DNA of 64,000 bases from Patescibacteria group bacterium (GTDB lineage: Bacteria > Patescibacteriota > Microgenomatia > UBA8517), in NCBI GenBank assembly GCA_025999275.1, contig AP024680.1, positions 684,522 to 748,521 on the forward strand. Direction: 5' to 3'. A model generated the notes under the pieces. The model made no database searches, had not been told where the DNA came from, and was given only the letters and a program-made list of their open reading frames with translations. Positions within the stretch are counted from its first letter, which is position 1. Every line of letters starts with the position of its first letter. Both the position numbers and the translations under genes were made by a program. Below are positions 1 to 64,000 of this stretch, piece by piece.

Positions 1-308
1 GAAGAATTACAACTATACTTGACCATCAAACCAACAAGAGTTAGCACATCAAGACTTATACTATTGTTCTCCCCAACCAAATCCGCCAAAACATCTGTGC
101 CATAAAAATCTAAATCTTCCTTTTTGATCAAGACCTGCTGATTATTTATTTCACCGGTTTCCAACAGCCGAATAACCTCCGCTGCCAGATAAACTTTGGC
201 TACACTCGCAACTTCCCTTGCAACACTCGAATCTTTATCAGCCAAAATCTTTGCCCCTGAAGAATCAAACCTGACCAATAAAAATGATTCTTCCATTTGA
301 ATGCTCAT
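1..308 (-). CDS. Serine-hydrolase (beta-lactamase / DD-peptidase-like) protein, N-terminal part; gene runs off the window start
   Basis: Minus-strand ATG at 308-306 sits directly after the TAA (311-309) of the upstream gene. The frame is open to position 1. Translation MSIQMEESFLLVRFDSSGAKILADKDSSVAREVASVAKVYLAAEVIRLL contains an S-x-x-K (SVAK) active-site-like motif. Confidence 0.4.
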   Translation of the reverse strand, partial: MSIQMEESFLLVRFDSSGAKILADKDSSVAREVASVAKVYLAAEVIRLLETGEINNQQVLIKKEDLDFYGTDVLADLVGENNSISLDVLTLVGLMVKYSCNS

Positions 309-1559
309 TTACTCAACTACCACTGGCACTGATATCCCTGTACCTGCATTAATTTTCCCTTTAGATCTGCCAAATTGCTCACTTGTACAACCAAATGCCT
401 CCAAACTAATTCTTATTCTATCATCAAATCCTTTAAACCAATACACTCTAAGCAAAATCTTCAAATCTGTTTTACTATTACCCACCGACAACCTAGCAGT
501 AATAGGACTAACGTCCTCTTGGCATAACCAAACAACTTGCTCGGCAGGAACTCTTTCAAGAAAATCAGCTATTTCTTTAATCCTCAACGCATCTCCACCA
601 CTCTTACCTAATAGTAAGCTACTTGCCTGGCCAAAATCCCTTGCTATTAGAGATCGTAAAACATCTTTAGCCCACCTTTTAATCTCAGTATATTTAACAA
701 CATAAGCCTCACCTGCAGCTTCAAGTTTAATCCAAGGATGCTTTATTATCTGTTCTTCAGTAACATCAGTCCCCAAAACTATCTGCCCTGGAAACAATTG
801 TGGTTCTACATTTACTAAATGTCTCATAAAACCGCGGTAACCGAAATATGAAGAGATCAAAGGATTAATTACGGGTATTTTTTCCTTCCTTATTATCTCC
901 TCCAACTCCGGATACTTGGATGTAAAGATGTTGTTACTACAAAATCTCAAGATAATATAGGGAGTAAAACTCCCAAAATTATATTTATTGACAAAAGCCT
1001 CTGCATCACAAAAGACAGCCTCCATCCCACTATCTGACAGCTTGGAGACCACCCTTTCATAGGCTCTCCAAAAAGGGTTCTTTCGACTACCTAGAATTAA
1101 AATTCGACTGTAATTTTCCCCCTTTAGATAATCTACTAGATGTCCCAACAAACTAGGTTGGTCGTGTATACCCAAGATATCTTGCCTAAGATCCTGCAAA
1201 CCCATAGCTTGAACCCTCGGATTTACTTCAAGTATCTTAAAACTACCATCCTCACCTTTATAAATATCAAGACCTCCATACCTCATTTCTGAATTACCAT
1301 AACTATCTATCTGTCTACATCTACCCAGCACCCATAAGTCAGCTCCAATCACAGACGCACTACCCCGGCCATCAAAATCAAAATTATCAATAAGACTAAC
1401 TACTTTTTCTGAAATCAATTGGAGTTTTAGATACTCATCTTTAGTGACTACCAACGGTTCGTCGGCAACAAGATTCTCCTGGGGGATCTCACCCTCAGCA
1501 CCAAAGAGAATACGATTCTTTGAATCACTATGATTTTCAAGCCAAATTTCAGTTGCCAT
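309..1559 (-). CDS. ATP-grasp family ligase (possibly a circularly permuted type)
   Basis: 416-aa ORF. YGGLDIYKGEDGSFKILEVNPR resembles the ATP-grasp E-x-N-x-R metal/ATP motif but lies near the N-terminus. No other family signature was recognised. Confidence 0.5.
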   Translation of the reverse strand: MATEIWLENHSDSKNRILFGAEGEIPQENLVADEPLVVTKDEYLKLQLISEKVVSLIDNFDFDGRGSASVIGADLWVLGRCRQIDSYGNSEMRYGGLDIYKGEDGSFKILEVNPRVQAMGLQDLRQDILGIHDQPSLLGHLVDYLKGENYSRILILGSRKNPFWRAYERVVSKLSDSGMEAVFCDAEAFVNKYNFGSFTPYIILRFCSNNIFTSKYPELEEIIRKEKIPVINPLISSYFGYRGFMRHLVNVEPQLFPGQIVLGTDVTEEQIIKHPWIKLEAAGEAYVVKYTEIKRWAKDVLRSLIARDFGQASSLLLGKSGGDALRIKEIADFLERVPAEQVVWLCQEDVSPITARLSVGNSKTDLKILLRVYWFKGFDDRIRISLEAFGCTSEQFGRSKGKINAGTGISVPVVVE

Positions 1560-1743
1560 AAAACAGCTTATTTACACTTATAGGATATATTATATACGCC
1601 TTTCACAAAAAATCAATCAGTTTCTTAATTTTATTCAAACTAAACTTAAAACAGCTTCTACCTCTATTTTCAATAACAAAACAAACTTAAGATAAAGTGT
1701 GATATACTTACTCCAGCTGGAATTTTTGATATTAATTCAAACA

Positions 1744-2790
1744 ATGAAGGCTAATTTATTTGATTATTTCCTCCCTCAAAATTTAATTGCCCAAAAGCCA
1801 GCTAATCCAAGAGATAGCTCCAGACTTTTGGTTTTAGACCGAAATAAAGGCGAAATAAGCCATCATATATTTAGAGATATTGTTAAATTCCTAAATAAAG
1901 GCGATGTTTTAGTCTTCAACGACACCAAAGTTTTCCCTGCAAGGATTATGGCCAAAAAGGAAACTGGCGGAAAAATTGAGATACTTTTTCTTGAAGAAAT
2001 CTCTCCGCAAATATGGCAAGTCCTAACCAAGCCAGCAGTAAAAAAGGGCAAAAAAATAATTTTCAAAAACAAAACTTTTGAATGTGTTGAAAGCGGTTTA
2101 AGAACCTTAGTTAAAACAGATATGGATAAAGAAAAACTACTTCCTTTTCTCAAAAAATTTGGCAAAACTCCCCTACCCCCCTATATTAAAAACGGCCAAA
2201 AAGAATCCTACTTGAGACGAGTCTATCAAACAGTCTACGCTCAAAAAGAAGGTTCTGCTGCCGCGCCAACTGCAGGCTTTCACTTTACCCAAAGTCTAAT
2301 AGAAAAAATCAAAAACAAGGGTGTAAAAATCGAGTTTGTCACCCTGCATGTTGGCCTTGACACTTTTGTCCCAATCAAAACCGAAAATCTGGAAGATCAT
2401 AAAATGCACTCTGAATATTTTGAGATCAAAAAAGAAACAATTAAAAATCTGCTTGAAGCAAAAAGTAAAGGAAAAAGAATAATTGCTGTTGGCACAACCA
2501 CTGTGCGAGCTCTTGAAACATTAGCTTCTGACAAGGTCCGTCCTTGTCAAGGAAAAACAGACATCTTTATCTATCCACCTTATAAATTTAAATTAACAGA
2601 TGCGCTTATTACCAATTTTCACCTGCCAAAATCAACCTTGCTTGCACTTGTTTCAGCTTTCACCTCTTACCCCCAAACCAAAGACAAATTTAAAAGCTTC
2701 CAAAAAAGCCTAATTGGCAAAGCCTACAAGGAAGCTGTTAAAGAAAATTACCGCTTTTACTCTTTTGGAGATGCCTGCTTGATACTATAG
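1744..2790 (+). CDS. queA: S-adenosylmethionine:tRNA ribosyltransferase-isomerase
   Basis: QueA hallmarks are present: LFDYxLPxxLIAQ, LHVGxDTF, MHSE, AVGTTxVR, TNFHLP, YRFYSFGDA. The start was chosen at MKANLFDY inside the longer ORF 1699..2790. Confidence 0.9.
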   Translation: MKANLFDYFLPQNLIAQKPANPRDSSRLLVLDRNKGEISHHIFRDIVKFLNKGDVLVFNDTKVFPARIMAKKETGGKIEILFLEEISPQIWQVLTKPAVKKGKKIIFKNKTFECVESGLRTLVKTDMDKEKLLPFLKKFGKTPLPPYIKNGQKESYLRRVYQTVYAQKEGSAAAPTAGFHFTQSLIEKIKNKGVKIEFVTLHVGLDTFVPIKTENLEDHKMHSEYFEIKKETIKNLLEAKSKGKRIIAVGTTTVRALETLASDKVRPCQGKTDIFIYPPYKFKLTDALITNFHLPKSTLLALVSAFTSYPQTKDKFKSFQKSLIGKAYKEAVKENYRFYSFGDACLIL

Positions 2791-2816
2791 AACAGAACCT
2801 TTATAATCTTCTTGTT

Positions 2817-2892
2817 GCCTGGATAGCTCAGTCGGCAGAGCGCATTCTTGGTAAGAATGAGGTCTCGGGTTCGATTCCCGATCCAGGCTCCC
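2817..2892 (+). tRNA. tRNA-Thr (anticodon GGT)
   Basis: Cloverleaf read by eye: acceptor gcctgga/tccaggc; D stem gctc/gagc; anticodon stem cattc/gaatg with loop ttGGTaa; T arm tcggg-ttcgatt-cccga. TATAAT at 2802-2807. Confidence 0.9.
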
Positions 2893-2930
2893 ACAATAAA
2901 GCAAAATAAACCCTGCTTGCTTCTAGCAAG

Positions 2931-3007
2931 AGAGCGCATTCTTGACCTTACGGCGACTTGAAGTCTAAAGAATGAGGTCTTGAGTTGGATTCCCGATCCA
3001 GGCTCAC
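2931..3007 (+). pseudogene. Duplicated 3' portion of tRNA-Thr (lacks 5' acceptor and D arm; 25-nt insertion in the anticodon loop)
   Basis: agagcgcattcttg...gaatgaggtct(t/c)g(a)g(t)t(g/c)gattcccgatccaggctc repeats the tRNA-Thr from its D-stem 3' side to the acceptor 3' end. accttacggcgacttgaagtctaaa is inserted after cattcttg. The downstream 28 bp aataaagcaaaa(t)aaaccctgcttgctt is also duplicated (2896-2924 and 3011-3038). Confidence 0.45.
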
Positions 3008-3153
3008 AAAATAAAGCAAAAAACCCTGCTTGCTTTTATTGCTCTCCAACAATATTCGATGTTTCAAGCTGATCCACATCCGATATGGTTTAGACTGCCA
3101 CCTTAAAATTTTCCCCAATTGAAAAAAAATAAGCTTCTGATAAAATAAAAAGC

Positions 3154-3327
3154 ATGGCAAAAAAGGGAGCAAGAGAAATAGTTGGTTTAATCTGTAAAGA
3201 TTGCGGAAGCCAAAACTATGTAACCAGCCGCAATAAAGTTAATATGGAAAAAAAGCTGGAGATAAAAAAGTTCTGTCCAAAATGCAAAAAACACACCCTT
3301 CACAAAGAAACAAATAAACTCAAATAA
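3154..3327 (+). CDS. rpmG: 50S ribosomal protein L33
   Basis: 57-aa ORF below the ORF-track cutoff: [57 protein letters not shown]. It has a CxxC..CxxC zinc ribbon and the L33 consensus. Confidence 0.85.
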
Positions 3328-3331
3328 GCAA

Positions 3332-3931
3332 ATGGAGTCAAAAGAATATTTTAGAAGACCCTATGTAGAAGTCAAGGCCGACCCCTCCCCTAGCGAATTT
3401 AAAAAAATAATTGAAGGCAAAAGAACTATTCTTGAAGTGGGATGTGGCGAAACAAATCCTGCAAGAGGAATCTATCCCCGCTGCTCTTGGAAAACAGACT
3501 CGCCCGATATTGTGTGGGTGGGCTGTGACCCCAAAGCCATAGCCGAATCCAACGGAAAAGTATTCATTCAACCTAATCAAAAAACAGACCCAAATAATAT
3601 GATATTTTTTACAAGAGAGGTCGACAATTTGCCCCCCTTTAGCCCAAATTACATCTCATTAGTTGCCCCAAACCCAGAAGACATAGCAAGAGGATTGCTA
3701 TATGATCTCGAAAGATTTCTCAACAGAAGCGGACAAGTTGTTGTGATAGTTCTTGATAACAGAACTTGGGAAAGCAGAATACATGGCCGACAAGCTATTC
3801 AAGAAATAAATCGATGGGCAAGAAATAATAGGTTTGAAGTAATAGAAAGCAGAAAACCAGCAGAGTTTTCTCCCAACTCTGCAGATCTGGGGATATCAGG
3901 AAACAAATGGTTTGTCTTCAAAAAGAGATAA
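3332..3931 (+). CDS. Hypothetical protein, possible class I SAM-dependent methyltransferase fold
   Basis: 199-aa ORF. TILEVGCGE resembles MTase motif I. Nothing else was recognised. Confidence 0.4.
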   Translation: MESKEYFRRPYVEVKADPSPSEFKKIIEGKRTILEVGCGETNPARGIYPRCSWKTDSPDIVWVGCDPKAIAESNGKVFIQPNQKTDPNNMIFFTREVDNLPPFSPNYISLVAPNPEDIARGLLYDLERFLNRSGQVVVIVLDNRTWESRIHGRQAIQEINRWARNNRFEVIESRKPAEFSPNSADLGISGNKWFVFKKR

Positions 3932-4015
3932 ATAATTTTGAATGTAGAGTTAATCTTATCTGTTGGAATTCAAAAAATCGATTACAAAAACAATCTTTGA
4001 TATAATTAAACTAGT

Positions 4016-4088
4016 AGGGCTGTAGTTAAATGGCATAACAGCGGTCTCCAAAACCGCTATTGGGGGTTCGATTCCCTCCAGCCCTGCC
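4016..4088 (+). tRNA. tRNA-Trp (anticodon CCA)
   Basis: Acceptor agggctg/cagccct; anticodon stem gcggt/accgc with loop ctCCAaa; T arm gggggttcgattccctc. Extended -10 TGaTATAAT at 3998-4006. It lies upstream of secE-nusG as in many bacteria. Confidence 0.9.
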
Positions 4089-4198
4089 TAAAAATCTAAT
4101 CCACAATCCACACAATCCGCATCGGATGTGGATTAAATTGATACATCGGATTTAACGCGGCAACCACACAATGCTCGACGACTCTCAAGGGAGAGGAG

Positions 4199-4471
4199 GT
4201 GAAAAGGGTGAAAGACGAAACAATTTTGAAACAAAAGAAAACTTCATCTCCTCTGCCAAAAGACGAAAGTAGCGACTGGTATCCCGTTGGAGCATTTATT
4301 ACCGGAGTATTAATATTTGTGAGCATCTGGATTTATGCTATATCAGAATGGGGCCTTCTTTTAGGTCTAATGTTTGGCTGGATACCAGCTACCATAGGTG
4401 GAGTCGTTGGTGGGTTCCTCTGGCCAATTATTGCTCTTATTATAGTGTGGATCATTATCTCTTCCAGGTAA
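4199..4471 (+). CDS. Small hypothetical membrane protein (two predicted TM helices)
   Basis: 90-aa ORF with hydrophobic stretches VGAFITGVLIFVSIWIYAI and LWPIIALIIVWIII. Confidence 0.4.
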   Translation: MKRVKDETILKQKKTSSPLPKDESSDWYPVGAFITGVLIFVSIWIYAISEWGLLLGLMFGWIPATIGGVVGGFLWPIIALIIVWIIISSR

Positions 4472-4661
4472 ACATTTTAGAGCAAAAGATTAAGAGGGGT
4501 CTAACAAACACTAAACAGCAAAACACAACAAGCTGAGTTTTGTATTAAAAAGATAAACCATTCGGATGTAGATTAACCTGACACATTGGGATTCACAACC
4601 CCAGAAAGAAAGATTCTTAAAGTCATTGACTTAAGGCAAGTATAGGTGTATAAACTAATCA

Positions 4662-5192
4662 ATGGCCTCCAAAGGGCAAACCAATGTAATAATGGCAATA
4701 GTAATTGTTCTTCTTCTTGGAGTCACCGGGCTTCTTGTTTATCAAAACCTTCAGCTCCAACAATTAATAAAAAATAAACCAGAAAATCAAACTGAAGTAG
4801 AAGAGACTGTTGAGACACCAACTCAAGAAACAACAATTTCAGCAACTCCAACCCCCTCTCCCATCCCAACTACAAGCGTTCCCGCCGGCTGGCAGATTTA
4901 TAAAAATGAAAAATACGGCTTTCAAATCGCCTATCCGCCAAAATACAAAGCCCTAACAGATAAAGAAAATCTTTACGGCTGGCCAAATGCGGTAGTCTTA
5001 ATTTATTCAGGCGGACAATCCTACGACCTGCCAATAGAAGTCTGGAACTCTGAATCAGAGTATCAAGCAAAGTATAAAAATGAGCCAAATTTAGTAGTTA
5101 AAAAGGTAAACGGCAAATTTATAACTCTTCTTAACGCAAATCAATCAATCGAAGTTGAGCAAATCATCAAAACTTTCTCCATTTTAGAATAA
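4662..5192 (+). CDS. Hypothetical N-terminally anchored secreted protein
   Basis: 176-aa ORF. N-terminal TM (IMAIVIVLLLGVTGLLV), Thr/Pro linker, then a globular part. Confidence 0.5.
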   Translation: MASKGQTNVIMAIVIVLLLGVTGLLVYQNLQLQQLIKNKPENQTEVEETVETPTQETTISATPTPSPIPTTSVPAGWQIYKNEKYGFQIAYPPKYKALTDKENLYGWPNAVVLIYSGGQSYDLPIEVWNSESEYQAKYKNEPNLVVKKVNGKFITLLNANQSIEVEQIIKTFSILE

Positions 5193-5196
5193 TAAC

Positions 5197-5982
5197 TCAC
5201 TTTAAATTGTGATGACTCTCCTCACCACACTGGTAAATCCAGTCTACATCCCCATTTAGACTAACTTTTGCATGGCAACCACAAGAAGTATTTTTTATCT
5301 CAACCCCCCAACCCATCTTTAATCTGCTAAAATCATCTGGAGGGTTTTTCGAATTCCTTAATCTTTCAACAATTGGCGCTTTGGGATCAGCAACTACTTC
5401 AAAACCAAACCTGCGATACTCTAACACCATCTGATGCCATAAATAACGCGCCCAATTGTAAGATCTAGGCCTTTTTTCTTTATCCAAAAGATTAATTGGA
5501 AAACGTGGTTTTCTTGGTTTTTCAAATCTTGCCTCCCAAACACAAAAACCACTCAATGATGAGTTAAGAACATTTCTTTCAACAAGCCCTAGATCAATAA
5601 GTTTTCCTTCTCTATCCTCTTTGGGAACTTTCTCACCAGTTTTTTCAAAAACATAAAAAACAGCCGCCTTTTTCATATCCTCAACAGGCACAACTTCCAA
5701 ATCCAAAGAAGTGCAAACAATAACAACAGCAGCAAGTTTCTTGGGTCTCTTATCAACTTCCAACACCTGCCAATTTAATGGGTTAAAATAAGAAATTTCT
5801 ATATTCTCACCATTGTAATTAATTAAAACAGCATCTCCTTTTGGTCTATGTTGCCAAATTTTTCTTTTCTCAAGGAAAGTAACTATTTGACCCCCATAAT
5901 CTTTATCTAAGATGCTTTCAGGCACAAAAAACTTATTATCTTCTATGCCAAACCTCAATTGTGAGCTCATCCTTTCTTTCAT
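5197..5982 (-). CDS. Hypothetical protein (C-terminal CxC...C..HH cluster)
   Basis: 261-aa ORF with no recognised family. C-terminus reads SCGCHAKVSLNGDVDWIYQCGEESHH. Confidence 0.5.
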   Translation of the reverse strand: MKERMSSQLRFGIEDNKFFVPESILDKDYGGQIVTFLEKRKIWQHRPKGDAVLINYNGENIEISYFNPLNWQVLEVDKRPKKLAAVVIVCTSLDLEVVPVEDMKKAAVFYVFEKTGEKVPKEDREGKLIDLGLVERNVLNSSLSGFCVWEARFEKPRKPRFPINLLDKEKRPRSYNWARYLWHQMVLEYRRFGFEVVADPKAPIVERLRNSKNPPDDFSRLKMGWGVEIKNTSCGCHAKVSLNGDVDWIYQCGEESHHNLK

Positions 5983-6052
5983 AATGCCACTGGCAGTTGT
6001 TTGATAATTTTGTTAAAATTTAAAAGATTATATCAGAAAGGAGGCGATTTTA

Positions 6053-6256
6053 ATGGTTGTTGTCAAAAAACAAAAAGGTGAATCTGAAGACAAACTCATC
6101 AATAGATTTAAAAAAATCGTTTTGGATGAGGGAATTGTTATTGAAGCAAGAGAAAGAAAGGAATACAAACCTAAATCTCAAATCAGAAAAGAAAAAAAAT
6201 ACCGCCTCAAATTTTTGGATGAATTGGCCAGAAAAAGAGCCAAAAAAGACAAATAA
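6053..6256 (+). CDS. rpsU: 30S ribosomal protein S21
   Basis: 67-aa basic protein MVVVKKQKGESEDKLINRFKKIVLDEGIVIEARERKEYKPKSQIRKEKK matches the S21 consensus. Confidence 0.85.
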   Translation: MVVVKKQKGESEDKLINRFKKIVLDEGIVIEARERKEYKPKSQIRKEKKYRLKFLDELARKRAKKDK

Positions 6257-6257
6257 T

Positions 6258-6980
6258 CTAGCTTTCAATTATTGAGTCAATAAAAAGTCTGCGGTGAAAT
6301 CTTGTCTTTCCATATTTCTTAAGAGCAAAGATGTGGTCTCTTGTGCCATAACCCTTGTTTTTACCCCAGTTATACTTTTGATAAGCTTTTTTCTCTGAAA
6401 TTTTCTTCATTAGTCTATCTCTATAAACCTTGGCAATAATTGACGCAGCGGCAATAGAAAAAGACTTCTCGTCTCCATGAACCAAAGCCAATTGGCTAGC
6501 TTGGATTTTTAGCTTTTTAGCTTTTCTATTTGCTTTTCTTATCATTTTTCTTGGCATATTAATACCAGCTATATATGGGACATAAAAAGCATCTATGAGT
6601 ATAAAATTTATTCGTCTGTTTATCCTCTCTTCAGCATTTCTAATCGCCCGACGAAAACCCGAAAATGTTGCTTTTGCAATTCCCTTATTGTTAATTTCCG
6701 CAACACTTACAACCCCAACCCCCCAAGTCAAAGCATTTTTTTTAATCCATTTGAAAGACTTCTCTCTTTGTAAAGAAGTCATCTTTTTGGAATCGTTTAT
6801 ATTTATCTTTTGATCCTTGGCCAATTTGGAAATTTCTGAAAAAGAATCAGAAAAAACAACAGCCGCACAAACCAAAGGACCAGCCAACGCTCCCCTCCCT
6901 GCCTCATCAAGGCCGGCAACTAAACCGGGGATTCTCTTACTAACCAATTTTTCGTAATAAAAATTGGGGAGTTTTCTCAC
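6258..6980 (-). CDS. rnhB: Ribonuclease HII
   Basis: VAGLDEAGRGALAGPLV catalytic motif (GIDEAGRGPLAGPVV-type) near the N-terminus. Length 240 aa. Confidence 0.85.
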   Translation of the reverse strand: MRKLPNFYYEKLVSKRIPGLVAGLDEAGRGALAGPLVCAAVVFSDSFSEISKLAKDQKININDSKKMTSLQREKSFKWIKKNALTWGVGVVSVAEINNKGIAKATFSGFRRAIRNAEERINRRINFILIDAFYVPYIAGINMPRKMIRKANRKAKKLKIQASQLALVHGDEKSFSIAAASIIAKVYRDRLMKKISEKKAYQKYNWGKNKGYGTRDHIFALKKYGKTRFHRRLFIDSIIES

Positions 6981-7399
6981 AATTTTGAAGATGTTTCAAC
7001 TAGTCTATCCAAAACCGAAGCTATATCTTCCAACAACTGCTTTTTGCTATTCCTATCAAGGTTAGCCGCCCCAAAACCTCTTGCTATAATTTCAGGCAGA
7101 TTTTTTTTACCAATCCCTTTTGCCTTCAAAAGTTTAGTCAAAGAATCAAACCATTCGCCTTCTGCAATTAAATTATGATCACTTGTATCAATCTCACCAT
7201 AAACATCGGGTTTCATTTGCGACAGTTCAAAAGCAACTCTGGCTGAAACATTTCTCAAATCGCCTTGCAAATTTTTGGGAATCACTGGTAATCTATCTTT
7301 TCTTTCAACTGGTATAAATTGACCAGATTCGCTAAATCTTGCAACAACCATTTGCCTATCGCCAATATAAAGAATAACCAACCTTTCTCTACCTGCCAT
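6977..7399 (-). CDS. Hypothetical protein
   Basis: 140-aa ORF overlapping rnhB by 4 bp, which suggests coupling. No motif recognised. Confidence 0.5.
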   Translation of the reverse strand: MAGRERLVILYIGDRQMVVARFSESGQFIPVERKDRLPVIPKNLQGDLRNVSARVAFELSQMKPDVYGEIDTSDHNLIAEGEWFDSLTKLLKAKGIGKKNLPEIIARGFGAANLDRNSKKQLLEDIASVLDRLVETSSKL

Positions 7400-7448
7400 A
7401 CTTTAATTATATATTGTCTTGGCAAGTTGTTTTTGGTAGAATTGCGCT

Positions 7449-7634
7449 GTGGGAAAAATAATTGATTACCTTAAAGGAGTTCAACTAGAGCTCTCCAAAG
7501 TCACTTGGCCAAAAAAAGAAGAAACAATAAGATTAACTTTGACAGTAATTGTTTTTTCGGCTATAGTAGCAGGTTATGTGGGAGTTTTAGACTTCCTTTT
7601 TACAAGTTTATTAGCTAAAATCTTTACAAGATGA
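7449..7634 (+). CDS. secE: Preprotein translocase subunit SecE
   Basis: 61-aa protein with a single C-terminal TM, KGVQLELSKVTWP...TIRLTLTVIVFSAIVAGYVGVLD. It sits immediately upstream of nusG. The start is GTG 7449, only 6 nt after TAGAAT at 7437-7442. Confidence 0.8.
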   Translation: MGKIIDYLKGVQLELSKVTWPKKEETIRLTLTVIVFSAIVAGYVGVLDFLFTSLLAKIFTR

Positions 7635-8248
7635 CAAAAGCAAAAGAAGAAAAAAAAGAAGAACAAACACAAGATCAGCCAGTTAAAGTTGTAGGGCATT
7701 TTGTAATCAACAAAGAGGAAAATCCTCTTGCACGCTGGTATGTGGTTCACACTGCTTCAGGGCATGAAATGCGAGTTGCTGAGACCTTAAAACAAAGAGT
7801 TGAGTCAATGGGTTTTGAAAGAAATGTCTTTGAACTAATGGTCCCAACTCAAGACAGAGTCGTTATAAGAAGCGGTAAAAAATCGACTGTAAAAGAAAAG
7901 ATTCTCCCTGGTTATCTTTTGGTTAAAATGATTATGGATGATGCAACTTGGCTTGCTGTCAGAACCACCCCGGGAGTGACAGGATTTGTTGGTGCTGGCA
8001 AAAGTCCTACCCCATTAAGTGAAAAGGAAGTAGAAACCATTCTCAAATTTATCTCAACACCGGCAAAAAGGTTCAAAACCAGATTTTCAACTGGAGAGGC
8101 GGTCAAAATTGTCGACGGGCCATTTTCAGGATTCTTGGGTTCGATTAGCGAAATGGATGAAGAGCGTGGTAAAGTCAAAGTTTTGGTCTCCATCTTCGGC
8201 CGCGAGACTCCAGTCGAGCTTGATTTCTTGCAAATTCAAAAAGTCTAA
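7631..8248 (+). CDS. nusG: Transcription termination/antitermination factor NusG
   Basis: NGN and KOW domains: WYVVHTASGHE, GEAVKIVDGPFSGFLGSISEMD. Position secE-nusG-rplK. Confidence 0.9.
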   Translation: MTKAKEEKKEEQTQDQPVKVVGHFVINKEENPLARWYVVHTASGHEMRVAETLKQRVESMGFERNVFELMVPTQDRVVIRSGKKSTVKEKILPGYLLVKMIMDDATWLAVRTTPGVTGFVGAGKSPTPLSEKEVETILKFISTPAKRFKTRFSTGEAVKIVDGPFSGFLGSISEMDEERGKVKVLVSIFGRETPVELDFLQIQKV

Positions 8249-8367
8249 ACAGTTATATCAATCTAAAACAAAAAATTGCTTTAAACCAATTTCTACCTAA
8301 AATTTAATATCAAATCAAAAATCACTAAATAGCTGTAATTAAAAGACTATTGTGATATAATTAAAAC

Positions 8368-8610
8368 ATGGTAGAAGCAAAACAAGCAAGCGATCAGATC
8401 ACAGTGGAAAAAACTCCAAAAAAAGGGGCTGGTAGCACTCGGCCTACCCACAAACGAGAAGTTGATAGCGCAATAAAAGAGCTAGACGAAGTCCTTAAAG
8501 AAACAGGAGCTAAAGGAATACAGATAAACCCTGATGGCACCATCAAACTAATTAGAAAAGAAGAACAACAAGAACAACAAGAAGAAGAAAAACAAGAAGA
8601 AAATAAATAA
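8368..8610 (+). CDS. Hypothetical small acidic protein
   Basis: 80-aa ORF preceded by extended -10 TGtGATATAAT (8352-8362). Glu/Gln-rich tail. Confidence 0.4.
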   Translation: MVEAKQASDQITVEKTPKKGAGSTRPTHKREVDSAIKELDEVLKETGAKGIQINPDGTIKLIRKEEQQEQQEEEKQEENK

Positions 8611-8654
8611 AAAAACACCAAGATTCTCCAAACAATCTTCCTTATAAACCACAA

Positions 8655-9569
8655 TCAAGGACCAGCCAATAACTTATCAACCGGAGGAAAAGGACCACAT
8701 GAATTTAAAACAGAAGCCTGCAACCCCATTTTTTCTAATCTTTTCAAAATACCTTGCCTATACCCTTCCAAATTCCCACTTTTGTATAGTGCAGTTATTT
8801 GTTTAACCTCGCCTTGCTCAGTTAAACCAAATATAATAGAAGCCACCCTTTTTGCACCAGGGACAGTTCTTGATTCAACTTCAACGGCTAGATATAAGGC
8901 ATGTGTACAACCCTCAATAATACCCGCTGCAGCCAAACAAATAATCTCTTTAGGCAAAGGAGAATTAGGCTGCAAGAAAGCGGCTTCAACTATAGTTTTT
9001 ATATACTCAGCAAGTTCAGGCCCCCTTCTTTCAATTGTATGTTTGTTCAACTCAATAAGTCTTAAAACTTCCGTACTTGATTTGGCAACGGCAATTGCAC
9101 TAGCGGTCCCAAGTAAAACTAACAGTGCTGTCTCACCAATAGGTGTAGGCTCAAGTAAAGCGGGTGGAGATCCCAGAGCAATAACACTTGCCAAAGAAGG
9201 ATCTAAATTATCTTTAACCAACTGACTTAGACTGGCAGGCAATTCTATAACCCTTTCTTCTCTTGGACCATAAGTTATTTGAACTTTATATTCTTTGGCC
9301 AAATCCTCTATACTGGGAAAATTAGAAGAAATAGCAATAGAAACATCGTCTCCTCCCAAAACACTCTCAACCTCTCTAAGGCTATTTTCCAATTTGTCTA
9401 TTGCTGTCGAAGTCTTTTTATCTAATGACGAAGACCCCGACAGGTTTTCTTCAGGCCTTTGCTGCTCAAATGCTTTAGGGGCACAACTAGCAACCAATGC
9501 AGCCCCACCAGTCAAAGCTAACAATTTCAAAAATTCTCTACGCGAGATTTTACTAATATTTTCTGACAT
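8655..9569 (-). CDS. Hypothetical secreted protein with twin-arginine signal
   Basis: N-terminus ISRREFLKLLALTGGAALVASCAP matches the Tat consensus S/T-R-R-x-F-L-K and ends in a lipobox-like ASC. Confidence 0.55.
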   Translation of the reverse strand: MSENISKISRREFLKLLALTGGAALVASCAPKAFEQQRPEENLSGSSSLDKKTSTAIDKLENSLREVESVLGGDDVSIAISSNFPSIEDLAKEYKVQITYGPREERVIELPASLSQLVKDNLDPSLASVIALGSPPALLEPTPIGETALLVLLGTASAIAVAKSSTEVLRLIELNKHTIERRGPELAEYIKTIVEAAFLQPNSPLPKEIICLAAAGIIEGCTHALYLAVEVESRTVPGAKRVASIIFGLTEQGEVKQITALYKSGNLEGYRQGILKRLEKMGLQASVLNSCGPFPPVDKLLAGP

Positions 9570-9770
9570 AAGCTTATTTCACCATCAATAAAATAATCAA
9601 ACACATTATAGGATGAATTATATCATATATTTCACTGGTGTCAAAAGCAATATTTATCAAAATATAATAAAACCACAGCTCATACTACCAAAAATAAATA
9701 CCTAATATATATCAAACTTTACATTTTCAAAAATAACATTTATAATCAAAATACCTCTGCATCAAAGTGT

Positions 9771-9815
9771 GGAGGGAGACAATTTGATTGTAGTCGAAAC
9801 CCTCTAAAAACAGGC
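9771..9815 (+). promoter_or_regulatory. rplK 5' leader with GGGAG...CCCUC stem (candidate L1-binding autoregulatory element)
   Basis: ggagggagacaatttgattgtagtcgaaaccctc forms gaggg/ccctc pairing upstream of rplK. TATAAT at 9741-9746. Confidence 0.3.
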
Positions 9816-9840
9816 TTCTTCTGCAATCAAATCCAAAATT

Positions 9841-10266
9841 ATGGCAAAGAAAGTAAAGGTTGTAATCAAAGTGAATCTAAAAGGAGGAGAAGCAACTCCA
9901 GCTCCCCCATTGGGGCCGGCTTTAGGACAACATGGTGTTGCTATTATGGATTTCGTTAAGGCCTACAACGACAGGACTAAAGATATGAAAGGCCAAGTTG
10001 TCCCAGCTGTAATTACTATTTATGAGGACAGATCATTTGATTTTGAGATTAAAAAGGCTCCAGTTTCAGAAATGATTAAAAAAGAACTTGGTCTTGAGAA
10101 AGGCTCAGGTCAGGCATTAAGAGAAACAATTGGCACATTGACTAAAGAACAGCTTGAAAAAATTGCCAAAGAGAAAATAGATGATTTTAATACTGACGAT
10201 CTTGAAGCAGCCAAAAGAATTGTTGCTGGAACAGCAAGAAGCATGGGGGTTAAGGTAGAAGAATAA
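9841..10266 (+). CDS. rplK: 50S ribosomal protein L11
   Basis: MAKKVKVVIKVNLKGGEATPAPPLGPALGQHGV is the canonical L11 N-terminus. Confidence 0.95.
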   Translation: MAKKVKVVIKVNLKGGEATPAPPLGPALGQHGVAIMDFVKAYNDRTKDMKGQVVPAVITIYEDRSFDFEIKKAPVSEMIKKELGLEKGSGQALRETIGTLTKEQLEKIAKEKIDDFNTDDLEAAKRIVAGTARSMGVKVEE

Positions 10267-10346
10267 AACAAATAGACTACCTTAATCTGATTGTAAAAGT
10301 CAAAAGTTTAGAATTTAGATATTAGAGTTTAGAATTTTTTAAAAAT

Positions 10347-11159
10347 ATGGGAAAAACAAAAACAGCATTTGTTACAGGAACTCTTGAAGAAAATCTATCA
10401 GGAGAAGAAAAATATAAATTAAGGCTTAAGAAAAAGGCAGAACAAGAAGCCAAACAAAAAGCCAAAATTGAAGGCGTGGGCCTAAAAGGAGGAGAAAGAA
10501 TAAAGGTTGTAGGTGGTGAAATTCCTCAAGAAGAACCCAAAGAAGAAAAAATTGTTGAAAAGAAAGTTCAAAGAAAAAGATCAAGGGGCAAAAAATACTT
10601 GGCTTCAAAACAAAAGATAGACAAAAATAAAGAATACGAAGTCAAAGAAGCAATTAAACTAGTCAAGGAGGTTTCTTACTCTTCTTTTGACGGCACGATG
10701 GAGGCTCACTTAACCGTCAAGAAACAAGGTCTTAATGTAAGCATTAGCCTTCCCCACTCAACCGGCAAAACCAAAAAAATTGAGATTGCAGATGAAAAAA
10801 CAATAGAAAAACTGCAAAAAGGAATTATTGATTTTGATATTCTTTTGGCAACCCCTGATATGATGAAAAATCTTCTTCCTTTTGCAAGATTGCTTGGGCC
10901 AAAAGGACTTCTTCCCAATCCCAAGAACGGCACTTTGATAAAAACAAAAGAAGACGCCAAAAAGTTCTCGGCAGATAAAATGCAGCTTAAAACTGAAAAA
11001 GATTTTCCTCTAATTCACACTATTTTTGGAAAAGTAAGCATGGACGACAAAAAACTGGCTGAAAATTTAGAAGCAATAATCGACGCTATTGGAAGAAAAC
11101 AAATTGTAAAACTATTTATCAAATCTACAATGAGTCCGTCTGTGAAAGTAAAAATTTAA
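10347..11159 (+). CDS. rplA: 50S ribosomal protein L1 (with ~80-aa Lys/Glu-rich N-terminal extension)
   Basis: Core ...EAIKLVKEVSYSSFDGTMEAHLTVK...LPHSTGK...LLATPDMMKNLLPFARLLGPKGLLPNPKNGT matches L1. Confidence 0.9.
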   Translation: MGKTKTAFVTGTLEENLSGEEKYKLRLKKKAEQEAKQKAKIEGVGLKGGERIKVVGGEIPQEEPKEEKIVEKKVQRKRSRGKKYLASKQKIDKNKEYEVKEAIKLVKEVSYSSFDGTMEAHLTVKKQGLNVSISLPHSTGKTKKIEIADEKTIEKLQKGIIDFDILLATPDMMKNLLPFARLLGPKGLLPNPKNGTLIKTKEDAKKFSADKMQLKTEKDFPLIHTIFGKVSMDDKKLAENLEAIIDAIGRKQIVKLFIKSTMSPSVKVKI

Positions 11160-11227
11160 TCTCCAATCCATTCCACGCCGGGCTTGGAATAGCTTCGCAA
11201 GCCGGGTTTTATAAACTAAAACCCCTC

Positions 11228-11256
11228 TTGACTTAAGATTAAATAAAACATATAAT
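11228..11256 (+). promoter_or_regulatory. Sigma-70-type promoter of the rplJ-rplL operon
   Basis: TTGACT (11228-11233), 17-bp spacer, TATAAT (11251-11256). Confidence 0.55.
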
Positions 11257-11336
11257 CTTTTTGTTCCTAAGAAAGTGTGTTTTTAGGGCAACCTAAAGTA
11301 AATCGCACCGAGGAGCCAAAAAATTGTTTTTTTATA

Positions 11337-11358
11337 GGCGCCTTGGCGGCGCTTTTTT
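11337..11358 (+). terminator. rplJ leader attenuator-like hairpin plus T-run
   Basis: ggcgccttggcggcgc (gcgcc/ggcgc stem) followed by tttttt, between the promoter and the rplJ start. Confidence 0.45.
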
Positions 11359-11399
11359 AGTTGGCAAACTGGACAAGGTCGGACCCTGTCCCAAAGGAT

Positions 11400-11918
11400 A
11401 TGAAAAGAACTGAAAAAACATTGTTTGTAGAAAACCTAAAAGAAGAGCTAAAAAGCTCAACTTCTGTGGTGCTGATTGACTTTCAAGGCCTTTCAGTAAA
11501 GCTCCAGCAGGATTTGAAAAAAAGACTCAAAGAAGTTGGCGCCAAGATGGTTGTTGTCAAAAACACCCTCTTTAAAATCGCTTCAAAAGGCGCCAATATG
11601 CCAGAGGAAATCACATCAGACACTGTCCTTTGCGGCCCAAGCGCTATTGTTATTACAGAAGGTGATCCAATCGCTCCACTTCAAGTTTTAGCCAAATTCG
11701 CAAGCGAATTTGAAATTCCTCAATTTAAAGTAGGAGTAGTTGAAGGAAAATTCCAAGATAAAGAAAATTTAATTGCTCTTTCAAAGCTTCCTTCCAAAAA
11801 TGTCCTTTTGGGTCAAGCACTTGGCAGCATCTCCTCCCCTCTTTATGGAATTGTTGCTACTTTACAAAACAACTTACAGAAATTGGTTTTTATATTAGAT
11901 CAAGCAAGTAAAAAATAA
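11400..11918 (+). CDS. rplJ: 50S ribosomal protein L10
   Basis: MKRTEKTLFVENLKEELKSSTSVVLIDFQGLSV... typical L10. The ORF-track start 11361 would include the REP-like hairpin ggacaaggtcggaccctgtcc, so M at 11400 was chosen. Confidence 0.9.
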   Translation: MKRTEKTLFVENLKEELKSSTSVVLIDFQGLSVKLQQDLKKRLKEVGAKMVVVKNTLFKIASKGANMPEEITSDTVLCGPSAIVITEGDPIAPLQVLAKFASEFEIPQFKVGVVEGKFQDKENLIALSKLPSKNVLLGQALGSISSPLYGIVATLQNNLQKLVFILDQASKK

Positions 11919-11935
11919 GAGAGGGGGTGTTAAAT

Positions 11936-12355
11936 ATGGCAGAAGAAAAACAATCAAAAACAGTTGAAGAATTAGTTGAAAAAATTGCAAGCCTTTCAGT
12001 TTTGGAGCTCTCAGAATTAACTAAAGCTTTGCAGGAAAAACTTGGTGTTTCTGCAATGCCTGTTGCCGCCGCTGCTGCTGCACCTGCTGCCGGAAGCGCT
12101 GATCAGGCACAAGCTGAAGGAAATTCTGATAGTGCAGGCGGCGCAAACCAAACTTTGGTTATGACCAATGCCGGTGCAAATAAGATTGCTGTTATCAAAG
12201 CTCTTCGCGAGATCAATCAGAATTTGACCCTAATGGACGCAAAAGGAATGACTGAAAATGTTCCTGCTGAGATCTTAAAAGATGCCAAAGCAGAGGATGT
12301 TAAGGCTGCAGCTGACAAACTAAAAGCAGCTGGTGCAACTGTTGAGATTAAATAA
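11936..12355 (+). CDS. rplL: 50S ribosomal protein L7/L12
   Basis: MAEEKQSKTVEELVEKIASLSVLELSELTKALQEKLGV, Ala-rich hinge, C-terminal VKAAADKLKAAGATVEIK. RBS gagaggggg. Confidence 0.9.
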   Translation: MAEEKQSKTVEELVEKIASLSVLELSELTKALQEKLGVSAMPVAAAAAAPAAGSADQAQAEGNSDSAGGANQTLVMTNAGANKIAVIKALREINQNLTLMDAKGMTENVPAEILKDAKAEDVKAAADKLKAAGATVEIK

Positions 12356-12500
12356 AAATAGCAATCTTGCTATCTTTTAATAAAAGGGCTGAGTCTTTCA
12401 GCTCTTTTATTTTTGTAAAAAACCTATCATCTTAAGGAAGATTCACTAGCAAAAAGAATTGACAAGGATATCAACAAAATGTAATTATTAAATTGCACAC

Positions 12501-12530
12501 CACTATCAATACATCGATGTATTGATAGTG
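12501..12530. promoter_or_regulatory. Perfect 30-bp palindrome (candidate operator) abutting the start of the TrpR-like gene
   Basis: cactatcaatacatcgatgtattgatagtg is its own reverse complement. It ends 6 bp before ATG 12537. Confidence 0.5.
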
Positions 12531-12536
12531 GGAAAA

Positions 12537-12989
12537 ATGCCTAAATTATCATCAAAGAAAATAGATAGGCAGCTGGAAAAAGAAATACTAAACCAATTTT
12601 GGGTATCTATTGCCAAAATAAATACTGTTGACGGCGCTTCGCAATTCTTCTCAGATATACTCACTGAAACAGAAAAAAAGATGATTTCAAAAAGACTTGC
12701 TGCCGCTATTCTTCTTGCAAGAGAAAAGTCGGCAACAGATATCAAAAACTCATTAAACCTCACCTACTCAACCATAGGAACAATTGCAGCATGGGTAAAA
12801 AACGCCAAAAAAGAAACACGAAGAATACTCTTGCAATTCTCAAAAGAAAAAAACTGGGAGGCTATAGTTGATAAAATTGAGGAAATCCTCGATAAACTAC
12901 CGCCAAGATACGGCACTAACTGGTCACTGGTGGAAAAAGAAAGGTACCAAAGAAAAATCAAAAGAGCAAGAAAATCTCTCCTTCGCTAA
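12537..12989 (+). CDS. TrpR-like (YerC/YecD family) helix-turn-helix regulator
   Basis: FFSDILTETEKKMISKRLAAAILLAREKSATDIKNSLNLTYSTIGTI matches the YerC/TrpR-like pattern (FFxDLxTxxE...LAxRLxVAxML...TYxEI...STATI). Confidence 0.6.
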   Translation: MPKLSSKKIDRQLEKEILNQFWVSIAKINTVDGASQFFSDILTETEKKMISKRLAAAILLAREKSATDIKNSLNLTYSTIGTIAAWVKNAKKETRRILLQFSKEKNWEAIVDKIEEILDKLPPRYGTNWSLVEKERYQRKIKRARKSLLR

Positions 12990-13048
12990 AACCGCTAAGG
13001 CTATAAAAACCACCACAAAAACATCTCCAGAACAACCATCTCAATTAT

Positions 13049-13082
13049 TACTACTAATACATCGATGTATTAGTAGTAATGT
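13049..13082. promoter_or_regulatory. Second perfect palindrome (34 bp) sharing the 16-bp core aatacatcgatgtatt
   Basis: attactactaatacatcgatgtattagtagtaat is its own reverse complement. It lies 60 bp after the TrpR-like stop. Confidence 0.45.
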
Positions 13083-13224
13083 AGAGATAATCCCAAATAC
13101 AAGTCATTTTTACAATAGAAATAATGGAAATAAAATAGATAAATATAGAAATTTTAAATCATAAAATAACAACCAAGAGAATAAGCAGATCTTAATTCAA
13201 ACATAATGGTATAATACAAAAGCT

Positions 13225-13296
13225 CGGGGTGTAGGTCATCGGTAGACCGCTCGGTTCGGGTCCGAGAGGCACTGGGTTCAATTCCCAGCACCCCGA
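13225..13296 (+). tRNA. tRNA-Pro (anticodon CGG)
   Basis: Acceptor cggggtg/caccccg; anticodon stem ctcgg/ccgag with loop ttCGGgt; T arm ctggg-ttcaatt-cccag. TATAAT 13210-13215. Confidence 0.85.
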
Positions 13297-13389
13297 CATA
13301 AAAAATTACCAGGGTGTGAAGCTATCACACCCCCAGGGTGGGTAAAGAATTTTCCTTTTTATAAAAGCTATAATTAAGCTAATAAACCT

Positions 13390-14727
13390 ATGGACAATTT
13401 CCAACAACCAACACCACCATTTCAACCGAATGGCATGCCGCAGCTAACTACTCCCATTATCCCTGAACCAGCTAAGTCCAAACGCTGGCTATATATACTG
13501 GGCGGAGTTTTAATTGTCGGAGTAATAGCGACGGCGAGCATTATCTTCTTAAAAGAAAAATCTCCGCAATTGGAATTAGAATCGCCGAAAAAGGAAGTTC
13601 AGACTTCTAATCCCATGGATAAAACCGCTGAAGTCAACGCCGAATTCAGAGCGGTTTTTGCTGTTGTTGAGGGGTTGAAAATGAACATCTATTCATCTAA
13701 GGAAAATGGATCTGATAGAAAACTTATTTTGTCTCAAGATATTAGCGAACCAAATACACGAGCAAGGCCGTTTACTGTGGTAGATATAAAGGTTTCTCCA
13801 ACTAAAGATTTAATAGCTTACAAGTTTCCGCCCGCAGAAAACTATACAGTTTCCGGACCTGCTTCCGTTTTCTTGATTGACTCCCAAGGGCAAAATAGAA
13901 AGAAAATTCTTGATAAAGTAGAAACTTTTGGTTGGTCTCGTGATGGTAAAAAAAATCATCTACTCTACCGCAACTCCAAAATTTGATAATCCCAACGCTG
14001 GAGTATCTTTTTCCAGTCCTGGCGCGGAATGGCATATTTTTGATATAGCAAGTTCCAAAGACACAATCATTGCAAAACCAGAACAGCAAATTCCATTCTC
14101 TAGGTTCGTGGATCAATGAGAATAAGTTCATTTTTATCAGCATTAACATTTCCGGATCTGAGCTTGTGTTGTTTGACTCCACAACTCAAAAATCAGAGAA
14201 AATAAAACTCCCAGAAGGATATACTCAAGTTAGAGAAGTGAGCACAAACCCGTCCGGCAGTAAAACTGTTGTATCGCTCTTGCCAGAAGGTTACGGCATA
14301 AATTATTCTTGCGATTTTTATGAGATACAAATGAGCGGCAAGTTAGGCAATCACCTTATCGCTGACAAAAATTATTCTTGCGAGGGTGTCGCTTGGAATG
14401 GCGATAATGAATTTTATTACGGGAAAGGAACGGGACCGAAAGGCACTATTTCGACAAGCGAAACCAGCGAGTCGGGTTATTATGTACTTCTTTCCGTGTA
14501 TAAATATAATTTCAATACTGGAAAAAGATGTGCCAGTATTGAAAAGCGACGGAAAAGAAGTTTACAGATTCCAAGATGTACTTGAAAATCAGGGTTTTGT
14601 TGTGTCCAATGAGAGTAACAAGAGAGTCCCAAAATATATACTTGAGATGAGAAAACTGGACGGAAGCAGTCCACAGCAACTATTTACAAGCGATAAGGAA
14701 ATGTTGTTTATTGGTTGGAGTAAATAG
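13390..14727 (+). pseudogene. TolB-like beta-propeller membrane-anchored protein broken into four successive frames
   Basis: ORFs 13390-13986, 13928-14119, 14070-14585 and 14386-14727 follow each other in frames 1, 2, 0 and 1. They carry WSRDGKK / YSTATPKF-type propeller motifs and an N-terminal TM. It is either a frameshifted pseudogene or assembly error. Confidence 0.4.
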
Positions 14728-14776
14728 TGCGGCACGCCAACTTTGTTGGTACGAAATTCGGCGGCGGCGAAAGCGA

Positions 14777-14824
14777 GGGCGGGCAAAAATTCATTCCCCC
14801 AACCCCCTTTCTTTTTGCCCGCCC
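14777..14824. other. GC-rich 13-bp perfect inverted repeat (gggcgggcaaaaa / tttttgcccgccc) within an anomalous GC-rich ~260-bp island
   Basis: Stem 14777-14789 pairs with 14812-14824 around a 22-nt C-rich loop, followed by tattttt. The island (14727-14990) is far more GC-rich than its flanks and has no convincing ORF. Confidence 0.4.
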
Positions 14825-15136
14825 GCTATTTTTGGGCGGTGGATGGGTTGTGCGTTGCCTTTGGCGACGCACAAGTCAGTCAAGATTTTGTTCAAAAAAA
14901 GGTTCGTGCTTCGTTCAGTAATTGCGACCAATTTCTTACCAAAGAAAAGGAATTAAATTCCCAAGATCAGAAGTAATTAATCCTTTTTTTTTAACTTTCA
15001 CTTCGAATCACAAAATTTAAAAATTAATAATTTTACCCTCTTCTATATAGCCTCTCAAAATATTTTATTATCTCTCTTGCAGCATTAATCCCCGTTATAC
15101 TTCTCTAAACCTTCAAATTGAGGTGAAGGATTGACT

Positions 15137-15749
15137 TCAAGAATATAAAAACTTACCTGTACTCTTATTAATAATAATATCAACCCCAGCTATTTCAGTT
15201 CTTGTTACCTTTGCAGCCTTCTCAGCCAAATCCTTTATTTCAGGATATTTTTCCAAGTCAAAACTTTCCCCTTTTCCACCTTGGCTAATATTGCTCCTAA
15301 ACTCCCCTTCCCTTGTTGGCATTCTCTTCATTGCCCCTATTGCTTTATAACCAACGGTAAAAATCCTCAAGTCTCCATCATTAGGAATAAACTCACGAAT
15401 AATTTACAGATTTGGCTTGAGTTTTATGGATTTTATTTATAGCATTCTCAACATCAGAAAAATCGTTACACAAATAAACCCCCGTACCTTGTCTGCTGAT
15501 ACTTGTTTTGACTATCACAGGATACGAGAATTTATCAATCGCCATTTTTGCCCCTTTAATATTAAAAACAACAGCAGAATCAGGATAAGGCAAATTTGAT
15601 TCGGCCTGCCTCAAATAATCAATTGCCGGAGTTAGGTAATAATTATAATCAGAAGCTATAGACTTCTGGTTTACAATAACAGTTCCAAAATTTTTGGAAA
15701 GATAAAGGCACGCCGTATACCACTCCCAACGCCCTATTACTAACCACAA
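15137..15749 (-). pseudogene. RimK-like ATP-grasp ligase remnant (two frame fragments)
   Basis: 15393-15749 encodes YPVIVKTSISRQGTGVYLCNDFSDVENAI (ATP-grasp N-lobe). 15137-15370 encodes SNISQGGKGESFDL...IAGVDII (C-lobe) in another frame. Confidence 0.5.
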
Positions 15750-15930
15750 GATATATCAAGTCGTAATAAGAAAGCTTTCTACCATCAGCCAGATAAGCAT
15801 CAAAAAATCACTCCTACAATCAAGTATTAATCAGTCGCATAGCAACCATCAACCACATGGCCACGTTTTTCCCCTTCTTCTCTTAGCCTAACAACCTGAA
15901 TATTTTCAACAAGACCTGCTATTAATATTT

Positions 15931-16811
15931 TCATATTACCTTGCATTTTACTATTGCGTTCTCAAGCCAAATTTTGCCTATATTTTTACCCGTTGCCTTC
16001 TCCATACCAACAAAACCTGCGGTGTGATTAACCTCCAAAATATAGCGACTACCATCTTCCCCTATCAATATGTCAACCCCACCAACAGACATGTCAACCG
16101 TCTTTAGAGCTCTTATGGCAAGATTTTTATCATCAGAAGAGATATCAAAAGCTTGACAGAACCACCCAAGGAAAAATTCGCCCTAAACTCACCCTTTTTT
16201 GGTATTCTTTCCATACAAAAGGACATTATTACCAATTACTAAACACCTAAGATCATGCCGATAATCAATAAATTCCTGCATTAAATAACTTTTTGCCTCT
16301 TTTCCCTCAATTTTTAACCTTTCTATAAAAGAAGACAAATCATCCTTAGAATTAATCTTAAACACGGAATATCCTTTTCCAGCTCTTGCTGTTTTAATTA
16401 CTAAAGGAAAACCAATCTTTTGTGACAATTCCTCGTACTTAGAGAAATCATAACTATAAAAAGTCCTAGGTATAGGTATACCAGCCAAGGCAAGTTTGAG
16501 AATGTCTGAAACCTTATCAATTGAGTACTTATGTTGTGCAAGATTGTTGTCAAACACCTTAATTCCGCGATTTCTAAGATTACCTATAATTGTAGCAATT
16601 GGTTTGATACTATTTAAAAATACCCCTAAAAATAACCAGATCAGCTTCTAGCCTTTCAAGACCTTGCAAATCAATATTTCCCTTATCTATAAAAAAAGTA
16701 AAATTATGCAAATCAATTAACTCAAAATCATGTCCCCAGAGAAAGAACCTCTTCTTTAATTCTCTTATTTTCCTCCAAAGAAGGAAGTGTTGTAATTAAG
16801 ATTATCTTCAT
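15931..16811 (-). pseudogene. RimK-like ATP-grasp ligase broken into at least three frame fragments
   Basis: 16811-16611 reads MKIILITTLPSLEENKRIKEEVLSLGHDFELIDL (pre-ATP-grasp). 16557-16189 reads GFPLVIKTARAGKGYSVFKINSKDDL... 16107-15934 reads VDMSVGGVDILIGEDGSRYILEVNHTAGFVGMEKATGKNIGKIWLENAI. These sit in different frames separated by stops. Confidence 0.5.
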
Positions 16812-16856
16812 ATCTTAAAATTTCTAACCAACTCCTTCTTCTCTTCAGCATCGATA

Positions 16857-18137
16857 TCAGAACGAACAAGTACACCCTTTTAAATCTTTTCTTCCTACTA
16901 TAACAGGAAATTGCAAAGAGATTCTCTTGGCAACAGTAGCTGAAGTTTCAATTCTTCTACCATTAAGCCAGAAGGTTAAATTTATTACTTTCCTCTTCTC
17001 CCTACCCAAAGAACTTTTTACCTCTTTAGTCCAAAGAATATTGCTATCAGACAACAAGCCAAGTTTTTCCGCCAATCTTTTATCTATAGAGGTTCGCCAT
17101 GCACCAGTATCCATTTTGGCCGGCACCTCAAACTTATTTCCACCAGCAGACTTTATCTTTATTCTTTCAAATACATTAACCATTCTTATTCCCCCATCCG
17201 TCTTAACTCTATCAGCAAAAGGGCTAGCAAATAAAGCTTTGGCTATTCTAATTCCATGCTCAGCGTCACGCACTTCTAAATCTTCAATCTTCATTAACCT
17301 TTTCTTTAACCCTTCTCCATTTGCCATTTGAATTGAAAGACCGGGCTGAGAGTTAATTTCCAAAACCACAGGCCCTCTTTCAGGATGTAAAACCACATCC
17401 ACCCCAACATACCCCAAAAAACAAGCTTCTTGGGCCTTAACTGCGGTTTGCAAAATCTTGTCCCACTGTGGAATCTTAATCCCATGAAGCTTCCTTTTAG
17501 TTCCCGGTTTAAATTTAATCAAGTCCCCATGCCAAATTGCACGAGTTGTTATACCTGTTGCAATATCAACACCCACACCAATTGCCCCCTGATGCAAATT
17601 TGCTCTGCCACCTGATTCTTTGGTAGGAAGCCTAAGCATAGCCATCACCGGAACCTTGTTAAAAACAATCACTCGAATATCAGGCGTACCACGATATGCA
17701 TATTTTCTAAAAGCCTTGTGCCTTCCCACATACTCCTCAATATAGGCAATGTCAGGCTCGTTTCCCATTGAATAAGCACCCTCTATAATATCCGTTGCGT
17801 GAAGTTTTAAGTCATCAATTGTCACCTTTTTCCTCTGAGTAGTAATCCAACCATCTCCGTCTTTTGATCTCTTTTTAACAACAATTATTCCCTCTCCCCC
17901 TAAACCCTGATTTGGCTTCAAAGCAAAACTTGAAGGCAGACTGTTCCAATCAAAATTCCAAATCTCATCAGTATTTTTAAACTTGGCATACACTTCAGGA
18001 ATTGGGACCCCAGCTTGCTTTAGATATCTTTTTGTTTTTAATTTTGAAGCGGCAATGCTTTTGCCCTTAGAGCTATTATAAACATAGGAAAACAATTTAT
18101 TTCTTGCATTTATACCCAATAAATCGGAAGTTTTCAT
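16857..18137 (-). CDS. ATP-grasp amidoligase (alpha-L-glutamate-ligase-related type) fused to a C-terminal retropepsin-like aspartic protease domain
   Basis: N-terminal ~300 aa carries GGEGIIVVKK...VGVDVVLHPERGPVVLEINSQPG (ATP-grasp E-x-N motif). The C-terminal ~110 aa carries FEVPAKMDTGAWRTSID (D-T/S-G-A retropepsin signature). Confidence 0.65.
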   Translation of the reverse strand: MKTSDLLGINARNKLFSYVYNSSKGKSIAASKLKTKRYLKQAGVPIPEVYAKFKNTDEIWNFDWNSLPSSFALKPNQGLGGEGIIVVKKRSKDGDGWITTQRKKVTIDDLKLHATDIIEGAYSMGNEPDIAYIEEYVGRHKAFRKYAYRGTPDIRVIVFNKVPVMAMLRLPTKESGGRANLHQGAIGVGVDIATGITTRAIWHGDLIKFKPGTKRKLHGIKIPQWDKILQTAVKAQEACFLGYVGVDVVLHPERGPVVLEINSQPGLSIQMANGEGLKKRLMKIEDLEVRDAEHGIRIAKALFASPFADRVKTDGGIRMVNVFERIKIKSAGGNKFEVPAKMDTGAWRTSIDKRLAEKLGLLSDSNILWTKEVKSSLGREKRKVINLTFWLNGRRIETSATVAKRISLQFPVIVGRKDLKGCTCSF

Positions 18138-18163
18138 AATTTTTGATAGTAAAAATTAATCTT

Positions 18164-19081
18164 TTATTTATCAATCAGTTTCCTAAAACGCCAGTACTCC
18201 ATTAGACGAAGACCTGTATATTTACCAACCAAAAAATCAGCAACAAAAACCAAAAGTAAAAATACTTCTGGATTCAAAAGTGCAAAATAACGAAGCGGCT
18301 CAAAAGTTAAAAGCAAATAAGAAAGAAGAGCCAAAATTAAGGTCTCAGTTGTTAAATCAATAGCTGTTCTAATACTTTTACCCGTTTGGATTCTTGAAAA
18401 ATCCTCAGCCAAAAGAACAAGTATAAGAACAGGAAAAATAGAAATATTAGCCAAATCAGGCTGTTTAATAACAGGTGCCAAGAAGATAACCCCCAAAACA
18501 CCTATTACTACAAACCACAAAACCATCGCCATCCTTGGCAAATACTGGAGTTTTATTTTAAGTTTACGGGTAATCATCCTAAAAGCTGTTGAGAAAACAA
18601 TCATTACAACAAAAATAACCACTCCCAAGACAGGACCCGTAGCTATTAAGGCAACAGATAAGGCGGCGGGCATAAAAATTCCAAACCCACGAAGGCCAAT
18701 TAGATGCCTTGAGGCGGAAATAAAAGCGGCAACAGCAGGAAGAAGAAGCAAAAGCACAATTGTGTTAGCAGGAACACCGGCTGAAACTGCGTTTCTGATA
18801 GCATATTTGATAAAATTAAAGGGCCAAACTGGACCAACTTTTTGAGCCGATAAAGCCTTCTCCAGTGGACCAACTGATTCTTCTGTTTTTTGAGTAATAT
18901 CAACCTTGGGTTGTGGAGTTGGAGTAACCTCAACAGTTGGGCTTGGTTCAAGGGTGGGTGAAGCAAAAGGAGTAGCCAGCTTTATCTTTTGTGTACCCTG
19001 CCCCAAAGAAACCTTAGGAACAAAGAAAGAAAACAATAAGAGTAAAAACAAAATGGACGCAAAAAATCTCCTAGCCTTCAT
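18164..19081 (-). CDS. Multi-pass (about 6-7 TM) membrane protein, candidate partner of the ATP-grasp/protease gene
   Basis: 305 aa with a signal/TM N-terminus, a Pro/Thr linker and then repeated hydrophobic helices. It lies immediately upstream of 16857-18137 on the same strand. Confidence 0.55.
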   Translation of the reverse strand: MKARRFFASILFLLLLFSFFVPKVSLGQGTQKIKLATPFASPTLEPSPTVEVTPTPQPKVDITQKTEESVGPLEKALSAQKVGPVWPFNFIKYAIRNAVSAGVPANTIVLLLLLPAVAAFISASRHLIGLRGFGIFMPAALSVALIATGPVLGVVIFVVMIVFSTAFRMITRKLKIKLQYLPRMAMVLWFVVIGVLGVIFLAPVIKQPDLANISIFPVLILVLLAEDFSRIQTGKSIRTAIDLTTETLILALLSYLLLTFEPLRYFALLNPEVFLLLVFVADFLVGKYTGLRLMEYWRFRKLIDK

Positions 19082-19589
19082 AATTGTTTGTATTATACCT
19101 CAAATCAAACAAATAATCATTTAGTTAGATATGAATTATGAATATGGGTATGGGGTATGGGAAATATAATTCAAAATTCCTACCTAACGGCAGGCAGGCA
19201 AAGTTACCAGCCCTAGGCTGTTTGGTCTTGGGCCAAAAAATTAAAAGTTATAAAAATAATTTCTAAATTCTAATATCTAACTTCTAAACAAATTCTAGTT
19301 TTTCAATTTCACCAAATCACAAACAAACAATAATTTGTTTTTTTAAAGATAAATAATTAAATATTGCTTAGGATTTACAAATTAGGATTTAGGATTTCTA
19401 ATAAATATTTCATAAAAACCTTTGACTTTTGAATTTTAACCTTTGAATTATTTTTATTCATAATTCTTATAATTCTTAAATCTTAAATTATAAATCTTAA
19501 ATCTATATTCCTTTTCATTACCACAAGTTTATTTGGGATCTAAAGATCAACGGTCGAAGGATAGTAAAACTCTGATTTCTATATAGCAG

Positions 19590-19674
19590 TGGGCAAGGAG
19601 GGATTCGAACCCTCACGATGCTTTCGCACCACAAGTTTTTGAGACTTGCCTGTCTACCGTTCCAGCACTTGCCC
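19590..19674 (-). tRNA. tRNA-Leu (anticodon CAA)
   Basis: Reverse complement reads gggcaag..; anticodon stem caagt/acttg with loop ctCAAaa; long variable arm tggtgcgaaagcatc; T arm gaggg-ttcgaat-ccctc; acceptor cttgccc. Extended -10 TGtGATAAAAT upstream. Confidence 0.9.
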
Positions 19675-19882
19675 TCTTTGCAATATTTTATCACACTTTA
19701 CCTCGCAATTTAAAACAGCAGGAAAAACACTTAATTATTTATTAAGATAATCACCACAAAAGGAACAAAAACAGCCCAAAATTAATAATTAAAAAACAAA
19801 AGAATAAAGCAGAAACGTTTTTGACTACAGGAAACATTTAATTAATTGACAAAACAAAAAATAACCTTTATTCTAAAAACAA

Positions 19883-21028
19883 ATGCCCAATCAATATCCA
19901 AACCCATCAAATGAACCAACACAAGTAAGCGCAGATGAAATTGCTCTTAATTCTTCTGTTTCTATTAAACCACCAGATAGCGCATCTTTCAATCAAGAAC
20001 CACAAAACAACATCAACACCACTTCCTTTCCCCCACAAAATTCAGATAGCAATGGCAACAACAGCATAAAGAATAAAAAATCGCATACCAAAACAATTGT
20101 AGCTTCTATACTAGGAATTCTTTTACTTGCTGGTGGTGTTGGCGCTGGAACATTTTTGGTTAAACAAAGACAAGATATTAGAGAAAAAGCTGCACTACCC
20201 ACATGCGAACAAGAGGGAGGAAAATGTGTACCAGAATCCTATTATTGCACTGAAGGTAGTACAAGCGAATTTAGGTGTCCTACTGGTAAAAAATGTGGAT
20301 TCGGAGATTGTAGTCTACCCAAATCAACCCCTTCACCAATAAAAACAACAGAACCTAAACCAGAACCAACCAACCCGCCTTCGCTCTGCAACAGAGTTCC
20401 AACAAACCAAATAAGAAAAGAGTGGGGAAACACATTAACAATAACACAAGAAGATATCAATAAATGTAAAGCCGCCTGTCCAGATGGAGTAATCTGGGTA
20501 TCAAAATATAAGTGTGATGGTATAAACCTATCACAAGGATGCCAAGATAATGGAACCGTGCTAACATGGAACGCAAAAGCAGGTGACAGTTTTTCTGTTG
20601 GCACTTTAGATTGTGGCACAGTCCAAATAGATGCCGGGTGCAAAAATAGTGCAAACACTTATGGAAATGTTGCTTATCTTTCCACTTCTGCCAATGTGCC
20701 GTGTAATACCCCTGCCCCAACAAATCCTCCAATAGAAGAAACAACTCAGTGCTTAAACTTGAAAGTTTATGACACCAACTGGAACATTATCCCAAATAAC
20801 CTATTATCACAACTAAAACCTGGAGACAAAATCAGATTTGCCGCTAGTGGATCACCAGCAAACAAAATCGATAAAGCTAAATTTACAATAAATGGAGTTG
20901 AGACTCTCGAAATATCAAACAAAAAACCTGGTTCTGATGAATTCTATACTGAATACGAAATACCATCAGGTGTAAGAAGTTTCACAGTAACAGTAAAATT
21001 ACATCACATAACCTTGGGTTGGTTCTAA
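19883..21028 (+). CDS. Hypothetical membrane-anchored Cys-rich extracellular protein
   Basis: 381 aa. N-terminal low-complexity region, TM (IVASILGILLLAGGVGAG), then a domain with more than 20 Cys. Confidence 0.5.
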   Translation: MPNQYPNPSNEPTQVSADEIALNSSVSIKPPDSASFNQEPQNNINTTSFPPQNSDSNGNNSIKNKKSHTKTIVASILGILLLAGGVGAGTFLVKQRQDIREKAALPTCEQEGGKCVPESYYCTEGSTSEFRCPTGKKCGFGDCSLPKSTPSPIKTTEPKPEPTNPPSLCNRVPTNQIRKEWGNTLTITQEDINKCKAACPDGVIWVSKYKCDGINLSQGCQDNGTVLTWNAKAGDSFSVGTLDCGTVQIDAGCKNSANTYGNVAYLSTSANVPCNTPAPTNPPIEETTQCLNLKVYDTNWNIIPNNLLSQLKPGDKIRFAASGSPANKIDKAKFTINGVETLEISNKKPGSDEFYTEYEIPSGVRSFTVTVKLHHITLGWF

Positions 21029-21037
21029 CTTTTAAAG

Positions 21038-21547
21038 ATGGAAAAAAATAAAACAAAAATAACAATAGCAATAATTGGAATGCTTATATTGGCAAGTATT
21101 GCCATATTTATGGCAATAAGACTCTACCAATTAAGACAGTCTAGCGTCTCCCCAAATGCACCAGAAAGCAAACCAGAAGCAGCAGGCAACAATACAATTT
21201 CTTGCTCTACCCTCACATTTTCAATTTCAACACCCACCCCAACACCAACATCTACCCCAACCTTGACAAATACTCCAAGACCAACAAATTCTCCTACTCC
21301 CACAATAACACCAACTCCTACTTCAAGTGTTGTTCCCACAATAACACCAACTCCTACTTCAAGTATAAGACCCACAAACACTGCTACCCCAACTCCCACA
21401 AGAACACCAATCGTTCCAACTTCTATTAATCAACCAACTCCAACTCTAGAAGCCTCTCTCCCTGAAGCCGGAGTGTCTTGGCCAACTATCCTAGGTGTAG
21501 CTGGAGGTGCAATAATGCTGATTATATCATTGCTACTTGCCTTATAA
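21038..21547 (+). CDS. Pro/Thr-rich surface protein with C-terminal LPEAG + hydrophobic tail (sortase-signal-like)
   Basis: 169 aa. N-terminal TM, long (T/P)n linker, C-terminus [30 protein letters not shown]. Confidence 0.45.
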
Positions 21548-21565
21548 GGGAGTATTTATTTTCTT

Positions 21566-22867
21566 TTAAGCAACTCTCTCCTTCAAAGCTTTATAGTACT
21601 TCTCTAAATAATCAAAAGCTAAATCCCAATGTTCCTCACCCATTCCAGAAAGAGCTTTGTTTCTCTCCATTTCAGCCAAAACTCGCAGATGAGCCGCCTT
21701 GTCAAATTGATATCTTGAGATTCTATATTCCTCAGCCAAAAGATCTTTAACCACATCTTCCGCCTCAACCGCACCAACAGGATCGGCAGTACTGTTAATC
21801 TTCTGCCATTTTTTAATTTGCAATGAAGTTACAAGATCAGGTTCAAAGGCAAGCTTTAAATTCTTTTTGATAAGTTTATAAAAGCGCTTTAAAGGTCTTT
21901 TTGCTGCCTCCCATTCATGTTTGTCCCCGCTTATCAAAGCTTCAACCAAATGTTTTGCCGCCTCTTTGGCTAATTTCTTAGAAATACCATATTGTTCTTT
22001 CAAGTATTCGATCACAAAATCACGAAATCTCATACCCTGTGGCACTTTTGAAAGCCTCCACCAAGAAAGTTCAAGTTTAGCAACTACTTCAGGCCGAAAG
22101 GTAAAATGACGCTCTTTGTCATTTCCCCCAAATCTTCTTCTGCGACGAGAATAATCAATAATTGCATCTTTTAGCTTTTCAGGAGTAAAATCTGGCAGAT
22201 GCTCCTGTTCAAAATAATATTCAGCATAAACCATCTGCCAGGGTAAATAACCGCTTGTTCTTTGCTCACCTGAAGTCCTAATAAACAAATCAGGATACGG
22301 ATAAGGCTGGTTTTTTGTATCAAGATAAGAGGCAAAAAGCTCCTCGTCTATTTCTTCAGGAGGAATCTTGTCAGAGACAATAGCCCTAACAGCGCGCAAT
22401 ATTTCATCTCTTCCTCCATAATCAAGAGCCAAATTCAATATATTTTTATCAAAATGAGCGGTTTCTTTTTCTATTTTTTCAAGAAGAGAGGCAACATCTT
22501 TAGGGAACCTATCTTTTCTTCCTAAATGGACTAGTCGAATCTTTTCCTCCTTAGCCTCCTTAAGAAACTCTTTCAAACCTATTCTAAGAATATCTAAAAT
22601 TGCATCAATTTCCTCTTTGGGGCGAGACCAATTTTCAGTAGAAAAAGCCCAAATAGTAAATGTATGAACGCCCATTTCGCGAGCAGCTTTGGCAACTCTT
22701 TTAATCGCCTCATAACCAGCCTTATGCCCTTCCCATGGCTTAAGACCACGACAGCGCGCCCAACGACGGTTCCCATCCAAAATCATTGCAATATGATCCG
22801 GAACTTTAGTACCCTTAGGCAAACTTAAATCAAATTTGTCTAATCCAATTTTCATCTTTAAAACCAC
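21566..22867 (-). CDS. uppS: Isoprenyl transferase (undecaprenyl-diphosphate synthase family) with ~190-aa C-terminal extension
   Basis: HIAMILDGNRRWA, FSTENWSRP, LDYGGRDEI motifs occupy the first ~240 aa. The ORF then continues 190 aa with no recognised domain. Confidence 0.8.
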   Translation of the reverse strand: MVLKMKIGLDKFDLSLPKGTKVPDHIAMILDGNRRWARCRGLKPWEGHKAGYEAIKRVAKAAREMGVHTFTIWAFSTENWSRPKEEIDAILDILRIGLKEFLKEAKEEKIRLVHLGRKDRFPKDVASLLEKIEKETAHFDKNILNLALDYGGRDEILRAVRAIVSDKIPPEEIDEELFASYLDTKNQPYPYPDLFIRTSGEQRTSGYLPWQMVYAEYYFEQEHLPDFTPEKLKDAIIDYSRRRRRFGGNDKERHFTFRPEVVAKLELSWWRLSKVPQGMRFRDFVIEYLKEQYGISKKLAKEAAKHLVEALISGDKHEWEAAKRPLKRFYKLIKKNLKLAFEPDLVTSLQIKKWQKINSTADPVGAVEAEDVVKDLLAEEYRISRYQFDKAAHLRVLAEMERNKALSGMGEEHWDLAFDYLEKYYKALKERVA

Positions 22868-22931
22868 GCTAATAATTATAGCACGACAATAAAAAAGTTA
22901 TCTAAATAAAAACTTTACTGCGTAGAAAATT

Positions 22932-23924
22932 TTAATTGGGTAAGGAAACATTTATTTCCCAAGAAGGAATCCAAAGATCCTTGAAATCAATTCCCTCTTT
23001 AATTCCAACTGGATTTAGGCCCCTTTCAATAAGACCTTTAATAATTTTTTCAACAGCCAAAACATCACAATAACGCGTAGAGTGGCTAAGAACTATATCC
23101 CCATTTCTGGCACCTTTTACAACCCTAGAGACAGTTTTCTCAATCCCATCAAGACCGCCGCTTTCCAAACTCCAAATAACTGTTTGCATACCAAAGCAAG
23201 AGGCTACATCTACCACCATATTATTCCTACTCCCATACGGAGGTCTAAAAAAACGAACCTGATAGCCCGGCAAAATGTCCCAAGAAACCTCAAGAAAATG
23301 GCGAAGTTGCTCATAAACACCCTGTCTACCAAGCGAAGTCAACTCATCATGATTCCAACCATGACACCCTAAATCAAGACCTTTTGCCACAATCTCTCTG
23401 ACAATATCAGGATGCCTTTCTAACCACTCTCCTGTTATAAAAAAGGTGGCCTTAGCATTATATAGATTTAGTGCTTCCAATATCTGTCTAATGTTTTCTT
23501 CCTTTCCTCCATCATCATAAGTCAACATCACAACCGGCCGAGAAGTGTCACCTTTACTAATTACATGTTTTCTTAAAAATTCTTTATCCTCTTTGGTTAT
23601 AAGCGACAAATACTCATTAAGTGAATAACCTTCTAAACTAAAAATAAAATTCTGTTCGCTATTCTCAGAAGTTAAGTCTTTTGCTTCAATTGTTGTTTCT
23701 GTTGGAGTCAAAGTTTGTGTTGATGTTTTTGTGGGAGCAACTGTCGAGGTAGAAGTATTGTTAGGTTTAGGTGTTTCAGTAGAAATAGGATCACCTGTTT
23801 CAGCTGTTGAAGAAATTGATTCTAATGATTTATCAAGACCACAGGAAGCAGCACCCAAAGCAAGAAGTCCTAATCCCGCTTTTTTCAAGAATTCTCTTCT
23901 ACTAATTTTCCTTTCTGTACTCAC
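22932..23924 (-). CDS. Tat-signal lipoprotein with polysaccharide deacetylase (CE4/NodB) domain
   Basis: Shared N-terminal module (V)STERKISRREFLKKAGLGLLALGAASCG. C-terminal LTYDDGG...HGWNHD motifs of NodB-type deacetylases. Start taken as GTG 23924, as in the paralogs. Confidence 0.65.
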   Translation of the reverse strand: MSTERKISRREFLKKAGLGLLALGAASCGLDKSLESISSTAETGDPISTETPKPNNTSTSTVAPTKTSTQTLTPTETTIEAKDLTSENSEQNFIFSLEGYSLNEYLSLITKEDKEFLRKHVISKGDTSRPVVMLTYDDGGKEENIRQILEALNLYNAKATFFITGEWLERHPDIVREIVAKGLDLGCHGWNHDELTSLGRQGVYEQLRHFLEVSWDILPGYQVRFFRPPYGSRNNMVVDVASCFGMQTVIWSLESGGLDGIEKTVSRVVKGARNGDIVLSHSTRYCDVLAVEKIIKGLIERGLNPVGIKEGIDFKDLWIPSWEINVSLPN

Positions 23925-23934
23925 AGTAACTGGT

Positions 23935-23963
23935 ATTATAGGATATTTATCAAATCCAATCAA
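23935..23963 (-). promoter_or_regulatory. TTGATT-17-TATAAT promoter, 10 nt upstream of the GTG start (near-leaderless)
   Basis: Minus-strand read: ttgatt ggatttgataaatatcc tataat accagttact GTG. The same arrangement occurs at 34057-34085 and 35407-35435 for the paralogs. Confidence 0.5.
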
Positions 23964-24001
23964 GAGGATGCAAAAGTTTTTTATAATAAATAATAAAGCC
24001 T

Positions 24002-24544
24002 CTACCTTCTCTCAAGGATTAAGACACAATTGTGGGTTATAAAACTACAACTACTATCTATGCAGGAACCTTCAAAAGCAAGTTTGTCTTTTCCATTACT
24101 ATTTTTTAAAAACTCTAAAACCTTTTCAAATAACTCTGTCCTTTGTATAAAATCCTTACCTTCAGGTAATTGATAACTAGAAAAGACAATATTTTCACAA
24201 GCTATATTACTATTAAAAATTTCTCCTTTTAAGTTCTCGGGAGAAATCACTCTTAAAGAAAGTGCAGTATTATCGTTCTGAACCCCCAAAATCTCAAATC
24301 TTAAAACATCGTCCATACCAATTTGATTCTCGGAAGATGGGGGCTGTGTACCTTGAGAATATTGAATGTTTTGAGAAGATTCTTCTTTTTTAACCAATTG
24401 AGTATTATTAGAGCTCTCCCCCTCACCCCTATTAGTTCCTAGTGAATTATTGTTCTTCTTTAGATTAAAATACAAAAACAACTCTCCCACCACAATCAAA
24501 AACAATGAAAAAAATAAAGCTATTAAAATAAAGTTTTTCTTCAT
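24002..24544 (-). CDS. Small secreted 4-Cys protein (paralog of 32403-32972)
   Basis: 180 aa. N-terminal TM, Ser/Gln-rich linker, C-terminal domain I.C...ELFxK..FL.....L.F.G.C.D..C..I...C.L shared with the paralog. Confidence 0.5.
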   Translation of the reverse strand: MKKNFILIALFFSLFLIVVGELFLYFNLKKNNNSLGTNRGEGESSNNTQLVKKEESSQNIQYSQGTQPPSSENQIGMDDVLRFEILGVQNDNTALSLRVISPENLKGEIFNSNIACENIVFSSYQLPEGKDFIQRTELFEKVLEFLKNSNGKDKLAFEGSCIDSSCSFITHNCVLILERR

Positions 24545-24715
24545 TTACAATAAAGTTTAGTATTATAAATAATAATTTACAATGTTAATAGCCAAAATTG
24601 CAATAACTTCAAAGATAGATATCTTTCTTTTAAACCATCACCCTGCATAATTTCATATCTCAAAAAGACAATCGGAAAAAATCAAAATTAAAAACTTACA
24701 AATTTATATTCATTA

Positions 24716-26318
24716 TTTCCCTCTTCTTTAATAAAAGATTGTTTTAATTAATTTAATATAGGAGGAGTTGGTCCTGGAATAAAACCTCCTGGTGGTAGAG
24801 TTGGAGCTACGGGCACATCTGGAGGAAGAGTCGGTCTAGGAGTTGGTGTTGCTGGAGAAATTTCTTGGGGATTGGTTTCTCTCCAGTTGAACCTTCTTTC
24901 TTTAAGACTATTTGGTATTTGAAAAACAAAAGATGGATTAAAATTAAACACCTCAGATGGGTTGTTGTTGTCTGTAAGAGATCTTTGTAGTCTCACTCCT
25001 GAAAGAGAAACTACAGAACCATTAACATTAAGGGCAAAAGTATCCTGTCTTGAACCTAAAGTGCCTGTATTAAATGTTCCATTGGTTAGATAAATTCCTG
25101 ATATTGAAGAAACACTGGGGGAAATACTAATATTACCACTTGTTATAAACATTAAGAAATTGTTGCTGTTAACATTAATATTTGAATTTATGTTCAAATT
25201 TCCATCTACGAAGATTACATACCTTCCGCTTGAGATATTTATAGGACCATTGATAGTTAGACTACCTTGATTTAGACTATTCTTTTTGATTAGATACCAA
25301 GAATAGTTGTCACTGGTTGATATTGAGGGATTACCAAGATTGCTAAGAGAAGTTATGGATATATTACCTGATGTTACACCTACATTATTATTTTCCCAAT
25401 CATTTTTTACTCCTGATGGGACACGATTAAAGAAATAATTGTAATTAAAATTACTAAAAGATGAAATATCAGTATTAACAAGCCAACCGGTTTCAGAGAC
25501 TCTTCCAGCACCAAAAGAGAAAGATCCAGAATATACAGGAATACCAGGGGTAATAGCTCCTACTCTAAGATTAAAGTAGGTAGTTTGAGTGGGCAAAATA
25601 GATGAAATATTACCTCTTGTTATTACATCAGCGTTGTTAACCTGCCACCAAGAGCGAGGAATTATAGTTACATTCCCAGTTGCTTGACAGGTAAAACTAG
25701 GATTGGATGAAACAGTAGCAATTGCATTATATGTATAAGTACCTGTACCAGTTGTTGCTGTAACAGTAGTTGTAAAAGGAGATGTGGAAGTTGTTGAGGG
25801 ATTAAAGCTTAAAGCAGAAGAGTTGGAAGGAGTAAAAGATATTCTTGATATGTTCCCCACCAAATTAATTACTTGAGGAGGTGTCAAAATAGATGGCGTA
25901 ATTGTTCTAGAATCACCTAATCCATTAAGGGTTATGCTACCAACTGAAATTTGACAAGGTAAAAAGTAATGCCACCAAAGATCAGTATATCCATTAGCAG
26001 GAGAATTAACATTAACAGAAGAACCAACTGTAGGAGGATTACCATGACAATTGGTGGCGTTATAACATAAAGTATAACCTACAGCATATCCTGAAGGAAC
26101 TGAGACACTAACTGTATGATTTCCAACCACATTAGTACCAACAAAATAGTAAGGATTATTGGTATTAGGAGAACCGCCATCCAAATATACTGTTTGAGAG
26201 GAAGCCGGAGATGCAGCTGCATTACCAGGATAAATTACCTTGTAACCTTGAATGGTTGATGTTGGAGGAGGAGGTGTAGGTGTAGGGTCTGGTTGGCTTC
26301 CGCCTCCCCCACCACCAC
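24716..26318. repeat. Copy 1 of a ~1.6-kb near-identical direct repeat (partner at 30472-32096)
   Basis: Identical by eye from tttccctcttctttaataaaag to ggcttccgcctcccccaccaccac, apart from one synonymous change (gatgtgg vs gacgtgg near 25781/31539) and an 18-bp indel in the Pro/Thr-linker repeats. Confidence 0.9.
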
Positions 26319-26649
26319 AATCACAAGCAACAACTTGTGTATCACGAATATATCCATCACAACAAACCTGATTTTTATAACAACCGGGCGGCCTTACATT
26401 ATCATAATAAAGACATGGACCATTATCACACCAATTAGTACAACTATTGCTAACCGACCATGCACAAACGGGAGGGTCAACACTCCTATTACAAGTATAA
26501 GTACAATGACTATAACCATCACAACAAGATGCGCAATCGCTATAAGAAGAACAATAATAAGAGCATGCTGCTAAAGACAAAGAAGAAAAACTAAAAGAAA
26601 ATAAATAAAAACAAACAAATATGAGACAGAAATATAAAAACTTACGCAT
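24748..26649 (-). CDS. Large secreted surface protein: variable Cys-rich N-domain + conserved Ser/Thr/Asn-rich beta-rich domain + Pro-rich tail
   Basis: 633 aa. Signal peptide, ~85-aa domain with ~18 Cys, G6-SQPxPTP linker, then ~520 aa identical to the paralog 30504-32393 (NISITS/NGNISISP-type repeats suggest a beta-helix), ending PATPTPRPTLPPDVPVAPTLPPGG. Confidence 0.6.
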   Translation of the reverse strand: MRKFLYFCLIFVCFYLFSFSFSSLSLAACSYYCSSYSDCASCCDGYSHCTYTCNRSVDPPVCAWSVSNSCTNWCDNGPCLYYDNVRPPGCYKNQVCCDGYIRDTQVVACDCGGGGGGSQPDPTPTPPPPTSTIQGYKVIYPGNAAASPASSQTVYLDGGSPNTNNPYYFVGTNVVGNHTVSVSVPSGYAVGYTLCYNATNCHGNPPTVGSSVNVNSPANGYTDLWWHYFLPCQISVGSITLNGLGDSRTITPSILTPPQVINLVGNISRISFTPSNSSALSFNPSTTSTSPFTTTVTATTGTGTYTYNAIATVSSNPSFTCQATGNVTIIPRSWWQVNNADVITRGNISSILPTQTTYFNLRVGAITPGIPVYSGSFSFGAGRVSETGWLVNTDISSFSNFNYNYFFNRVPSGVKNDWENNNVGVTSGNISITSLSNLGNPSISTSDNYSWYLIKKNSLNQGSLTINGPINISSGRYVIFVDGNLNINSNINVNSNNFLMFITSGNISISPSVSSISGIYLTNGTFNTGTLGSRQDTFALNVNGSVVSLSGVRLQRSLTDNNNPSEVFNFNPSFVFQIPNSLKERRFNWRETNPQEISPATPTPRPTLPPDVPVAPTLPPGGFIPGPTPPILN

Positions 26650-26706
26650 GAAAGTTGCAAGATCAGCTTATTACAAGAAAATTTTATAGTCAATAGTCAA
26701 ATGAAG

Positions 26707-28356
26707 CTAATTTTTGGGTTTAATATCTCTTTGACGAAAAGGATTCCAAGGAGAAATAAATGCTAAAAGCAGCTGATTTCCTAATTCTTCTGGAGCCTTA
26801 TTTTCATTAAACCATTGTTGACAAAGAGTTCTTCTTTTTTGCACCTCTTCTTCATTCCGGTAATGTGTATTTATCATATACCCTTCGTACCTATTATAAT
26901 CATACCAATTATATGTTTTTCCATTATAAGCTGGCGAAACACCAATTAAAGGGTCAATCCTAACTTTAAAATTAGCCAGGGCAGAAACCATATTTAAAAC
27001 AAAAGGATCTTCGTAATTCTCAAAAGCAAAATGCAATATTGAAATACTTTTGTCTGGATTAAGAAAAGCAACTCCATATACTAAAAGTCTTGTTTCAGAA
27101 TCTACATCAACAAAGGATAAAGATAGAAGTCTAAAAGGAACAGCTTCAGGGTGATCAAGAAAGTAATCAGATATAATAGGATCGCCTGTAACAGGATCAG
27201 GAAGAAGAGCATGGATCCCTTCTATAAAACTATAATCATAATAATCCATGAGGTTTGGGGGTATTGTAGATTCAGTAAAAGGAGGAATTTTACCCTCCTC
27301 CATTAATTGTCTTTCTCTTTTAAGAAGCCTGCCTGAGGTAATGTCTTCTAATGAAATTGTAGGGATTTCTTTAAGATGTTCACCGAGCCTCCAATTACCA
27401 GATTCTATTCCACTGAAATTGTAAAATACTTCAAGAGGAACTTCTGTAGGAGTTGGTGTTTCTGTTGGTCTTGGTGTTGGAGTAAGTGTAGGAATGGGGG
27501 TAGGGATTTCAATAGTTACTGTTGGAGTAACGGTTGTAATATCTGGTGTAACAACTGCAGATGAAGCTTCTTGAGACTGGTTTTGATAAATAGTGGTTGA
27601 CTTTTCAACTATTGCAGGAGGTTGAGATAAAGGAACACATCCTGATAATACAGATGAAACAACTGAGGCTGCAAGAAGAACTCTTCGAGGATTTCTTTTT
27701 CCATCTTTTTCTTCCTCTGGTATTGCAAAATGAGCTATTCCTCTTCCTCCTTCTGTTGAAAGCTTTTCTCGATGAGAGACTATTTTATTTACTGCCCTTT
27801 GTAAATTGCATAATTCTCTTGACAAGGCTTGCGGGTCAACTTTTCTTTCTTGTTGATAACTTGATAAAAGTAAATTCAATATTCTAGAAACACCTTTTTT
27901 GTAATCAACTCTAATGATTCCCTCAATCTCTCCTAAATGCCTTTTGTCATCAGGATTATCACCCCAAGGTTTTCCATTCATTCCCTCAATTCCAACAACA
28001 CCAACAGTTAATTTTATTTTCTTTCCATCAACAATATTAGATTTAGATTTGTTAAATGATTCTAAAGCTCTACCAATTCTTCGCCCCAGAAGATAATCTA
28101 TTTCTTCTTTTGTGTAAACTTCATGAAGATAACTTGATCTTTCAGACTTAGTACTCCTTTTGGATTCAGCATCTTGATCTTCTTTGGGCAAACCCGCTAA
28201 ACCTCGAAGAAAAGGCTTTATTCTGCTTAAATCACCTCTTTTTTCTCCCCCTTGTTTTTCATTTTCAATTGAATTTAAGACATCAATAGCCCAATTGGAG
28301 ATTTCACTTGATCTTCCACCTGCTTCCAAACCATTTTTGATTAATTCTATTGACAT
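26707..28356 (-). CDS. Hypothetical bitopic membrane protein (cytoplasmic N-domain, TM, Thr/Pro linker, extracellular domain)
   Basis: 549 aa. TM at RRVLLAASVVSSVLSGCV. No family recognised. Confidence 0.5.
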   Translation of the reverse strand: MSIELIKNGLEAGGRSSEISNWAIDVLNSIENEKQGGEKRGDLSRIKPFLRGLAGLPKEDQDAESKRSTKSERSSYLHEVYTKEEIDYLLGRRIGRALESFNKSKSNIVDGKKIKLTVGVVGIEGMNGKPWGDNPDDKRHLGEIEGIIRVDYKKGVSRILNLLLSSYQQERKVDPQALSRELCNLQRAVNKIVSHREKLSTEGGRGIAHFAIPEEEKDGKRNPRRVLLAASVVSSVLSGCVPLSQPPAIVEKSTTIYQNQSQEASSAVVTPDITTVTPTVTIEIPTPIPTLTPTPRPTETPTPTEVPLEVFYNFSGIESGNWRLGEHLKEIPTISLEDITSGRLLKRERQLMEEGKIPPFTESTIPPNLMDYYDYSFIEGIHALLPDPVTGDPIISDYFLDHPEAVPFRLLSLSFVDVDSETRLLVYGVAFLNPDKSISILHFAFENYEDPFVLNMVSALANFKVRIDPLIGVSPAYNGKTYNWYDYNRYEGYMINTHYRNEEEVQKRRTLCQQWFNENKAPEELGNQLLLAFISPWNPFRQRDIKPKN

Positions 28357-28491
28357 AGATTAAATAAAAGCAGTGTTTATATAGCTATTAGATACTATTA
28401 TAGGCTAATATTAAAAATTGTCAATACCGCCACAAGTATAATTAAACTATCAAAAGCAAACACCACTATTACTTATCCTTAATCACCAAAA

Positions 28492-29289
28492 TCAAAAAGA
28501 TATTTCAGTGCCAGTCTTGAAATTAGATTTTGTAATAGATTTATAGAGGTTGTCTTTGATTTTTCCGTTCATAATATAAACCTTTGTTCCTCCTTTGGCC
28601 ATCTTTAAACTTTCCACTACTTTATGTAACATTCCACCAGTTACATCCGTGTTCTCTGATCCAAAAATAGATTTTCTGAGAATAGGAAAATTTTTAGGAG
28701 TAATCCTTTTTATAACTTTCCCCTTTTCATCGTAAACACCATCAGTAACCCCGCATTGAATAACCTTCTTTACCCTGTATCCTTTTTCCTTAAATTTGCT
28801 AAATAAATTATCAAGAACCTCTTCTCCAGAATAAATACAACAACCATATTTATCATCCAAAATAACATCCCCAAAAACCACTGGAACAATACCCATCTCA
28901 ACGGCTTTAATAATAGGTTCTACAAAAATAGATTTAAGAGATTTAGCTTGCGCAAAAATAAAAGAAGATGGAACAAAAGAAAGGCAATTAATCCCTTTAT
29001 TCAAAAACACCTTATTAACTATCCTATTTATAGCAATCGCATCCTGCTCAACAAGGCACAAACCCCTAATCCCCCTTTTATCTTTTATTCCATCGGCTGT
29101 TTTATACTTACTGGCCAGGGTATGACCAAAAGAACCACTCCCATGAGACACAACCAAATGGAAACCAAGATCCAAAGACTTTTTAATTTCTAACGCCAAA
29201 CGGTTAATAACCCTAATACGAGGAGTATAAGGCTTGCTTTTATCTGTAATTAAACTACCGCCAAGTTTAATAAAAACTAAATCAAACAT
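28492..29289 (-). CDS. Isopentenyl phosphate kinase (amino-acid-kinase fold)
   Basis: FIKLGGSLITDK, HGSGSFGH, GDVILDDKYG, TDVTGGM match archaeal-type IPK motifs. Start taken at MFDL, since the ORF-track start 29328 would overlap the upstream gene. Confidence 0.75.
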   Translation of the reverse strand: MFDLVFIKLGGSLITDKSKPYTPRIRVINRLALEIKKSLDLGFHLVVSHGSGSFGHTLASKYKTADGIKDKRGIRGLCLVEQDAIAINRIVNKVFLNKGINCLSFVPSSFIFAQAKSLKSIFVEPIIKAVEMGIVPVVFGDVILDDKYGCCIYSGEEVLDNLFSKFKEKGYRVKKVIQCGVTDGVYDEKGKVIKRITPKNFPILRKSIFGSENTDVTGGMLHKVVESLKMAKGGTKVYIMNGKIKDNLYKSITKSNFKTGTEISF

Positions 29290-29299
29290 AAAAGGTTGG

Positions 29300-30370
29300 C
29301 TAGTAAGAACGATTGGTAATAAAATCAACCAAGGTTAAAATGTAAGAACGATATGGTTCAAGGCGAATGAAGTCAAGATGCTGATCAAAATAATCCCTAG
29401 ATTTTTGTTTCCACTTTAAGGCGAGATCTTTTGCATAATCAATTGCACCATATTCTTTCATCATTTTCACAACCCATAGAACCTCATCTTCAGTTTTTTC
29501 CTCCCTACTTTTTCTCAAAATAGAAATAAGTTTCTTTTTATCGCTCAACGAAGCTTTTTTCAAAAGATACCCTAAAATAACTGTAACTTTCCCCTCATAA
29601 ACATCTCCTGCAAATTCCTTTCTACCACCAAAATCACTTGTAACATCAAGAATATCATCTGTTAACTGAAACGCACGCCCTAGATAAACACCAAACTTAG
29701 CCAATTTATCAAGCTGCTGATTATTACCATCGGCAATTATTGCCCCCAGTCTCATTGGGCAGGCAATTGTGTAATAAGAAGTCTTGCCATCAGCCACAAA
29801 ATACCAATCATTATCATCAAATTCCATCCTTTTATCTTTTGACCATCTTATCTCTGTCATCTGTCCTAAAGTCGTACGCATAAGCTGAGTGTAAAATTCA
29901 TTAAGGATCCTAAAAACCTTTTCTTCATCTAAAAATCTACGCGAATCAAAAAGCGCCCTCCACATGGCAACATGAAGCGCATCTCCTGCATTAACTGCCA
30001 AAGGGATGTTGTAAATTTTATGCAAAGAAGGAAACCCTCGCCTTTTAGGAGAATCATCTTCCAAATCATCATGAATTAAAAGCCACTCCTCTGAAATCTG
30101 CATAGCCGAAGCTACAGGAACAACATCTTCAAGTTTAGCTCCCATCGCCTGAGCAGTTAGAGATAAAAGTGTAGGCCTCAGGTACTTTCCTTTTCTTTTA
30201 GGATACTCAGAAATTATCTCCTGGAAAAAATTTTTTTCACTATCATATTTACTCGGAATCTTAAATGATGACGGAAACATAGGAGTTTTTAGATATCTCA
30301 AAACTCTTGGGTAAATAAAGTCACGATAGTAAGAAAGAATCCCCTCAGCAGATTTTAGCTCTTTCGCCAT
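29300..30370 (-). CDS. Trans-isoprenyl diphosphate synthase (polyprenyl synthetase family)
   Basis: First Asp-rich motif LIHDDLEDDSPKRRG and second motif FQLTDDILD. Confidence 0.8.
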   Translation of the reverse strand: MAKELKSAEGILSYYRDFIYPRVLRYLKTPMFPSSFKIPSKYDSEKNFFQEIISEYPKRKGKYLRPTLLSLTAQAMGAKLEDVVPVASAMQISEEWLLIHDDLEDDSPKRRGFPSLHKIYNIPLAVNAGDALHVAMWRALFDSRRFLDEEKVFRILNEFYTQLMRTTLGQMTEIRWSKDKRMEFDDNDWYFVADGKTSYYTIACPMRLGAIIADGNNQQLDKLAKFGVYLGRAFQLTDDILDVTSDFGGRKEFAGDVYEGKVTVILGYLLKKASLSDKKKLISILRKSREEKTEDEVLWVVKMMKEYGAIDYAKDLALKWKQKSRDYFDQHLDFIRLEPYRSYILTLVDFITNRSY

Positions 30371-30471
30371 TTTTAAATTATAAACACAAAAAATATATAA
30401 GGCAAGAAAAACTAAATATTTAATTTAGTAATTTTAAATTAACTTTAGATATCAAACACTTAAACCAAAAA

Positions 30472-32096
30472 TTTCCCTCTTCTTTAATAAAAGATTGTTT
30501 TAATTAATTTAATATAGGAGGAGTTGGTCCTGGAATAAAACCTCCTGGTGGTAGAGTTGGAGCTACGGGCACATCTGGAGGAAGAGTCGGTCTAGGAGTT
30601 GGTGTTGCTGGAGAAATTTCTTGGGGATTGGTTTCTCTCCAGTTGAACCTTCTTTCTTTAAGACTATTTGGTATTTGAAAAACAAAAGATGGATTAAAAT
30701 TAAACACCTCAGATGGGTTGTTGTTGTCTGTAAGAGATCTTTGTAGTCTCACTCCTGAAAGAGAAACTACAGAACCATTAACATTAAGGGCAAAAGTATC
30801 CTGTCTTGAACCTAAAGTGCCTGTATTAAATGTTCCATTGGTTAGATAAATTCCTGATATTGAAGAAACACTGGGGGAAATACTAATATTACCACTTGTT
30901 ATAAACATTAAGAAATTGTTGCTGTTAACATTAATATTTGAATTTATGTTCAAATTTCCATCTACGAAGATTACATACCTTCCGCTTGAGATATTTATAG
31001 GACCATTGATAGTTAGACTACCTTGATTTAGACTATTCTTTTTGATTAGATACCAAGAATAGTTGTCACTGGTTGATATTGAGGGATTACCAAGATTGCT
31101 AAGAGAAGTTATGGATATATTACCTGATGTTACACCTACATTATTATTTTCCCAATCATTTTTTACTCCTGATGGGACACGATTAAAGAAATAATTGTAA
31201 TTAAAATTACTAAAAGATGAAATATCAGTATTAACAAGCCAACCGGTTTCAGAGACTCTTCCAGCACCAAAAGAGAAAGATCCAGAATATACAGGAATAC
31301 CAGGGGTAATAGCTCCTACTCTAAGATTAAAGTAGGTAGTTTGAGTGGGCAAAATAGATGAAATATTACCTCTTGTTATTACATCAGCGTTGTTAACCTG
31401 CCACCAAGAGCGAGGAATTATAGTTACATTCCCAGTTGCTTGACAGGTAAAACTAGGATTGGATGAAACAGTAGCAATTGCATTATATGTATAAGTACCT
31501 GTACCAGTTGTTGCTGTAACAGTAGTTGTAAAAGGAGACGTGGAAGTTGTTGAGGGATTAAAGCTTAAAGCAGAAGAGTTGGAAGGAGTAAAAGATATTC
31601 TTGATATGTTCCCCACCAAATTAATTACTTGAGGAGGTGTCAAAATAGATGGCGTAATTGTTCTAGAATCACCTAATCCATTAAGGGTTATGCTACCAAC
31701 TGAAATTTGACAAGGTAAAAAGTAATGCCACCAAAGATCAGTATATCCATTAGCAGGAGAATTAACATTAACAGAAGAACCAACTGTAGGAGGATTACCA
31801 TGACAATTGGTGGCGTTATAACATAAAGTATAACCTACAGCATATCCTGAAGGAACTGAGACACTAACTGTATGATTTCCAACCACATTAGTACCAACAA
31901 AATAGTAAGGATTATTGGTATTAGGAGAACCGCCATCCAAATATACTGTTTGAGAGGAAGCCGGAGATGCAGCTGCATTACCAGGATAAATTACCTTGTA
32001 ACCTTGAATGGTTGATGTTGGAGGAGGAGGTGTAGGGTCTGGTTCTGGTTCTGGTGTGGGTTGGCTTCCGCCTCCCCCACCACCACTATACCTACT
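30472..32096. repeat. Copy 2 of the ~1.6-kb direct repeat
   Basis: See 24716-26318. Offset between copies is 5756 bp. Confidence 0.9.
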
Positions 32097-32393
32097 TTCA
32101 CAACTGGTATCGCATGCAAAAGTATGGGAATAATAACCTGGGCCCCCATTACAAAGCAAATAATGCTCGTAATAATTATAATAGGTTCTCCCATAACAAC
32201 CTTGGCCATTTTGATTGTTATAGCATACTTCTTCGGGTAATCTTGAACCGCAATATAGCATAGGATCTGATGTCCTCCAACAAGTCGCCCAGACATCTTT
32301 AATAGTCAAGAATGAAAAAGTAGCAAACAAAAACAAAATAAGATAAATTCTCAAAAACAAATTTGACAAAATTGTTTTTTCTTTGTATTTCAT
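30504..32393 (-). CDS. Large secreted surface protein, paralog with a different Cys/Tyr-rich N-domain
   Basis: 629 aa. The N-terminal ~110 aa (WATCWRTSDPMLYCGSRLPEEVCYNNQNGQGCYGRTYYNYYEHYLLCNGGPGYYSHTFACDTSCESRYS) is unrelated to copy 1. The rest is identical. Confidence 0.6.
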   Translation of the reverse strand: MKYKEKTILSNLFLRIYLILFLFATFSFLTIKDVWATCWRTSDPMLYCGSRLPEEVCYNNQNGQGCYGRTYYNYYEHYLLCNGGPGYYSHTFACDTSCESRYSGGGGGGSQPTPEPEPDPTPPPPTSTIQGYKVIYPGNAAASPASSQTVYLDGGSPNTNNPYYFVGTNVVGNHTVSVSVPSGYAVGYTLCYNATNCHGNPPTVGSSVNVNSPANGYTDLWWHYFLPCQISVGSITLNGLGDSRTITPSILTPPQVINLVGNISRISFTPSNSSALSFNPSTTSTSPFTTTVTATTGTGTYTYNAIATVSSNPSFTCQATGNVTIIPRSWWQVNNADVITRGNISSILPTQTTYFNLRVGAITPGIPVYSGSFSFGAGRVSETGWLVNTDISSFSNFNYNYFFNRVPSGVKNDWENNNVGVTSGNISITSLSNLGNPSISTSDNYSWYLIKKNSLNQGSLTINGPINISSGRYVIFVDGNLNINSNINVNSNNFLMFITSGNISISPSVSSISGIYLTNGTFNTGTLGSRQDTFALNVNGSVVSLSGVRLQRSLTDNNNPSEVFNFNPSFVFQIPNSLKERRFNWRETNPQEISPATPTPRPTLPPDVPVAPTLPPGGFIPGPTPPILN

Positions 32394-32402
32394 AATTTAT
32401 TA

Positions 32403-32972
32403 CTAAGGCAAACTAAGATAACAATCCCTGTTTATCTCCTCACAATTATTATCACCACAAAGACCAAAAAATAAAATGGGCTCGCCTAACGATCCTTGTA
32501 GATAGAGTTTAATTTTTGTAAATAGTTCAGATTTATTTATACTCGTTAAGTTTTCACTGGAACGAGATTTAAGTTTTATGTCTGAATCTGCACAGGTTAT
32601 TTTACTTTCAAACATTCTACCTTCCCATGAATTGGGCCAAACTACAATTAACCCAAGGGTTTCTTTTTCAGTATTTACTGACTCGACTTTAAAAACTGCA
32701 GAATTTACAGAAGGATTAAAATTAGTAGTCAACTCAGCTGGAAGCGGAAGTGGTTCTGCTGATGGTGTAGGTTCTTGGTTTGATAAAGCTACTTTATTAT
32801 TACTGCTACTACTATCAGGCTTTCTTAAAACTAAATTGGGAAAACCATTTAGACGAACAAAAAACAGTAATTCAACAACAATCACTAAAGCTAAGACAAC
32901 AAGCACACCTACCAAAATACCAGAAGTTTTACTCATCAATATCAGATTAGAAAAGAATTCCTTGTCTGTCAA
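32403..32972 (-). CDS. Small secreted 4-Cys protein (paralog of 24002-24544)
   Basis: 189 aa, TM + linker + C-terminal ...TCADSDIKL...ELFTKIKLYLQGSLGEPILFFGLCGDNNCEEINRDCYL. Confidence 0.5.
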   Translation of the reverse strand: MTDKEFFSNLILMSKTSGILVGVLVVLALVIVVELLFFVRLNGFPNLVLRKPDSSSSNNKVALSNQEPTPSAEPLPLPAELTTNFNPSVNSAVFKVESVNTEKETLGLIVVWPNSWEGRMFESKITCADSDIKLKSRSSENLTSINKSELFTKIKLYLQGSLGEPILFFGLCGDNNCEEINRDCYLSLP

Positions 32973-32981
32973 GAATGAATT

Positions 32982-34046
32982 TCACTTATTCTCAGAAAAA
33001 TTATTAGAAGAATCGGGAGAAAAAATAACACCACCAATTTGGTTTCCAACTCTCTTAAACGAGACGTAATTCAACAATGAGTAAAGATCTTCTCCTGACA
33101 TCCCAACTAAAAATGCCAAACTCTCATAAGAAGAATCAAAAGGGCCTTCAGGTTTAATTTGACTATTCGGATAAACTATAAAAACAAAATTATCGGGATA
33201 AACAGGATATTTTTTATTATCTTTTACACCACAAAAAAATGATAGAATAAAGTTGCCCAATTTCTCACCTTTTGGGTCATAAACGGTAATGGAAATGCCG
33301 CCTGTACGATCAGTTAAATTAGCACTAAACAAAAACTCAGATAAATAATAGCCAGTACCATTTTTATAATCTCTAGTTATATGTTGTTGCAACCATCTAT
33401 CATAAAAACTTATACTTGGAAAAGTTTCTAAAGGAGTTCCATCTACTTTAATGGCATATTCAACCAGCCTAGTAAAAGCCTCAACATAAGCCTCCATTTT
33501 ACCCTCCTCATCCAAAGTTTCCGAAATTAAAAAGGCCGGAAACTCTTTTCTTTGCAAAGCTCCATCCTCTTCTTCATAAACCACCTCTATAATTCCACCC
33601 TCCCAAGGTCTTTTAAATTCATTGCCATCATATACATACCATGCCCATTTTTCTTTGGTGTCATCACGATAGATAATTAGTTCAGGATTTATGGCACTGA
33701 TACTACCCTTCTTGAAGGTTCGTCCATCTTCTGCAGTGTAAGTTTCAGGAGCTAGTCGAAAACGCTCTTCAGGAGTAATTGAATGCCAATCTACAGGAGT
33801 TGGGGTTTCTGTTGGTGTAGGAGTTGGTGTTTCTGTAGGTTTAGCTGTTGGTGTAGGTGTTTCTGTAGGTGTAGGAGTATTGTTAGGTTTAGGTGTTTCA
33901 GTAGAAATAGGATCACCTGTTTCAGCTGTTGAAGAAATTGATTCTAATGATTTATCAAGACCACAGGAAGCAGCACCCAAAGCAAGAAGTCCTAATCCCG
34001 CTTTTTTCAAGAATTCTCTTCTACTAATTTTCCTTTCTGTACTCAC
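32982..34046 (-). CDS. Tat-signal lipoprotein paralog B (unknown C-terminal domain)
   Basis: GTG start. N-terminal 151 aa identical to paralog C. SRREFLK twin-arginine motif, LAASCG lipobox, Thr/Pro linker. Confidence 0.55.
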   Translation of the reverse strand: MSTERKISRREFLKKAGLGLLALGAASCGLDKSLESISSTAETGDPISTETPKPNNTPTPTETPTPTAKPTETPTPTPTETPTPVDWHSITPEERFRLAPETYTAEDGRTFKKGSISAINPELIIYRDDTKEKWAWYVYDGNEFKRPWEGGIIEVVYEEEDGALQRKEFPAFLISETLDEEGKMEAYVEAFTRLVEYAIKVDGTPLETFPSISFYDRWLQQHITRDYKNGTGYYLSEFLFSANLTDRTGGISITVYDPKGEKLGNFILSFFCGVKDNKKYPVYPDNFVFIVYPNSQIKPEGPFDSSYESLAFLVGMSGEDLYSLLNYVSFKRVGNQIGGVIFSPDSSNNFSENK

Positions 34047-34343
34047 AGTAACTGGTATTATAGGCTACTTATTATATTGGGTCAAATAGGTGTAAAATTA
34101 TACAAAATTTAACCAATTATTTTAAATTTGGCATAAAATTGCAAAATTTAAGGAAAGGATTAAATGAAATTATAAGAGAAATAATACTTTACTTTTTAAT
34201 ATTTGGAATACACAAAGTTTTTGACTATGATAAAAGTAAATTCTTGAATCAAAAACAAGTGGTATACAAAATCAATATGATAAATTAAGAAATCTTAAAA
34301 ATCATTTTTAATTTACAAAAACAAGACAATTGTCAATAAATTA

Positions 34344-35396
34344 CTAAGGTTTTGGTTGAGAATCTGAAGTAAAAGACTGCAACTCCAATGCACTTAAACC
34401 TATATAATCAATTAAAGACTCAAGGTCTTTTCCTGAAACACCAACTAAGAAAGCTACGTCTAAATCAGAAGGAAGAAATTCTCCTTCTCCCCCTCTCAAC
34501 CAGTAACTACCATTGGGATAATAAATACGTACAAACTTATAAGGGTACACAGGGTTTAGATTGTTTTCTGACACACCGTGAGACATAAGAAGAATAAATT
34601 TCCCCACCTTCTCTCCATGAAAAGAAACAGTAAATGAAGATCCAATTATCAAATCTAATGGTGGATGATTAACAAAGTTTTCAGGACCCAATCTACCATC
34701 TTTAACAAAAGAATCTAAGTTGGATTTTTTCGTAAGAAAATTATTATTAAAATCAAGAGAATCTTTGAAAAAAAGTGGGGTATGACTTTTATTAACCCCA
34801 TATTCGATAAGTTTTATTAGAGCCTCAATTGTCGCTTGTTTTTTCTCATCATCACTAGCATCATCTTGTAGATAAACCATAAAAGCAGGACCTTCTAGTC
34901 TTTCCAAAGTTCCATCACCTCTACGAAAAACCATTTCTAAAACCCCACCCTCCCAAGGTCTTTTAAATTCATTGCCATCATATACATACCATGCCCATTT
35001 TTCTTTGGTGTCATCACGATAGATAATTAGTTCAGGATTTATGGCACTGATACTACCCTTCTTGAAGGTTCGTCCATCTTCTGCAGTGTAAGTTTCAGGA
35101 GCTAGTCGAAAACGCTCTTCAGGAGTAATTGAATGCCAATCTACAGGAGTTGGGGTTTCTGTTGGTGTAGGAGTTGGTGTTTCTGTAGGTTTAGCTGTTG
35201 GTGTAGGTGTTTCTGTAGGTGTAGGAGTATTGTTAGGTTTAGGTGTTTCAGTAGAAATAGGATCACCTGTTTCAGCTGTTGAAGAAATTGATTCTAATGA
35301 TTTATCAAGACCACAGGAAGCAGCACCCAAAGCAAGAAGTCCTAATCCCGCTTTTTTCAAGAATTCTCTTCTACTAATTTTCCTTTCTGTACTCAC
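34344..35396 (-). CDS. Tat-signal lipoprotein paralog C (C-terminal domain homologous to but diverged from B)
   Basis: First 469 bp including the promoter are identical to B (33595-34062 vs 34945-35412). The C-terminal halves share GEK(L/V)G(N/K)FIL...NPVYP...AFLVG(M/V)SG(E/K)DL(Y/E)SL. Confidence 0.55.
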   Translation of the reverse strand: MSTERKISRREFLKKAGLGLLALGAASCGLDKSLESISSTAETGDPISTETPKPNNTPTPTETPTPTAKPTETPTPTPTETPTPVDWHSITPEERFRLAPETYTAEDGRTFKKGSISAINPELIIYRDDTKEKWAWYVYDGNEFKRPWEGGVLEMVFRRGDGTLERLEGPAFMVYLQDDASDDEKKQATIEALIKLIEYGVNKSHTPLFFKDSLDFNNNFLTKKSNLDSFVKDGRLGPENFVNHPPLDLIIGSSFTVSFHGEKVGKFILLMSHGVSENNLNPVYPYKFVRIYYPNGSYWLRGGEGEFLPSDLDVAFLVGVSGKDLESLIDYIGLSALELQSFTSDSQPKP

Positions 35397-35509
35397 AGTA
35401 ACTGGTATTATAAGATATTTATTATACTAGGTCAAGTAAAAATAAGACAAATAAACCCATACCCGCTTAAAATTACAAATACACAGGGTCAAAAGACAAC
35501 TTGAAAAGA

Positions 35510-35760
35510 CACCTTGAGGGTGTACTAGCTTGGCACCTAACTGATTAACTCAAAAGTCAAAAGGCAAAACTCAAAATTACAATTCAAAATTTAAAAATAT
35601 TTAATTAAATTTAATTAAGGAAAACTTTTGACTTTTAACTTGTAGTTTTGACTTTTGAATTTTAACTTTTGAATTATTTTTATTCATAAATTATAAATCT
35701 TAAACCTATATTCCTTTCCCCTTCCTATCAGCACTGGCTACTGTTTTTAAAGTTTAGATA
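35510..35760. repeat. Partial copy of the MITE-like element family (internal AT-rich hairpin part)
   Basis: caccttgagggtgtactagcttggcacctaactgattaactcaaaagtcaaaaggcaaaactcaaaa...tttgacttttgaattttaac is near-identical to 52225-52400. Confidence 0.45.
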
Positions 35761-35791
35761 TTAGAGGTTAGAATTTAGGATTTTAACTTCC

Positions 35792-36022
35792 CTATTCCTG
35801 ATTACTTTGAATTCCAAGAAGCCAAAGAACCGCTTCTTTTTTGTAGCGGCGGTCACCACGAGAGTTGATACGAATTGCAGGAAGCTTGCCCCTTTTGCCC
35901 CAGCGTTTGATAGTCAAAGGAGAAACCCTAAGAAGATCAGCCACCTCACGAACTGTTAGAAGATCAGGTAAATCCTCAAGCTTTATTTTTTTCTTTTTCC
36001 TTGGCGCTTTATCTTCAGGCAT
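35792..36022 (-). CDS. Excisionase-family (Xis/MerR-like) helix-turn-helix DNA-binding protein
   Basis: LLTVREVADLLRVSPLTIKRWGKRGKLPAIRINSRGDRRYKKEAV fits the excisionase-family HTH pattern. 76 aa. Confidence 0.55.
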   Translation of the reverse strand: MPEDKAPRKKKKIKLEDLPDLLTVREVADLLRVSPLTIKRWGKRGKLPAIRINSRGDRRYKKEAVLWLLGIQSNQE

Positions 36023-36121
36023 TTTTGATATATTTTTAACCCTTAGATTATACTTTTATATAATCTCAAGGCTAAAGCCTAACTTTAGTTAATCAGACAA
36101 TATCAAAGTCAAACATTCCTG

Positions 36122-37021
36122 TCAAGAGCCTTTTTTAAATTTATAGATAGAAACTTTAACTGGAAAAACAAAAACTGCCCTAAAAATGCGACCAAGCCTC
36201 TTTGGCTGAACCAAAAGCCGCCAAAGCCATTCTAAGCCTGCTTTTTCCAAAAAACGAGGAGGATACTTCAGTCTTCCTGAAACATAATCAAAAGTTCCAC
36301 CCACCACCATCATTCCACCCACATCAAGCTTGTCTTTGTTTCTCCAAATCCACTTTTCCTGCTTTGGAGCACCAAACCCAACAAAAACAAGGTGAGGCCT
36401 AATTTTATTAATAGAATTTATTATTTCCTTCTCCTTTAATCTTTCCTTATCATCAAAAGGCTTGCCTTCCCTGTCAAGACGCGGCCCGCTAAAAGCAAAA
36501 ATATTAACCTTTTTATAATTACCTTTCAAAGCGCCAGCTGCTTTTTGAGCGCTTTGCTTATCATCGCCAATTAAAACAACTCTAAATTTCTTCTTATTTG
36601 CCAAGAAAATTAAATCCTCAAAAAGCCGCCGACCCTTTATTACATTCAAACCAGAAAAAAGCTTATCCTTACTAAACAATGTCAAAAAGAAAACTTTAAG
36701 CCATCCAAAAATCAAAGCCAAAAACCTAAGTGGCAAAAAAGAATAATTAGGCAAAGAGAGAAAGAGGTTAGATTGAGCAAGACCAATACCATCAGGAATA
36801 GCAAAATCAGCAGAATTTAAAATCAAAGCCAATTCCCTATCTTTCTGAGCCTCAAGAACTATCTCTGGGTTAGGAGTAACTATATAAAAAGGCTTGAAAA
36901 TAGGCGATTTAGCCTCAAAAAGAGCCAATTTAACCCTAACCTCTCTTAGCACTCTATTCCTTGAAATGCTATCTAAGGCTATATCTAATATTTTGGCCTG
37001 TTTTTGGTCTTTTTCTATCAT
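36122..37021 (-). CDS. WecB/TagA/CpsF-family glycosyltransferase
   Basis: IVTPNPE, FVGFGAPKQEKWI, MMVVGGTFDYVSG, GLEWLWRL motifs. Confidence 0.7.
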   Translation of the reverse strand: MIEKDQKQAKILDIALDSISRNRVLREVRVKLALFEAKSPIFKPFYIVTPNPEIVLEAQKDRELALILNSADFAIPDGIGLAQSNLFLSLPNYSFLPLRFLALIFGWLKVFFLTLFSKDKLFSGLNVIKGRRLFEDLIFLANKKKFRVVLIGDDKQSAQKAAGALKGNYKKVNIFAFSGPRLDREGKPFDDKERLKEKEIINSINKIRPHLVFVGFGAPKQEKWIWRNKDKLDVGGMMVVGGTFDYVSGRLKYPPRFLEKAGLEWLWRLLVQPKRLGRIFRAVFVFPVKVSIYKFKKGS

Positions 37022-37496
37022 AAATTTTCAAATTTTCTTCATTTTTTAGCGGCTCAAACTCACCCAAAAACTTTTTTAGCATTAAAAACAACATTTTAAT
37101 CTCAAACTATAGGTAAATTTTACAATTTTTATAAATTCCCCTAACAATTTTTGCTTAATAGTCTTAAAGATTATCTGCGAAATCACTTTTTGCCACCCTA
37201 GTCAAAATGCTTAAATTACTATAGGTAATATACCTAAATCTTATCTCGTAAAAAAACTAAAATTATGAACAAAAAAATTTCTCAAAATTCAGGCTTCATT
37301 TTTAAACACTTATCCTCAATGTATCCGCAAAAAATTATTAAAATGATATTGACTACTATATCTCTTTATTCCTCATTTCCGTTCCTATACTACAAAGCGT
37401 TTTTTTAACGCAAAAATTACCGCTTTGTCTTATATAGAAACCTAAAAAGTAACCTTTTAAAGAACCTATAAATTTTATTATAAAGATAAATTAGCC

Positions 37497-38510
37497 TTAC
37501 CTTTTGGTTGTTACACTTCTTTTCCAAAGTTCAATATTTTCAAGCACCAAACCAGTCCCTTTAACTACACAAAGCTTGGGATCATCAGCTACATGAGCCG
37601 GAACACCAGTTTCCATAGTTAAATACTTGTCCAAATTCTTGAGAAGGCTGCTTCCCCCACTCATAATTATACCTTTGTCTATAATGTCAGCTGCTAACTC
37701 AGGAGGTGTATCTTCAAGCACGGCCTTAACAGCACCAACAATTTGGTTAACAGGCCCTCTTATCGCATCGCAAATCTCTTTGGAAGATAAAACCACACTC
37801 CTTGGCAAGCCAAAAACAAGGTCGCGGCCGGAAACCTCAAGTTTTTCTTCCTTCACATCTTTAGTAGCCGAACCAATTTTAATTTTTATGTCTTCTGCCG
37901 TTTGGTCTCCAATTATCAGATTGTATTTTTTTCTAAGATAATCTTGAATTGCCTCATCAATTTTGTTACCAGCAACACGCACGCTCTTGCTAACCACAAC
38001 CCCACCAAGCGAAATCACTGCCGCCTCCGTCGCCCCTCCGCCTATATCAACAATCATATGACCCGAGGGGGCAGAAACCGGAATTCCAGCCCCAATTGCA
38101 GCAGCCAAAGGCTCATCAATCAAAAAAGCATGAGCTGCACCAGCTGAAAGAGTAGCGTCAAGAGCGGCTCGTCTTTCAACTTGAGTACAGCCGGCAGGCA
38201 CACAAACCATCACATCGGGCTTGAAAAAAAGAAATCTGCCGCTAACCTTCTGAATAAAATAACGAAGCATTGCCTCCGTAATCTGATAGTCAGCAATCAC
38301 ACCATCTCGCATTGGTCGAGAAGCAATCAAGCTTTCAGGAGTCCGCCCCAGCATCTTCTTTGCCTCTTCCCCAACAGCCACAACTTGATTATCTTCAGCT
38401 GAAACAGCAACTACTGTAGGTTCATTGGCAACTATTCCCTCCCCTGCAAGCCAGACTAGTGTGTTTGCCGTCCCCAAATCGATTGCAATCTTCTTTCTAA
38501 TTTCTATCAT
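37497..38510 (-). CDS. mreB: Rod-shape-determining actin homolog MreB
   Basis: IAIDLGTANTLVW, EPTVVAV, IVDIGGGATEAAVISLGGVV, GIIMSGGSSLL. Confidence 0.9.
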   Translation of the reverse strand: MIEIRKKIAIDLGTANTLVWLAGEGIVANEPTVVAVSAEDNQVVAVGEEAKKMLGRTPESLIASRPMRDGVIADYQITEAMLRYFIQKVSGRFLFFKPDVMVCVPAGCTQVERRAALDATLSAGAAHAFLIDEPLAAAIGAGIPVSAPSGHMIVDIGGGATEAAVISLGGVVVSKSVRVAGNKIDEAIQDYLRKKYNLIIGDQTAEDIKIKIGSATKDVKEEKLEVSGRDLVFGLPRSVVLSSKEICDAIRGPVNQIVGAVKAVLEDTPPELAADIIDKGIIMSGGSSLLKNLDKYLTMETGVPAHVADDPKLCVVKGTGLVLENIELWKRSVTTKR

Positions 38511-38616
38511 ATATTTTGATATAAAAAATAAGTATTTTGATATAAATCAACTAAAGAAAACTAACAAACATTGTAGAAAAAAAAGAAGACAACTACAAGA
38601 AGAAAATGGTAAAAAG

Positions 38617-38772
38617 ACATCGGACATCGGACATCAGCTATCAGTCATCAGTCATCAGATATCAGATATCAGAGATCAGTTATCGGTCAGAGCTGGTCGG
38701 AGTTGGTCAGAGTTAGTCCCAGCCTACGGCGGGGTTAGTCGGAGTTAGTCGAAATTAGTCAAAGTTGGTACT
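38617..38772. repeat. Member of the dispersed ATCAGY-microsatellite / gtcggagttagtc repeat family
   Basis: gacatcggacatcagctatcagtcatcagtcatcagatatcag...ggtcggagttggtcagagttagtccc...ggcggggttagtcggagttagtc resembles the reverse complement of the 52440-52600 interior of the MITE-like element. Confidence 0.5.
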
Positions 38773-38919
38773 TTTGTATATCTAACTAACCGCAGGATCG
38801 TATACTATAAGTAATAACTTTTAGCTTTGAATTAACTTTTAGAGATTAAGATTTGGATTTTAATCTTATTCTTGGAGCCTATTTATCTTATTCCCCACAT
38901 CTAGGTAATTCTTCCAGTT

Positions 38920-38995
38920 TGGTGCCGGTGGGGGGAGTTGAACCCTCAACCTTTCCCTTAGGACGGGACTGCTCTATCCTTTGAGCTACACCGGC
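38920..38995 (-). tRNA. tRNA-Arg (anticodon CCT)
   Basis: Reverse complement reads gccggtgtagctcaaaggatagagcagtcccgtcctaagggaaaggttgagggttcaactccccccaccggcacca. Loop gtCCTaa, CCA encoded. The anticodon stem has one G.A mismatch, hence reduced confidence. Extended -10 TGaTAGAAT upstream. Confidence 0.7.
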
Positions 38996-39021
38996 TTGAA
39001 TTTACATTCTATCAAAAACGA

Positions 39022-39711
39022 TCACTTTCCCTCAACCACAACCACAATTTCCCCCTTCAAATGAGGAACAGCCTTAATTTTTTCAATAACTGACTTGAGA
39101 TCTCCGCGATAAATGCTTTCATAAACTTTAGTTAATTCCCTACCAACAAAAACTCTTCTACCACCATCAAAAACCTCAAGCAACCAAGTAAGAGTCTTCA
39201 AAATCCGATTTGGTGACTCATAAAAAGCAAAGGTAAAACCTCCTTCAGAAAGCCATTTAATAAGTTTTTCTCTACCCTTTTTGGGCAAAAAACCCAAAAA
39301 TACAAATTTATCAGCTCGAAATCCGCAAACAGAAAGGGCTGATGTTAAAGCAGAAGGACCCGGCACCGGCACAATCTTCAAAGATTCTGTGTTTAATGGG
39401 TAATTTGATAACAAAAAATCAATAAGCTCGCCCCCCGGATCAGAAATTCCAGGAGTTCCAGCGTCTGTCACCAAAGCCAAATCTTTACCTTCTAGTAATA
39501 GTTTTAATATCTCAAGTTTCCTTTCTTGGCTGCTATGCTGATGGTAGCTCAAAATATTCTTTTTTATATCGTAATGATTCAAAATCTTTGAGGCTACCCG
39601 GGTATCTTCGGCTAAAATCAGATCCACCTCCTTTAATACCCTTAAAGCCCTCAAAGTGATATCTTCAAGATTACCAATTGGGGTCGCAACCACATAAAGA
39701 GTTCTCGACAT
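39022..39711 (-). CDS. rsmI: 16S rRNA 2'-O-methyltransferase RsmI (tetrapyrrole-methylase fold)
   Basis: LYVVATPIGNLEDITLRALRVLKEVDLILAEDTR N-terminus is typical of RsmI. Confidence 0.85.
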   Translation of the reverse strand: MSRTLYVVATPIGNLEDITLRALRVLKEVDLILAEDTRVASKILNHYDIKKNILSYHQHSSQERKLEILKLLLEGKDLALVTDAGTPGISDPGGELIDFLLSNYPLNTESLKIVPVPGPSALTSALSVCGFRADKFVFLGFLPKKGREKLIKWLSEGGFTFAFYESPNRILKTLTWLLEVFDGGRRVFVGRELTKVYESIYRGDLKSVIEKIKAVPHLKGEIVVVVEGK

Positions 39712-39781
39712 AATTAAGATTATAACAACAAATAGTGGAAAGTAGAAAGCATTATTGAACAGGGTCCGACCCTGTCCAAAA

Positions 39782-40279
39782 CTATTCCTCTACTTCATCT
39801 CTTGAATAAATAAGGCACTCTGAAGCGCTGATGTAATCAAAAATCTCATCGTCTGAGAATATTAGTGTTTTTTCCTTCTGGGCCGCCTCAGCTGAATCTG
39901 AAGCATGAATAAGATTCTGGCTTCCACTCATACCAAAATCACCCCTGATTGAACCTGCCTCAGCTTCCCTACCCTTGGTTGTACCAACAATCTTTCTTAC
40001 CGTTGCTATAGCATCTAAGCCCTCCCAAACCATAGCCACAATTGGAGTCCACTCCATAAAATTCTTTAAGGTTGGAAAAAAGGACTTGTCTTTATGGTGA
40101 GCGTACCACTCGTCAATTATCTCATCTGTAAGTTTAAGCATCTTAATTCCAACAAGCTTTAAACCTTTTCTATCAAAGCGATGAATAATTTCCCCCGTTA
40201 AGCCGCGCTGAAGAGCATCCGGCTTAATTAAGACTACTGTTTGTTCCATTTTAGACATAATATTCAAGTCAAAAGTCAA
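39782..40279 (-). CDS. ndk: Nucleoside diphosphate kinase
   Basis: EQTVVLIKPDALQRGLTGEIIHRFDRKGLKLV, NLIHASDS. The true start is probably MEQT (40249) within the ORF-track extent. Confidence 0.85.
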   Translation of the reverse strand: MTFDLNIMSKMEQTVVLIKPDALQRGLTGEIIHRFDRKGLKLVGIKMLKLTDEIIDEWYAHHKDKSFFPTLKNFMEWTPIVAMVWEGLDAIATVRKIVGTTKGREAEAGSIRGDFGMSGSQNLIHASDSAEAAQKEKTLIFSDDEIFDYISASECLIYSRDEVEE

Positions 40280-40414
40280 AAGTTAAAAGTTAAAATTCAA
40301 AAGTCAAAATCACAAATAAATTATCAAACATTAAAGTAAAATGGTCAAGGGCAAATTAAAATTGCTTATAATACATTGGCTTTTGAAACCTAAAAATAAT
40401 ATAATAAGTTCACA

Positions 40415-41635
40415 ATGGTTAAGTTAAGGGTTGTCATTCTTATTACAACTATAACAATAGTTGGAGTTTTTAGCTACCTCTTATCGCTTTACGCTCGCGG
40501 TTATCGATTTGATAACAAAAATTTGAAATTGACCCCAAACGGACTCCTTGTTGTTAAATCAAACCCAGAAGGAGCTCAGATTTTTATCAACCAAGAGCTA
40601 AAAGGAGCCACAAACGCAAATTTTAATCTCGCACCTGATACATACGATATCACTGTCAAGAAAGAAGGATATTCAAGTTGGAACAAAAGATTAACTATAA
40701 AAAAAGAAGAGGTAACAGAAGTAGATGCTCATCTTTTTAAAATTGCCCCTTCCCTTTCAGCCGTAACTTTTAACTCCTGTATTAACCCTCAAGCATCTCC
40801 CGACTCAACAAAAATTGCATTTATCGTACCCCCAACTCAAGAAAACATTGCTCAAGACAAAGAAGGTCTTTGGGTATTAGAGAATATTAATCTCCCGCTT
40901 GGCTTTTCCAGAGACCCAAGAAGAATAACAGATGGTGATCTAAAGGATTCAGACTGGATATGGTCACCTGACAGCAGACAGATCTTGCTTTTGACCCCAA
41001 GGGGAAAATTCTTACTTGATGTTAGCAACTTTACCCCCCAAGACAAAAGAGTAAATATCGCCAACAAAGCCGACCTATTAATTGAAGATTGGCAAAAGGA
41101 AGAAGAAAAGATATTAAAATCAAAGATTAAAAGTACGCCTGATAAAATTGCTGAAATACTTCAAAATTATGCAGAAAACATTACTTTTTCTCCTGATGAA
41201 ACAAAAGTTCTATACACCGCCACTGTCGATTACAAAATTCCCGATGAAATCATTAAACCCATACCAGGAGCTTCGACTCAAAAGCAAGAAAGAGATATCA
41301 GAAAAGGTAAAACTTATGTTTATGATATCAAAGAAGATCGAAATTTTTGGATAGCAGCTGAAGAACCAGATCTGCAAATAGATCAAAATGTTCCTAAAGA
41401 TAAAGAAGTAAAACAAAAAATAGTTTGGTTTGCGACATCAAGACATTTGATTTGGGCAAAAGAAGGAAAGATAATCATCATGGATTATGATGGCACAAAC
41501 AGACAAGAAGTCTATTCTGGAAGCTATTTTGCTCCTTTTGCCTTTCCTACTTTAAGTAACGACAGAATTCTGATTTTAACTAATCTTGGCGCCGACTCTC
41601 AAAACGCGAATTTATACTACCTCAATATAAAATAG
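40415..41635 (+). CDS. Membrane-anchored PEGA-domain + beta-propeller-like protein
   Basis: N-terminal TM, VKSNPEGAQIFINQELKGATNA (PEGA motif), later WSPDSRQILL / FSPDETKVLY propeller-like repeats. Confidence 0.55.
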   Translation: MVKLRVVILITTITIVGVFSYLLSLYARGYRFDNKNLKLTPNGLLVVKSNPEGAQIFINQELKGATNANFNLAPDTYDITVKKEGYSSWNKRLTIKKEEVTEVDAHLFKIAPSLSAVTFNSCINPQASPDSTKIAFIVPPTQENIAQDKEGLWVLENINLPLGFSRDPRRITDGDLKDSDWIWSPDSRQILLLTPRGKFLLDVSNFTPQDKRVNIANKADLLIEDWQKEEEKILKSKIKSTPDKIAEILQNYAENITFSPDETKVLYTATVDYKIPDEIIKPIPGASTQKQERDIRKGKTYVYDIKEDRNFWIAAEEPDLQIDQNVPKDKEVKQKIVWFATSRHLIWAKEGKIIIMDYDGTNRQEVYSGSYFAPFAFPTLSNDRILILTNLGADSQNANLYYLNIK

Positions 41636-41805
41636 TAACAAATAACAAGGGGGAAACGAATTGGAATTAGAATTTATGAATCAAGGAGTATAAATTTATG
41701 GGTAAATAATTCAAAATTTAGAATTCATAATTCATTTTCCCTCACTACTTTCTACATTCTACTTTCTACCATCTTCGCCTTCCCATACCCCTTAATTCAT
41801 AATTC

Positions 41806-43068
41806 TTAAATCCCAACTTCGATTTTATCCTGCGGTCCAATTAAAGCAATATTTAAACGATTCTCCTGAAAAATCTTTTTTGCCACATCATAAACATCAC
41901 TGACACTCACCTTGTCTATCGCTTCAAAAACTTCCTGCAATGTCCTTGGCTTGCCAAGATAAAGCTCTTCAAGAGCAAAAAATTCGCTCACCGTCGAGGT
42001 TGATTCAAGAGAAAGTGCGAGATTTCCTTTTAAATACTCCTTTGCTTTTGCAAATTCCTTGGCAGAAATTTTGTATCTCTTGTCTCTCAAGCCATAATAC
42101 TGATCAAGAATAACTTTGGCAGCCTCATTAACCTTATCAACCCTCACTCCTGCATAAGTAAGGAAGCTTCCCATATCAAAAGCGTGATCAGATGACGTTC
42201 TAACAGAATAAGCAAGTCCTCTTTTCTCTCTAACTTCAATGAACATCCTTGAGCTCATTCCCCCACCAAGAATTGTTGAAAGCAAAGCTTCAGCATATCG
42301 CCCTTCCCAACCATATTTTTCTCCTTTAAAGCCAATGACTAAATGTGTCTGATCAGTCTTTTTCTTTTTAATCAATACCTCAGGTTGTCCTTGAGTTAAC
42401 GATTCACAAATAAAATCAGGCTTCTTTCGAGAGGCTTCAAGACTACCAAAATACTTATTTGCAAGTTTTAACATTTCTTTCTCATAAAAACCTCCCGCAA
42501 TTGTCAAAAGCATATTTTCAGGATAATAATGTTTGTTTCTGTAATTGATGAAATCCTCGCGCTTCATCTTGCTTACTGTTTCTTTAGTGCCTGCAATATC
42601 GCGAGCAAGTGAAGACCCCTTAAAAACCAAGTTGTCAAAAACATCATAAATCTTAATCATGGGAGTATCTTCATACATAGCAATCTCCTCTAAAATCACA
42701 CCTTTCTCTTTTTCTATTTCTTCTTCTTTAAGAAGCGGGTTTAAGACAATGTCTGACAATATATCAAACGCCTTCTCAAGTATGTCAGAACGAGCACGAA
42801 TGTAAAAGTTTGTCCACTCCTTTGATGTCCCCGCATTGGTTTGAGCGCCAATAGAGTCAATTTCTTCAGAAACAGCCTTTGCAGAAGGGCGCCTCTTTGA
42901 TCCTTTAAAAACCATATGCTCCAAGAAGTGGCTGATTCCTGCTACTCTATCGCTTTCAAACCTTGAGCCAGTCTTAACCCAAATAGTAACCACAGCCGAT
43001 TCCAAAGCCGGCATCGGTGCCAAGATTACCCTCAAATTATTCTTTAAAATTTCCTTTTTATACTTCAT
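41806..43068 (-). CDS. M16-family (pitrilysin/insulinase-like) zinc peptidase
   Basis: HFLEHMVFKG inverted zinc motif HxxEH. Start chosen at ATG (MKYKKEIL). The ORF-track TTG start 43080 would overlap a REP hairpin. Confidence 0.8.
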   Translation of the reverse strand: MKYKKEILKNNLRVILAPMPALESAVVTIWVKTGSRFESDRVAGISHFLEHMVFKGSKRRPSAKAVSEEIDSIGAQTNAGTSKEWTNFYIRARSDILEKAFDILSDIVLNPLLKEEEIEKEKGVILEEIAMYEDTPMIKIYDVFDNLVFKGSSLARDIAGTKETVSKMKREDFINYRNKHYYPENMLLTIAGGFYEKEMLKLANKYFGSLEASRKKPDFICESLTQGQPEVLIKKKKTDQTHLVIGFKGEKYGWEGRYAEALLSTILGGGMSSRMFIEVREKRGLAYSVRTSSDHAFDMGSFLTYAGVRVDKVNEAAKVILDQYYGLRDKRYKISAKEFAKAKEYLKGNLALSLESTSTVSEFFALEELYLGKPRTLQEVFEAIDKVSVSDVYDVAKKIFQENRLNIALIGPQDKIEVGI

Positions 43069-43074
43069 ATCTAC

Positions 43075-43134
43075 TGACAAGGTCCGTCTTTGTCAAAAAC
43101 CAAGGCGAGAAACTGACAAGGACGGACCTTGTCA
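43075..43134. repeat. REP doublet (REPIN-like): tgacaaggtccgtctttgtca ...18 nt... tgacaaggacggaccttgtca
   Basis: Each unit is an 8-bp stem (tgacaagg/ccttgtca) with a 5-nt loop. The two units are in opposite orientation at 43075-43095 and 43114-43134. Confidence 0.7.
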
Positions 43135-43161
43135 AGCGGCCTAACAACAGCCTAAGAAAAA

Positions 43162-44904
43162 TCACATTTTTTCAACCGCCTCTATACCCAAGATTCCAAG
43201 TCCTTTCTTTAAAACCAAAGAAACTGCCTCAGTCAATTTTAAACGTAGCTGTCTTTTTTTCAAGTCTTCTTCTTTCAAAATCGGATACTTATCATAAAAG
43301 CTGTTAAACTTCTGGCAAAGTTCAAAAAGAAAGTCACAAAGAAGATTTGGGGAAAATTCAAAAGCAGCCTTTTTTATCACCTCTTCAAAATGGAAAATAA
43401 ACCGCAAAAGAGACTTCTCATCCTCATTAACTTCAAAAGCACTCTTAAAATCAAATTTAAAACTACCCGCCTTTTTCAAAACACTAAAAGTGCGAGCAAA
43501 TGTGTATTGTAAATAAGGACCAGAATTGCCTTCAAGAGACAAGATCTTATTCCAATCAAAAACAATATCACTTTTAACCGAATGCTTTAAATCAAAATAC
43601 TTAATTGCTCCAATACCTACCTTCTCTGATACTTCCTCTATCTTGTCACTAGATAAATTTCTAGAAGTAGCAGAATTTGTAATAATCTCTTTGGCTTTTT
43701 TTATTGCCTCTTTTAAAACATCTTCCAAATTTACCACCCCACCCTTGCGAGTTGAAAATTTATGTCCTGATTGGTCCAAATAAAGACCATGTTGAGTGTG
43801 ATAAAGGATAACATCTTCAGGAACAATTCCAAGCTTGCGGCTAGCAGCAAAAACCTGCTTAAAATGAAGCGTCTGCTCCTGACCCACCTCATAAATAACA
43901 ATATCGGCAGAAAATCTCCGCATCCTAAAGCGAAGACAAGCCAAATCGCGAGTGGCATAGGTAGTCGCCCCATCACTTTTTAAAACCATCAAAGGCGTTT
44001 TTATTCCAAACTCATCAAGTCTAATTATTTTTGCCCCAGCTTCCCCTTCCTCAAGATTCTCAATAAGTTTTTTATCTTTAAGAAGCGCCTTCATTTCATC
44101 CTCGTAGTAGCTCTCCCCCAGAACAAAATCAAAAGAAACACCAAGAAGTTTGTAAATCCGTTCAAATTCTTCTAAAGAGATTTTCCGACAAGTCTGCCAA
44201 ATTTTTCTTGCCTTGGGATCACCATCCTCAAGTTTTTTAAACCAAAAACGAGCCTGATCTTGCAATTTGGGATCTTCTTTTGCTTTGCGATTAAACTCAA
44301 CATACATCTCCTCAAGTTTCTCAACCGTCAAACTATCCAAGCTAACATTTGAATTGATAATCTCGCAAATTAAAGCGCCAAACTGAGAACCCCAATCACC
44401 CAAGTGGTTGTCACCAATTACTCTATAACCTAAAAATGAATAAAGATTGTAAAGAGCCTGACCAATTATGGTAGAACGCAAATGGCCAATTGAAAAATTC
44501 TTGGCGATATTGGGAGAAGAATAATCAATTACAACAGTCTTTCCCCTACCAATATTCTTGTTTTTATATGTATCCAAATATCTCAAATTATAAATTAGAG
44601 TATCTTCTTTAAGCCAAAAGTTTATAAAACCCGGCCTTTTTACCTCAATTTTACCAACAAACTGCATCAGATCTTTACTTTTTTCAAGAAAAGAAGCTAT
44701 AGATAAGGCTAAATCCTGAGGGCTTTTGCCTTTTTCTATTTCCTTTGGCAATCTTGAAAATAGATTCTTGTCGCCAAATGCCCTCATGGCAATATTGGTT
44801 GTATAATCACCAAAATTCTGATTTTCAGGAATCTCGACAGAAAGATCGTCCCTTTCAAGTCCAAGAAGAGAAACTAAAATATCTTTCAGTCTATCATCTA
44901 ACAT
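43162..44904 (-). CDS. argS: Arginine--tRNA ligase
   Basis: N-terminal add-on domain, SPNIAKNFSIGHLRSTIIG (HIGH-region equivalent), class-I fold and anticodon-binding C-terminus. 580 aa. Confidence 0.85.
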   Translation of the reverse strand: MLDDRLKDILVSLLGLERDDLSVEIPENQNFGDYTTNIAMRAFGDKNLFSRLPKEIEKGKSPQDLALSIASFLEKSKDLMQFVGKIEVKRPGFINFWLKEDTLIYNLRYLDTYKNKNIGRGKTVVIDYSSPNIAKNFSIGHLRSTIIGQALYNLYSFLGYRVIGDNHLGDWGSQFGALICEIINSNVSLDSLTVEKLEEMYVEFNRKAKEDPKLQDQARFWFKKLEDGDPKARKIWQTCRKISLEEFERIYKLLGVSFDFVLGESYYEDEMKALLKDKKLIENLEEGEAGAKIIRLDEFGIKTPLMVLKSDGATTYATRDLACLRFRMRRFSADIVIYEVGQEQTLHFKQVFAASRKLGIVPEDVILYHTQHGLYLDQSGHKFSTRKGGVVNLEDVLKEAIKKAKEIITNSATSRNLSSDKIEEVSEKVGIGAIKYFDLKHSVKSDIVFDWNKILSLEGNSGPYLQYTFARTFSVLKKAGSFKFDFKSAFEVNEDEKSLLRFIFHFEEVIKKAAFEFSPNLLCDFLFELCQKFNSFYDKYPILKEEDLKKRQLRLKLTEAVSLVLKKGLGILGIEAVEKM

Positions 44905-44934
44905 ACATCAATTATAACCTCTCTAGAAATTATT

Positions 44935-45858
44935 TCATCTCTTAATTTTCCACTCCTTACCATCTGAAATGACTTCTACATCACCCATCTGGTCAGTTCT
45001 AAAAACTGAAACTCCAAAGGAAGAAAGCATATTTAAAATTTCAGGGTTTGGATGTCCATAAGAATTCTTGCCTACTGATATTACAGCCACTTTAGGCTTC
45101 AATAATTCCAGCAAATCTTGCGTTAATCCATTTTTACTGCCGTGATGAGGCACTTTGATATATTCGACTAAACCATCTTCAAGCGTTGGCAAGGCTGTTT
45201 CAAGACTAGTCTTAACCTCATCGGAAATTGCAGGAGTGGTGTCTCCAGAAAGCCAGGCGTCAAATTCACCAAAACTAAGAATAAGGTTAATCGAGAACTC
45301 ATTTGCCTGTATTTTGGTAGTTCTTGCCCCAAGCACTGATATATTTTGATTATCATTTTCCTTTTCTTTGACAAGCGTATTGTCGGCCAAAAACTGATTT
45401 GAAGGGTGAAGTATAACAAAATGCATCATACCCAACCTGATAAATTTGCCTTCATCCGGAAATATAACCTTTACACCCCCACTCCCCACCTGATTTTTTA
45501 GCAATTGATATTCTTGACTGCTAGAATCAAGCGAGGAAACCAAAAATGAATCTACTTTATACCTCCTAAAAACTTCCAAAAGCCCTCCATAGTGATCTTT
45601 TTCAGGATGGGTCAAAACCACAAGCTCAATTTTCCTGTCCCAAAACGGCATATGAGAAGAAAGACAATCCAAAATCTTACTTGTCGGCCCGCCATCAATC
45701 AAAACCTGAGTATCTTTATAATAAGCAAGAATTCCATCCCCCTGCCCCACATCGCAAGCCACCAGATGAAAATAATTATCAGGAAGCGAAAAAACCAAAA
45801 GCCAAACTAAAGAGGCAACAAGAAAAAGACAGAAAAGAAAAAACCTTGTCTTACTCAT
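44935..45858 (-). CDS. ComEC C-terminal metallo-beta-lactamase-fold domain protein
   Basis: VACDVGQGDGILAYYKDTQVLIDGG and HPEKDHYGG. The start ATG overlaps the stop of the upstream ORF as ATGA. Confidence 0.7.
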   Translation of the reverse strand: MSKTRFFLFCLFLVASLVWLLVFSLPDNYFHLVACDVGQGDGILAYYKDTQVLIDGGPTSKILDCLSSHMPFWDRKIELVVLTHPEKDHYGGLLEVFRRYKVDSFLVSSLDSSSQEYQLLKNQVGSGGVKVIFPDEGKFIRLGMMHFVILHPSNQFLADNTLVKEKENDNQNISVLGARTTKIQANEFSINLILSFGEFDAWLSGDTTPAISDEVKTSLETALPTLEDGLVEYIKVPHHGSKNGLTQDLLELLKPKVAVISVGKNSYGHPNPEILNMLSSFGVSVFRTDQMGDVEVISDGKEWKIKR

Positions 45859-46925
45859 AAGCGGGCAAATAAAGAAACTACACTAATAAAAAAATAAGTC
45901 AAAGGATAAGTCAAAAGAAGCAATATTCTTGCCAATAAAGGAGATAAAAATACAAAAACAGAGGAAATCATACCCAAAACGGTAATATAAGGTACAACCC
46001 ACAACACTAGACCATTGATAATTGGAGACCATATCGAAAAGTATCCAAATGTAAAATAAAGTATCGGCGCTACCAAAATTTGAGCCGAGAGTGAGGTTGA
46101 AAAACCTTCTCTTAAAAATTTGGGTATAAACTTTAACTTATTATCAATCTTCCTCCCAAACAAAATCAAAGATAGTGTAGCAGCAAAAGAAAGAATAAAG
46201 CCAACATCAAAAATATAATAGGGATTAAAAACAAGCATTATAAAGAAAGTATAAAACAAAGCCTTCAGGGCAAAACTCATCCGACCAAAAATTACCGCAG
46301 AAAAACTAATAGTTGCCATAAGACAAGCGCGAATAATTGGAGCATCAAAACCAGATAAAAATGCATAAAACCAGATAAAAACAAGCGAGATAATCAAGGC
46401 AACAGGCCTTCTAACAAAAAGAATCAAAAAAGAGATCAAAAAACCAGCAACTAAGGTAACATTCATACCGGAGGCAACAACTACATGAGCAGTGCCAGTT
46501 TTTTTAAGTTCATCCCAAAACCAAGAAGGAAGAGATGATTTTGACCCCAAAACCATTCCGGCAACCAAAGAAGAATGCGGCTCCGGCAAAACCGACTGAT
46601 AAAAGTTTAAAATTTTCTCTCTTATCCCAAACAAAAAGCCACCTTTTTTAATTTCAATTAGTTTGGTATCCTCAAGAGTCTTCTTTTTAAGATTTACCCT
46701 CCCCTCAAGTGTGACAATATCTCCATAATTGGCAGAAGGAAAAGACGGCAAATAGGCTTTAAGCCCTAGAATTTTTATTTGCTGGCTCTTTTCAAAAACC
46801 AAAGGCTCGCTTTTTATTCTTTCTTGATTAATTCTTATTCTAGATCCATCAATAAAATTAGGTCGAAGTTGGTAAGCTCGAAAAACAATCAAAACAATCA
46901 ACAAAACCCACAAAACCATCTTGGA
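45855..46925 (-). CDS. ComEC N-terminal polytopic membrane (competence) domain protein
   Basis: Multiple TM helices and competence-domain-like hydrophobic core. Start taken at MSKMVLWVLL (46925), because the ORF-track N-terminus 46926-47000 runs into the tandem-repeat region. Confidence 0.6.
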   Translation of the reverse strand, partial: SKMVLWVLLIVLIVFRAYQLRPNFIDGSRIRINQERIKSEPLVFEKSQQIKILGLKAYLPSFPSANYGDIVTLEGRVNLKKKTLEDTKLIEIKKGGFLFGIREKILNFYQSVLPEPHSSLVAGMVLGSKSSLPSWFWDELKKTGTAHVVVASGMNVTLVAGFLISFLILFVRRPVALIISLVFIWFYAFLSGFDAPIIRACLMATISFSAVIFGRMSFALKALFYTFFIMLVFNPYYIFDVGFILSFAATLSLILFGRKIDNKLKFIPKFLREGFSTSLSAQILVAPILYFTFGYFSIWSPIINGLVLWVVPYITVLGMISSVFVFLSPLLARILLLLTYPLTYFFISVVSLFARL

Positions 46926-46949
46926 CATACAATTTAAGTGTAAAGAGAA

Positions 46950-47190
46950 ATTGAGGTAATGGTCAATGATCAATGATCGATGGTTGATGTAACTGGACAC
47001 CTTAACTGGACACCTTCAATATGTACCAGCTTAACACCTGGAACAATAGACAAGCTGATGACCGATGGCTGATGACCGGTAGCTGATGACCGATGGCTGA
47101 TGACCGGTAGCTGATGACCGATGGCTGATGCCTGATACTGATAGCTAATGTCTGACAGCCGACAGCCGATAGCTGACATCCTTTTACTCC
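46950..47190. repeat. Tandem and direct repeat block (28-bp unit gctgatgaccgatggctgatgaccggta x ~2.7; aactggacacctt x2) of the ATCAGY family
   Basis: The tandem array is read at 47054-47130. It is flanked by ggtcaatgatcaatgatcgatggttgatg and gacagccgacagccgatagctgacatcc. Confidence 0.6.
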
Positions 47191-47191
47191 G

Positions 47192-47854
47192 CTACCACAC
47201 CGTTATCTTATCCTTTATTTTTTCGTAAGTTGATTGGGGTATAACCTTCTTGGATACTAATTCTTCCAAATTTGAGTAAGGCCTTTGTTCAATAATCTTT
47301 TGGGCGTAAACTTGGCCAATTCCTGGCAAAGAATCAAGCTCTTTGGCACTTGCAGTGTTAATATTTATCAAACCCCCATTTTTATCACCCAAAACGCTTG
47401 ATATATTTTGATACCCTCCATTTTTATTAGCACTCAGGCTATTTGATTGCTTATCTGGAATAAAAATCTTTTGTCCATCAGTTAATTTTGCCGCCCGATT
47501 TAGCATCTTCTCCACCCAATCTCTGTCAGCATCAGCTGAAAGACCACCAGCTAAAATCAGCGCGTCTTCAACCCTTGCTCCAGTTTCCAACTTATAAACA
47601 CCAGGCTTCTCAACCGCACCAGCAACCTCAACCACCAATTCTTTTTGTTTTTGTTCAACAGGGCTTTCTAAAACTTCAACCTTTGAACTTGAATAGCCTC
47701 TTGTTCCTAAAAAGAAAGCGCCAATGCCAGCAAAAATAAGCCCAAGAAGAACAAAAATAATCAAAGATCGATTGCTATTAAAAAATTTATCTAAATCAAA
47801 GCCTCTACCCTCTTTTTCATTGCCAAAATCAATAATCTCAAGGCTTTCAGGCAT
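47192..47854 (-). CDS. comEA: ComEA-like DNA-binding competence protein (SLBB + helix-hairpin-helix)
   Basis: ININTASAKELDSLPGIGQVYAQKIIEQRPYSNLEEL (HhH motif) at the C-terminus. N-terminal TM. Confidence 0.75.
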   Translation of the reverse strand: MPESLEIIDFGNEKEGRGFDLDKFFNSNRSLIIFVLLGLIFAGIGAFFLGTRGYSSSKVEVLESPVEQKQKELVVEVAGAVEKPGVYKLETGARVEDALILAGGLSADADRDWVEKMLNRAAKLTDGQKIFIPDKQSNSLSANKNGGYQNISSVLGDKNGGLININTASAKELDSLPGIGQVYAQKIIEQRPYSNLEELVSKKVIPQSTYEKIKDKITVW

Positions 47855-47923
47855 TAAAAAAATAATATCAAGAAGAAATTAAAAACTCAAAAAAGATTTT
47901 GTTCCAAAAGAAAACTAGAAAAC

Positions 47924-50473
47924 TCAAATAGTAACAAAGTTCAAAAGCTTGGCAGGAACAAATATCGTCTTCTTAATTTTGCCACTGCCAAGCCATTTGG
48001 AGATTTTCTCGTCTGATTTTGCCATCTCAACTACTTTGTCTTCATCTTTCGCCTGCTCAAAAGGAAGTTCAACGATACCTCTTAACTTTCCATTAACCTG
48101 AACAGGAATTTTAACGGTCTCTTCAACCACCAAAGCTGGGTTATATTTTGGCCAAGGTTCAAAATGAACACTCTTGAATTCTTCTCCCTTTGCAAATCTC
48201 ATCTGCCAAACCTCCTCTGCCAAGTGAGGTGCAAAAGGAGCAAGCATCAAAACCAGATTCTTTATCGCCTCATCCCAAACCTTATCATCCCCACCTTTAA
48301 AGGAGGCTCCCTTAAAGTTCTCAAGAGAGTTAACAAAAATCATAATCTGAGCTATAGCAGTATTGTATCTAAAAGACTCTATATCCTCAGTTACTTTCTT
48401 TATAGTCTGATTCATTTTAATCTTAATCTCCCTAGCCTCTTTTTCTCCCAATTCAACACTACCACTCTCAAACAGCTTCCAAAGTCTCTCAACAAATCTT
48501 CTCATGCCCTCAATTCCCTCGTCACGAAAATCAGGATATCCATCCATCGGCCCCATAAACATCAAGTAAAGTCTCAGTGTATCAGCGCCATATTTTTCAA
48601 TGTAACTGTCGGGGTTAACCACATTGCCACGAGACTTGCTCATTTTTGCCCCATCTTTAATCATCAATCCATGAGCAAAAAAGCGAGGAAAGGGCTCGTC
48701 AAAAGAGACCAAGCCCAAATCATAAAGAACCATAGTAATAAACCTTGCATACATCAAATGCAAAACTGAATGCTCCGCCCCACCAAAATAAAGATCAACA
48801 GGAAGCCATTTTTCAGTAATCTCAGGATCAAACGGCTTGTCATCTATTCCAACTGAAGGATAACGCAGGAAGTACCAAGAACTATCCAAAAAGGTATCAG
48901 AAACATCAGTTTCGCGAATAGCATCACCACCACAATGGGGACACTTTGTCTTGTAAAACTCCGGATGGTTTGCCAAAGGCCCCTTGCCAGATCCTTCAGG
49001 TTTCCAATCAGAAAGTTCAGGAAGAAGAACAGGTAGATCCTTCTCGTCAACAGGCCACCAGCCAGCTGGATCCCAATCAGACTGATCTTTTCTGATAACT
49101 TTTGCATCACCTTTAAAGATTGAATCTTTAAAGTAGGAGAGGCCTTTTTCGGCACAAGACTGACAATAAACCAAAGGAATTGGAGGCCCCCAATAGCGCT
49201 GACGCGAAATCAGCCAATCACGAAGGTGATAATTAACTTCCCTTTTCCCCCAACCATTCTTTTCCAAATCAGACAAAATAAACTCTATGTCATCAGGATA
49301 TTTCTTGCCATTCCAATTGCCAGAATTAATAATCTCCCCCTCCCCGTCATAAGCTGACTTTGAATAATCGTTATTTGAAGAAATAACAGGAACAATCTGT
49401 AAATGGTATTTACTGGCAAACTCCCAATCTCTTTGATCATGTGCCGGCACACCCATTACCACCCCTGTTCCATAATCATCTAAAACATAATCAGCTACAA
49501 AAACAGGTAAAGAAGCCCCACTTGCCGGATTTTTAGCCAGAAGACCAAGGAAAACACCTGTTTTGTCTTTTCCCTCTTCCCCCCGCTTTTTTTCAGCCTC
49601 AGAAATATAATTCTTAACCTCATCAAGCCTTTGTGAGTCCACAAATTCCAACAAATTTTTCTTAACAAAAGATGGAGAAACAACTATAAAAGTAGTTCCA
49701 TATAAAGTATCAGGCCGAGTTGTAAAAACTTCAAGCTCAAAATTATGATTTTCAAGGGCAAATTTTATTCTTGCTCCCTCTTTTTTGCCAATCCAGTTTC
49801 TCTGGGCAACTATAACCCTCTCACTCCAGTCTATCTTTTTATGACCTTCAAGTAAGCGGTCTGCATAATCTGTAATCCTAAAAAACCATTGCTTCAAACT
49901 TTTCTTCTCAACTTGGCTGTCACAACGCTCGCAAAGACCACCTATAACCTGTTCATCGGCAATTACAGTTTTACAGGAAGGACAAAAATTAACTTCGGCC
50001 TCTTTTTGATAAGCAAGTCCTGCCTTAAAAAGCTGCAAGAATAACCACTGGGTAAAGCGATAATAGTTGGGTTCAGAAACCGTAACCGTCTTTGTCCAAT
50101 CATAACCATGACCAAGTTTTTTGAGCTGAAATTCGTAGTGTTTAGTGGTTCTATCAAGCATCTTTTTGGGATGCTCACCAATCTTTAAAGCATAATTCTC
50201 ACTATGAATTCCAAAAGAATCATAACCAATAGGCTGAAAAACATCCTTGCCATGCATTCTCATAAAACGGCCGTAGATATCAGAACCTGTTGAAGCAAAT
50301 GCATGACCTGCATGAAGACCCTCAGCTGAAGGATATGGATACATCCAAAGATTATAAAAAGGATTTTTGGCATTCTTGATGTCAGGACTGTAAATTTTTT
50401 CATCAAGCCACTTTTTCTGCCACTTTTGTTCTATCTTTTGGTGATCGTATTTCATAAGAGTAAATTTTACCAC
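47924..50473 (-). CDS. leuS: Leucine--tRNA ligase
   Basis: PYPSAEGLHAGHAFASTGSDIYGRF (HIGH-type), KMSKSRGN, CP1 editing domain. 849 aa. Confidence 0.95.
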   Translation of the reverse strand: MVKFTLMKYDHQKIEQKWQKKWLDEKIYSPDIKNAKNPFYNLWMYPYPSAEGLHAGHAFASTGSDIYGRFMRMHGKDVFQPIGYDSFGIHSENYALKIGEHPKKMLDRTTKHYEFQLKKLGHGYDWTKTVTVSEPNYYRFTQWLFLQLFKAGLAYQKEAEVNFCPSCKTVIADEQVIGGLCERCDSQVEKKSLKQWFFRITDYADRLLEGHKKIDWSERVIVAQRNWIGKKEGARIKFALENHNFELEVFTTRPDTLYGTTFIVVSPSFVKKNLLEFVDSQRLDEVKNYISEAEKKRGEEGKDKTGVFLGLLAKNPASGASLPVFVADYVLDDYGTGVVMGVPAHDQRDWEFASKYHLQIVPVISSNNDYSKSAYDGEGEIINSGNWNGKKYPDDIEFILSDLEKNGWGKREVNYHLRDWLISRQRYWGPPIPLVYCQSCAEKGLSYFKDSIFKGDAKVIRKDQSDWDPAGWWPVDEKDLPVLLPELSDWKPEGSGKGPLANHPEFYKTKCPHCGGDAIRETDVSDTFLDSSWYFLRYPSVGIDDKPFDPEITEKWLPVDLYFGGAEHSVLHLMYARFITMVLYDLGLVSFDEPFPRFFAHGLMIKDGAKMSKSRGNVVNPDSYIEKYGADTLRLYLMFMGPMDGYPDFRDEGIEGMRRFVERLWKLFESGSVELGEKEAREIKIKMNQTIKKVTEDIESFRYNTAIAQIMIFVNSLENFKGASFKGGDDKVWDEAIKNLVLMLAPFAPHLAEEVWQMRFAKGEEFKSVHFEPWPKYNPALVVEETVKIPVQVNGKLRGIVELPFEQAKDEDKVVEMAKSDEKISKWLGSGKIKKTIFVPAKLLNFVTI

Positions 50474-50507
50474 AACAAATACCTTAAAAAAACAACACCA
50501 AAACTAC

Positions 50508-50567
50508 TGACAAGGTCCGTCTCTGTCAATTTACCAACTCGATTTTTGACAAGGACGGACCTTGTCA
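50508..50567. repeat. REP doublet: tgacaaggtccgtctctgtca ...18 nt... tgacaaggacggaccttgtca
   Basis: Units at 50508-50528 and 50547-50567. The spacer atttaccaactcgatttt resembles the spacer of the 58117-58176 doublet. Confidence 0.7.
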
Positions 50568-50636
50568 GGTAAACACTTTCAGGTAAACACTTTAAACACT
50601 TTGCAGAAAAGAAGAAAAATGTTATAAACTAAGACA

Positions 50637-51359
50637 ATGTCCGAAAACACCGAAAGAAGAATAATTCAAACACTGCTTATACTCCTGGCTGTAAGTATTT
50701 CTTTTATCTTGGGTAAGGGCATACCCCAATTTACACTCCAAGTCATTGCCTTTCTTATTGCCTGCTATATAGCCTCCCATTTTCTCTCGCGCAAAATAAA
50801 GTTTATAAGAAACAACAAGACAATTATTGATTTTTTGCTTATCACCCTTGCTGTTTACACAATAATATTTTCAACCGGTGATCTCTTCTCACCGGCATTT
50901 TTCCTAATTCACTTTCTACTCTTTGGAGTTACTCTCCTTTTCGAGCCATTTTCAGCCTTACTACTTGCTACCATATCAACTGTTTTTTTCCTTCTTACCC
51001 CCCAAAAAGGCTTCTGGCTTGAAGCAATTCAACTTGGATCGATATTTTTAATTTCCCCTCTAGCCTTAATCTTTGGCAACCAATATTTAAAACTTCAGGA
51101 AAAAGAAACTGAAATAGAAATACTTAAAAAAGAAGAAAAGATTTTAGCCTCGGAAGTTGTCTCTCAAGAAAAAGCTGTTCGGGAATGGGCATTTGGAGAA
51201 TTTCGAAATCAACTTATTAAAATCTGGGAAAACTTGGAAAAAATCTCAAGAAGAGAAAACTTAACAAAAGGAAGTCAACAAAAATTAACTGAAATTTCAA
51301 ACCAACTTTCAAACTTGTTAAAAAGTGCGCAAACACTTGAGAGAAAGATATCAAAATAG
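50637..51359 (+). CDS. Hypothetical polytopic membrane protein with C-terminal coiled-coil-like tail
   Basis: 240 aa with 4-5 hydrophobic helices. Confidence 0.5.
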   Translation: MSENTERRIIQTLLILLAVSISFILGKGIPQFTLQVIAFLIACYIASHFLSRKIKFIRNNKTIIDFLLITLAVYTIIFSTGDLFSPAFFLIHFLLFGVTLLFEPFSALLLATISTVFFLLTPQKGFWLEAIQLGSIFLISPLALIFGNQYLKLQEKETEIEILKKEEKILASEVVSQEKAVREWAFGEFRNQLIKIWENLEKISRRENLTKGSQQKLTEISNQLSNLLKSAQTLERKISK

Positions 51360-51384
51360 TTCAATATATAAACTTCCGTAAAAT

Positions 51385-52146
51385 ATGGACAGAAAACTTT
51401 TAATTACCACATTCATATTTGCAACCATTGCTTCATTTATACTGCCAAAAAAAGTCTTCTCACAAGCCAAAGTAACATCACCAAACTATCAAATTCAACT
51501 TCCAGGATTCAACGCAGGTGCAGGAGTGCCTAAATCAACTAATTTCTGGACACGAGGCACCCTTGGTCAAACTGCTCCCGGCCTTTTTAGTTCGGCTAAT
51601 TATAGAGTTAGATCAGGCTTCCAATACATAAGCACAATAATTCCCTTTTCTTTCTCCATCTCAAATATATCTGTTAATTTTGGTGAATTAACACCAAATA
51701 CACCTGTAACAAGAACAGCAACTTTAACAGTAAAGGCAGGGGGTGCAGGCGGTTATACTGTCAAAGCGCAGGAAATGCATCCACTTCAGACTGTTGGAGG
51801 AGGTTCGACCATTAAAAATGTAACCTGCGATAGCGGAAGCTGTACCCGAACCTCTGCCGGACTTTGGACACTAAATTCAACCGATGGATTTGGATTTAAT
51901 ATGTCAGGAGATGATGTACCTGTTGATTTTATAAACTCAAACTATTTCAGACCTTTTGCTGACGCTTCTCTTGGCGAAGAACCGGCAATTATTATGGCTA
52001 AAAATCAAGTAACCTGGAATTATCCAAATAACACCTGGCCGTGGGAAAGCCAAGCTGTTATCACTTACAAAGTTAACATTCTAGGAACACAGGCAGCCGG
52101 AACTTATAACACGATCATTAAATTCACTGCAATACCATCACTCTAA
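51385..52146 (+). CDS. Secreted protein sharing a C-terminal domain with 53735-55285 (WxL-like, inference)
   Basis: Signal peptide. ...LTVKAGGAGGYTVKAQE...GLWTLNS...YNTIIKFTAIPSL aligns with LTVSTNAVSGYKVYIEE...YYNIVKYTAVPTF of the larger protein. Confidence 0.45.
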   Translation: MDRKLLITTFIFATIASFILPKKVFSQAKVTSPNYQIQLPGFNAGAGVPKSTNFWTRGTLGQTAPGLFSSANYRVRSGFQYISTIIPFSFSISNISVNFGELTPNTPVTRTATLTVKAGGAGGYTVKAQEMHPLQTVGGGSTIKNVTCDSGSCTRTSAGLWTLNSTDGFGFNMSGDDVPVDFINSNYFRPFADASLGEEPAIIMAKNQVTWNYPNNTWPWESQAVITYKVNILGTQAAGTYNTIIKFTAIPSL

Positions 52147-52167
52147 ATAAATAGGTAAAAGGCAAGA

Positions 52168-52711
52168 GATAAAGGGTAAAAGGCTATCAGCCATCAGCTA
52201 TCAGCCATCAGCCAAAGGACACCTTAAGGGTGTACTAGGTTGGCACCTAACTGATTAACTCAAAAGTCAAAAGGCAAAACTCAAAAGTACAATTCAAAAT
52301 TTAAAATTATTTAATTATGCAATTAAACCTTTGACTTTTAACTTGCAATTTTGACTTTTGAATTTTAATTTTTGAATTATTTTATTCTTAATTCTTAAAT
52401 CGTGAATCTTAATTCTTTTTTACCCTTACTACTTACTGCTTTCTACTTACTATTATCTTCCAGCTCTGACTAACTTAGACTAACTCCGACCAACCCCGCC
52501 GCAGGCGGGGCCAACTTTGACTAATCCCGCCGCAGGCGGGGACTAACTCCGACCAACTCCGACCATCATCTGACAAATGATAGCTGATGACTGGTAGCCG
52601 TTTCGTCAGGTGTCAACCTATTTTGAAAGAAGGTGCCAACCTAGTACACCCTTAAGGTGTCCTTTGGCTGATGGCTGATAGCTGATGGCTGATAGCCTTT
52701 TACCTTTTATA
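52168..52711. mobile_element. MITE-like non-coding element with ~80-bp terminal inverted repeats
   Basis: Left end ggctatcagccatcagctatcagccatcagccaaaggacaccttaagggtgtactaggttggcacc (52182-52247) is the exact reverse complement of 52632-52697. Inversion symmetry extends ~15 bp further (ggtaaaag / cttttacc). The interior has AT-rich long hairpins and cccgccgcaggcgggg GC-rich repeats. No ORF. Confidence 0.55.
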
Positions 52712-52734
52712 TATTTCTAGCTATACTTAAACCA

Positions 52735-53700
52735 ATGAAAAAGAAAATTGTTATCACAATCCTTTCATTATTATTAATCAACTTTTACACTAATACGGGC
52801 TTAGCTCAAAATGTATCCTTGTCTATCTCCCCTCCTATACTTGAGGCCGTTATTAAACCCGGCGAAGTGGTTGAACAAGCCTACACTCTACAAAATTCAG
52901 GCAATGAAACCACGGCCTCAATTCAAATCTATCAATTTGAACAAGCCGATGAATTTGGCAATGCAAAAATAGAAAGAAGTCTAGAAGAATACGATCCACT
53001 AAACTTAAAAGAATGGTTCAAAATAAAAGAGCCTCAAATTTCAATCGGAGACAAATTCACACTTGGTCAAGGTGAACAAAAAACTATCCGTCTTGTAATT
53101 AATCCACCGGATAATGCTCCCGATGGAGATTACTATTTCACCCTAATATTTAAAACCAGCTTGGAAAATTCTTTCATTAACACAAACACCAAAACTGCCC
53201 TATCACAAGCAGAAATTGGATCAAACATATTGATAACTATATCAAAAGAAGGCTTAGTAAACCGAAAGGCAAAAATCAAAGAATTCAAAGCACCAAAAGT
53301 TATTGATTCATTCAAACATTTAAATTATGAATTGCAAATTGCCAATATTGGCGAAGGTTTTTTCAAACCGTTTGGCAAAATTACCATCGAATCAATTCTA
53401 GGCAAAAAATATATTCTAAATATAGCTCCGCAAAACATCATTAGTGCTTCATCAAGAAAGATATCTTGTATTGAAAACGAAAGGCTTATTCCCTGTCAAA
53501 TCCCTGCCAAATTCTTAATCGGCCCATATAAAGCAACTCTTTCATTCCAGATAGAAGGAGATAAAAAAGATTATAAAGAAACAGTTACTAGTTTTGGAGT
53601 TCCTTTTGTAATCTTGTCAATAATAATTATTTCTGCTCTGGTTATTATCCTAATCTATCGGAAAAAACTATTGACAAACAGAAAGGATATGCTAGCCTAA
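52735..53700 (+). CDS. Secreted protein with C-terminal TM anchor and short basic tail (DUF916/DUF3324-like architecture, inference)
   Basis: Signal peptide, beta-rich body, C-terminus FGVPFVILSIIIISALVIILIYRKKLL. Confidence 0.45.
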   Translation: MKKKIVITILSLLLINFYTNTGLAQNVSLSISPPILEAVIKPGEVVEQAYTLQNSGNETTASIQIYQFEQADEFGNAKIERSLEEYDPLNLKEWFKIKEPQISIGDKFTLGQGEQKTIRLVINPPDNAPDGDYYFTLIFKTSLENSFINTNTKTALSQAEIGSNILITISKEGLVNRKAKIKEFKAPKVIDSFKHLNYELQIANIGEGFFKPFGKITIESILGKKYILNIAPQNIISASSRKISCIENERLIPCQIPAKFLIGPYKATLSFQIEGDKKDYKETVTSFGVPFVILSIIIISALVIILIYRKKLLTNRKDMLA

Positions 53701-53734
53701 AAATAGGGGTAATATAAATTACCATTAAGAAATT

Positions 53735-55285
53735 ATGAAAACTTCTTTAAAGTTTATTATTTTTGTTTTTGCTTTTTTTGTTTCAATTTTTGCTTTTGCT
53801 TTCTATCTTTTTAAACCAACAAAAGTCAAGTCTGCAAACTTTACCAATGTTACAGCCTCTCTTTCAAACTCCAGATTTTCATTCTACGCAGGATACTCTG
53901 CAGGCTCTATTGGCCAATCAAGAATTACAATTGACACCTCAGGAAATCCAGATAAAGACGTTGATAACCTTTTTGTAGGAGATTATATTTGTATTGCTCC
54001 AAGCAATTTTGTTGGATGTAGAGATAACACAACCTATGGTGTTGTAACAACAGAAGGGACGAATGGAGATGAATTTACCATTAGCCCCGCTCTTATCTCA
54101 ACACCAGATGCTAATGATCTAATAATTGCCACATCATCAGGAATCTTGACTGTCCAATTTACTCTTACCAACAATGTTCCAGATGGTGGGGATATATTAA
54201 TTACAATTCCAAGTGATGATGACACAACCTCCACCACCAGTACTGACGGTTTTCCTGATGCTGCAGCGACAACATCCGTTGGGGGATTTGATTTAAATGG
54301 CATCACTTCAACTCATGTCTCAACATCAACATCCTCCTCTGGATCTTGTAATAACTCCCATTGGTCGGCAACGGAAACAATAACACCAGGAAATGGCACC
54401 ACCGATCACACAATTAGAATCGACAGAAGCGGATCTGAATGTCAAGCAAACAATACCGTAATTACTGTTACCATTGGAACAACAAGCAAAGGTATAGTTG
54501 TTCCTCCTCCAACAACCAATGCCAGAACTCAAGGAGTAGCCGATATCTACTCTATCAACATCAAAACTCGCGACAACACCGATAACACAATTGACCAATC
54601 AAATGCCTTGGTTGCACCAGTTGAGGGAGTTTTTGTATCAGCCACTGTCCGCGAGACTCTTTCTTTCCAAGTGGCAGGAGACACTAGCGGAGCCTCAAGA
54701 TGCGGACAAACAACCGATGTTACCACCACCGCTACATCTGTTCCTTGGGGTGAGATATCAACCACAGGAACATTCTTCGAAGCAAGTCAAATACTAACAG
54801 TGTCTACTAATGCCGTCTCAGGTTACAAAGTATATATTGAAGAAAACGATCAAATGGGTAAGGATGGTAACACTTGTACTGGAACAGTGCCCTCATCAGG
54901 ACAATTTACTTTTGGTAGCGGAATTTGTATTAGAGACACGGTTTGTAATGCAACCACTTGCTCTGAATCAGTAGGTTACAATTGGACAAATGCTTCAACC
55001 TATCCTGGATTGGGCATTTCCCTCCAAAATCTAAGTGGAACAGATGCTGCATGGGTTTACAATTCAAACGATCCGTGTAGTACTACAGCAGGTACGGGCT
55101 CATTCTGTGCCAAGCAAATTGCAGATACGACAGAAGGAGGAGAAACAAGAAGCTATGTGATGACTAATTCTGGTCCTGTTGATTCAAGTCAGGTTTATCT
55201 TTGTTTCAGACTATCAATTCCTGGTACACAACCCGCAGGATTTTACTATAATATAGTTAAGTATACAGCTGTTCCAACATTCTAA
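53735..55285 (+). CDS. Large Thr/Ser-rich secreted protein with WxL-like C-terminal domain (inference)
   Basis: 516 aa. Signal/TM N-terminus. C-terminal ~220 aa homologous to 51385-52146. Confidence 0.45.
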   Translation: MKTSLKFIIFVFAFFVSIFAFAFYLFKPTKVKSANFTNVTASLSNSRFSFYAGYSAGSIGQSRITIDTSGNPDKDVDNLFVGDYICIAPSNFVGCRDNTTYGVVTTEGTNGDEFTISPALISTPDANDLIIATSSGILTVQFTLTNNVPDGGDILITIPSDDDTTSTTSTDGFPDAAATTSVGGFDLNGITSTHVSTSTSSSGSCNNSHWSATETITPGNGTTDHTIRIDRSGSECQANNTVITVTIGTTSKGIVVPPPTTNARTQGVADIYSINIKTRDNTDNTIDQSNALVAPVEGVFVSATVRETLSFQVAGDTSGASRCGQTTDVTTTATSVPWGEISTTGTFFEASQILTVSTNAVSGYKVYIEENDQMGKDGNTCTGTVPSSGQFTFGSGICIRDTVCNATTCSESVGYNWTNASTYPGLGISLQNLSGTDAAWVYNSNDPCSTTAGTGSFCAKQIADTTEGGETRSYVMTNSGPVDSSQVYLCFRLSIPGTQPAGFYYNIVKYTAVPTF

Positions 55286-55288
55286 TAA

Positions 55289-56308
55289 ATGAAAAAGTCT
55301 GCCAAAATAATTTCTATCATCGCAATTAGCCTTTTTGTTTCTTTGTCAGTCAAAGGCGCAGAGGCTCAAACCATCTTACCCCTAACCGTCTCCCCTGCCC
55401 GACAAACTATAAATATTGACCCAGGTACAACAGAAAAAACAACAATCAGCTTCTTTAATCAAGCAGACATACCTGTTGCTGGCAATCTAAAAGTGGTTGA
55501 TTTCATTGTTACTGACAACACCGGCACACCCTATCTTCTTGAAGGTGAAACTGCCATTCCAACTAAATACTCAGCTGCCAAATGGATTAGTATCCAAGCT
55601 GACAAAGCAATCATCCCTGCAAACGCATCATTTAAGGTACAATTGACAATCACCGCCCCCAAAGATGCAGCTGCCGGTGGAAGATATGCAGCAGTTTATT
55701 TTGAACCTACTGGAACTTTGCCAAACACCAGAGCCTTTATTAACCAAAAAGAAGGTCAACAATCAGTAACCTCAAGACTAGTAGGATTAATTAATATCAG
55801 AGTAAATGGACCAATAATTGAAGAGGCGGCAGTTAAATATCTTTCAGTTCCCAATTTTATTGAATACGGCCCAGTTGAAGTAAAAACAGAAATATACAAC
55901 AACGGAAGCTACCACATTACTCCAAAAGGTAAAATTACTCTCATCGACTGGCAAGGAAAAGTTGTTGATGAATACACACTTGAAGAAAGAAATATATTCC
56001 CGGAAAGATCAAGAATTTATGAAACAGAGCTCGGAAAAAGACTAATGATTGGAAAATACAAGGTTGAGCTTTTGGCAATGTATGGAGACTCAAATCAAAT
56101 ACTCTCAGCCAGCCAAGTTTTTTGGGCTTTCCCTTGGAGAATAACAGTAGCTATCGTATTAGCAGTTATTATAGCCATACTTCTTATCATCCTAATTACC
56201 AAGAAGATGCAAAAGAGGCAAAAAGAACTTGAGGAAAAGCTTGAAAAGGAAATCGATGAAATTGAAAAACTGAAGGAGAAATTCAAAGACTCCTCCTCTT
56301 CCAAATAA
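55289..56308 (+). CDS. Secreted protein with C-terminal TM anchor + charged coiled tail (paralogous architecture to 52735-53700)
   Basis: Signal peptide. ...WAFPWRITVAIVLAVIIAILLIILITKKMQKRQKELEEK. Confidence 0.45.
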   Translation: MKKSAKIISIIAISLFVSLSVKGAEAQTILPLTVSPARQTINIDPGTTEKTTISFFNQADIPVAGNLKVVDFIVTDNTGTPYLLEGETAIPTKYSAAKWISIQADKAIIPANASFKVQLTITAPKDAAAGGRYAAVYFEPTGTLPNTRAFINQKEGQQSVTSRLVGLINIRVNGPIIEEAAVKYLSVPNFIEYGPVEVKTEIYNNGSYHITPKGKITLIDWQGKVVDEYTLEERNIFPERSRIYETELGKRLMIGKYKVELLAMYGDSNQILSASQVFWAFPWRITVAIVLAVIIAILLIILITKKMQKRQKELEEKLEKEIDEIEKLKEKFKDSSSSK

Positions 56309-56318
56309 ATCCTTCTTC

Positions 56319-56406
56319 TGACAAGGTCCGTCCTTGTCAGTAAAATTAGCCTTGACAAAACTACTCGTTCTATCAATAATGAATTTGACAAAGACGGACC
56401 TTGTCA
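56319..56406. repeat. REP doublet immediately upstream of the RAYT gene
   Basis: tgacaaggtccgtccttgtca (56319-56339) and tgacaaagacggaccttgtca (56386-56406) in opposite orientation with a 46-nt spacer. Confidence 0.7.
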
Positions 56407-56414
56407 AAAAGGCT

Positions 56415-57113
56415 ATGCCCGCAAAAAACAGCTTAAAAGTGTTTGCAGAAAATACCTACTATCATATCTACAACCGTGGTGTTGAAAAGAGAAATATATT
56501 TATAGATAACCAAGACTACGAGGTTTTCTTAAATCTACTAAAGTATTATTTATCCGAAAATAACCAAGCAATTTACCACCCCATTGAAATAATTGCACCA
56601 GATAACAGGCCCCTAAGGCCAAGACCTCTTAAAAATCTAAACAAAGAAATTGAACTAATAGCCTACTGCCTTATGCCCAATCATTTTCACCTACTAATAA
56701 AGCAGATCTCAAAAGATGGAATGACAAAGCTAATGAGAGCATTATCTACCAGCTATGCCCTTTATTTTAACCGTCGCTACAAGCGCGAAGGAACCCTTTT
56801 CCAAGGAAGATACAAAGCAGTTATTATTAAAAATGACTCATACCTTCTTCATCTCTCGCGATATATTCATCTTAACCCCTCAAGCATATTGACAAGGACG
56901 GACATTGTCACTTGGCCCTATTCAAGCTACTCATACTTTCTTGGAACAAAAAAGGCTGACTGGGTAAAACCGCAAATTGTCTTAGATTTCTTTAAAAGGC
57001 CTGAAAATTCCCCTATCCCGCTAGAAAAATTTCAAACCTACCAGCAATTCGTTGAGGCTGGCAAGGAAAATCCTAAGGAAAATATAGAAAAACTAATACT
57101 CGAAGATGAATAA
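56415..57113 (+). CDS. REP-associated tyrosine transposase (IS200/IS605-like HUH enzyme, RAYT type)
   Basis: TYYHIYNRGVEKRNIF (Y-H-x-x-NRG), LIAYCLMPNHFHLLI (HuH motif), FQGRYKAV and YIHLNP (catalytic Tyr region). Start taken at ATG 56415 after the REP doublet. Confidence 0.75.
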   Translation: MPAKNSLKVFAENTYYHIYNRGVEKRNIFIDNQDYEVFLNLLKYYLSENNQAIYHPIEIIAPDNRPLRPRPLKNLNKEIELIAYCLMPNHFHLLIKQISKDGMTKLMRALSTSYALYFNRRYKREGTLFQGRYKAVIIKNDSYLLHLSRYIHLNPSSILTRTDIVTWPYSSYSYFLGTKKADWVKPQIVLDFFKRPENSPIPLEKFQTYQQFVEAGKENPKENIEKLILEDE

Positions 57114-58110
57114 GCCACAATTATCACCTGACAAGGTCCGTCTTTGTCAGATCAGTATAACTACAATCATTTTGTTTTTAATACCTAATAACACCATCAG
57201 AGCTCAAACAGCAACTCCGGTAACTAGTGATACTACTGTATCTGTCACTTTCAAAGTAGTCGAGGGAGAAACTCCAACCCCAACTGCCACTACTACCCCC
57301 ACCCCCATAACCAGTGGAACACCCACTCCTACAATTTCTCCCCAACCACAAATATCCCCAACACCCACACCAGAAGCCACCAAAGCCCCTCAAATCAATC
57401 TAAAGATATTCGGTTATGGCCCGCCTGATATACCAGTATCCTTAGTGGGAAAAAACATCTTAGAATTAACCACATCAAACGAGATTGGTTATTTCGAGTT
57501 TAGGAACATTCCCCTGCCAGAAATAAAAGGATTATTTAAACTATATCCTGAGCTTTGCCTGCAAGGTTACTATAAAGAGAGCTCAACACAGCCAGTTTGC
57601 CTACCAAGGCTGCCGGTAGGCAATCTCGAATACAATATCGGCCCTGTCATCCTTTCCCCAATTATAATAATTGAAAAAGGAGAAATCGCCTCAGGTGAAC
57701 AAGTAAAAGCAACCGGTAAAACCACACCCAATTCAGAAGTTTCAATTTACCTAGCCAAAGAAAAACAAAAAACATTCTTTAATTTTTTTGAAGAAATAAA
57801 ACTCATAAAGACTGCCTCAGCTTACTATCTCCCAAAGTATCAAACAACATCAAATGCCAACGGAGACTTCGAATTTAACCTACCTAGCGAATCACCGGCA
57901 AAATGGCGTCTTTTTTCCGCAGCTTCCTTCCAAGGCCAAAACTCTCCCAAGAGCAACACTCTTTCCTATCTAGTTGTCCCAAAAACATTTGAATTCTTTA
58001 AGAATATAATCGGTTTTCTTATTTCATTCTTCTCTCACTGGTTTTCAATTCTTATCGCAATTGAAATTGTATCTATCATCATTCTTCTATACTTTACCAG
58101 CAAAGATTGA
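57106..58110 (+). CDS. Hypothetical secreted Thr/Pro-rich protein with C-terminal TM
   Basis: 334-aa ORF. The stated N-terminus (MNKPQLSPDKVRLCQ) is encoded by a REP hairpin, so the real start is probably downstream at the signal peptide ISITTIILFLIPNN. Confidence 0.45.
   Translation: MNKPQLSPDKVRLCQISITTIILFLIPNNTIRAQTATPVTSDTTVSVTFKVVEGETPTPTATTTPTPITSGTPTPTISPQPQISPTPTPEATKAPQINLKIFGYGPPDIPVSLVGKNILELTTSNEIGYFEFRNIPLPEIKGLFKLYPELCLQGYYKESSTQPVCLPRLPVGNLEYNIGPVILSPIIIIEKGEIASGEQVKATGKTTPNSEVSIYLAKEKQKTFFNFFEEIKLIKTASAYYLPKYQTTSNANGDFEFNLPSESPAKWRLFSAASFQGQNSPKSNTLSYLVVPKTFEFFKNIIGFLISFFSHWFSILIAIEIVSIIILLYFTSKD
57129..57149. repeat. Single REP unit tgacaaggtccgtctttgtca just after the RAYT stop
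   Basis: Same 8-bp stem / 5-nt loop hairpin. Confidence 0.65.
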
Positions 58111-58116
58111 AGGGAT

Positions 58117-58176
58117 TGACAAGGTCCGTCCTTGTCAATTTACCGCTTTGATTTATGACAAAGACGGACCTTGTCA
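58117..58176. repeat. REP doublet: tgacaaggtccgtccttgtca ...18 nt... tgacaaagacggaccttgtca
   Basis: Units at 58117-58137 and 58156-58176. Spacer atttaccgctttgattta. Confidence 0.7.
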
Positions 58177-58187
58177 GAAAAGCAAAA

Positions 58188-58739
58188 CTAAAGTTCAAAG
58201 GTAACGGTTACTCGTTGAGGTAAAACTTTGCCATCAACTGAGGCCTCAATTGAATAAACTCCGGCCACCGAAGAAGAAACTTCAAAAATTGCCTTGCCAA
58301 CATCATCAGTAATAGGCTGAACCTCGTCGACTTCCAGATTGTCACTCTTGCCCAAAACCACCATCTTGCCACCAACCCCCAAACCTTGAGAATCAAGAAT
58401 AAAAATAGTTATTCTTATCCTTTCCCCACTTGCCACCTTAGCTTTTAGAGGAGAAGCAAAAAGATAAGAATTGGCAAGCTCCATTTTGCGTGTCAAAGAA
58501 GAACTTTCAGCCTTGCTTGATATTCTTGTTCTTTCAGAAACTAAATAAACTGAATAAACAAGCCCTAAAAGTAAAAACAAAACCAAAATAATAAGAAACA
58601 AAGTCAAGAGAACACTCTTCCTTTTTTCCCTATTTAGCTCTTCTCTTTGTTTTTTTATCTCATCCTCTTTGTCTGTCAATAAAATTTCCGGCTTTTTTGA
58701 GTCCAGATAAGCAGGATTCTCTAGATCTTGACTAATCAT
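58188..58739 (-). CDS. Membrane-anchored protein with C-terminal Ig-like/Big-like beta domain
   Basis: 183 aa. TM (VLLTLFLIILVLFLLLGLVYSVYLV), then a beta-rich ~100 aa. Confidence 0.45.
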   Translation of the reverse strand: MISQDLENPAYLDSKKPEILLTDKEDEIKKQREELNREKRKSVLLTLFLIILVLFLLLGLVYSVYLVSERTRISSKAESSSLTRKMELANSYLFASPLKAKVASGERIRITIFILDSQGLGVGGKMVVLGKSDNLEVDEVQPITDDVGKAIFEVSSSVAGVYSIEASVDGKVLPQRVTVTFEL

Positions 58740-59276
58740 TATTTCAAGATACTATATAAAATACACCTTTTCAACACCTGGGAAACTCCTTTTCCCTCAC
58801 AAAAAATTGTTTAAAGCATCAAAGATCAATATACCGTAAAACAGGCGTTATTTGCCACTTTTTTTTATTAGCAAACAAGATTGATAAGTGACAAATTGAG
58901 GCTAAAATCATATTCAAAAAAACAAAAAATTAAAAATCATAAGATGCAATTAAAGATGATCGAATTAATCCATTAACCGCAAAATCAACGCAAGACCTAT
59001 ATTTTTTTTATACCCTTCTCCGCAATAAATTTTATCTTATTTTTGAAAATTATTTAAAATACTATCGGAATTGCAAAAAATATATTTAGATATATTTAAG
59101 TAAGCAAAAATATTATGCGGAAAAAATGTTATTGACACTGTGAAAATTATAGCTTATTTAAGGGCTTTTTTTAGCTTTAATCAGCTCTTGACAATTATTA
59201 ATAAATAATTTTAGAATAGTATAATGCATATAATTTGTATAATCTAGCCTCAATTTATGATAATTATCTAAAAACC

Positions 59277-62200
59277 ATGATAGACCGCATAACACAACTT
59301 TTTCTGCAGTACTTAAAATCCTGTAATGTTTCGGAAAAAACTCTTCGATACTACAAATCTGATATTGCCATGTTTTCAGCCTGGCTAATATTTCAGGCAA
59401 AATCAATTGGAGCTGATTGCAACAATCTCCAAGAAGCTTTACCCTTCATTAACAAAAAAACAGCCAAGGAGTATAGAGACTTCCTTATCAAAAATGGCAA
59501 CTCAATTCAAACCATCAATCGCCGGCTTTCAACCTTAAGAACATTTTCAAAATTTCTCTTTGAAAACGAGCTGCTCTCTTTTAACTTCGCTAAAAAAATA
59601 AAAAACATTTCAAGATCTGTTTTCATTCCCCCACTCTCACAAGCAATAAACCAATTCTCCTCATACCTGGAATCACAAAAAGTATCTGCCCTAACCAGAA
59701 AAAATTATCTTGCAGATATTAATCAATTTTCCAGATGGGTAGAAAAAACTGGCAAAAAAGAAGTTAAGGAAATAACATCAAAAGATATAAAAAGATATCT
59801 AATCATAGAATTGTCAAATGCTCCTGAGGCTACAAAAGATAGAAAAATTTCTTCACTAAAGAAATTCTTTACCTGGGCAGTTCAGGAAAGTAAAACAAAT
59901 ACAAATCCAGTTGAAGAATATCTAAAAGACACTGCTTACTTAAAGCCAATAGAAAAATCCATTTCTGAGCTTACAGAACCTAGTATTAACCGCAAAGTTT
60001 TCGGTAATTATCCTTCCTATGAGAGCTTGAAAGAGAAAATTAACGCATATATTGCGGATAAACCCAAGTTACAGAAGCTAGTCTACCATCTTCTCTATAC
60101 CAGACCTAAGTGGTACAAAGCTTATCATTCCCTTGCAATCAGTCGTTATATTAACTTTGCCATTCTTACCATTTTTGCTGCCGGGCTTGGATTCGGAATT
60201 TATCAACAACTTTTTGCCAAACCTCAAACACCTATTGCCTATCCCACTCAACCAGTTGCACCAAAAAGATATCTTTCCTTTCAAGGTCGTCTGACAAACC
60301 AATACAATACCCCCATTACTACTGCCACAAATATTATCTTTAAACTTTATGATGCTTCAACTGGTGGCAATGTCCTTTGGAATTCTGCTGGTGTTTCCTG
60401 CTCTATCACCCCTGACCAAGACGGAATCTTTTCAATTCTCCTTGGAACTCAATCGGGTGACGGCTATACCTGTACTGGCATTTCCGGCATTGACGCCTCT
60501 GTATTTAGTGAAAACGCTGAGGTCTGGCTAGGAATAAAAGTTGGTTCTGATCCTGAAGCTACCCCCAGAATTCAAATTGCTACCGTTGCCTATGCTTTAA
60601 ATGCTGAAACACTTCAAGGCTATCCCATCAACGCGACAGGTTCTGCTACTGTCAATACAGTTTTAACTATGAATTCAGGTGGCGAGGTTGTTTTGGCAGA
60701 AGTAGGACCAAAGATAAAATCTGTTTCCGGTAATTTTGGAATCCAAGGTGAAGCAATTACAATTCAAGCAAACGGAGGTGGAATCCCCGGCGATATTACC
60801 CTTTCCCCTTCCTCAAATGGAACTGTATCCATTTTGGCAAGCGGTACAACAAATGATTCTTTATATATCCAAAACGCTCAAATAACATCAGGAGCATTGA
60901 TCCACGGATATTATGGCGGAACAGCAACTAATGTTGATCTTCTAAAACTTGGCGCAGGTCCAAGTGAATCAACAAAATTCCTAGTTGAATCATCTGGTGA
61001 TACATTTATCGCCTCAGGTGCCGACTTGTTCATCGGAGGGATAGGGCTAAATGATAACAGCTCTACATCCTCAGGTGCTTCACTAATCGGTGTCTTTGAT
61101 GATTCAATGACATATATATCAGGTAATACCAATGTTCAATCTGCTATTAAGCAATTAGATACTGCCATTGGTAGCCTTTCAGGATCAGCTAGTGGATGGA
61201 CTGATGATGGAGTCATAGTAAGACTTACTACTTCATCTGATAGAGTTGGTATTGGAACAACCATTCCCAACTCAGCCAATAAACTAGCAGTTTTAGGTGG
61301 TGTGGGAATAGGATCAACAGCATATACAGAAGCTGCTGGAGCCCCAACTAATGGGATGATTGTTGAAGGAAATGTGGGAATTGGTACTACTGCCCCTCTT
61401 GCTACTCTTGATGTTGCTGGAAATATTCTTGTTAACAATGGTGGAACAATCGATACAAGATCAGCTGGAACACTAACTATTGGTGGAACAATACAAACAG
61501 GATTGACACTAGGAAGAAGTGGAGCAACTACCACCATAGCAGGATCTTCTGTTAATGTAGCCAATTTAACAACAGATGGAGTTGTATATACCTCAGGTGG
61601 TAATGGAACACTGAATTCTGAAGCTCTTCTTGCCATATCAAGAGGTGGAACAAATTCAAATGCTACTCCAACAGCAGGAGCAGTAGCATATGGTACAGGA
61701 ACTGCATATGCCTTCAATACTGCCGGCACTTCAGGACAACCTCTACTTTCAGGAGGAACAGGAGCACCTACATTTGGAACATTGGGACTAACATATGGTG
61801 GGACAAATGCTGACCTTTCAGGTGTAGCAACAGGAGGATTAATATATAAAGGAGCTTCTGCTTTAGCTGGTACATCTGCACTAACAGGTATTCTTCAGGG
61901 TAATGGATCATCAGCTCCATCTGCCATTACTGGTACTGTCAATTACATACCAAAATGGAGTTCATCTGCCCCCTACCTTACTGCAACATCACTAATATAT
62001 GATGATGGAACAAATGTAGGTATTGGAACAACTGTTCCTACAAAAGGAAAACTTAATGTATTAGGTTCTGTTGCCATTGGATCAACTGCATACACAGAGA
62101 CTAGTGGTGCTGCACCAACAAATGGAATGATTGTTGAGGGGAATGTGGGAATTGGGACAACAGCTCCAGCATATAAGCTTGATGTTAGTGGTGATATTTA

Positions 62201-64000
62201 TTCATCAGGAAATATAAGAGCTAATACTGATTTATACATTGCGGGAACTGCCTTGTCTGCCAATACTTCAACAACATCAGGTGCATCAAAGGTTGGTCTA
62301 TATGATGATTCAATGACATATATATCAGGTAATACCAATGTTCAATCTGCTATTAAACAACTTGATACTGCAATAGGTAGCCTTTCAGGATCAGCTGGTG
62401 GATGGACTGATGATGGAACAATTGTAAGACTTACTACTTCAACTGATAGAGTTGGTATTGGTACAACATCTGTTAATGCAAATACAAAGCTTGGTGTTCT
62501 TGGAGGTGTTGCCATTGGAAGCCAGACCTACTCTGATGCTCAAGCTCCTACTAATGGAATGATTGTTGAGGGTAATGTGGGAATTGGAACTACCAACCCA
62601 TCCACTTTCAAACTTGAAATAGCCGGCTCAGTCGGCCCATCAGCTGATAACACATACAATCTTGGTTCTTCATCAAGAAGATGGGCAAACATCTACGGAA
62701 CCAATATCTACGGCAATATAACTCCCTCTGGTTTTACCCAAGGATCTGTAATCTTTGCTGGCACTGGAGGAGTTCTTTCTCAAAACAACTCTCAATTCTA
62801 TTGGGACAATGCTAATTACAGGCTAGGAATTGGAACAACAACCCCATCTGTTTCCATTGATTCAACTGGAAGTTTAAGACTTACAGCTGGAACTTTCCAA
62901 ATTGGCAACGCTGCAAATGCAGCTTACAATAGAATTGGCACTTCAGCTACCAACCGTGGACTTTCCGCTGCAAACGATCTCTTGATCAATGGTAAACTCG
63001 AAGTCGACCAAGCCCTATTCCCTGATTCAGGTATTTACGGTTCAGCTGGAACACTGGTTGTTAACTTTCCTAACAACGACGCCTGGTTCTCAGATGAAGT
63101 TTGGGTTGATGGAAAAATTGGTATTGGCACAACATCACCTGTTTCAAAATTCCATGTCAGATGGTCCAACACTAATTGCGGCAGCCAATGTTTCACAGAT
63201 GCGGCAGTCTTTGAAAATAACGGTAATGTATTTCTTCAATTAATGGGTAGTAATTCTGGCGAAAAATCTGTTAATTTTGGATCACCAACAAACGGTGCCG
63301 CAGGCGCCATAAAATTTAACTACCACAATTTGAATGAATTAAGCTTTTGGACTGGAGGCAATGTTGAACAAATGGTAATTAGAGAAAATGGGAAAGTCGG
63401 CATCGGGACGACGGCGCCGGGGATGAAATTAGACGTCTCTGGAGATATAAGAGCAAGTGGAGAAACAATTGGAACTATCGGGAGTGGATACGGCCAATTT
63501 AGAGCAATATCTGGCAACTATGGCTTTATGCTTAGAAATGATGGGTCAAATACCTATTTTCTTCTTACTGCTTCTGGTAATCAATATGGTAGCTGGAATA
63601 GTTTAAGACCATTCCGTATAGCTAATGCCACTGGCGATGTGGCCCTTGGAAATGATACCTTGTATGTAGTTCACGGCGGCAACGTCGGCATCGGGACGAT
63701 AAGTCCACTACGCAAACTTGAAGTAAACAATGCAATGAAATTTACAAATAATTCTGCCGATACCAATGATGGTGTAATCGGCACCGCGCCTTTTCTTGCT
63801 GGACTTAATATCGTTGGTATTAACACTGATGGTGGCGGTCGCAAAATAAACTATTGGGGTTCACTTATTCAGAATGAGAACCCCGTTGGGAATACCTTTA
63901 TTGGTAATACATTTTTCCCTGGCTCTGGGGTTTGGAATTCAGCCGGCAACGTCGGCATCGGGACGACAAATCCGGGTTATAGATTAGTAGTAAGTCAAAC
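59277..64000 (+). CDS. Giant (>1570 aa, 3' end beyond window) glycine-rich repeat protein: two integrase-SAM-like N-terminal domains + TM + GNVGIGTTxP-type repeats
   Basis: Frame 0 is open from ATG 59277 to the window end. It is absent from the ORF track only because it has no in-window stop. The N-terminal ~270 aa contain two copies of a pattern like the tyrosine-recombinase N-terminal SAM/core-binding domain (SEKTLRYYKSDIAMFSAWL...IQTINRRLSTLRTFSKFL; LTRKNYLADINQFSRWV...RKISSLKKFFTWA). A TM helix FAILTIFAAGLGFGIY follows. Then >1200 aa carry recurring GMIVEGNVGIGTTAP..KLDV.G and SMTYISGNTNVQSAIKQLDTAIGSLSGSA blocks. Confidence 0.75.
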   Translation, partial: MIDRITQLFLQYLKSCNVSEKTLRYYKSDIAMFSAWLIFQAKSIGADCNNLQEALPFINKKTAKEYRDFLIKNGNSIQTINRRLSTLRTFSKFLFENELLSFNFAKKIKNISRSVFIPPLSQAINQFSSYLESQKVSALTRKNYLADINQFSRWVEKTGKKEVKEITSKDIKRYLIIELSNAPEATKDRKISSLKKFFTWAVQESKTNTNPVEEYLKDTAYLKPIEKSISELTEPSINRKVFGNYPSYESLKEKINAYIADKPKLQKLVYHLLYTRPKWYKAYHSLAISRYINFAILTIFAAGLGFGIYQQLFAKPQTPIAYPTQPVAPKRYLSFQGRLTNQYNTPITTATNIIFKLYDASTGGNVLWNSAGVSCSITPDQDGIFSILLGTQSGDGYTCTGISGIDASVFSENAEVWLGIKVGSDPEATPRIQIATVAYALNAETLQGYPINATGSATVNTVLTMNSGGEVVLAEVGPKIKSVSGNFGIQGEAITIQANGGGIPGDITLSPSSNGTVSILASGTTNDSLYIQNAQITSGALIHGYYGGTATNVDLLKLGAGPSESTKFLVESSGDTFIASGADLFIGGIGLNDNSSTSSGASLIGVFDDSMTYISGNTNVQSAIKQLDTAIGSLSGSASGWTDDGVIVRLTTSSDRVGIGTTIPNSANKLAVLGGVGIGSTAYTEAAGAPTNGMIVEGNVGIGTTAPLATLDVAGNILVNNGGTIDTRSAGTLTIGGTIQTGLTLGRSGATTTIAGSSVNVANLTTDGVVYTSGGNGTLNSEALLAISRGGTNSNATPTAGAVAYGTGTAYAFNTAGTSGQPLLSGGTGAPTFGTLGLTYGGTNADLSGVATGGLIYKGASALAGTSALTGILQGNGSSAPSAITGTVNYIPKWSSSAPYLTATSLIYDDGTNVGIGTTVPTKGKLNVLGSVAIGSTAYTETSGAAPTNGMIVEGNVGIGTTAPAYKLDVSGDIYSSGNIRANTDLYIAGTALSANTSTTSGASKVGLYDDSMTYISGNTNVQSAIKQLDTAIGSLSGSAGGWTDDGTIVRLTTSTDRVGIGTTSVNANTKLGVLGGVAIGSQTYSDAQAPTNGMIVEGNVGIGTTNPSTFKLEIAGSVGPSADNTYNLGSSSRRWANIYGTNIYGNITPSGFTQGSVIFAGTGGVLSQNNSQFYWDNANYRLGIGTTTPSVSIDSTGSLRLTAGTFQIGNAANAAYNRIGTSATNRGLSAANDLLINGKLEVDQALFPDSGIYGSAGTLVVNFPNNDAWFSDEVWVDGKIGIGTTSPVSKFHVRWSNTNCGSQCFTDAAVFENNGNVFLQLMGSNSGEKSVNFGSPTNGAAGAIKFNYHNLNELSFWTGGNVEQMVIRENGKVGIGTTAPGMKLDVSGDIRASGETIGTIGSGYGQFRAISGNYGFMLRNDGSNTYFLLTASGNQYGSWNSLRPFRIANATGDVALGNDTLYVVHGGNVGIGTISPLRKLEVNNAMKFTNNSADTNDGVIGTAPFLAGLNIVGINTDGGGRKINYWGSLIQNENPVGNTFIGNTFFPGSGVWNSAGNVGIGTTNPGYRLVVSQ

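Follow-up and report, generated by a model that had tools for sequence, protein, structure and literature searches.

A conserved Microgenomatia operon couples an ATP-grasp ligase–retropepsin fusion to a 7TM membrane protein and RimK-family ligases

What would a cluster of ATP-grasp ligases, an aspartic protease and a multi-pass membrane protein make in a Patescibacteria genome, and are its broken genes decaying in the organism or only in the assembly? The cluster lies in a 64,000-nucleotide stretch of AP024680 (the window), from MAG KatS3mg088, a Woesebacteria-type genome of the class Microgenomatia. It forms a four-gene operon on the minus strand, in the order RloB-like 7TM gene, RloC-type ATP-grasp/retropepsin fusion, RimK-family ligase (RimK1) and second RimK-family ligase (RimK2). 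The joint explanation that we favour, and consider moderately probable, is that this operon would serve the synthesis and trimming of a glutamate-type chain and that the indels interrupting it are consensus errors. The features are as follows.

18164–19081, minus strand: 7TM membrane protein gene, operon gene 1, 305 aa (PF14402)
16808–18137, minus strand: ATP-grasp ligase/retropepsin fusion gene, 442 aa when intact; as assembled, ORF 16857–18137 of 426 aa
17271–18137, minus strand: RloC-type, “alpha-L-glutamate ligase-like” ATP-grasp domain, fusion residues 1–289 (TIGR02291, PF14397)
16808–17186, minus strand: predicted retropepsin-like aspartic protease domain, fusion residues 318–442 (PF05618), with D343-T-G-A at 17100–17111
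15931–16811, minus strand: RimK1, RimK-family ligase gene 1, 290 aa when intact (fragment matches to PF08443 and TIGR00768)
15033–15934, minus strand: RimK2, RimK-family ligase gene 2, 299 aa when intact (fragment matches to PF08443 and TIGR00768)
19589–19674, minus strand: tRNA-Leu(CAA), upstream edge of the block (ARAGORN; Rfam, 56.7 bits)
13298–14927, plus strand: 1.63-kb segment with a membrane-anchored gene and a GC-rich element, outside the ligase system (junctions placed against the two closest relatives)

The operon is genuine and not a chance pattern, as the whole set of four is found intact in three relatives (L001 and L086 at 93–94% nucleotide identity, L002/L003 at 82% amino-acid identity). 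The RimK1 start overlaps the fusion stop (ATGA) and the RimK2 start overlaps the RimK1 stop, which suggests translational coupling of genes 2, 3 and 4. A survey of related genomes, proposed in a preliminary description of this DNA, bore out the neighbourhood: the ligase–protease fusion is kept in 80 of 80 Microgenomatia species genomes, the 7TM gene lies immediately upstream of it in 72 of 72 related loci, and one to three RimK-like genes follow downstream in 66 of 75 related genomes, with none in 9 of 75. The invariant core in Microgenomatia is the 7TM gene plus the fusion gene, with zero to three extra RimK-like ligases, and the fusion is standard architecture there rather than a peculiarity of the window genome; its best 120 database homologues are all 426–463 aa long, most with both PF05618 and PF14397.

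ORF 16857–18137 had been described as joining an ATP-grasp ligase to a retropepsin-like protease. The fusion itself stood, with matches to PF14397, TIGR02291 and PF05618 and an invariant DTGA; its 3′ end did not. A +1 insertion near 16881 shortens the ORF to 426 aa, ending it at 16857 and clipping the last 22 codons. The shifted frame at 16808–16876 reads GVLVRSDIDAEEKKELVRNFKI followed by a stop, identical to the C-terminus of a 442-aa relative (P0001), and the true gene spans 16808–18137. Its ATP-grasp part matches PF14397 over residues 12–285 (E 2.7e-71; 240.4 bits against a cut-off of 31.4) and TIGR02291 over model positions 8–295 of 317 (E 1.9e-82; 276.8 bits, short of the 314.2 required by the curated cut-off); Pseudomonas RloC is presumably a member of the latter family. 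An E260-x-N262 motif and many Gly, Arg and Lys positions are invariant among 44 sequences. Foldseek placed ArgX/LysX and RimK first (E ~1e-9), the nearest solved folds being LysX/ArgX structures 3vpb, 3vpd and 5k2m (E ~1e-9 to 1e-7). The AlphaFold model of P0001, which is 95% identical to the window fusion, has a mean pLDDT of 84.7 and two domains joined by a disordered linker (residues 306–317). A hydropathy scan found no hydrophobic segment or signal peptide in the fusion protein, which is therefore predicted to be cytoplasmic. The Pfam name of PF14397, “sugar-transfer associated”, hints at a role in cell-surface polymers.

Sequence profiles and structural models assign the C-terminal domain to the retropepsin fold (clan AA, PF05618 RimB/RloA family), with predicted action as a homodimer. 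PF05618 matches residues 367–419 and Asp_protease_2 residues 335–365, and a profile search of the PDB reached RloA2 (9g59, E 3.4e-6) and RloA (9g58, E 3.1e-4), in keeping with the earlier reading of the DTGA region as retropepsin-like. The predicted structure of the domain (pLDDT 82.7) retrieved RloA 9g58 (E 2.4e-7), Lpg0085 2pma, RloA2, Ddi1 and the foamy-virus and HIV-1 proteases as leading Foldseek matches, with a Foldseek probability of 1.00 against RloA, Lpg0085, Ddi1 and the retroviral proteases. The catalytic DTGA (17100–17111) is invariant in 44 homologues at 62–81% identity, the full invariant set being K341, D343, T344, G345, A346, R382, R405 and R416; the K-x-D-T-G-A motif is kept, and R382 and R405 are matched by arginines in the aligned RloA/RloA2 sequences. 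With 28 K/R to 15 D/E the domain is net basic and would thus suit an acidic substrate. That the DTGA region arose by chance or has lost its activity, the protein being just a long RloC-like ligase, would fit the marginal Pfam score (28.2 bits against a cut-off of 27) and the missing precomputed PF05618 match in about one third of the best homologues. We hold this to be exceedingly improbable: the invariance of DTGA and its flanking residues, the PDB profile search and the Foldseek matches refute a chance motif computationally, and the protease domain aligns in 80 of 80 species genomes.

The gene at 18164–19081, upstream of the fusion on the same strand, does encode the ~7-TM protein claimed for it, with PF14402 matching residues 108–302 (E 1.9e-27). 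Hydropathy peaks indicate an N-terminal signal/anchor helix and a Pro/Thr-rich linker, together the N-terminal 105 residues, followed by the 7TM bundle. The RloB model NF052267 aligns only to this C-terminal 7TM part (model positions 312–506 of 508; 69.8 bits against a cut-off of 900), and a transglutaminase domain is absent from the protein.

Both downstream genes are RimK-like and broken as assembled, in agreement with the preliminary description, but the span it gave for RimK2 (15137–15749) was too short, the true gene occupying 15033–15934. Called against intact relatives, one-base indels number five in RimK1 (near 16733, 16612, 16222 and 16150, and at ~15950, the extreme 3′ end) and six in RimK2 (near 15830, 15807, 15734, 15406, 15151 and 15096). 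The gene fragments match PF08443 and TIGR00768, and intact orthologues of RimK1 (P0125, 169.1 bits) and RimK2 (P0128, 157.3 bits) exceed the TIGR00768 cut-off of 143.4. On the RimK equivalog model PRK10446 both paralogues fall far short of the cut-off of 331 (98 and 85.6 bits), and rpsF was not found in the 64-kb window.

Iyer, Abhiman, Burroughs and Aravind are said to have predicted, in Mol Biosyst in 2009, an ATP-grasp/7TM-inactive-transglutaminase/aspartyl-protease system for peptide synthesis or tagging, as a prediction only, in work that PMC12239564 cites; PF14397 and PF14402 presumably stem from that analysis. The preliminary description rightly linked the locus to this trio from comparative genomics, but its label “uncharacterised” is out of date, the trio now being RloABC of Pseudomonas aeruginosa (PMC12239564). 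The operon described here is a variant, as yet unstudied, of the Rim/Rlo systems known from Pseudomonas. With the RloABC operon of P. aeruginosa / P. fluorescens, which contributes to tolerance of hypo-osmotic stress (Lormand et al., mBio 2025; PMC12239564), it shares what are probably the same three families in one operon (PF14397/TIGR02291-type ligase, PF14402 7TM protein, PF05618 protease), RloA 9g58 and RloA2 9g59 as the structures nearest its protease domain, and, probably, the logic of a ligase product that needs processing by a Glu-specific protease. It differs in that the protease forms the C-terminus of the ligase chain, lacks a signal peptide and is predicted to be cytoplasmic, whereas RloA is a stand-alone, secreted peptidase with a signal peptide; in that only the 7TM half of RloB is present, without the ~310-residue inactive transglutaminase domain that defines RloB; and in the one to three additional RimK-family ligases co-encoded with the trio. 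Scores fall far under the NCBIfam Rlo cut-offs (RloB 69.8 against 900 bits, RloA3 21.6 against 210 bits), and the host belongs to a Patescibacteria (CPR) lineage, whereas 96% of reported RloB hits are in Proteobacteria (PMC12239564).

The second point of comparison is the RimBK / RimABK system for glutamylation of ribosomal protein S6 in Pseudomonas (Little et al. 2016; Grenga et al. 2020; PMC11957791; PMC10092738), whose cytoplasmic RimB–RimK pair has been studied biochemically (PMC11957791, PMC10092738). Here too a predicted cytoplasmic retropepsin-like endopeptidase is coupled to an ATP-grasp alpha-L-glutamate ligase, covalently in the window and as a complex in Pseudomonas, and RimK-family (TIGR00768) genes stand in the same operon beside a RimB-type protease. 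The ligase that carries the protease is, however, of RloC and not of RimK type, a RimA phosphodiesterase is missing, and a 7TM partner is present. Among solved folds, those of the LysX/ArgX ligases of the LysW carrier systems come nearest to the ligase domain, and these enzymes likewise extend a protein C-terminal glutamate; sequence identity is low (19–20%), and the surroundings contain neither a gene for a LysW-like carrier nor genes of lysine/arginine biosynthesis.

The most likely mechanism, which we infer from Rim and Rlo of Pseudomonas together with the domain anatomy, is the following; the ligated amino acid, its acceptor and what the 7TM protein does are assigned by analogy. The ligases would spend ATP to add glutamate-type residues successively to a carboxylate, yielding an acidic peptide chain that is either free, resembling poly-alpha-glutamate, or attached to the C-terminus of a peptide or protein. 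The protease domain of the fusion would dimerise to form a two-aspartate active site and cut or trim the acidic chain on the spot, like RimK-bound RimB, and at the membrane the 7TM protein may take up the product, anchor it or export it. Because the protease has no signal peptide and shares its polypeptide with an enzyme that needs ATP, proteolysis would take place on the cytoplasmic side, unlike in Pseudomonas Rlo. CPR cells are generally described as having no outer membrane or periplasm. In Pseudomonas, poly-Glu tails are cleaved by RimB, which also binds RimK and alters its rate of ATP hydrolysis (PMC11957791, PMC10092738), whereas RloA cuts runs of at least 8 consecutive Glu, and deletion of rloB or rloC suppresses the phenotypes of a triple-protease mutant (PMC12239564).

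The gene identities could be right and the chemistry another: the three ligases might build or modify something other than poly-glutamate, such as a short hetero-peptide, a peptide cross-link or a group attached by an amide bond to a cell-surface polymer. The 7TM protein would then be the acceptor or flippase, and the retropepsin, instead of trimming an acidic chain, would mature a protein, perhaps one of the ligases or its 7TM partner. Pfam's term for the ligase family, “sugar-transfer associated ATP-grasp”, speaks for this, as do the score of the fusion ligase below the TIGR02291 cut-off, the presence of three distinct ligases in one operon, which suggests three substrates or steps, and the breadth of the RimK family, which includes modifiers of cofactors (MptN, CofF) and carrier proteins (LysX) whose models the RimK paralogues also match (E 1e-18 to 1e-35). 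We nevertheless think it unlikely, if credible, given that RimK, RimB and RloA, the only homologues of the components studied by experiment, act on alpha-linked glutamate chains (PMC11957791, PMC12239564), that the basic protease domain shares aligned arginines with RloA/RloA2, and that the best profile scores of each of the three ligases are to families of glutamate ligases. The solved structures nearest the ligase domain (ArgX/LysX, RimK) all extend protein C-terminal glutamates.

Whether the genes are truly broken is a separate matter. The operon holds 12 one-base indels (five in RimK1, six in RimK2, one in the fusion gene), all specific to the window and comprising nine insertions and three deletions; all fall within 1.85 kb, against none in the adjoining 2.17 kb of the same operon. 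The convergently transcribed neighbour at 13390–14727 carries three further +1 frameshifts relative to P0130. Once the indels are removed, the RimK genes contain no in-frame stops and have a dN/dS of 0.15–0.16, which relates to that of the fusion gene as it does between intact orthologues. Nonsynonymous to synonymous changes in RimK1 plus RimK2 are 12:17 on the window branch and 24:36 and 16:24 in intact relatives. No excess of amino-acid changes was seen on the window branch. The genes thus lack the marks of pseudogenes, namely a dN/dS moving toward 1, stops and deletions of varied size. Mira, Ochman and Moran reportedly found in 2001 that bacterial pseudogene decay is deletion-biased, with events of varied size.

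The source assembly was built from HiFi reads above Q20 with metaFlye 2.8.3 as a HiFi-only MAG, with a listed value of 9.6 that we read as mean coverage. Logan's independent re-assembly of these reads (DRR290133), which discards k-mers seen once, reproduces six of six flanking ORFs but none of the six ORFs at 12.5–18.1 kb; the 7TM protein occurs in it in identical form. The comparison relies on exact ORF identity and is subject to contig fragmentation, and some absences have trivial causes, the 426-aa ORF for example being cut by a contig end. One Logan contig stops at window position 18085. The 16.9–18.1 kb portion is absent from Logan as well, yet free of indels.

The 12 operon indels and the three in the unrelated neighbour are most likely consensus errors, which would have arisen in a stretch of ~3 kb with very low read support in a 9.6x HiFi-only metaFlye assembly, and the organism probably holds all four genes intact. 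For the “decayed RimK-like genes” of the preliminary description, sequencing error is therefore the better supported reading, in view of unrelaxed selection, insertion bias, spread to an unrelated gene and absence from Logan. On the same side, only one of the 12 indels lies in a homopolymer run of at least 6, of which four are present, and the shifted frame of the fusion still encodes the C-terminal tail of P0001. Were the frameshifts real, both RimK genes, the neighbouring cassette gene and the final 22 codons of the fusion gene would have been inactivated very recently, leaving only the 7TM and ligase–protease core functional, and the locus would show a CPR genome caught in the course of reductive evolution. 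Evolution can dispense with the accessory ligases (zero to three copies), and their absence from 9 of 75 genomes means that natural loss does occur. The indel rate climbs with homopolymer length, as slippage predicts. Many CPR bacteria are not known to have mismatch repair, the lack of which could lift the natural indel rate. The MAG was moreover submitted as “finished” and circular, and the long intact ORFs in the rest of the window imply that the assembly is generally accurate. We still judge real frameshifts rather improbable: a dozen indels under neutral decay predict tens of extra substitutions, mostly nonsynonymous, where we see an unremarkable 12:17 and no premature stops, and events that are all of 1 nt, biased 9:3 toward insertions and joined by three +1 shifts next door strike three unrelated genes on both strands, in a stretch whose ORFs are missing from the re-assembly of the same run.

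Beyond the operon, the tRNA-Leu that had been named as the boundary of the block was located at 19589–19674 by ARAGORN and Rfam; tRNA-Leu(CAA) was not detected in the contigs of the close relatives L001 and L086, which have other ORFs in its place. On the far side, the 1.63-kb segment at 13298–14927 is missing from the two closest relatives and is inserted exactly at the 3′ end of a tRNA-Pro (13225–13297). It lies inside the same indel-rich stretch. Its contents are the membrane-anchored gene, of a 443-aa type (13390–14727), and a GC-rich element (14727–14930), the GC-rich island noted earlier, with a GC content of 0.47 against ~0.36 nearby.

The minus-strand operon in this window centers on a single protein in which an ATP-grasp ligase is joined to a C-terminal retropepsin-like protease (the fusion), preceded by a seven-transmembrane (7TM) gene and followed by two RimK-family ligase genes (RimK1 and RimK2). 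The fusion, the 7TM partner, the same-strand RimK-like genes and the bordering tRNA-Leu named in the preliminary description were all located. Proteins BCX15036-BCX15041 are identical in sequence to the translations of the 426-aa fusion ORF, the 7TM ORF and the RimK fragments, and ATGA overlaps occur at both the fusion/RimK1 and the RimK1/RimK2 junctions.

Features of the operon block (window positions)
19589-19674, minus strand: tRNA-Leu(CAA), upstream end of the block
between tRNA-Leu(CAA) and the 7TM gene: AT-rich spacer
18164-19081, minus strand: 7TM gene
start at 18137, minus strand: fusion gene
start at 16811, minus strand: RimK1
start at 15934, end at 15033, minus strand: RimK2

The ligase part of the fusion matches PF14397 (E 2.7e-71, residues 12-285) and the 'alpha-L-glutamate ligase-like protein' model TIGR02291 (E 1.9e-82; 276.8 bits, short of the curated 314.2-bit cut-off). 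The protease part, with its DTGA motif at 17100-17111, passes the PF05618 cut-off (28.2 bits vs. 27), in agreement with the retropepsin-like assignment made from the sequence, and weakly matches the NCBIfam models RloA3, RloA2 and RimB. Residues K341, D343, T344, G345, A346, R382, R405 and R416 are invariant across 44 homologs (62-81% identity). A single-sequence search of the PDB reached only E 0.6-0.8 and a 17-sequence protease-domain profile was required, which recovered RloA2 (9g59, E 3.4e-6) and RloA (9g58, E 3.1e-4), then Lpg0085 (2pma) and Ddi1. The full-length AlphaFold model (pLDDT 84.7) has two domains separated by a disordered linker (residues 306-317), and Foldseek places its ligase part nearest ArgX/LysX and RimK. 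Because ATP-grasp matches dominate searches with that model, the protease domain was modeled separately (pLDDT 82.7); its best Foldseek match is RloA 9g58 (E 2.4e-7), followed by Lpg0085, RloA2, Ddi1, foamy-virus protease, HIV-1 protease and Rickettsia APRc, each with probability 1.00. The protease domain is genuine. It is net basic (28 K/R vs. 15 D/E), and no hydrophobic segment was found in the fusion. The 7TM protein matches PF14402 (E 1.9e-27) and aligns with the NCBIfam RloB model at positions 312-506 of 508 only. Its first ~105 residues form a hydrophobic signal/anchor helix followed by a Pro/Thr-rich linker, and the protein therefore lacks RloB's inactive transglutaminase domain.

Among the best 120 database homologs of the fusion, all are 426-463 aa long, most carry both PF14397 and PF05618, and the named ones are Woesebacteria or Patescibacteria. 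A scan of one genome per GTDB species yielded 80 loci, all from Microgenomatia-type MAGs (e.g., Woesebacteria, Blackburnbacteria, Woykebacteria). The neighborhood proposed from the sequence recurs in these relatives: the protease part aligned in 80/80 loci, and in 72/72 loci with room for it the gene immediately upstream is a 7TM homolog (median gap ~15 nt). Same-strand RimK-like genes downstream vary in number across the 75 loci with room (one in 33, two in 27, three in 6, none in 9), and clear orthologs of both RimK1 and RimK2 occur at 12 loci. Therefore, the 7TM and fusion genes form the core of the system and the extra ligases are variable accessories. Intact orthologs of RimK1 (169.1 bits) and RimK2 (157.3 bits) both pass the TIGR00768 cut-off (143.4) and fall well short of the S6-specific equivalog. 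The fusion is an architecture shared across the lineage, present in every Microgenomatia genome examined, and domain identities, cytoplasmic location, conserved active-site residues and strict gene linkage are established. The operon, of Woesebacteria type at 57-69% identity, also turned up in many records titled 'uncultured Gammaproteobacteria bacterium' or 'Pseudomonadales' (binchicken or SRP co-assembly bins; loci L006, L009, L011, L012, L014 and many more) and in one titled 'Woesearchaeota archaeon'; these organism labels are probably placeholders or errors. PADLOC matched no defense system among the four operon proteins and the protein of the neighboring cassette, promoter and terminator consensus sites in 14700-19700 were no more numerous than in shuffled sequence, and Rfam gave no match in four related loci.

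The preliminary description called the ligase/protease/7TM trio functionally uncharacterized, a view superseded by the 2025 study that named it RloABC (PMC12239564). RloA proteases are secreted retropepsin-like dimers that cut runs of at least 8 glutamates, RloB is an inactive transglutaminase plus 7TM, and RloC is a cytoplasmic ATP-grasp protein (PMC12239564). A triple rloA mutant fails to grow in low-salt medium, and deletion of rloB or rloC suppresses this defect (PMC12239564), which implies that RloA has to process a product of RloB and RloC. RimB, the cytoplasmic homolog, binds RimK, changes its ATPase rate and trims the RimK-added poly-Glu tail on RpsF (PMC11957791, PMC10092738); the authors of the Rlo study propose that rlo derived from rim by gain of RloB and of a signal peptide on the protease (PMC12239564). 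The Microgenomatia operon resembles Rlo in its ligase and 7TM module, and resembles Rim in the cytoplasmic placement of its protease, made permanent by fusion, and in its true RimK-family ligases. Unlike RloB, its membrane partner consists of the 7TM bundle only, without a transglutaminase domain. The fusion is mentioned in none of the searchable papers, and a full-text search combining ATP-grasp, 7TM, transglutaminase and aspartyl protease found no paper.

The system is real and conserved, and each component belongs to a known family with recently opened biology. Fusion of ligase and protease argues that both act on the same molecule in the same place. Up to three ligases would add glutamate-type residues stepwise with ATP to give an acidic chain, the fused protease would dimerize and cut that chain where it is made, and the 7TM protein may anchor the complex, or take up or export the product. 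We advance only as speculation, and rate as improbable, the view that the operon is a natural 'Rosetta-stone' form linking Rim and Rlo, in which Rlo-type ligase and retropepsin, forming a single cytoplasmic enzyme that docks on a minimal 7TM partner, would work with two more ligases to build and size-trim an acidic, possibly hetero-, peptide moved by the 7TM protein to the surface of an episymbiotic CPR cell. If true, it would show what the 7TM module of RloB does without the transglutaminase domain, and would offer a simpler system for finding the product of Rlo, which in Pseudomonas influences antibiotic tolerance and biofilms. The CPR version is a stripped-down, covalently linked form of Rlo, with ligase and protease in one protein, and the fusion is a compact construct for biochemistry.

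The sequence belongs to the circular KatS3mg088 MAG (AP024680; 785,860 bp, 796 CDS, GC 0.354), listed in Supplementary Table S3 of Kato et al. 2022 under GTDB class Microgenomatia, order GWA2-44-7, family UBA8517, genus Ch104c, with a value of 9.6 that we read as coverage (PMC9671151). It was assembled with metaFlye 2.8.3 from PacBio HiFi reads (>Q20); short-read polishing is not described. Compared with L001, a Logan contig (SRR16606022) of 93.3% nucleotide identity whose four genes are intact (305, 442, 290 and 299 aa), the window carries 12 indels of one base each from 16881 to 15096, and its coding sequence from 19081 to 16882 has none. The operon is also intact in L086 (SRR23829991, 93.8% identity), and when the three sequences are aligned, all the indels (9 insertions, 3 deletions) occur in the window alone. 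Most indels lie in short runs, with one of four runs of at least 6 hit. The frame displaced by the insertion at 16881 encodes a tail identical to that of P0001, an intact 442-aa relative. The convergent, unrelated neighbor gene at 13390-14727 has three more +1 shifts relative to intact 443-aa homologs. Programmed frameshifting was ruled out, the twelve sites lacking a shared motif and every one being missing in relatives. Errors throughout the window were likewise rejected, given that RNase HII, the genes for ribosomal proteins and the long ORFs of 21.5-64 kb are intact.

Neutral decay long enough to accumulate a dozen indels would be expected to leave tens of mostly nonsynonymous substitutions, whereas deleting the indels in silico leaves no in-frame stops and dN/dS values of 0.161 for RimK1, 0.150 for RimK2, 0.081 for the fusion and 0.066 for the 7TM gene, the roughly two-fold RimK vs. 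fusion difference also being found between intact orthologs. Outgroup-polarized amino-acid changes in RimK1 and RimK2 number 5 and 7 on the window branch and 4 and 5 on the L001 branch, and nonsynonymous:synonymous codon changes over both genes are 12:17 for the window, 24:36 for L001 and 16:24 for L086; relaxed selection on the window branch is absent from the substitutions. Read support was assessed indirectly through the Logan re-assembly of the same run (DRR290133), a resource that drops k-mers seen only once (PMC12424806). Logan contig L087 matches window 18085-21327 at 100% identity, and the rplK-rplA side is covered by L209. All six flanking ORFs tested (L11, L1, L10, L7/L12, the 7TM protein and a 381-aa protein) are present in both NCBI and Logan, and all six NCBI-record ORFs between 12.5 and 18.1 kb (150, 198, 53, 118, 122 and 426 aa) are found in NCBI only, in exact-match look-ups that may fail trivially. 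This pattern is consistent with near-single-read support over 5-6 kb, roughly the length of a HiFi read, and ~5 indels per kb is the load expected of one Q22-23 read. Given the lack of relaxed selection, the Logan absence and this indel load, we rate consensus error, which we consider probable, above real and recent inactivation, which we consider unlikely even with RimK-like genes genuinely lost in some relatives. The RimK-like genes had been described as decayed; with no stops after indel removal, normal dN/dS and the interval's ORFs missing from Logan, that decay is probably technical. For genome scans, the substitution pattern and an independent re-assembly should be checked before one-base frameshifts clustered in a HiFi-only MAG of low coverage are taken as gene decay.

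Similarity over window 14931-19107 is mosaic when compared with L001 and L086. In the 7TM gene, L001 and L086 are nearly identical and 59 substitutions are unique to the window; in RimK1, L001 is the divergent sequence, with the window and L086 ~98% identical. The pattern reflects either strain recombination or a consensus that is a chimera of co-existing strains, and the latter would also explain poor local polishing.

Beyond the operon, the window contains 1.63 kb that L001 and L086 lack (13298-14927). This insert sits precisely at the 3′ end of tRNA-Pro(CGG), where it removes the 'CA' of the encoded CCA. Its junctions (...CCCCGAC|ATAAAA and ...TTGCGAC|CAATTT) share only CGAC, as expected for a serine-recombinase-type crossover.

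Cassette, GC-rich element and recombinase loci
window 13225-14930, with homologous L084 4888-7800: tRNA-Pro, 443-aa-type gene and GC-rich element
window 14727-14930 (plus strand), L084 7593-7790, L085 and loci L088-L207: copies of the GC-rich element
L101, L106, L118, L156, L184, L204: loci with a large serine recombinase gene

The insert holds the GC-rich island and the frameshifted 443-aa-type gene, whose product is membrane-anchored and probably a beta-propeller protein. The homologous cassette in contig L084 also lies downstream of a tRNA-Pro (GGG), amid RhuM and toxin-antitoxin-like genes, which makes tRNA-Pro look like a hot spot for islands. The window's GC-rich island is one copy of a widespread conserved repeat that consists of two or three strong GC hairpins and, after them, a ~45-nt conserved tail (GTTCAAAAAAGGTTCGnGCTTCGTTCAGyAATTGCGACCA), of which 21 nt alone occur in at least 120 metagenome contigs. 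Rfam searches of the whole window and of 14400-15200 at E up to 1 returned five tRNAs only and left the island unmatched. We rejected the possibility that the island derives from the 103-aa ORF called in L084 as a coding remnant, because the two are similar only in the hairpins and the conserved tail. Among the matches listed, copies often lie near contig ends and 100-350 nt past the stop of an upstream gene, which differs greatly in kind (restriction-modification, glycosyltransferase and P-type ATPase genes among others). The stems of the hairpins vary among copies with complementarity kept. The first hairpin has a constant 13-bp stem (GGGCGGGCAAAAA / TTTTTGCCCGCCC) and a ~23-nt loop that is C-rich (TTCCTTCCCCCCAACCCCC...) or its reverse complement, both orientations occurring among copies (L089 and L122 compared with L091, L095, L107-L109 and window 14775-14823), which suggests hairpin flipping through template switching or inversion. 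No recombinase is present within the window. On some contigs (L088, L096, L107, L109, L121, L134, L156) two inverted copies lie 3-9 kb apart, tails outward, with cargo genes between them, and at about 10 loci among the matches listed a gene for a ~530-aa large serine recombinase (Resolvase, Recombinase and Zn_ribbon_recom) starts ~340 nt beyond a tail. This arrangement looks like a mobile cassette system of CPR-type genomes that is associated with serine recombinases.

Close relatives also differ in the sequence upstream of the operon. In the window (19082-19880) tRNA-Leu(CAA) lies within ~730 nt; in L001 (1-1513) and L086 (1-1733), ~1.5 kb of upstream sequence carries an opposite-strand ORF of 238-257 aa and no detected tRNA. 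The adjoining plus-strand genes at 19883-21028 and 21038-21547 match no Pfam family. Their products, membrane-anchored or secreted, combine cysteine-rich modules with long low-complexity linkers rich in Pro, Thr and Ser and are likely CPR surface proteins. The Pro/Thr-rich linker of the 7TM protein resembles the linkers of these two products.

Follow-up and report, generated by a model that had tools for sequence, protein, structure and literature searches.

The genome considered here belongs to a hot-spring bacterium of the Patescibacteria (CPR) and is a 786-kb metagenome-assembled genome (MAG) from a long-read assembly, of which a stretch of 64 kb (the window) was analysed. A cell-envelope gene cluster in this window contains three open reading frames on the minus strand, A, B and C, and the locus is chromosomal, flanked by housekeeping and cell-wall genes, with synteny kept in the relative L002. 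Gene A (22932..23924, minus strand; 330 aa counted from its GTG) encodes a lipoprotein in which a twin-arginine (RR) signal and an S/T/P linker precede a CE4 polysaccharide deacetylase domain. The CE4 assignment of the initial annotation is borne out by a match to the full model of PF01522 (1-124 of 124; E 2.4e-30) and by the motifs TYDDG, HGWNH and RPPYG, which are readable in the translation. Gene B (32982..34046, minus strand; 354 aa; annotated KatS3mg088_736) encodes a lipoprotein whose RR signal and PT linker are followed by a mature domain from a rare, uncharacterised family, and gene C (34344..35396, minus strand; 350 aa; annotated KatS3mg088_737) is its tandem paralog. The proposal that B and C carry different C-terminal domains does not hold, as homology extends through these halves (65% identity over 335 aa, E 1e-107); B and C thus belong to the same rare cargo family, for whose mature domain no Pfam or PDB match was found, and the trio has two cargo types rather than three. 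The three products, for which lipidation is predicted, are probably membrane-anchored surface lipoproteins.

B heads a tight operon in which it is followed by genes for a 189-aa and a 629-aa protein, with intergenic gaps of 9 nt. The 189-aa protein (32403..32972, minus strand), a membrane-anchored partner, has a Cys motif at its C-terminus. Its homologs lie directly downstream of B/C-family genes in L002 and L009, while a 180-aa paralog (24002..24544, minus strand; 28% identity, E 1e-7) is encoded directly upstream of A. The 629-aa surface protein and a 633-aa counterpart are encoded between A and B, so that the trio does bracket the duplicated surface-protein genes. The 3' 1.6 kb of these two genes is homogenised (24715..26321 for the 633-aa and 30471..32089 for the 629-aa gene, both on the minus strand; 98.8% identity over 1619 nt), and dS within the pair is 1.05 in the N-terminal 110 codons and 0.007 in the 3' part, the mirror image of what is found for B and C.

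Shared 5' tract and promoter-like sites

The tracts were measured by ungapped comparison anchored on the GTG. The copies in B (33595..34062, minus strand) and C (34945..35412, minus strand) are 100% identical from -16 to +452, a length of 468 nt that bears out the initial observation, and past this tract the identity is ~83% for the next ~50-100 nt before it reaches background. The sharing of about 190 bp by A is likewise confirmed: its copy (23754..23942, minus strand) is 100% identical to B from -18 to +171 (189 nt) and to C from -16 to +171 (187 nt), and comprises the -10 box, the GTG, the signal peptide, the lipobox Cys28 and the first 29 mature residues, with the junction in A at the start of repetitive linker codons. 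A check for further copies within the window, made with a 56-nt module probe, gave exactly 3 matches where 0 are expected by chance.

Between B and C, dS is 0.009 over codons 1-151 and 1.35 (saturated) beyond; for A and B it rises from 0 across codons 1-57 to 1.45 in the linker just after; dN/dS in the variable parts is below 1 (0.43-0.51). The jump of dS from about zero to saturation at the tract edge identifies gene conversion or recombination, and not selection, as the cause. The B/C tract stops at codon 151, within the mature domain, where there is no module boundary, and is thus a gene-conversion tract between paralogs rather than a designed export cassette. The tract shared by A with B and C spans non-homologous genes, which indicates domain shuffling and not homogenisation alone.

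The promoter-like sites of A (23935..23963, minus strand; TTGATT-17-TATAAT, 10/12 consensus), B (34057..34085, minus strand; TTGACC-17-TATAAT, 11/12) and C (35407..35435, minus strand; TTGACC-17-TATAAT, 11/12) are consensus matches in AT-rich DNA, where 69 were found in the region against 52 expected. Although TTGAyy-17-TATAAT is present in all three, the promoter is not identical as had been proposed, since the 17-nt spacers differ and so does the -35 element of A; of the promoter elements, only the -10 box falls in the identical tract, and the identity begins inside this box. The close approach of the GTG start to the -10 box was read correctly, the distance being 10 nt in A, B and C. A spacing of ~10 nt occurs in 12 of 51 genes (0.5 expected by chance), and just 2 of the 51 have SD-like motifs. 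The short spacing is a general, leaderless-type layout of this genome and is not specific to the trio. Promoter activity of the sites and leaderless translation are predicted.

Twin-arginine signal and putative lipobox

The twin-arginine motif (S8-R-R-E-F-L-K14) is present in A, B and C, and its initial identification is supported by TIGR01409 (TAT_signal), which scores 18.7-18.9 bits in all three (18.9 in A) vs a cutoff of 16.7. A putative lipobox with its Cys28 and the following linker (S/T/P in A, PT in B) are also found in all three, as described. The h-region AGLGLLALGAAS, with a mean Kyte-Doolittle value of 1.70, is less hydrophobic than the Sec-type signals of the window and the homologs (2.25-3.03), and the RR-to-Cys spacing of 17 fits the TatLipo range of 12-21 (PMC2945643). 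In the lipobox L-G-A-A-S-C28, the -1 Ser and -2 Ala fit, while the -3 Ala is outside the strict pattern [LVI][ASTVI][GAS]C and allowed by broad PROSITE-type rules; a Cys at the equivalent position is kept in all homologs. A fourth RR-lipobox ORF, independent of the trio (8655..9569, minus strand; MSENISKISRREFLK...LVASC; ATG start), matches PF10518 (TAT_signal) with E 0.0013 and 19.0 bits, below the Pfam cutoff of 22.7. All lipobox ORFs in the window (4/4) are of the RR type, though the module common to A, B and C reduces these to two independent cases.

Among members of the B/C family, P0016 has an RR-lipobox signal, P0017, P0018 and P0004 have Sec-lipobox signals, and the signal in L002 is of the Sec type. 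The ortholog of the A deacetylase in L002 has its own RR signal (MERINRREFLK), with neither the linker nor a promoter of its own. As this ortholog is already of the RR type, the module did not confer Tat targeting on A but replaced an existing RR signal, adding the promoter and the linker.

The use of the Tat pathway by A, B and C is predicted from their signal sequences. TatA and TatC have been reported in the CPR classes Microgenomatia, Paceibacteria and Saccharimonadia (PMC9166423). In the 64-kb window neither lgt nor lspA was found, and no TatA/TatC-like ORF either, in line with the initial annotation; the latter absence would suit a reading in which the RR motif is unused, translation starting at an internal TTG to give MKKAGLGLLALGAASC and ordinary Sec-dependent lipoproteins, with the RR-coding stretch serving as 5' UTR. 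The gene call of P0003 begins at the internal TTG, MKKAGLGLLALGAASC is a plausible Sec-type lipoprotein signal, and the Sec-type signals of P0017 and P0018 point the same way. However, S-R-R-x-F-L-K is perfect and in frame in all three genes, with a TIGR01409 score above the cutoff, and the same motif follows an unambiguous ATG in the L002 deacetylase ortholog, in ORF 8655-9569 and in P0016. Moreover, the internal TTG has no SD in a genome that scarcely uses one, and the -10 box lies 10 nt ahead of the GTG, like in 9 other genes. An internal start is thus considered unlikely, and Tat-type signals are retained for A, B and C.

Origin of the shared unit

The same processes act on other sequences in the syntenic relative L002. 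Its genes for 312-aa and 406-aa lipoproteins have a common 5' module (MGKLER..., from -33 to +254, 81% identity), which is of the Sec type and different from that of the trio; a truncated third copy of the module lies after the 665-aa gene. The 624/665 pair has 95.6% identity over 1777 nt. Whole-unit tandem duplications with 99.7% identity are found in L009 and L010.

Given these observed identity tracts, abrupt dS steps, homology relations and parallel behaviour in relatives, the compact unit formed by the -10 box, the leaderless-type GTG, the twin-arginine signal with its lipobox and the Pro/Thr tether has probably become identical in A, B and C through recent homologous recombination. The copying would have proceeded by gene conversion or unequal crossing-over among the three genes. 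B and C would be old tandem paralogs of which the 5' 468 nt was re-homogenised, and A a CE4 deacetylase of no relation to them that had its own RR signal replaced by a B/C-type 5' end, the direction of this transfer being deduced from one outgroup genome. As promoters are set directly against start codons in this organism, promoter and signal peptide are transferred together in any 5' conversion tract. The three proteins would consequently have a common transcriptional input, Tat export as folded proteins, lipid anchoring and an equal stand-off from the membrane. The idea of a constant export module on variable cargo accordingly stands in so far as a 5' unit was recombined between unrelated bodies (CE4 in A vs B/C), but not for B and C, which are one family.

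A close variant is found in L001, an independent short-read MEGAHIT contig from another sample, which carries the trio module (1 mismatch over 469 nt) in the order upstream spacer of B, module, mosaic C-like body; its divergence is limited to the mid cargo domain (74-94% identity), with flanks of 100%. L001 is a plasmid-like contig of 55-64% GC, and relatives of its integrase occur on Chloroflexota and cyanobacterial plasmids. It holds a single 1350-bp B/C repeat unit, permuted circularly in precisely the manner of a pop-out circle and opened at a point (~34229-34246, caagaa-tttact-tttatc) in the C-B spacer (34047..34343, minus strand). The unit sits exactly in a palindromic core site adjoining a tyrosine integrase gene, the insertion point being the palindrome TGAGAA-N6-TTCTCA between the integrase promoter and the integrase ATG. 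An integron gene cassette was rejected, as the junctions (TGTGAA/TTTACT and CAAGAA/TTACTA) lack the attC/attI core GTTRRRY and the unit has its own promoter.

That change in L001 is confined to the mid cargo domain, together with the direct repeats in tandem and the recurrent tandem duplication in relatives, would fit a reading in which the 5' tracts are substrates for a dedicated swapping or amplification of surface bodies downstream of a single expression site, comparable to Mycoplasma vsa/vlp and Neisseria pilE/pilS. Such programmed variation is nevertheless improbable, as each of the three copies has its own promoter and an intact ORF, which leaves none of them as a silent cassette; they lie in one orientation, and neither a recombinase nor invertible-element repeats were found in the window. 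The variable parts have dN/dS <1, and the tract boundaries vary by pair, fitting general homologous recombination. An artefact of assembly or polishing, by which repeats were collapsed or homogenised, has to be weighed for a long-read metagenome, where polishing can over-homogenise near-identical repeats and multi-mapping short reads may erase small differences between them; it is very unlikely here, since the module of L001 comes from another sample and is joined to B-type and C-type flanks, the tract endpoints in A are unlike those in B and C, and L002 has an analogous module pair diverged to 81%. Selection acting directly on the nucleotides, through a regulatory RNA or DNA element in the first ~190-470 nt, would account for the near-invariance of the module in the second population sample but is very unlikely, as Rfam gave no match in 21000-37500 at E <= 0.1, the tracts are of unequal length (189 vs 468 nt), the step in dS from 0 to saturation inside one ORF is a recombination signature, and the L002 copies are only 81% conserved over the same region.

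Beyond the recombination favoured for the trio, a wider possibility can be put forward tentatively: in CPR genomes of the leaderless type, promoter, start, signal and tether may form a portable unit of ~130-190 nt that is repeatedly traded by neighbouring envelope genes and is able to switch a family between Sec and Tat, direct repeats may make the unit excisable, and L001 may represent DNA exchange between CPR and another phylum, possibly that of the host.

Comparison with known systems

The erp family of Borrelia burgdorferi, in which one promoter and leader serve many bodies, may by analogy be regarded as the closest precedent. Its genes (ospE/ospF/elp) have an 'upstream homology box' comprising a common promoter/operator, the leader and the first mature residues, ahead of diverse bodies reshuffled by recombination (PMC10016077). 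The trio similarly shares promoter, leader and first mature residues (187-189 nt) on independent bodies (CE4 vs B/C). The erp genes, however, occupy 6-12 loci spread over several cp32 prophage plasmids in a spirochete and have Sec-type leaders, whereas the trio consists of three chromosomal CPR copies, in which the leader is of the twin-arginine type and a Pro/Thr tether joins it to one of only two cargo families. There is neither sequence homology nor a cp32-type plasmid location, and the likeness is one of analogy only. In its pairing of a twin-arginine motif with a putative lipobox cysteine further on, the trio resembles the Tat-dependent lipoproteins of haloarchaea, for which Tat dependence was tested by experiment, while for the trio it is predicted. 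Tat-dependent lipoproteins have been described in Streptomyces as well.

Concerted evolution of bacterial paralogs by gene conversion is known from tuf genes, rRNA operons, Treponema tpr and Neisseria opa. The trio agrees with it in the sharp-edged tracts of full identity in diverged paralogs and in within-genome copies that are closer than between-genome orthologs, but differs in that one tract crosses to a non-homologous gene (from B/C to A). The vsa, vlp and vsp systems of Mycoplasma operate by site-specific inversion or promoter slippage with silent cassettes, none of which occurs in the trio, and have in common with it a conserved 5' end with a lipoprotein signal, variable surface parts and occurrence in wall-poor or reduced-genome bacteria. 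A vsa-type variation locus was rejected: no recombinase ORF was found in the window, the repeats are direct only, and each copy has a promoter-like site.

The trio is thus a real yet familiar kind of gene-family evolution. Its mechanism is well known, as are the two signal types, and current concepts are unchanged by it. It offers a clean, datable case of surface-protein diversification and co-regulation in reduced-genome Patescibacteria, in which general recombination moves a compact promoter-signal-tether unit and homogenises parts of paralogs. It also leads to the prediction that this lineage exports lipoproteins via Tat, and the plasmid capture in L001, if genuine, could tie the CPR organism to its DNA-exchange partners.

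A shared 5′ unit in a cell-envelope gene cluster

The window has a GC content of 36.9%, and the locus under study is a cell-envelope cluster on its minus strand. The gene order is WecG-type glycosyltransferase, HTH_17 protein, lipoprotein genes C (34344–35396) and B (32982–34046), a 189-aa ORF, a 629-aa surface protein, polyprenyl synthase, an AA_kinase-family protein, a 549-aa ORF, a 633-aa surface protein, a 180-aa paralog of the 189-aa ORF, lipoprotein gene A (22932–23924; CE4 deacetylase) and undecaprenyl-diphosphate synthase. ORFs A, B and C are all present, with the coordinates and lengths of the initial annotation, and A has a full-length match to PF01522. B and C are 100% identical to the hypothetical proteins KatS3mg088_736 and KatS3mg088_737 from a "Patescibacteria group bacterium" MAG (785,860-bp contig), and the KatS3mg MAGs originate from a long-read hot-spring sediment metagenome (PMC9671151). 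B heads a tight operon with the 189-aa and 629-aa genes, where the intergenic gaps are 9 nt.

As compared without gaps and anchored at the GTG start, B and C are identical over 468 nt from −16 to +452 (33595–34062 and 34945–35412), followed by ~83% identity over the next 50–100 nt and then by background identity. The identity of A extends from −18 to +171 with B (23754–23942) and from −16 to +171 with C. A 56-nt probe from this shared 5′ tract, termed the module or 5′ unit, occurs exactly three times in the window against none expected by chance, and no exact DNA match to the module was returned from genome, viral and metagenome contig collections. The dS of B/C is 0.009 in codons 1–151 and 1.35 from codon 152 to the end (dN/dS 0.51), while that of A/B is 0 in codons 1–57 and 1.45 in the linker (codons 58–95). 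Protein selection cannot keep 468 nt free of synonymous differences beside codons that are saturated, and recent recombination is thus indicated; the 5′ unit has been spread in three direct copies by homologous recombination.

The duplicated surface-protein genes 633/629 are the mirror image of B/C, as their Cys-rich N-terminal regions have diverged (dS 1.05 in the first 110 codons) and the remainder is homogenised (dS 0.007 in the remaining 523 codons), the 3′ ends being 98.8% identical over 1619 nt (24715–26321 and 30471–32089). The locus yielded no recombinase, inverted repeats or silent cassettes and is therefore not regarded as a programmed variation system.

An AT-rich dispersed intergenic repeat (TTTTGACTTTTGAATTTTAACTT) is located at 35546–35676, 19420–19442, 40266–40309 and 52349–52371, giving six matches (≤3 mismatches) at these four intergenic sites against 0.02 expected; 5′ of gene C it makes up an inverted repeat, which is imperfect and has arms of 56 nt. 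An Rfam scan of 21000–37500 gave no match. An IS200-type Y1 transposase gene (56334–57113, plus strand; PF01797 according to the gene table of contig L012) lies amid a cluster of secreted-protein genes.

Promoters, start codons and the predicted Tat signal

A promoter scan returned TTGACC-17-TATAAT (11/12) in front of both B and C and TTGATT-17-TATAAT (10/12) in front of A, and all three genes have a GTG start 10 nt 3′ of the −10 box. The promoters, initially described as identical, are indeed similar, but identity starts only within the −10 box: the 17-nt spacers of B and C differ at 5 of 17 positions and A has a different −35. The short distance from the −10 box to the GTG had also been taken as special to the trio, which is an overstatement. 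It is a property of the genome; across the whole window, an exact TATAAT ends 4–20 nt before the start in 12 of 51 genes, compared with 0.5 expected at random positions. Shine-Dalgarno motifs are almost absent (GGAG/GAGG/AGGA upstream in only 2 of 51 genes), and leaderless or near-leaderless mRNAs appear to serve many genes of this organism; expression of the leaderless type seems to be its rule.

The N-terminus encoded by A, B and C (MSTERKISRREFLKKAGLGLLALGAASCG) scores above the curated TIGR01409 cutoff in all three proteins. It contains a perfect consensus RR motif and an h-region less hydrophobic than the Sec signals of the same window, and the RR-to-Cys spacing of 17 residues falls in the range of haloarchaeal Tat lipoproteins (PMC2945643). 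A point against a Tat lipoprotein signal is the Ala at −3 of the lipobox. Use of the Tat pathway by the three proteins is predicted and has a high likelihood. An internal TTG start would provide a usable Sec-type signal instead, and one gene caller picked the internal TTG as the start of protein P0003. In favour of Tat, the RR motif is conserved after unambiguous ATG starts in ORF 8655–9569, in the deacetylase of a syntenic genome (L002) and in the homologous protein P0016.

Tat export, the favored reading, also touches on the other lipoproteins of this organism. ORF 8655–9569 (minus strand) is a fourth, unrelated ORF with an RR motif and a lipobox (MSENISKISRREFLK...LVASC). All lipobox ORFs recognised in the window are of the RR type, which hints that this organism may route its lipoproteins mainly through Tat, though three of the four share one module and only two cases are independent. 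CE4 enzymes bind a metal ion, and this may be the reason for export in the folded state. The reported absence of tatA and tatC was borne out, as no tat gene lies within the 64 kb, and neither lgt nor lsp was found in the same 64-kb window. In favour of Tat use, there is a published report of TatA and TatC from three CPR classes (PMC9166423).

The 5′ unit would give A, B and C the same promoter input and leaderless translation from the GTG, and would direct Tat export and N-terminal lipid anchoring at Cys28. A flexible tether, of which the common part is ~29 residues and which is longer in B and C, may keep the domain off the membrane. Since B heads the B-189-629 operon, the shared promoter would also drive a large Cys-rich surface protein.

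Cargo families and related genomes

B and C were initially thought to carry different C-terminal domains; however, the alignment of the two proteins runs from end to end (65% identity, E 1e-107). The tract in which they are identical stops at codon 151, after the first 67 residues of the mature domain. Two types of cargo are present, CE4 and the B/C family. The proposal of an export module recombined onto variable cargo holds insofar as recombination placed one 5′ unit on two kinds of cargo, but its modularity was overstated, since B is a paralog of C and the end of the tract falls within a domain. The mature domain of B, searched exhaustively against 1.84 billion representatives, matched only five clusters. 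All B/C-family matches contain a Pro/Thr linker followed by the motif VDW..ITPEERF.LAP. Neither Pfam nor NCBIfam gave a match for the mature domain, and its structural model (moderate confidence, pLDDT 70) has no PDB neighbour. The signals differ among homologs, being of the RR-lipobox type in P0016 (ERISRREFLKR...SACG), of the Sec lipoprotein type in P0017 and P0018 (...LAACS) and of the MGKLER type in P0004. Judged by the encoded signals, the family switches its predicted signal type and, in two related genomes, shares its own signal with a neighbouring gene.

The B/C family is prone to tandem duplication. Contig L009 contains two units of 99.7% identity (L009:5054–8155), each comprising a 344-aa B/C-family gene and a small partner, and this duplication is recent. 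Another recent tandem duplication, of two identical 247-aa RR-lipoprotein genes in units of 99.7% identity (L010:6592–8826), concerns a family unrelated to B/C except for the RR-lipobox signal and the Pro/Thr linker. The small partner is a membrane-anchored protein with the conserved C-terminal motif G.C.D..C..I...C (the 189-aa ORF at 32403–32972 and the 180-aa ORF at 24002–24544 in the window; L002:6096–6812 and 11284–11898; L009:7757–8260). As it lies 3′ of a B/C-type gene in three genomes (the window, L002 and L009), a functional pair is suggested, and the small protein is likely the functional partner of the B/C-family lipoprotein.

The syntenic stretch L002 of a related genome, reached via P0004, has the gene order WecG, HTH_17, polyprenyl synthase, deacetylase, UPP synthase, 175, 238, 312, 624, 406 (the B/C homolog), 204 and 665, and shows the same processes as the window with different sequences. 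A 5′ module (−33 to +254, 81% identity) is common to its 312-aa and 406-aa lipoprotein genes, which are unrelated to each other. The module begins at the −10 box and codes for a Sec-type lipobox signal plus linker (MGKLER...); a third, truncated copy lies 3′ of the 665 gene. The 3′ ends of 624/665 are 95.6% identical over 1777 nt. In their N-terminal Cys-rich parts, 633 and 624 are clear orthologs between the genomes, whereas the homogenised 3′ parts are more alike within a genome than between genomes, and both pairs (633/629 and 624/665) thus display, on sequence comparison, concerted evolution of part of a gene. In at least two genomes, paralogs at this locus frequently undergo partial gene conversion.

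The L002 deacetylase (266 aa) starts with MERINRREFLK... and lacks a Pro/Thr linker; its gene is located 11 nt 3′ of that of the polyprenyl synthase and has no own promoter. This N-terminus implies that the deacetylase was already an RR protein before the module arrived. In the window genome, the 5′ end of gene A would then have been replaced by a B/C-type unit, with gain of a promoter and a tether.

Two further regions differ from L002. The 549-aa ORF (26707–28356, minus strand) is an apparent fusion of genes that are separate in L002 (a 175-aa protein and the 312-aa lipoprotein), where residues 308–537 share 40% identity (E 1e-46) with the latter and a former signal with lipobox (RRVLLAASVVSSVLSGC) is now internal at about residue 230; a genuine fusion, a frameshift and an assembly error are all possible explanations. 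Short ORFs at 15137–16557 (minus strand; 77, 118, 53 and 122 aa) resemble RimK/ATP-grasp fragments, the genes being intact in L002, and could be pseudogenes or frameshift errors of long-read assembly.

A B/C unit beside a plasmid-type integrase

The most unusual observation of this analysis is a putatively captured unit on L001, a contig of 4444 bp that was assembled with MEGAHIT from another ENA sample. A low-GC segment (L001:1086–2452) between flanks of 54–64% GC (L001:1–1085 and 2453–4444) corresponds exactly to one circularly permuted B/C repeat unit of 1350 bp. It comprises, in order, the B-upstream spacer, the module (one mismatch), a C-like body diverging only in the middle (74–94% identity) and the C-downstream spacer, both spacers being 100% identical to the window, and its ends correspond to adjacent window positions near 34240 (34229–34246). 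The genes in the flanks are those of a tyrosine integrase and a TnpB-type protein. Integrases 87–94% identical to this one occur on contigs with ParA, primase and helicase, two of which, from different samples, are both 14,718 bp and thus look plasmid-like; among catalogued plasmids, those with the closest relatives of the integrase (49–55% identity) belong to Chloroflexota and Cyanobacteria.

Intact relatives contain a −10 box and then the palindrome TGAGAA-N6-TTCTCA 5′ of the integrase gene. In L001 the CPR unit sits exactly in the palindrome spacer (TGAGAA-TAGTA|A-TTCACA), between a perfect sigma-70-type promoter (TTGACA-17-TATAAT) and the integrase ATG, and at the crossover the CPR spacer resembles this site in sequence (CAAGAA-TTTACT-TTTATC). 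There are two remaining readings: either a circle may have popped out between direct repeats and been captured by the plasmid integrase, or the plasmid may have integrated into a CPR tandem array, the identical units of which were collapsed by the assembler. Either would place CPR DNA and a plasmid of a distant high-GC organism in the same cell, and a single contig is the basis of both. An ordinary assembly chimera was rejected, since both junctions fall at the centre of the integrase-linked palindrome and delimit exactly one repeat unit, and an integron cassette was rejected for the absence of the GTTRRRY core. The arrangement points to site-specific recombination of CPR DNA with a foreign plasmid.

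The closest precedent for the 5′ unit, by analogy, is the Borrelia erp family. Lipoprotein signals of the Tat type are already known elsewhere; the novelty lies in the lineage of the host (Patescibacteria), in the pairing with a leaderless-type promoter and in the indications that one cargo family is carried on Sec-type or Tat-type units in related genomes.

Follow-up and report, generated by a model that had tools for sequence, protein, structure and literature searches.

The locus analysed here raises the question of how two genes for secreted proteins with completely different N-terminal domains come to have the same C-terminal body, down to the nucleotide sequence. CPR (Patescibacteria) bacteria presumably live attached to host cells, and to our knowledge the surface molecules that mediate or specify this attachment are largely unknown. 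The locus supplies two specific candidates, members of a large family without annotation (Cys-rich heads, Ig-like stalk, IBP-like solenoid). The two genes, bigA and bigB, lie in a stretch of 64,000 nucleotides (the window) of the Patescibacteria MAG KatS3mg088; the features are listed in Table 1. Overall, the bodies are probably homogenised by recurrent gene conversion, within old adhesin-like paralogs that are carried in cassettes and exchange alleles between strains.

Table 1. Positions (in the window) of the repeat, the two surface-protein genes, their domains and the neighbouring genes.
Feature	Position	Strand	Remarks
smallA, membrane-anchored 4-Cys protein	24002-24544	-	downstream of bigA; ortholog P0168 in L026, L027
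Repeat copy A	24715-26318	-	bigA body + 33 nt 3' flank; BLASTN, MAFFT
bigA	24748-26649	-	633 aa; BCX15047.1, KatS3mg088_730; ORF list, exact cluster look-up
bigA Pro-rich C-terminal tail	24751-24867	-	39 aa; unusual within solenoid family
bigA C-terminal IBP-like beta-solenoid domain	24868-25650	-	aa 334-594, ends WRETNP
bigA stalk	25651-26274	-	aa ~126-333; two beta-sandwich (Ig-like) domains
Head A	26317-26568	-	aa 28-111, 16 Cys
bigA signal peptide	26569-26649	-	precedes head A
unk549	26707-28356	-	membrane or lipoprotein-like partner; upstream of head-A genes (tblastn)
Repeat copy B	30471-32086	-	bigB body + 33 nt 3' flank; BLASTN, MAFFT
bigB	30504-32393	-	629 aa; BCX15051.1, KatS3mg088_734; ORF list, exact cluster look-up
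bigB Pro-rich tail	30507-30623	-	same as in bigA
bigB IBP-like beta-solenoid	30624-31406	-	same domain as in bigA
bigB stalk	31407-32018	-	same two Ig-like domains
Strain-level hypervariable patch	31955-32650	-	last 60 smallB codons, bigB signal peptide, head B, linker
Head B	32085-32285	-	aa 37-103, 7 Cys, 11 Tyr
bigB signal peptide	32286-32393	-	precedes head B
smallB, membrane-anchored 4-Cys protein	32403-32972	-	9 nt upstream of bigB
lipoX1, TAT/lipobox protein	32982-34046	-	TIGR01409 TAT signal; upstream of smallB + bigB
lipoX2, tandem paralog of lipoX1	34344-35396

The repeat and the architecture of bigA and bigB

Copies A (1604 nt) and B (1616 nt) of the repeat were delimited by BLASTN and MAFFT and are direct repeats, with bigA and bigB both on the minus strand. 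They are 99.07% identical over 1616 columns (BLASTN). From the 3' repeat boundary to the linker (~1566 nt) there is one difference (T at 25783, C at 31539), which is synonymous (Thr, ACA/ACG). The linker itself contains an indel of net 12 nt (4 codons, SQPDPTPTPPPP versus SQPTPEPEPDPTPPPP), which is adjoined by 5 mismatches. The repeat spans the C-terminal 523 aa of bigA and 527 aa of bigB and continues, identical in both copies, for 33 nt beyond the stop codon. The preliminary description had thus seen correctly the repeat as such, its single synonymous substitution and its extent (the last ~520 aa and 3' flank of two 630-aa proteins, which measure 633 and 629 aa), but its linker indel of 18 bp was too long and its end of copy B, at 32096, lay 10 nt too far. 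A match of 99.9% over 1.6 kb cannot have arisen by chance, and purifying selection is not the cause, because the non-coding 3' flank and the synonymous sites are identical as well. Short-read assemblers are able to over-homogenise repeats, so the true identity within the genome may be slightly below the assembled value.

Both proteins consist of a disulfide-rich head, a Gly/Pro-Thr linker, two Ig-like domains, an IBP-like beta-solenoid and a Pro-rich tail, preceded by a Sec-type signal peptide. The 18 Cys reported earlier for the N-terminal ~100 aa of bigA are all present in its first 111 aa, but two of them belong to the signal peptide, leaving 16 in the mature head. Comparison of head A with head B gave no detectable homology, as had been claimed, and neither matched a Pfam family at E ≤ 1; the structure model of the heads is of low confidence (pLDDT 56-68). 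The stalk domains match Ig-like adhesin, pilin and S-layer folds. The C-terminal domain is a right-handed beta-solenoid with an accompanying alpha-helix, as in the IBP-1/DUF3494 fold, and the beta-helix expected for the body was thereby found. DUF3494 itself was not matched at E ≤ 0.1 (whole proteins) or E ≤ 1 (ten domain sequences), and a PDB-sequence profile search yielded chance matches only. DUF7305 scored 19-19.4 bits (E ~1e-3, over 50 aa only), which does not reach the gathering threshold of 27 bits; weak matches of this kind occurred in 4 of 10 members of the solenoid family. Overall, none of the domains of bigA and bigB has a sequence-level annotation.

The solenoid domain family comprises 7266 unannotated clusters, mostly from Microgenomates-type CPR bacteria, and the nearest homologs of bigA and bigB likewise come mostly from such genomes. 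Nearly all representatives (145/150) terminate ≤3 aa from a WxExxP motif, and a prepilin motif (G[FYW][TS][LIV][IVLP]E) was found in the first 50 aa of none of the 150. A type IV (minor) pilin of the ComZ kind was rejected for bigA and bigB, which have Sec-type signal peptides and no prepilin motif. A sortase-anchored MSCRAMM adhesin was rejected as well: the sortase signal ([LIV]Px[TSA]G, the C-terminal LPxTG) was absent from all nine proteins checked, which end in WxExxP or the Pro-rich tail. We infer that bigA and bigB are an old pair of paralogs whose products are modular, adhesin-like and Sec-secreted, and probably act at the cell surface.

Concerted evolution of the bodies

The same pair of paralogs is found in two other lineages. 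In the syntenic relative L001 the two genes have 1760 nt in common at 96.1% identity, including ~280 nt of 3' flank. In the other lineage, L024 (head A) and L003 (head B) have 1604 nt in common at 98.1%; these two come from different samples, and their assignment to the same genome is probable. The solenoids of the A and B genes are 99.2-100% identical within each of the three lineages and 52-59% identical between them (36-59% when every compared locus is included). Between lineages, identity is 65-84% for head A (orthologs in L001, L024, L025 and L002) and 45-55% for head B (homologs P0043 and L003). In all three lineages, therefore, the bodies group according to genome, the heads according to type. 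Even the type of the first body domain, which is non-homologous between the window and L001, is common to both paralogs of each genome. Similarly, an in-frame TAA before the tail is common to both L001 copies, with the homologous tail lying behind it. Where the paralog bodies differ (L001 and L024/L003), they do so in the 5' half only, at 92-94% identity, with 100% identity in the last 800-900 nt. Tandem family paralogs in the more distant L004, L007 and L013 are not homogenised, so homogenisation is specific to the clade studied here. The early picture, in which a constant body bears variable heads, is largely reversed over deeper timescales: head A is the most conserved piece, whereas the body evolves fast and has had a domain type swapped between lineages.

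These observations are best explained by recurrent non-reciprocal homologous recombination (gene conversion), presumably RecA-dependent, which probably keeps the body (linker to shortly after the stop codon) identical or nearly so within a genome. Conversion tracts would end on the 5' side where homology stops, because the heads are unrelated. In L001 and L024/L003, the two relatives whose bodies differ measurably, homogenisation is most complete toward the 3' end. In the window, a crossover between the direct repeats would remove the genes for polyprenyl synthase and isopentenyl-phosphate kinase, for which reason only conversion products would be expected to persist.

Two other origins of the identity were weighed against gene conversion. 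That one real gene had its body duplicated or collapsed by the assembler is highly improbable. Near-perfect identity across 1.6 kb would fit such an artefact, as would the contigs of the relatives L003, L024, L026 and L027, which break at or near the repeat. However, one base and the 12-nt indel distinguish the copies, whose heads and unique flanks are also different; smallB, bigB, PPS and IPK are contiguous in the independent L034 assembly, and the L026 and L027 assemblies join the 3' end of bigA to smallA and PDA. In independent assemblies, too, orthologous genes of both head types occur, each type with its own partners, and the L001 pair, at 96%, shows differences that no assembler would invent. 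The other origin, that each lineage recently duplicated the whole gene for itself and then had a head replaced, without ongoing gene conversion, is compatible with high within-genome identity alone, but is improbable as well. It would require three events, each gaining the same two head types and, each time, the same type-specific partners (unk549 with A; lipoX and a small protein with B). Moreover, the A and B heads, like their partner genes, appear to coalesce before the lineages split, and the graded identity of the two relatives (3' half versus 5' half) fits repeated conversion tracts.

Partner genes and exchange between strains

Each big gene belongs to a conserved cassette of its own, and unk549 was invariably located upstream of head-A genes. 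The bigA cassette consists of unk549, the head-A gene and a small protein, and the bigB cassette of a lipoprotein, a small 4-Cys protein and the head-B gene. The order unk549-like, bigA-like was found by tblastn in L001, L002, L024, L025, L029 and L030 (seven loci with the window), and the order lipoX-like, small, head-B gene in L003 and L001 (three loci with the window), where smallB orthologs adjoin the head-B genes. On the short contigs L002, L024 and L025 no small protein was found beside the head-A gene. The conserved partners unk549 and lipoX were missing from the preliminary description.

The small proteins are homologous but diverged, as stated earlier (BLASTP, 28% identity, E 1e-7), with four invariant Cys. 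Each has an N-terminal transmembrane helix and is therefore membrane-anchored and not freely secreted, so of the secreted 4-Cys proteins first proposed the cysteines stand and the free secretion does not. For smallB, AF2 predicts the helix plus a small beta-barrel; the fold is an unspecific OB-like barrel. The reported adjacency of small and big genes is accurate for smallB, 9 nt upstream of bigB, and less so for smallA, which is separated from the 3' end of bigA by 203 nt.

The near-identical strain L034 differs from the window in one patch (Table 1): the flanks are 100% and the patch is 54-94% identical, with dS values of 0.26-1.07 in the patch and 0.013 in the body. Within the patch dN/dS is < 1, indels are present and the substitution spectrum is mixed and not adenine-specific. 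The divergent patch is an allele replacement, which points to exchange between strains. Head B and the last 60 smallB codons have changed jointly, which indicates coupling of head and partner; as L034 represents a single recombination event, this co-variation may reflect physical linkage alone. Homology arms for such head/partner exchange would be provided by the homogenised body, together with the small gene's conserved 5' part. The suggestion of gene conversion or cassette exchange made from the window is borne out by the three lineages and by the swapped allele of L034, and the idea that the small proteins are cognate partners has gained support from the conserved linkage and the L034 co-variation. 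If the bodies are converted as proposed, duplicated surface genes are maintained in a genome of 0.79 Mb and are actively recombined there, both with each other by conversion and with other strains by allele exchange.

Possible function and known systems

The head, together with the small protein, would be the determinant of specificity. We tentatively consider that head B, and possibly head A, forms with the outward domain of the small 4-Cys partner a polymorphic lock-and-key, used in recognition or as effector/immunity pair and setting the host or kin specificity of these episymbiotic CPR bacteria. The body would then be the chassis and landing pad for head/partner swaps between strains and paralogs, and the IBP-like solenoid with its terminal WxEVAP a major, hitherto unrecognised surface-display module of Microgenomates (>7000 clusters). 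The analysis tells apart a conserved head A, a polymorphic head B with its small partner, and a body that evolves fast but is homogenised; this separation can guide the choice of parts for assays of ligand binding, partner binding and anchoring.

The variation of head B and smallB could also stem from targeted hypermutation, for instance by a diversity-generating retroelement (DGR). DGRs are common in CPR bacteria and the variation is tightly localised, but the patch has indels, a dS of up to 1.07 and substitutions that are not adenine-specific; the window holds no template-repeat copy of the patch region, and its ORFs ≥200 aa no Y[AVILMC]DD (reverse-transcriptase signature), which makes a DGR extremely improbable. 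A different function, which leaves the gene-conversion mechanism uncontested, would make the heads secreted modules of the polymorphic-toxin or bacteriocin type, the small 4-Cys proteins outward-facing immunity proteins and the body no more than a delivery scaffold. The heads are small and disulfide-rich, the small genes show conserved linkage to the big ones, the C-terminal domain of smallB was replaced jointly with the head-B allele in an otherwise identical strain, and cassette A is apparently present or absent between strains. Nevertheless, we regard this function as rather unlikely: a Pfam search of the heads detected no toxin domain of known type, the variable module is N-terminal, whereas it is C-terminal in Rhs, CDI and other polymorphic toxins, and head A is strongly conserved, unlike typical polymorphic toxins. 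The dN/dS < 1 of the exchanged patch, the position of smallA downstream of bigA across the gap and the unspecific fold of the small proteins also argue against it.

Polymorphic toxin/immunity systems (Rhs/CDI) and kin-recognition loci (Myxococcus TraA/TraB) are among the closest known systems: there, as at the bigB locus, near-identical strains exchange a polymorphic module of limited extent along with part of the small partner gene next to it. The differences are the N-terminal position of the variable part of bigB, the lack of a detected toxin or PA14 domain, the conservation of head A and the small partner, which here is an outward-facing, membrane-anchored protein. Gram-positive adhesins with Ig stalks (SraP, BcpA, Spy0128 pilins, SbsC S-layer protein) differ from bigA and bigB, which have no LPxTG or SLH domain and carry a beta-solenoid as C-terminal module.

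The solenoid family and the cassette logic are new, and gene conversion is a mechanism of an already-known kind. In H. pylori babA/babB and homA/homB, the 3' segment is under concerted evolution (Pride & Blaser 2002; reviewed in PMC3960876). As in bab/hom, the 3' segments of surface paralogs are closer within than between strains, the concerted evolution is attributed to intragenomic gene conversion, the 5' (in bab/hom ligand-binding) parts are distinct, and alleles and loci are exchanged between strains. In contrast to bab/hom, bigA and bigB belong to an unrelated family and envelope, without beta-barrel or outer membrane; their heads are wholly non-homologous, each has its own conserved partner genes, and the homogenised body changes its domain composition between lineages. 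For the solenoid fold, the comparators were IBP-1/DUF3494 ice-binding proteins and Thermus thermophilus ComZ (PDB 3wp9, 5uyt, 6bg8, 6qvi). ComZ has the IBP fold, and its authors drew no functional insight from the resemblance (PMC6561018). The bigA/bigB solenoid differs from IBP-1/DUF3494 in lacking a DUF3494 sequence match, with DUF7305 below threshold, and from ComZ in that it is not inserted in a pilin, with no prepilin signal in 150 family members. Unlike in either comparator, the solenoid of this family always forms the very C-terminus and closes with WxE(V)xP.

Two paralogs with a common body and unrelated heads

The window has a GC content of 36.9% and contains one long direct repeat, delimited by self-BLAST and MAFFT (coordinates of this and other features are collected in the table below). 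The repeat runs from 33 nt past the stop codon to just after the GGGGGGS-linker codons of two secreted, adhesin-like paralogs, bigA and bigB, and encodes their common body. From its 3' boundary to the linker the two copies differ by a single mismatch (25783 T versus 31539 C), which is synonymous (Thr ACA/ACG); the Pro/Thr linker holds a net 12-nt indel and 5 neighbouring mismatches. The preliminary description had the repeat and the substitution right, but gave 18 nt for the indel and 32096 instead of 32086 for the end of the second copy. After the signal peptide, bigA has a Cys-rich domain (head A) of 84 aa with 16 Cys, and bigB one (head B) of 67 aa with 7 Cys and 11 Tyr. The 18 Cys counted earlier in the bigA N-terminus are present, but 2 of them lie in the signal peptide. 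Detectable homology between the heads was not found by profile comparison (hhalign probability 0.08%). With these small corrections, the picture of two large genes that combine a near-identical segment with unrelated heads was upheld, and bigA and bigB are two real paralogs.

The small proteins that adjoin them, smallA and smallB, are homologous but diverged, as described before (28% identity, E 1e-7, 4 invariant Cys in common). They proved to be membrane-anchored and not simply secreted, and they occupy different sides of the large genes, smallB upstream of bigB and smallA downstream of bigA. A family search gave only 3 database matches, so the family is either very narrow or its divergence exceeds the reach of the word index.

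Features of the window (positions in nt)
Feature	Position	Strand	Description
bigA	24748-26649	minus	633 aa, BCX15047.1, locus tag _730
bigB	30504-32393	minus	629 aa, BCX15051.1, locus tag _734
Repeat, copy A	24715-26318		
Repeat, copy B	30471-32086		
smallA	24002-24544		4 Cys
smallB	32403-32972		4 Cys
unk549	26707-28356		single ORF
Cassette A	24002-28356		conserved gene set
TAT/lipobox module	23749-23950, 33871-34072, 35221-35422		202 nt
lipoX1 and lipoX2, compared segments	33549-34085, 34899-35435		tandem paralogs
AT-rich palindromic element	~35530-35665		~130 nt
Repeat of the element	52214-52401		~17 kb off
Partial copy of the element	52631-52710		inverted
Further direct repeat	61092-61390, 62296-62593		~300 nt
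LPEAG protein	21038-21547	plus	169 aa
Cys-rich secreted protein	19883-21028	plus	381 aa

Gene conversion of the bodies and exchange of head alleles

A syntenic JGI contig (L001; identity to the window 84% for UPPS, 92% for HTH, 67% for polyprenyl synthase and 65% for WecG) carries both paralogs in tandem: one gene encodes 624 aa and has head A, the other encodes 665 aa and has a head that is head-B-like in part. Their bodies have 1760 nt in common at 96.1%, including about 280 nt past the stop. In a third lineage, represented by contigs L024 (head A) and L003 (head B), 1604 nt are common at 98.1%. The solenoid domains of the A and B paralogs are 100%, 99.2% and 99.3% identical within lineages, against 52–59% between the three paired lineages and 36–59% over all loci; between lineages head A is 65–84% and head B 45–55% identical. 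The first body domain is of a non-homologous type in the window (IQGYKV...DLWWHY) and in L001 (GYFDYVDP...GWTCDPD; BLASTP E 1.2), and each type is found in both paralogs of its genome. With bodies alike within lineages and heads alike by type across three lineages, gene conversion of the body, at first only suspected from near-identity, is shown by this comparison. We conclude that the A/B split is older than the divergence of these lineages and that the bodies were repeatedly homogenised. The same pattern of concerted evolution is seen in babA/babB and homA/homB of H. pylori (PMC3960876). It is not universal in the family, as homogenisation is missing from the tandem paralogs of three further loci (L004, L007 and L013).

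The paralog bodies of L001 and of L024/L003 differ only in the 5' half (dS 0.06–0.09, dN/dS 0.56–0.9), and the last 800–900 nt plus flank are identical. Both L001 paralogs have a common in-frame TAA after WREVAP, followed by an intact 53-codon Pro-rich frame (L001 11654-11818 and 15788-15952); conversion may have spread a recent nonsense mutation, or the stop codon may be read through. The frame is homologous in kind to the translated tail of the window proteins.

Exchange between strains was found in the 90% cluster of bigA and bigB, whose third member (P0170) comes from a Logan assembly. Its contig, L034, from a near-identical strain, spans the 3' end of lipoX1 (encoding a TAT/lipobox protein), smallB, bigB and the polyprenyl synthase and isopentenyl-phosphate kinase genes. 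It is 100% identical to the window over 33254-32655 and 31954-28555, with a patch of ~700 nt at 54–94% in between.

Divergence of L034 from the window
Region	Change	dS	dN
smallB, last 60 codons	12 residues changed, the 4 Cys retained	0.26	0.09
bigB signal peptide	6 nonsynonymous changes	0.29	0.07
Head B	~45% identical at the aa level, each of the 7 Cys retained	1.07	0.45
Linker	indel		
Body	1 residue changed	0.013	0.002

The high dS and the indels indicate that the patch is probably a divergent allele imported by homologous recombination, and not the product of local hypermutation. Allele exchange by recombination has occurred at head B and smallB. The joint change, once, of head B and the smallB C-terminal domain is the best evidence so far that the two may work together, though linkage alone could produce it. 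Directly after the isopentenyl-phosphate kinase gene (L034 4743-5112, window 28357-28491) synteny is lost; L034 continues with an unrelated spacer of ~290 nt and a gene starting with the common TAT/lipobox module. Cassette A is absent from that position, which points to a presence/absence or rearrangement polymorphism at the strain level. The contig passes through the body without a break, which suggests a single body copy in this strain. Two contigs of a more distant strain (L026 and L027) both start 82 nt inside the repeat, just upstream of smallA, as a repeat there would explain.

Other origins were considered for these patterns. The near-identity of the bodies might be ascribed to an assembly artefact, which is hardly credible next to the same pair in L001 at 96% identity, or to independent recent duplications, which are very unlikely beside heads that keep their type across those lineages. 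Variation of head B and smallB by a DGR has next to no probability: the patch is not repeated elsewhere in the window, no reverse-transcriptase motif occurs in the window's ORFs of 200 aa or more, and the substitutions are of mixed types, by which this source was ruled out. That head and small protein form a toxin/immunity pair is a doubtful reading, although it does not conflict with the conversion mechanism.

A 202-nt module encoding a TAT-like signal and lipobox (STERKISRREFLKKAGLGLLALGAASCG...) occurs three times in the window at 98–99% identity, in otherwise unlike carriers (a polysaccharide deacetylase, lipoX1 and its paralog lipoX2). In L026, ~90–94% identical to the window, the deacetylase copy matches the lipoX copies of the window at only ~80%, which suggests a second, recent local gene conversion. 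The lipoX1 and lipoX2 genes are 96.7% identical over the 5' 538 nt with diverged C-terminal halves, the mirror image of bigA/bigB.

Family architecture and gene cassettes

Pfam and NCBIfam scans of the big proteins, small proteins, partners and each isolated domain gave nothing above threshold; the sole Pfam match was a sub-threshold DUF7305 (19 bits, gathering threshold 27), and PDB sequence searches returned chance matches only. The AlphaFold2 model of bigA (alignment of 14 sequences, mean pLDDT 70.7, 80–97 over aa 400–580) has two beta-sandwich domains followed by a C-terminal beta-solenoid, in agreement with the beta-helix expected for the body. The stalk domains match Ig-like modules of adhesins, Gram-positive pilins and S-layer proteins. 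When the C-terminal domain served as query of an exhaustive profile search, 7266 cluster representatives were obtained at E ≤ 1e-3, of which 1307 reached E ≤ 1e-30; the genomes were mainly those of Microgenomates-type CPR (Woese-, Shapiro-, Levy-, Davies- and Roizmanbacteria). A WxExxP motif lies at most 3 residues from the C-terminal end in 145 of the best 150 representatives, and a prepilin motif in none; at least 10 Cys are present in residues 21–220 of 100 of the 134 members of this set that start with Met. Based on the fold prediction, stalk matches, motif and Cys counts, the general architecture consists of a signal peptide followed by a Cys-rich head, a stalk that varies and a C-terminal solenoid like that of ice-binding proteins, with no LPxTG signal in the 9 proteins searched for one. 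Among family members, bigA and bigB are exceptional in having a Pro-rich tail of 39 aa.

Four members from outside the window (P0027, P0036, P0047 and P0050) appear to have a Hint/intein-like segment (CFPAGTK...HPLFT...LAHNKG, judged by eye and regex) between head and stalk. Family contigs L003, L004, L007, L010, L017, L019 and L020 come from MAGs that bear the label Brocadiaceae, Gammaproteobacteria or Pseudomonadales; CPR bins account for the remaining titled loci. L003 is likely mis-binned, since its gene cassette is the one found in the CPR window.

The partner genes are conserved and type-specific (tblastn). A gene like unk549, the partner upstream of bigA, lies directly 5' of the head-A gene in the window, L001, L002, L024, L025, L029 and L030; lipoX-like and small 4-Cys genes lie 5' of the head-B gene in the window, L001 and L003. 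The cassettes differ in position against a conserved set of backbone genes (MreB, WecG, HTH, polyprenyl synthase, deacetylase, UPPS, 7TM-transglutaminase-like and ATP-grasp): L001 has both in tandem after UPPS, and in the window they are parted by the polyprenyl synthase and isopentenyl-phosphate kinase genes. A crossover between the window's direct repeats would delete these two genes, which may be why only conversion products are seen. Searches for fusions of the small-protein domain, unk549 or lipoX to other family members gave only transmembrane or low-complexity matches, and the C-terminal domains of unk549 and lipoX1 have no similarity (BLASTP). A single ORF encodes unk549 in the window and L029; L001 has it in two pieces, a cytoplasmic part of 175 aa and a lipoprotein of 312 aa (7366-7893 and 8830-9768), with a small 4-Cys gene between the halves.

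Functional interpretation and genomic setting

Concerted evolution is a process already known for surface-protein paralogs. What is new is the protein family, which lacks annotation although it comprises more than 7000 clusters, and its arrangement here in two cassettes whose heads are unrelated. Also new are the reversal of what is usually expected, head A being conserved and the body fast-evolving yet homogenised, and the evidence that a CPR genome of 0.79 Mb actively recombines, both within itself and between strains. No paper on these findings was found in the literature, and searches for gene conversion or DUF3494 in CPR likewise gave no relevant match. We infer that bigA and bigB form cell-surface or extracellular adhesin-like fibres, in which the disulfide-rich heads would be specificity modules acting with the membrane-anchored small proteins, perhaps also with unk549 and the lipoX ectodomains. 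Overall, with a mechanism unsurprising in itself and a function that we infer, the locus makes an instructive example with good support and offers a useful way into CPR surface biology.

Near the locus, the 169-aa Pro/Thr-rich protein with a C-terminal LPEAG and hydrophobic tail looks, from these features, like a sortase substrate; neither it nor the neighbouring 381-aa Cys-rich protein has a homolog in the syntenic L001 locus. The AT-rich palindrome (RNA fold −46.5 kcal/mol, z −5.2) borders cassette B, with the HTH gene on one side and lipoX2 on the other, and is possibly of the REP/MITE type. The further direct repeat, at 82% identity, is located near the window end.
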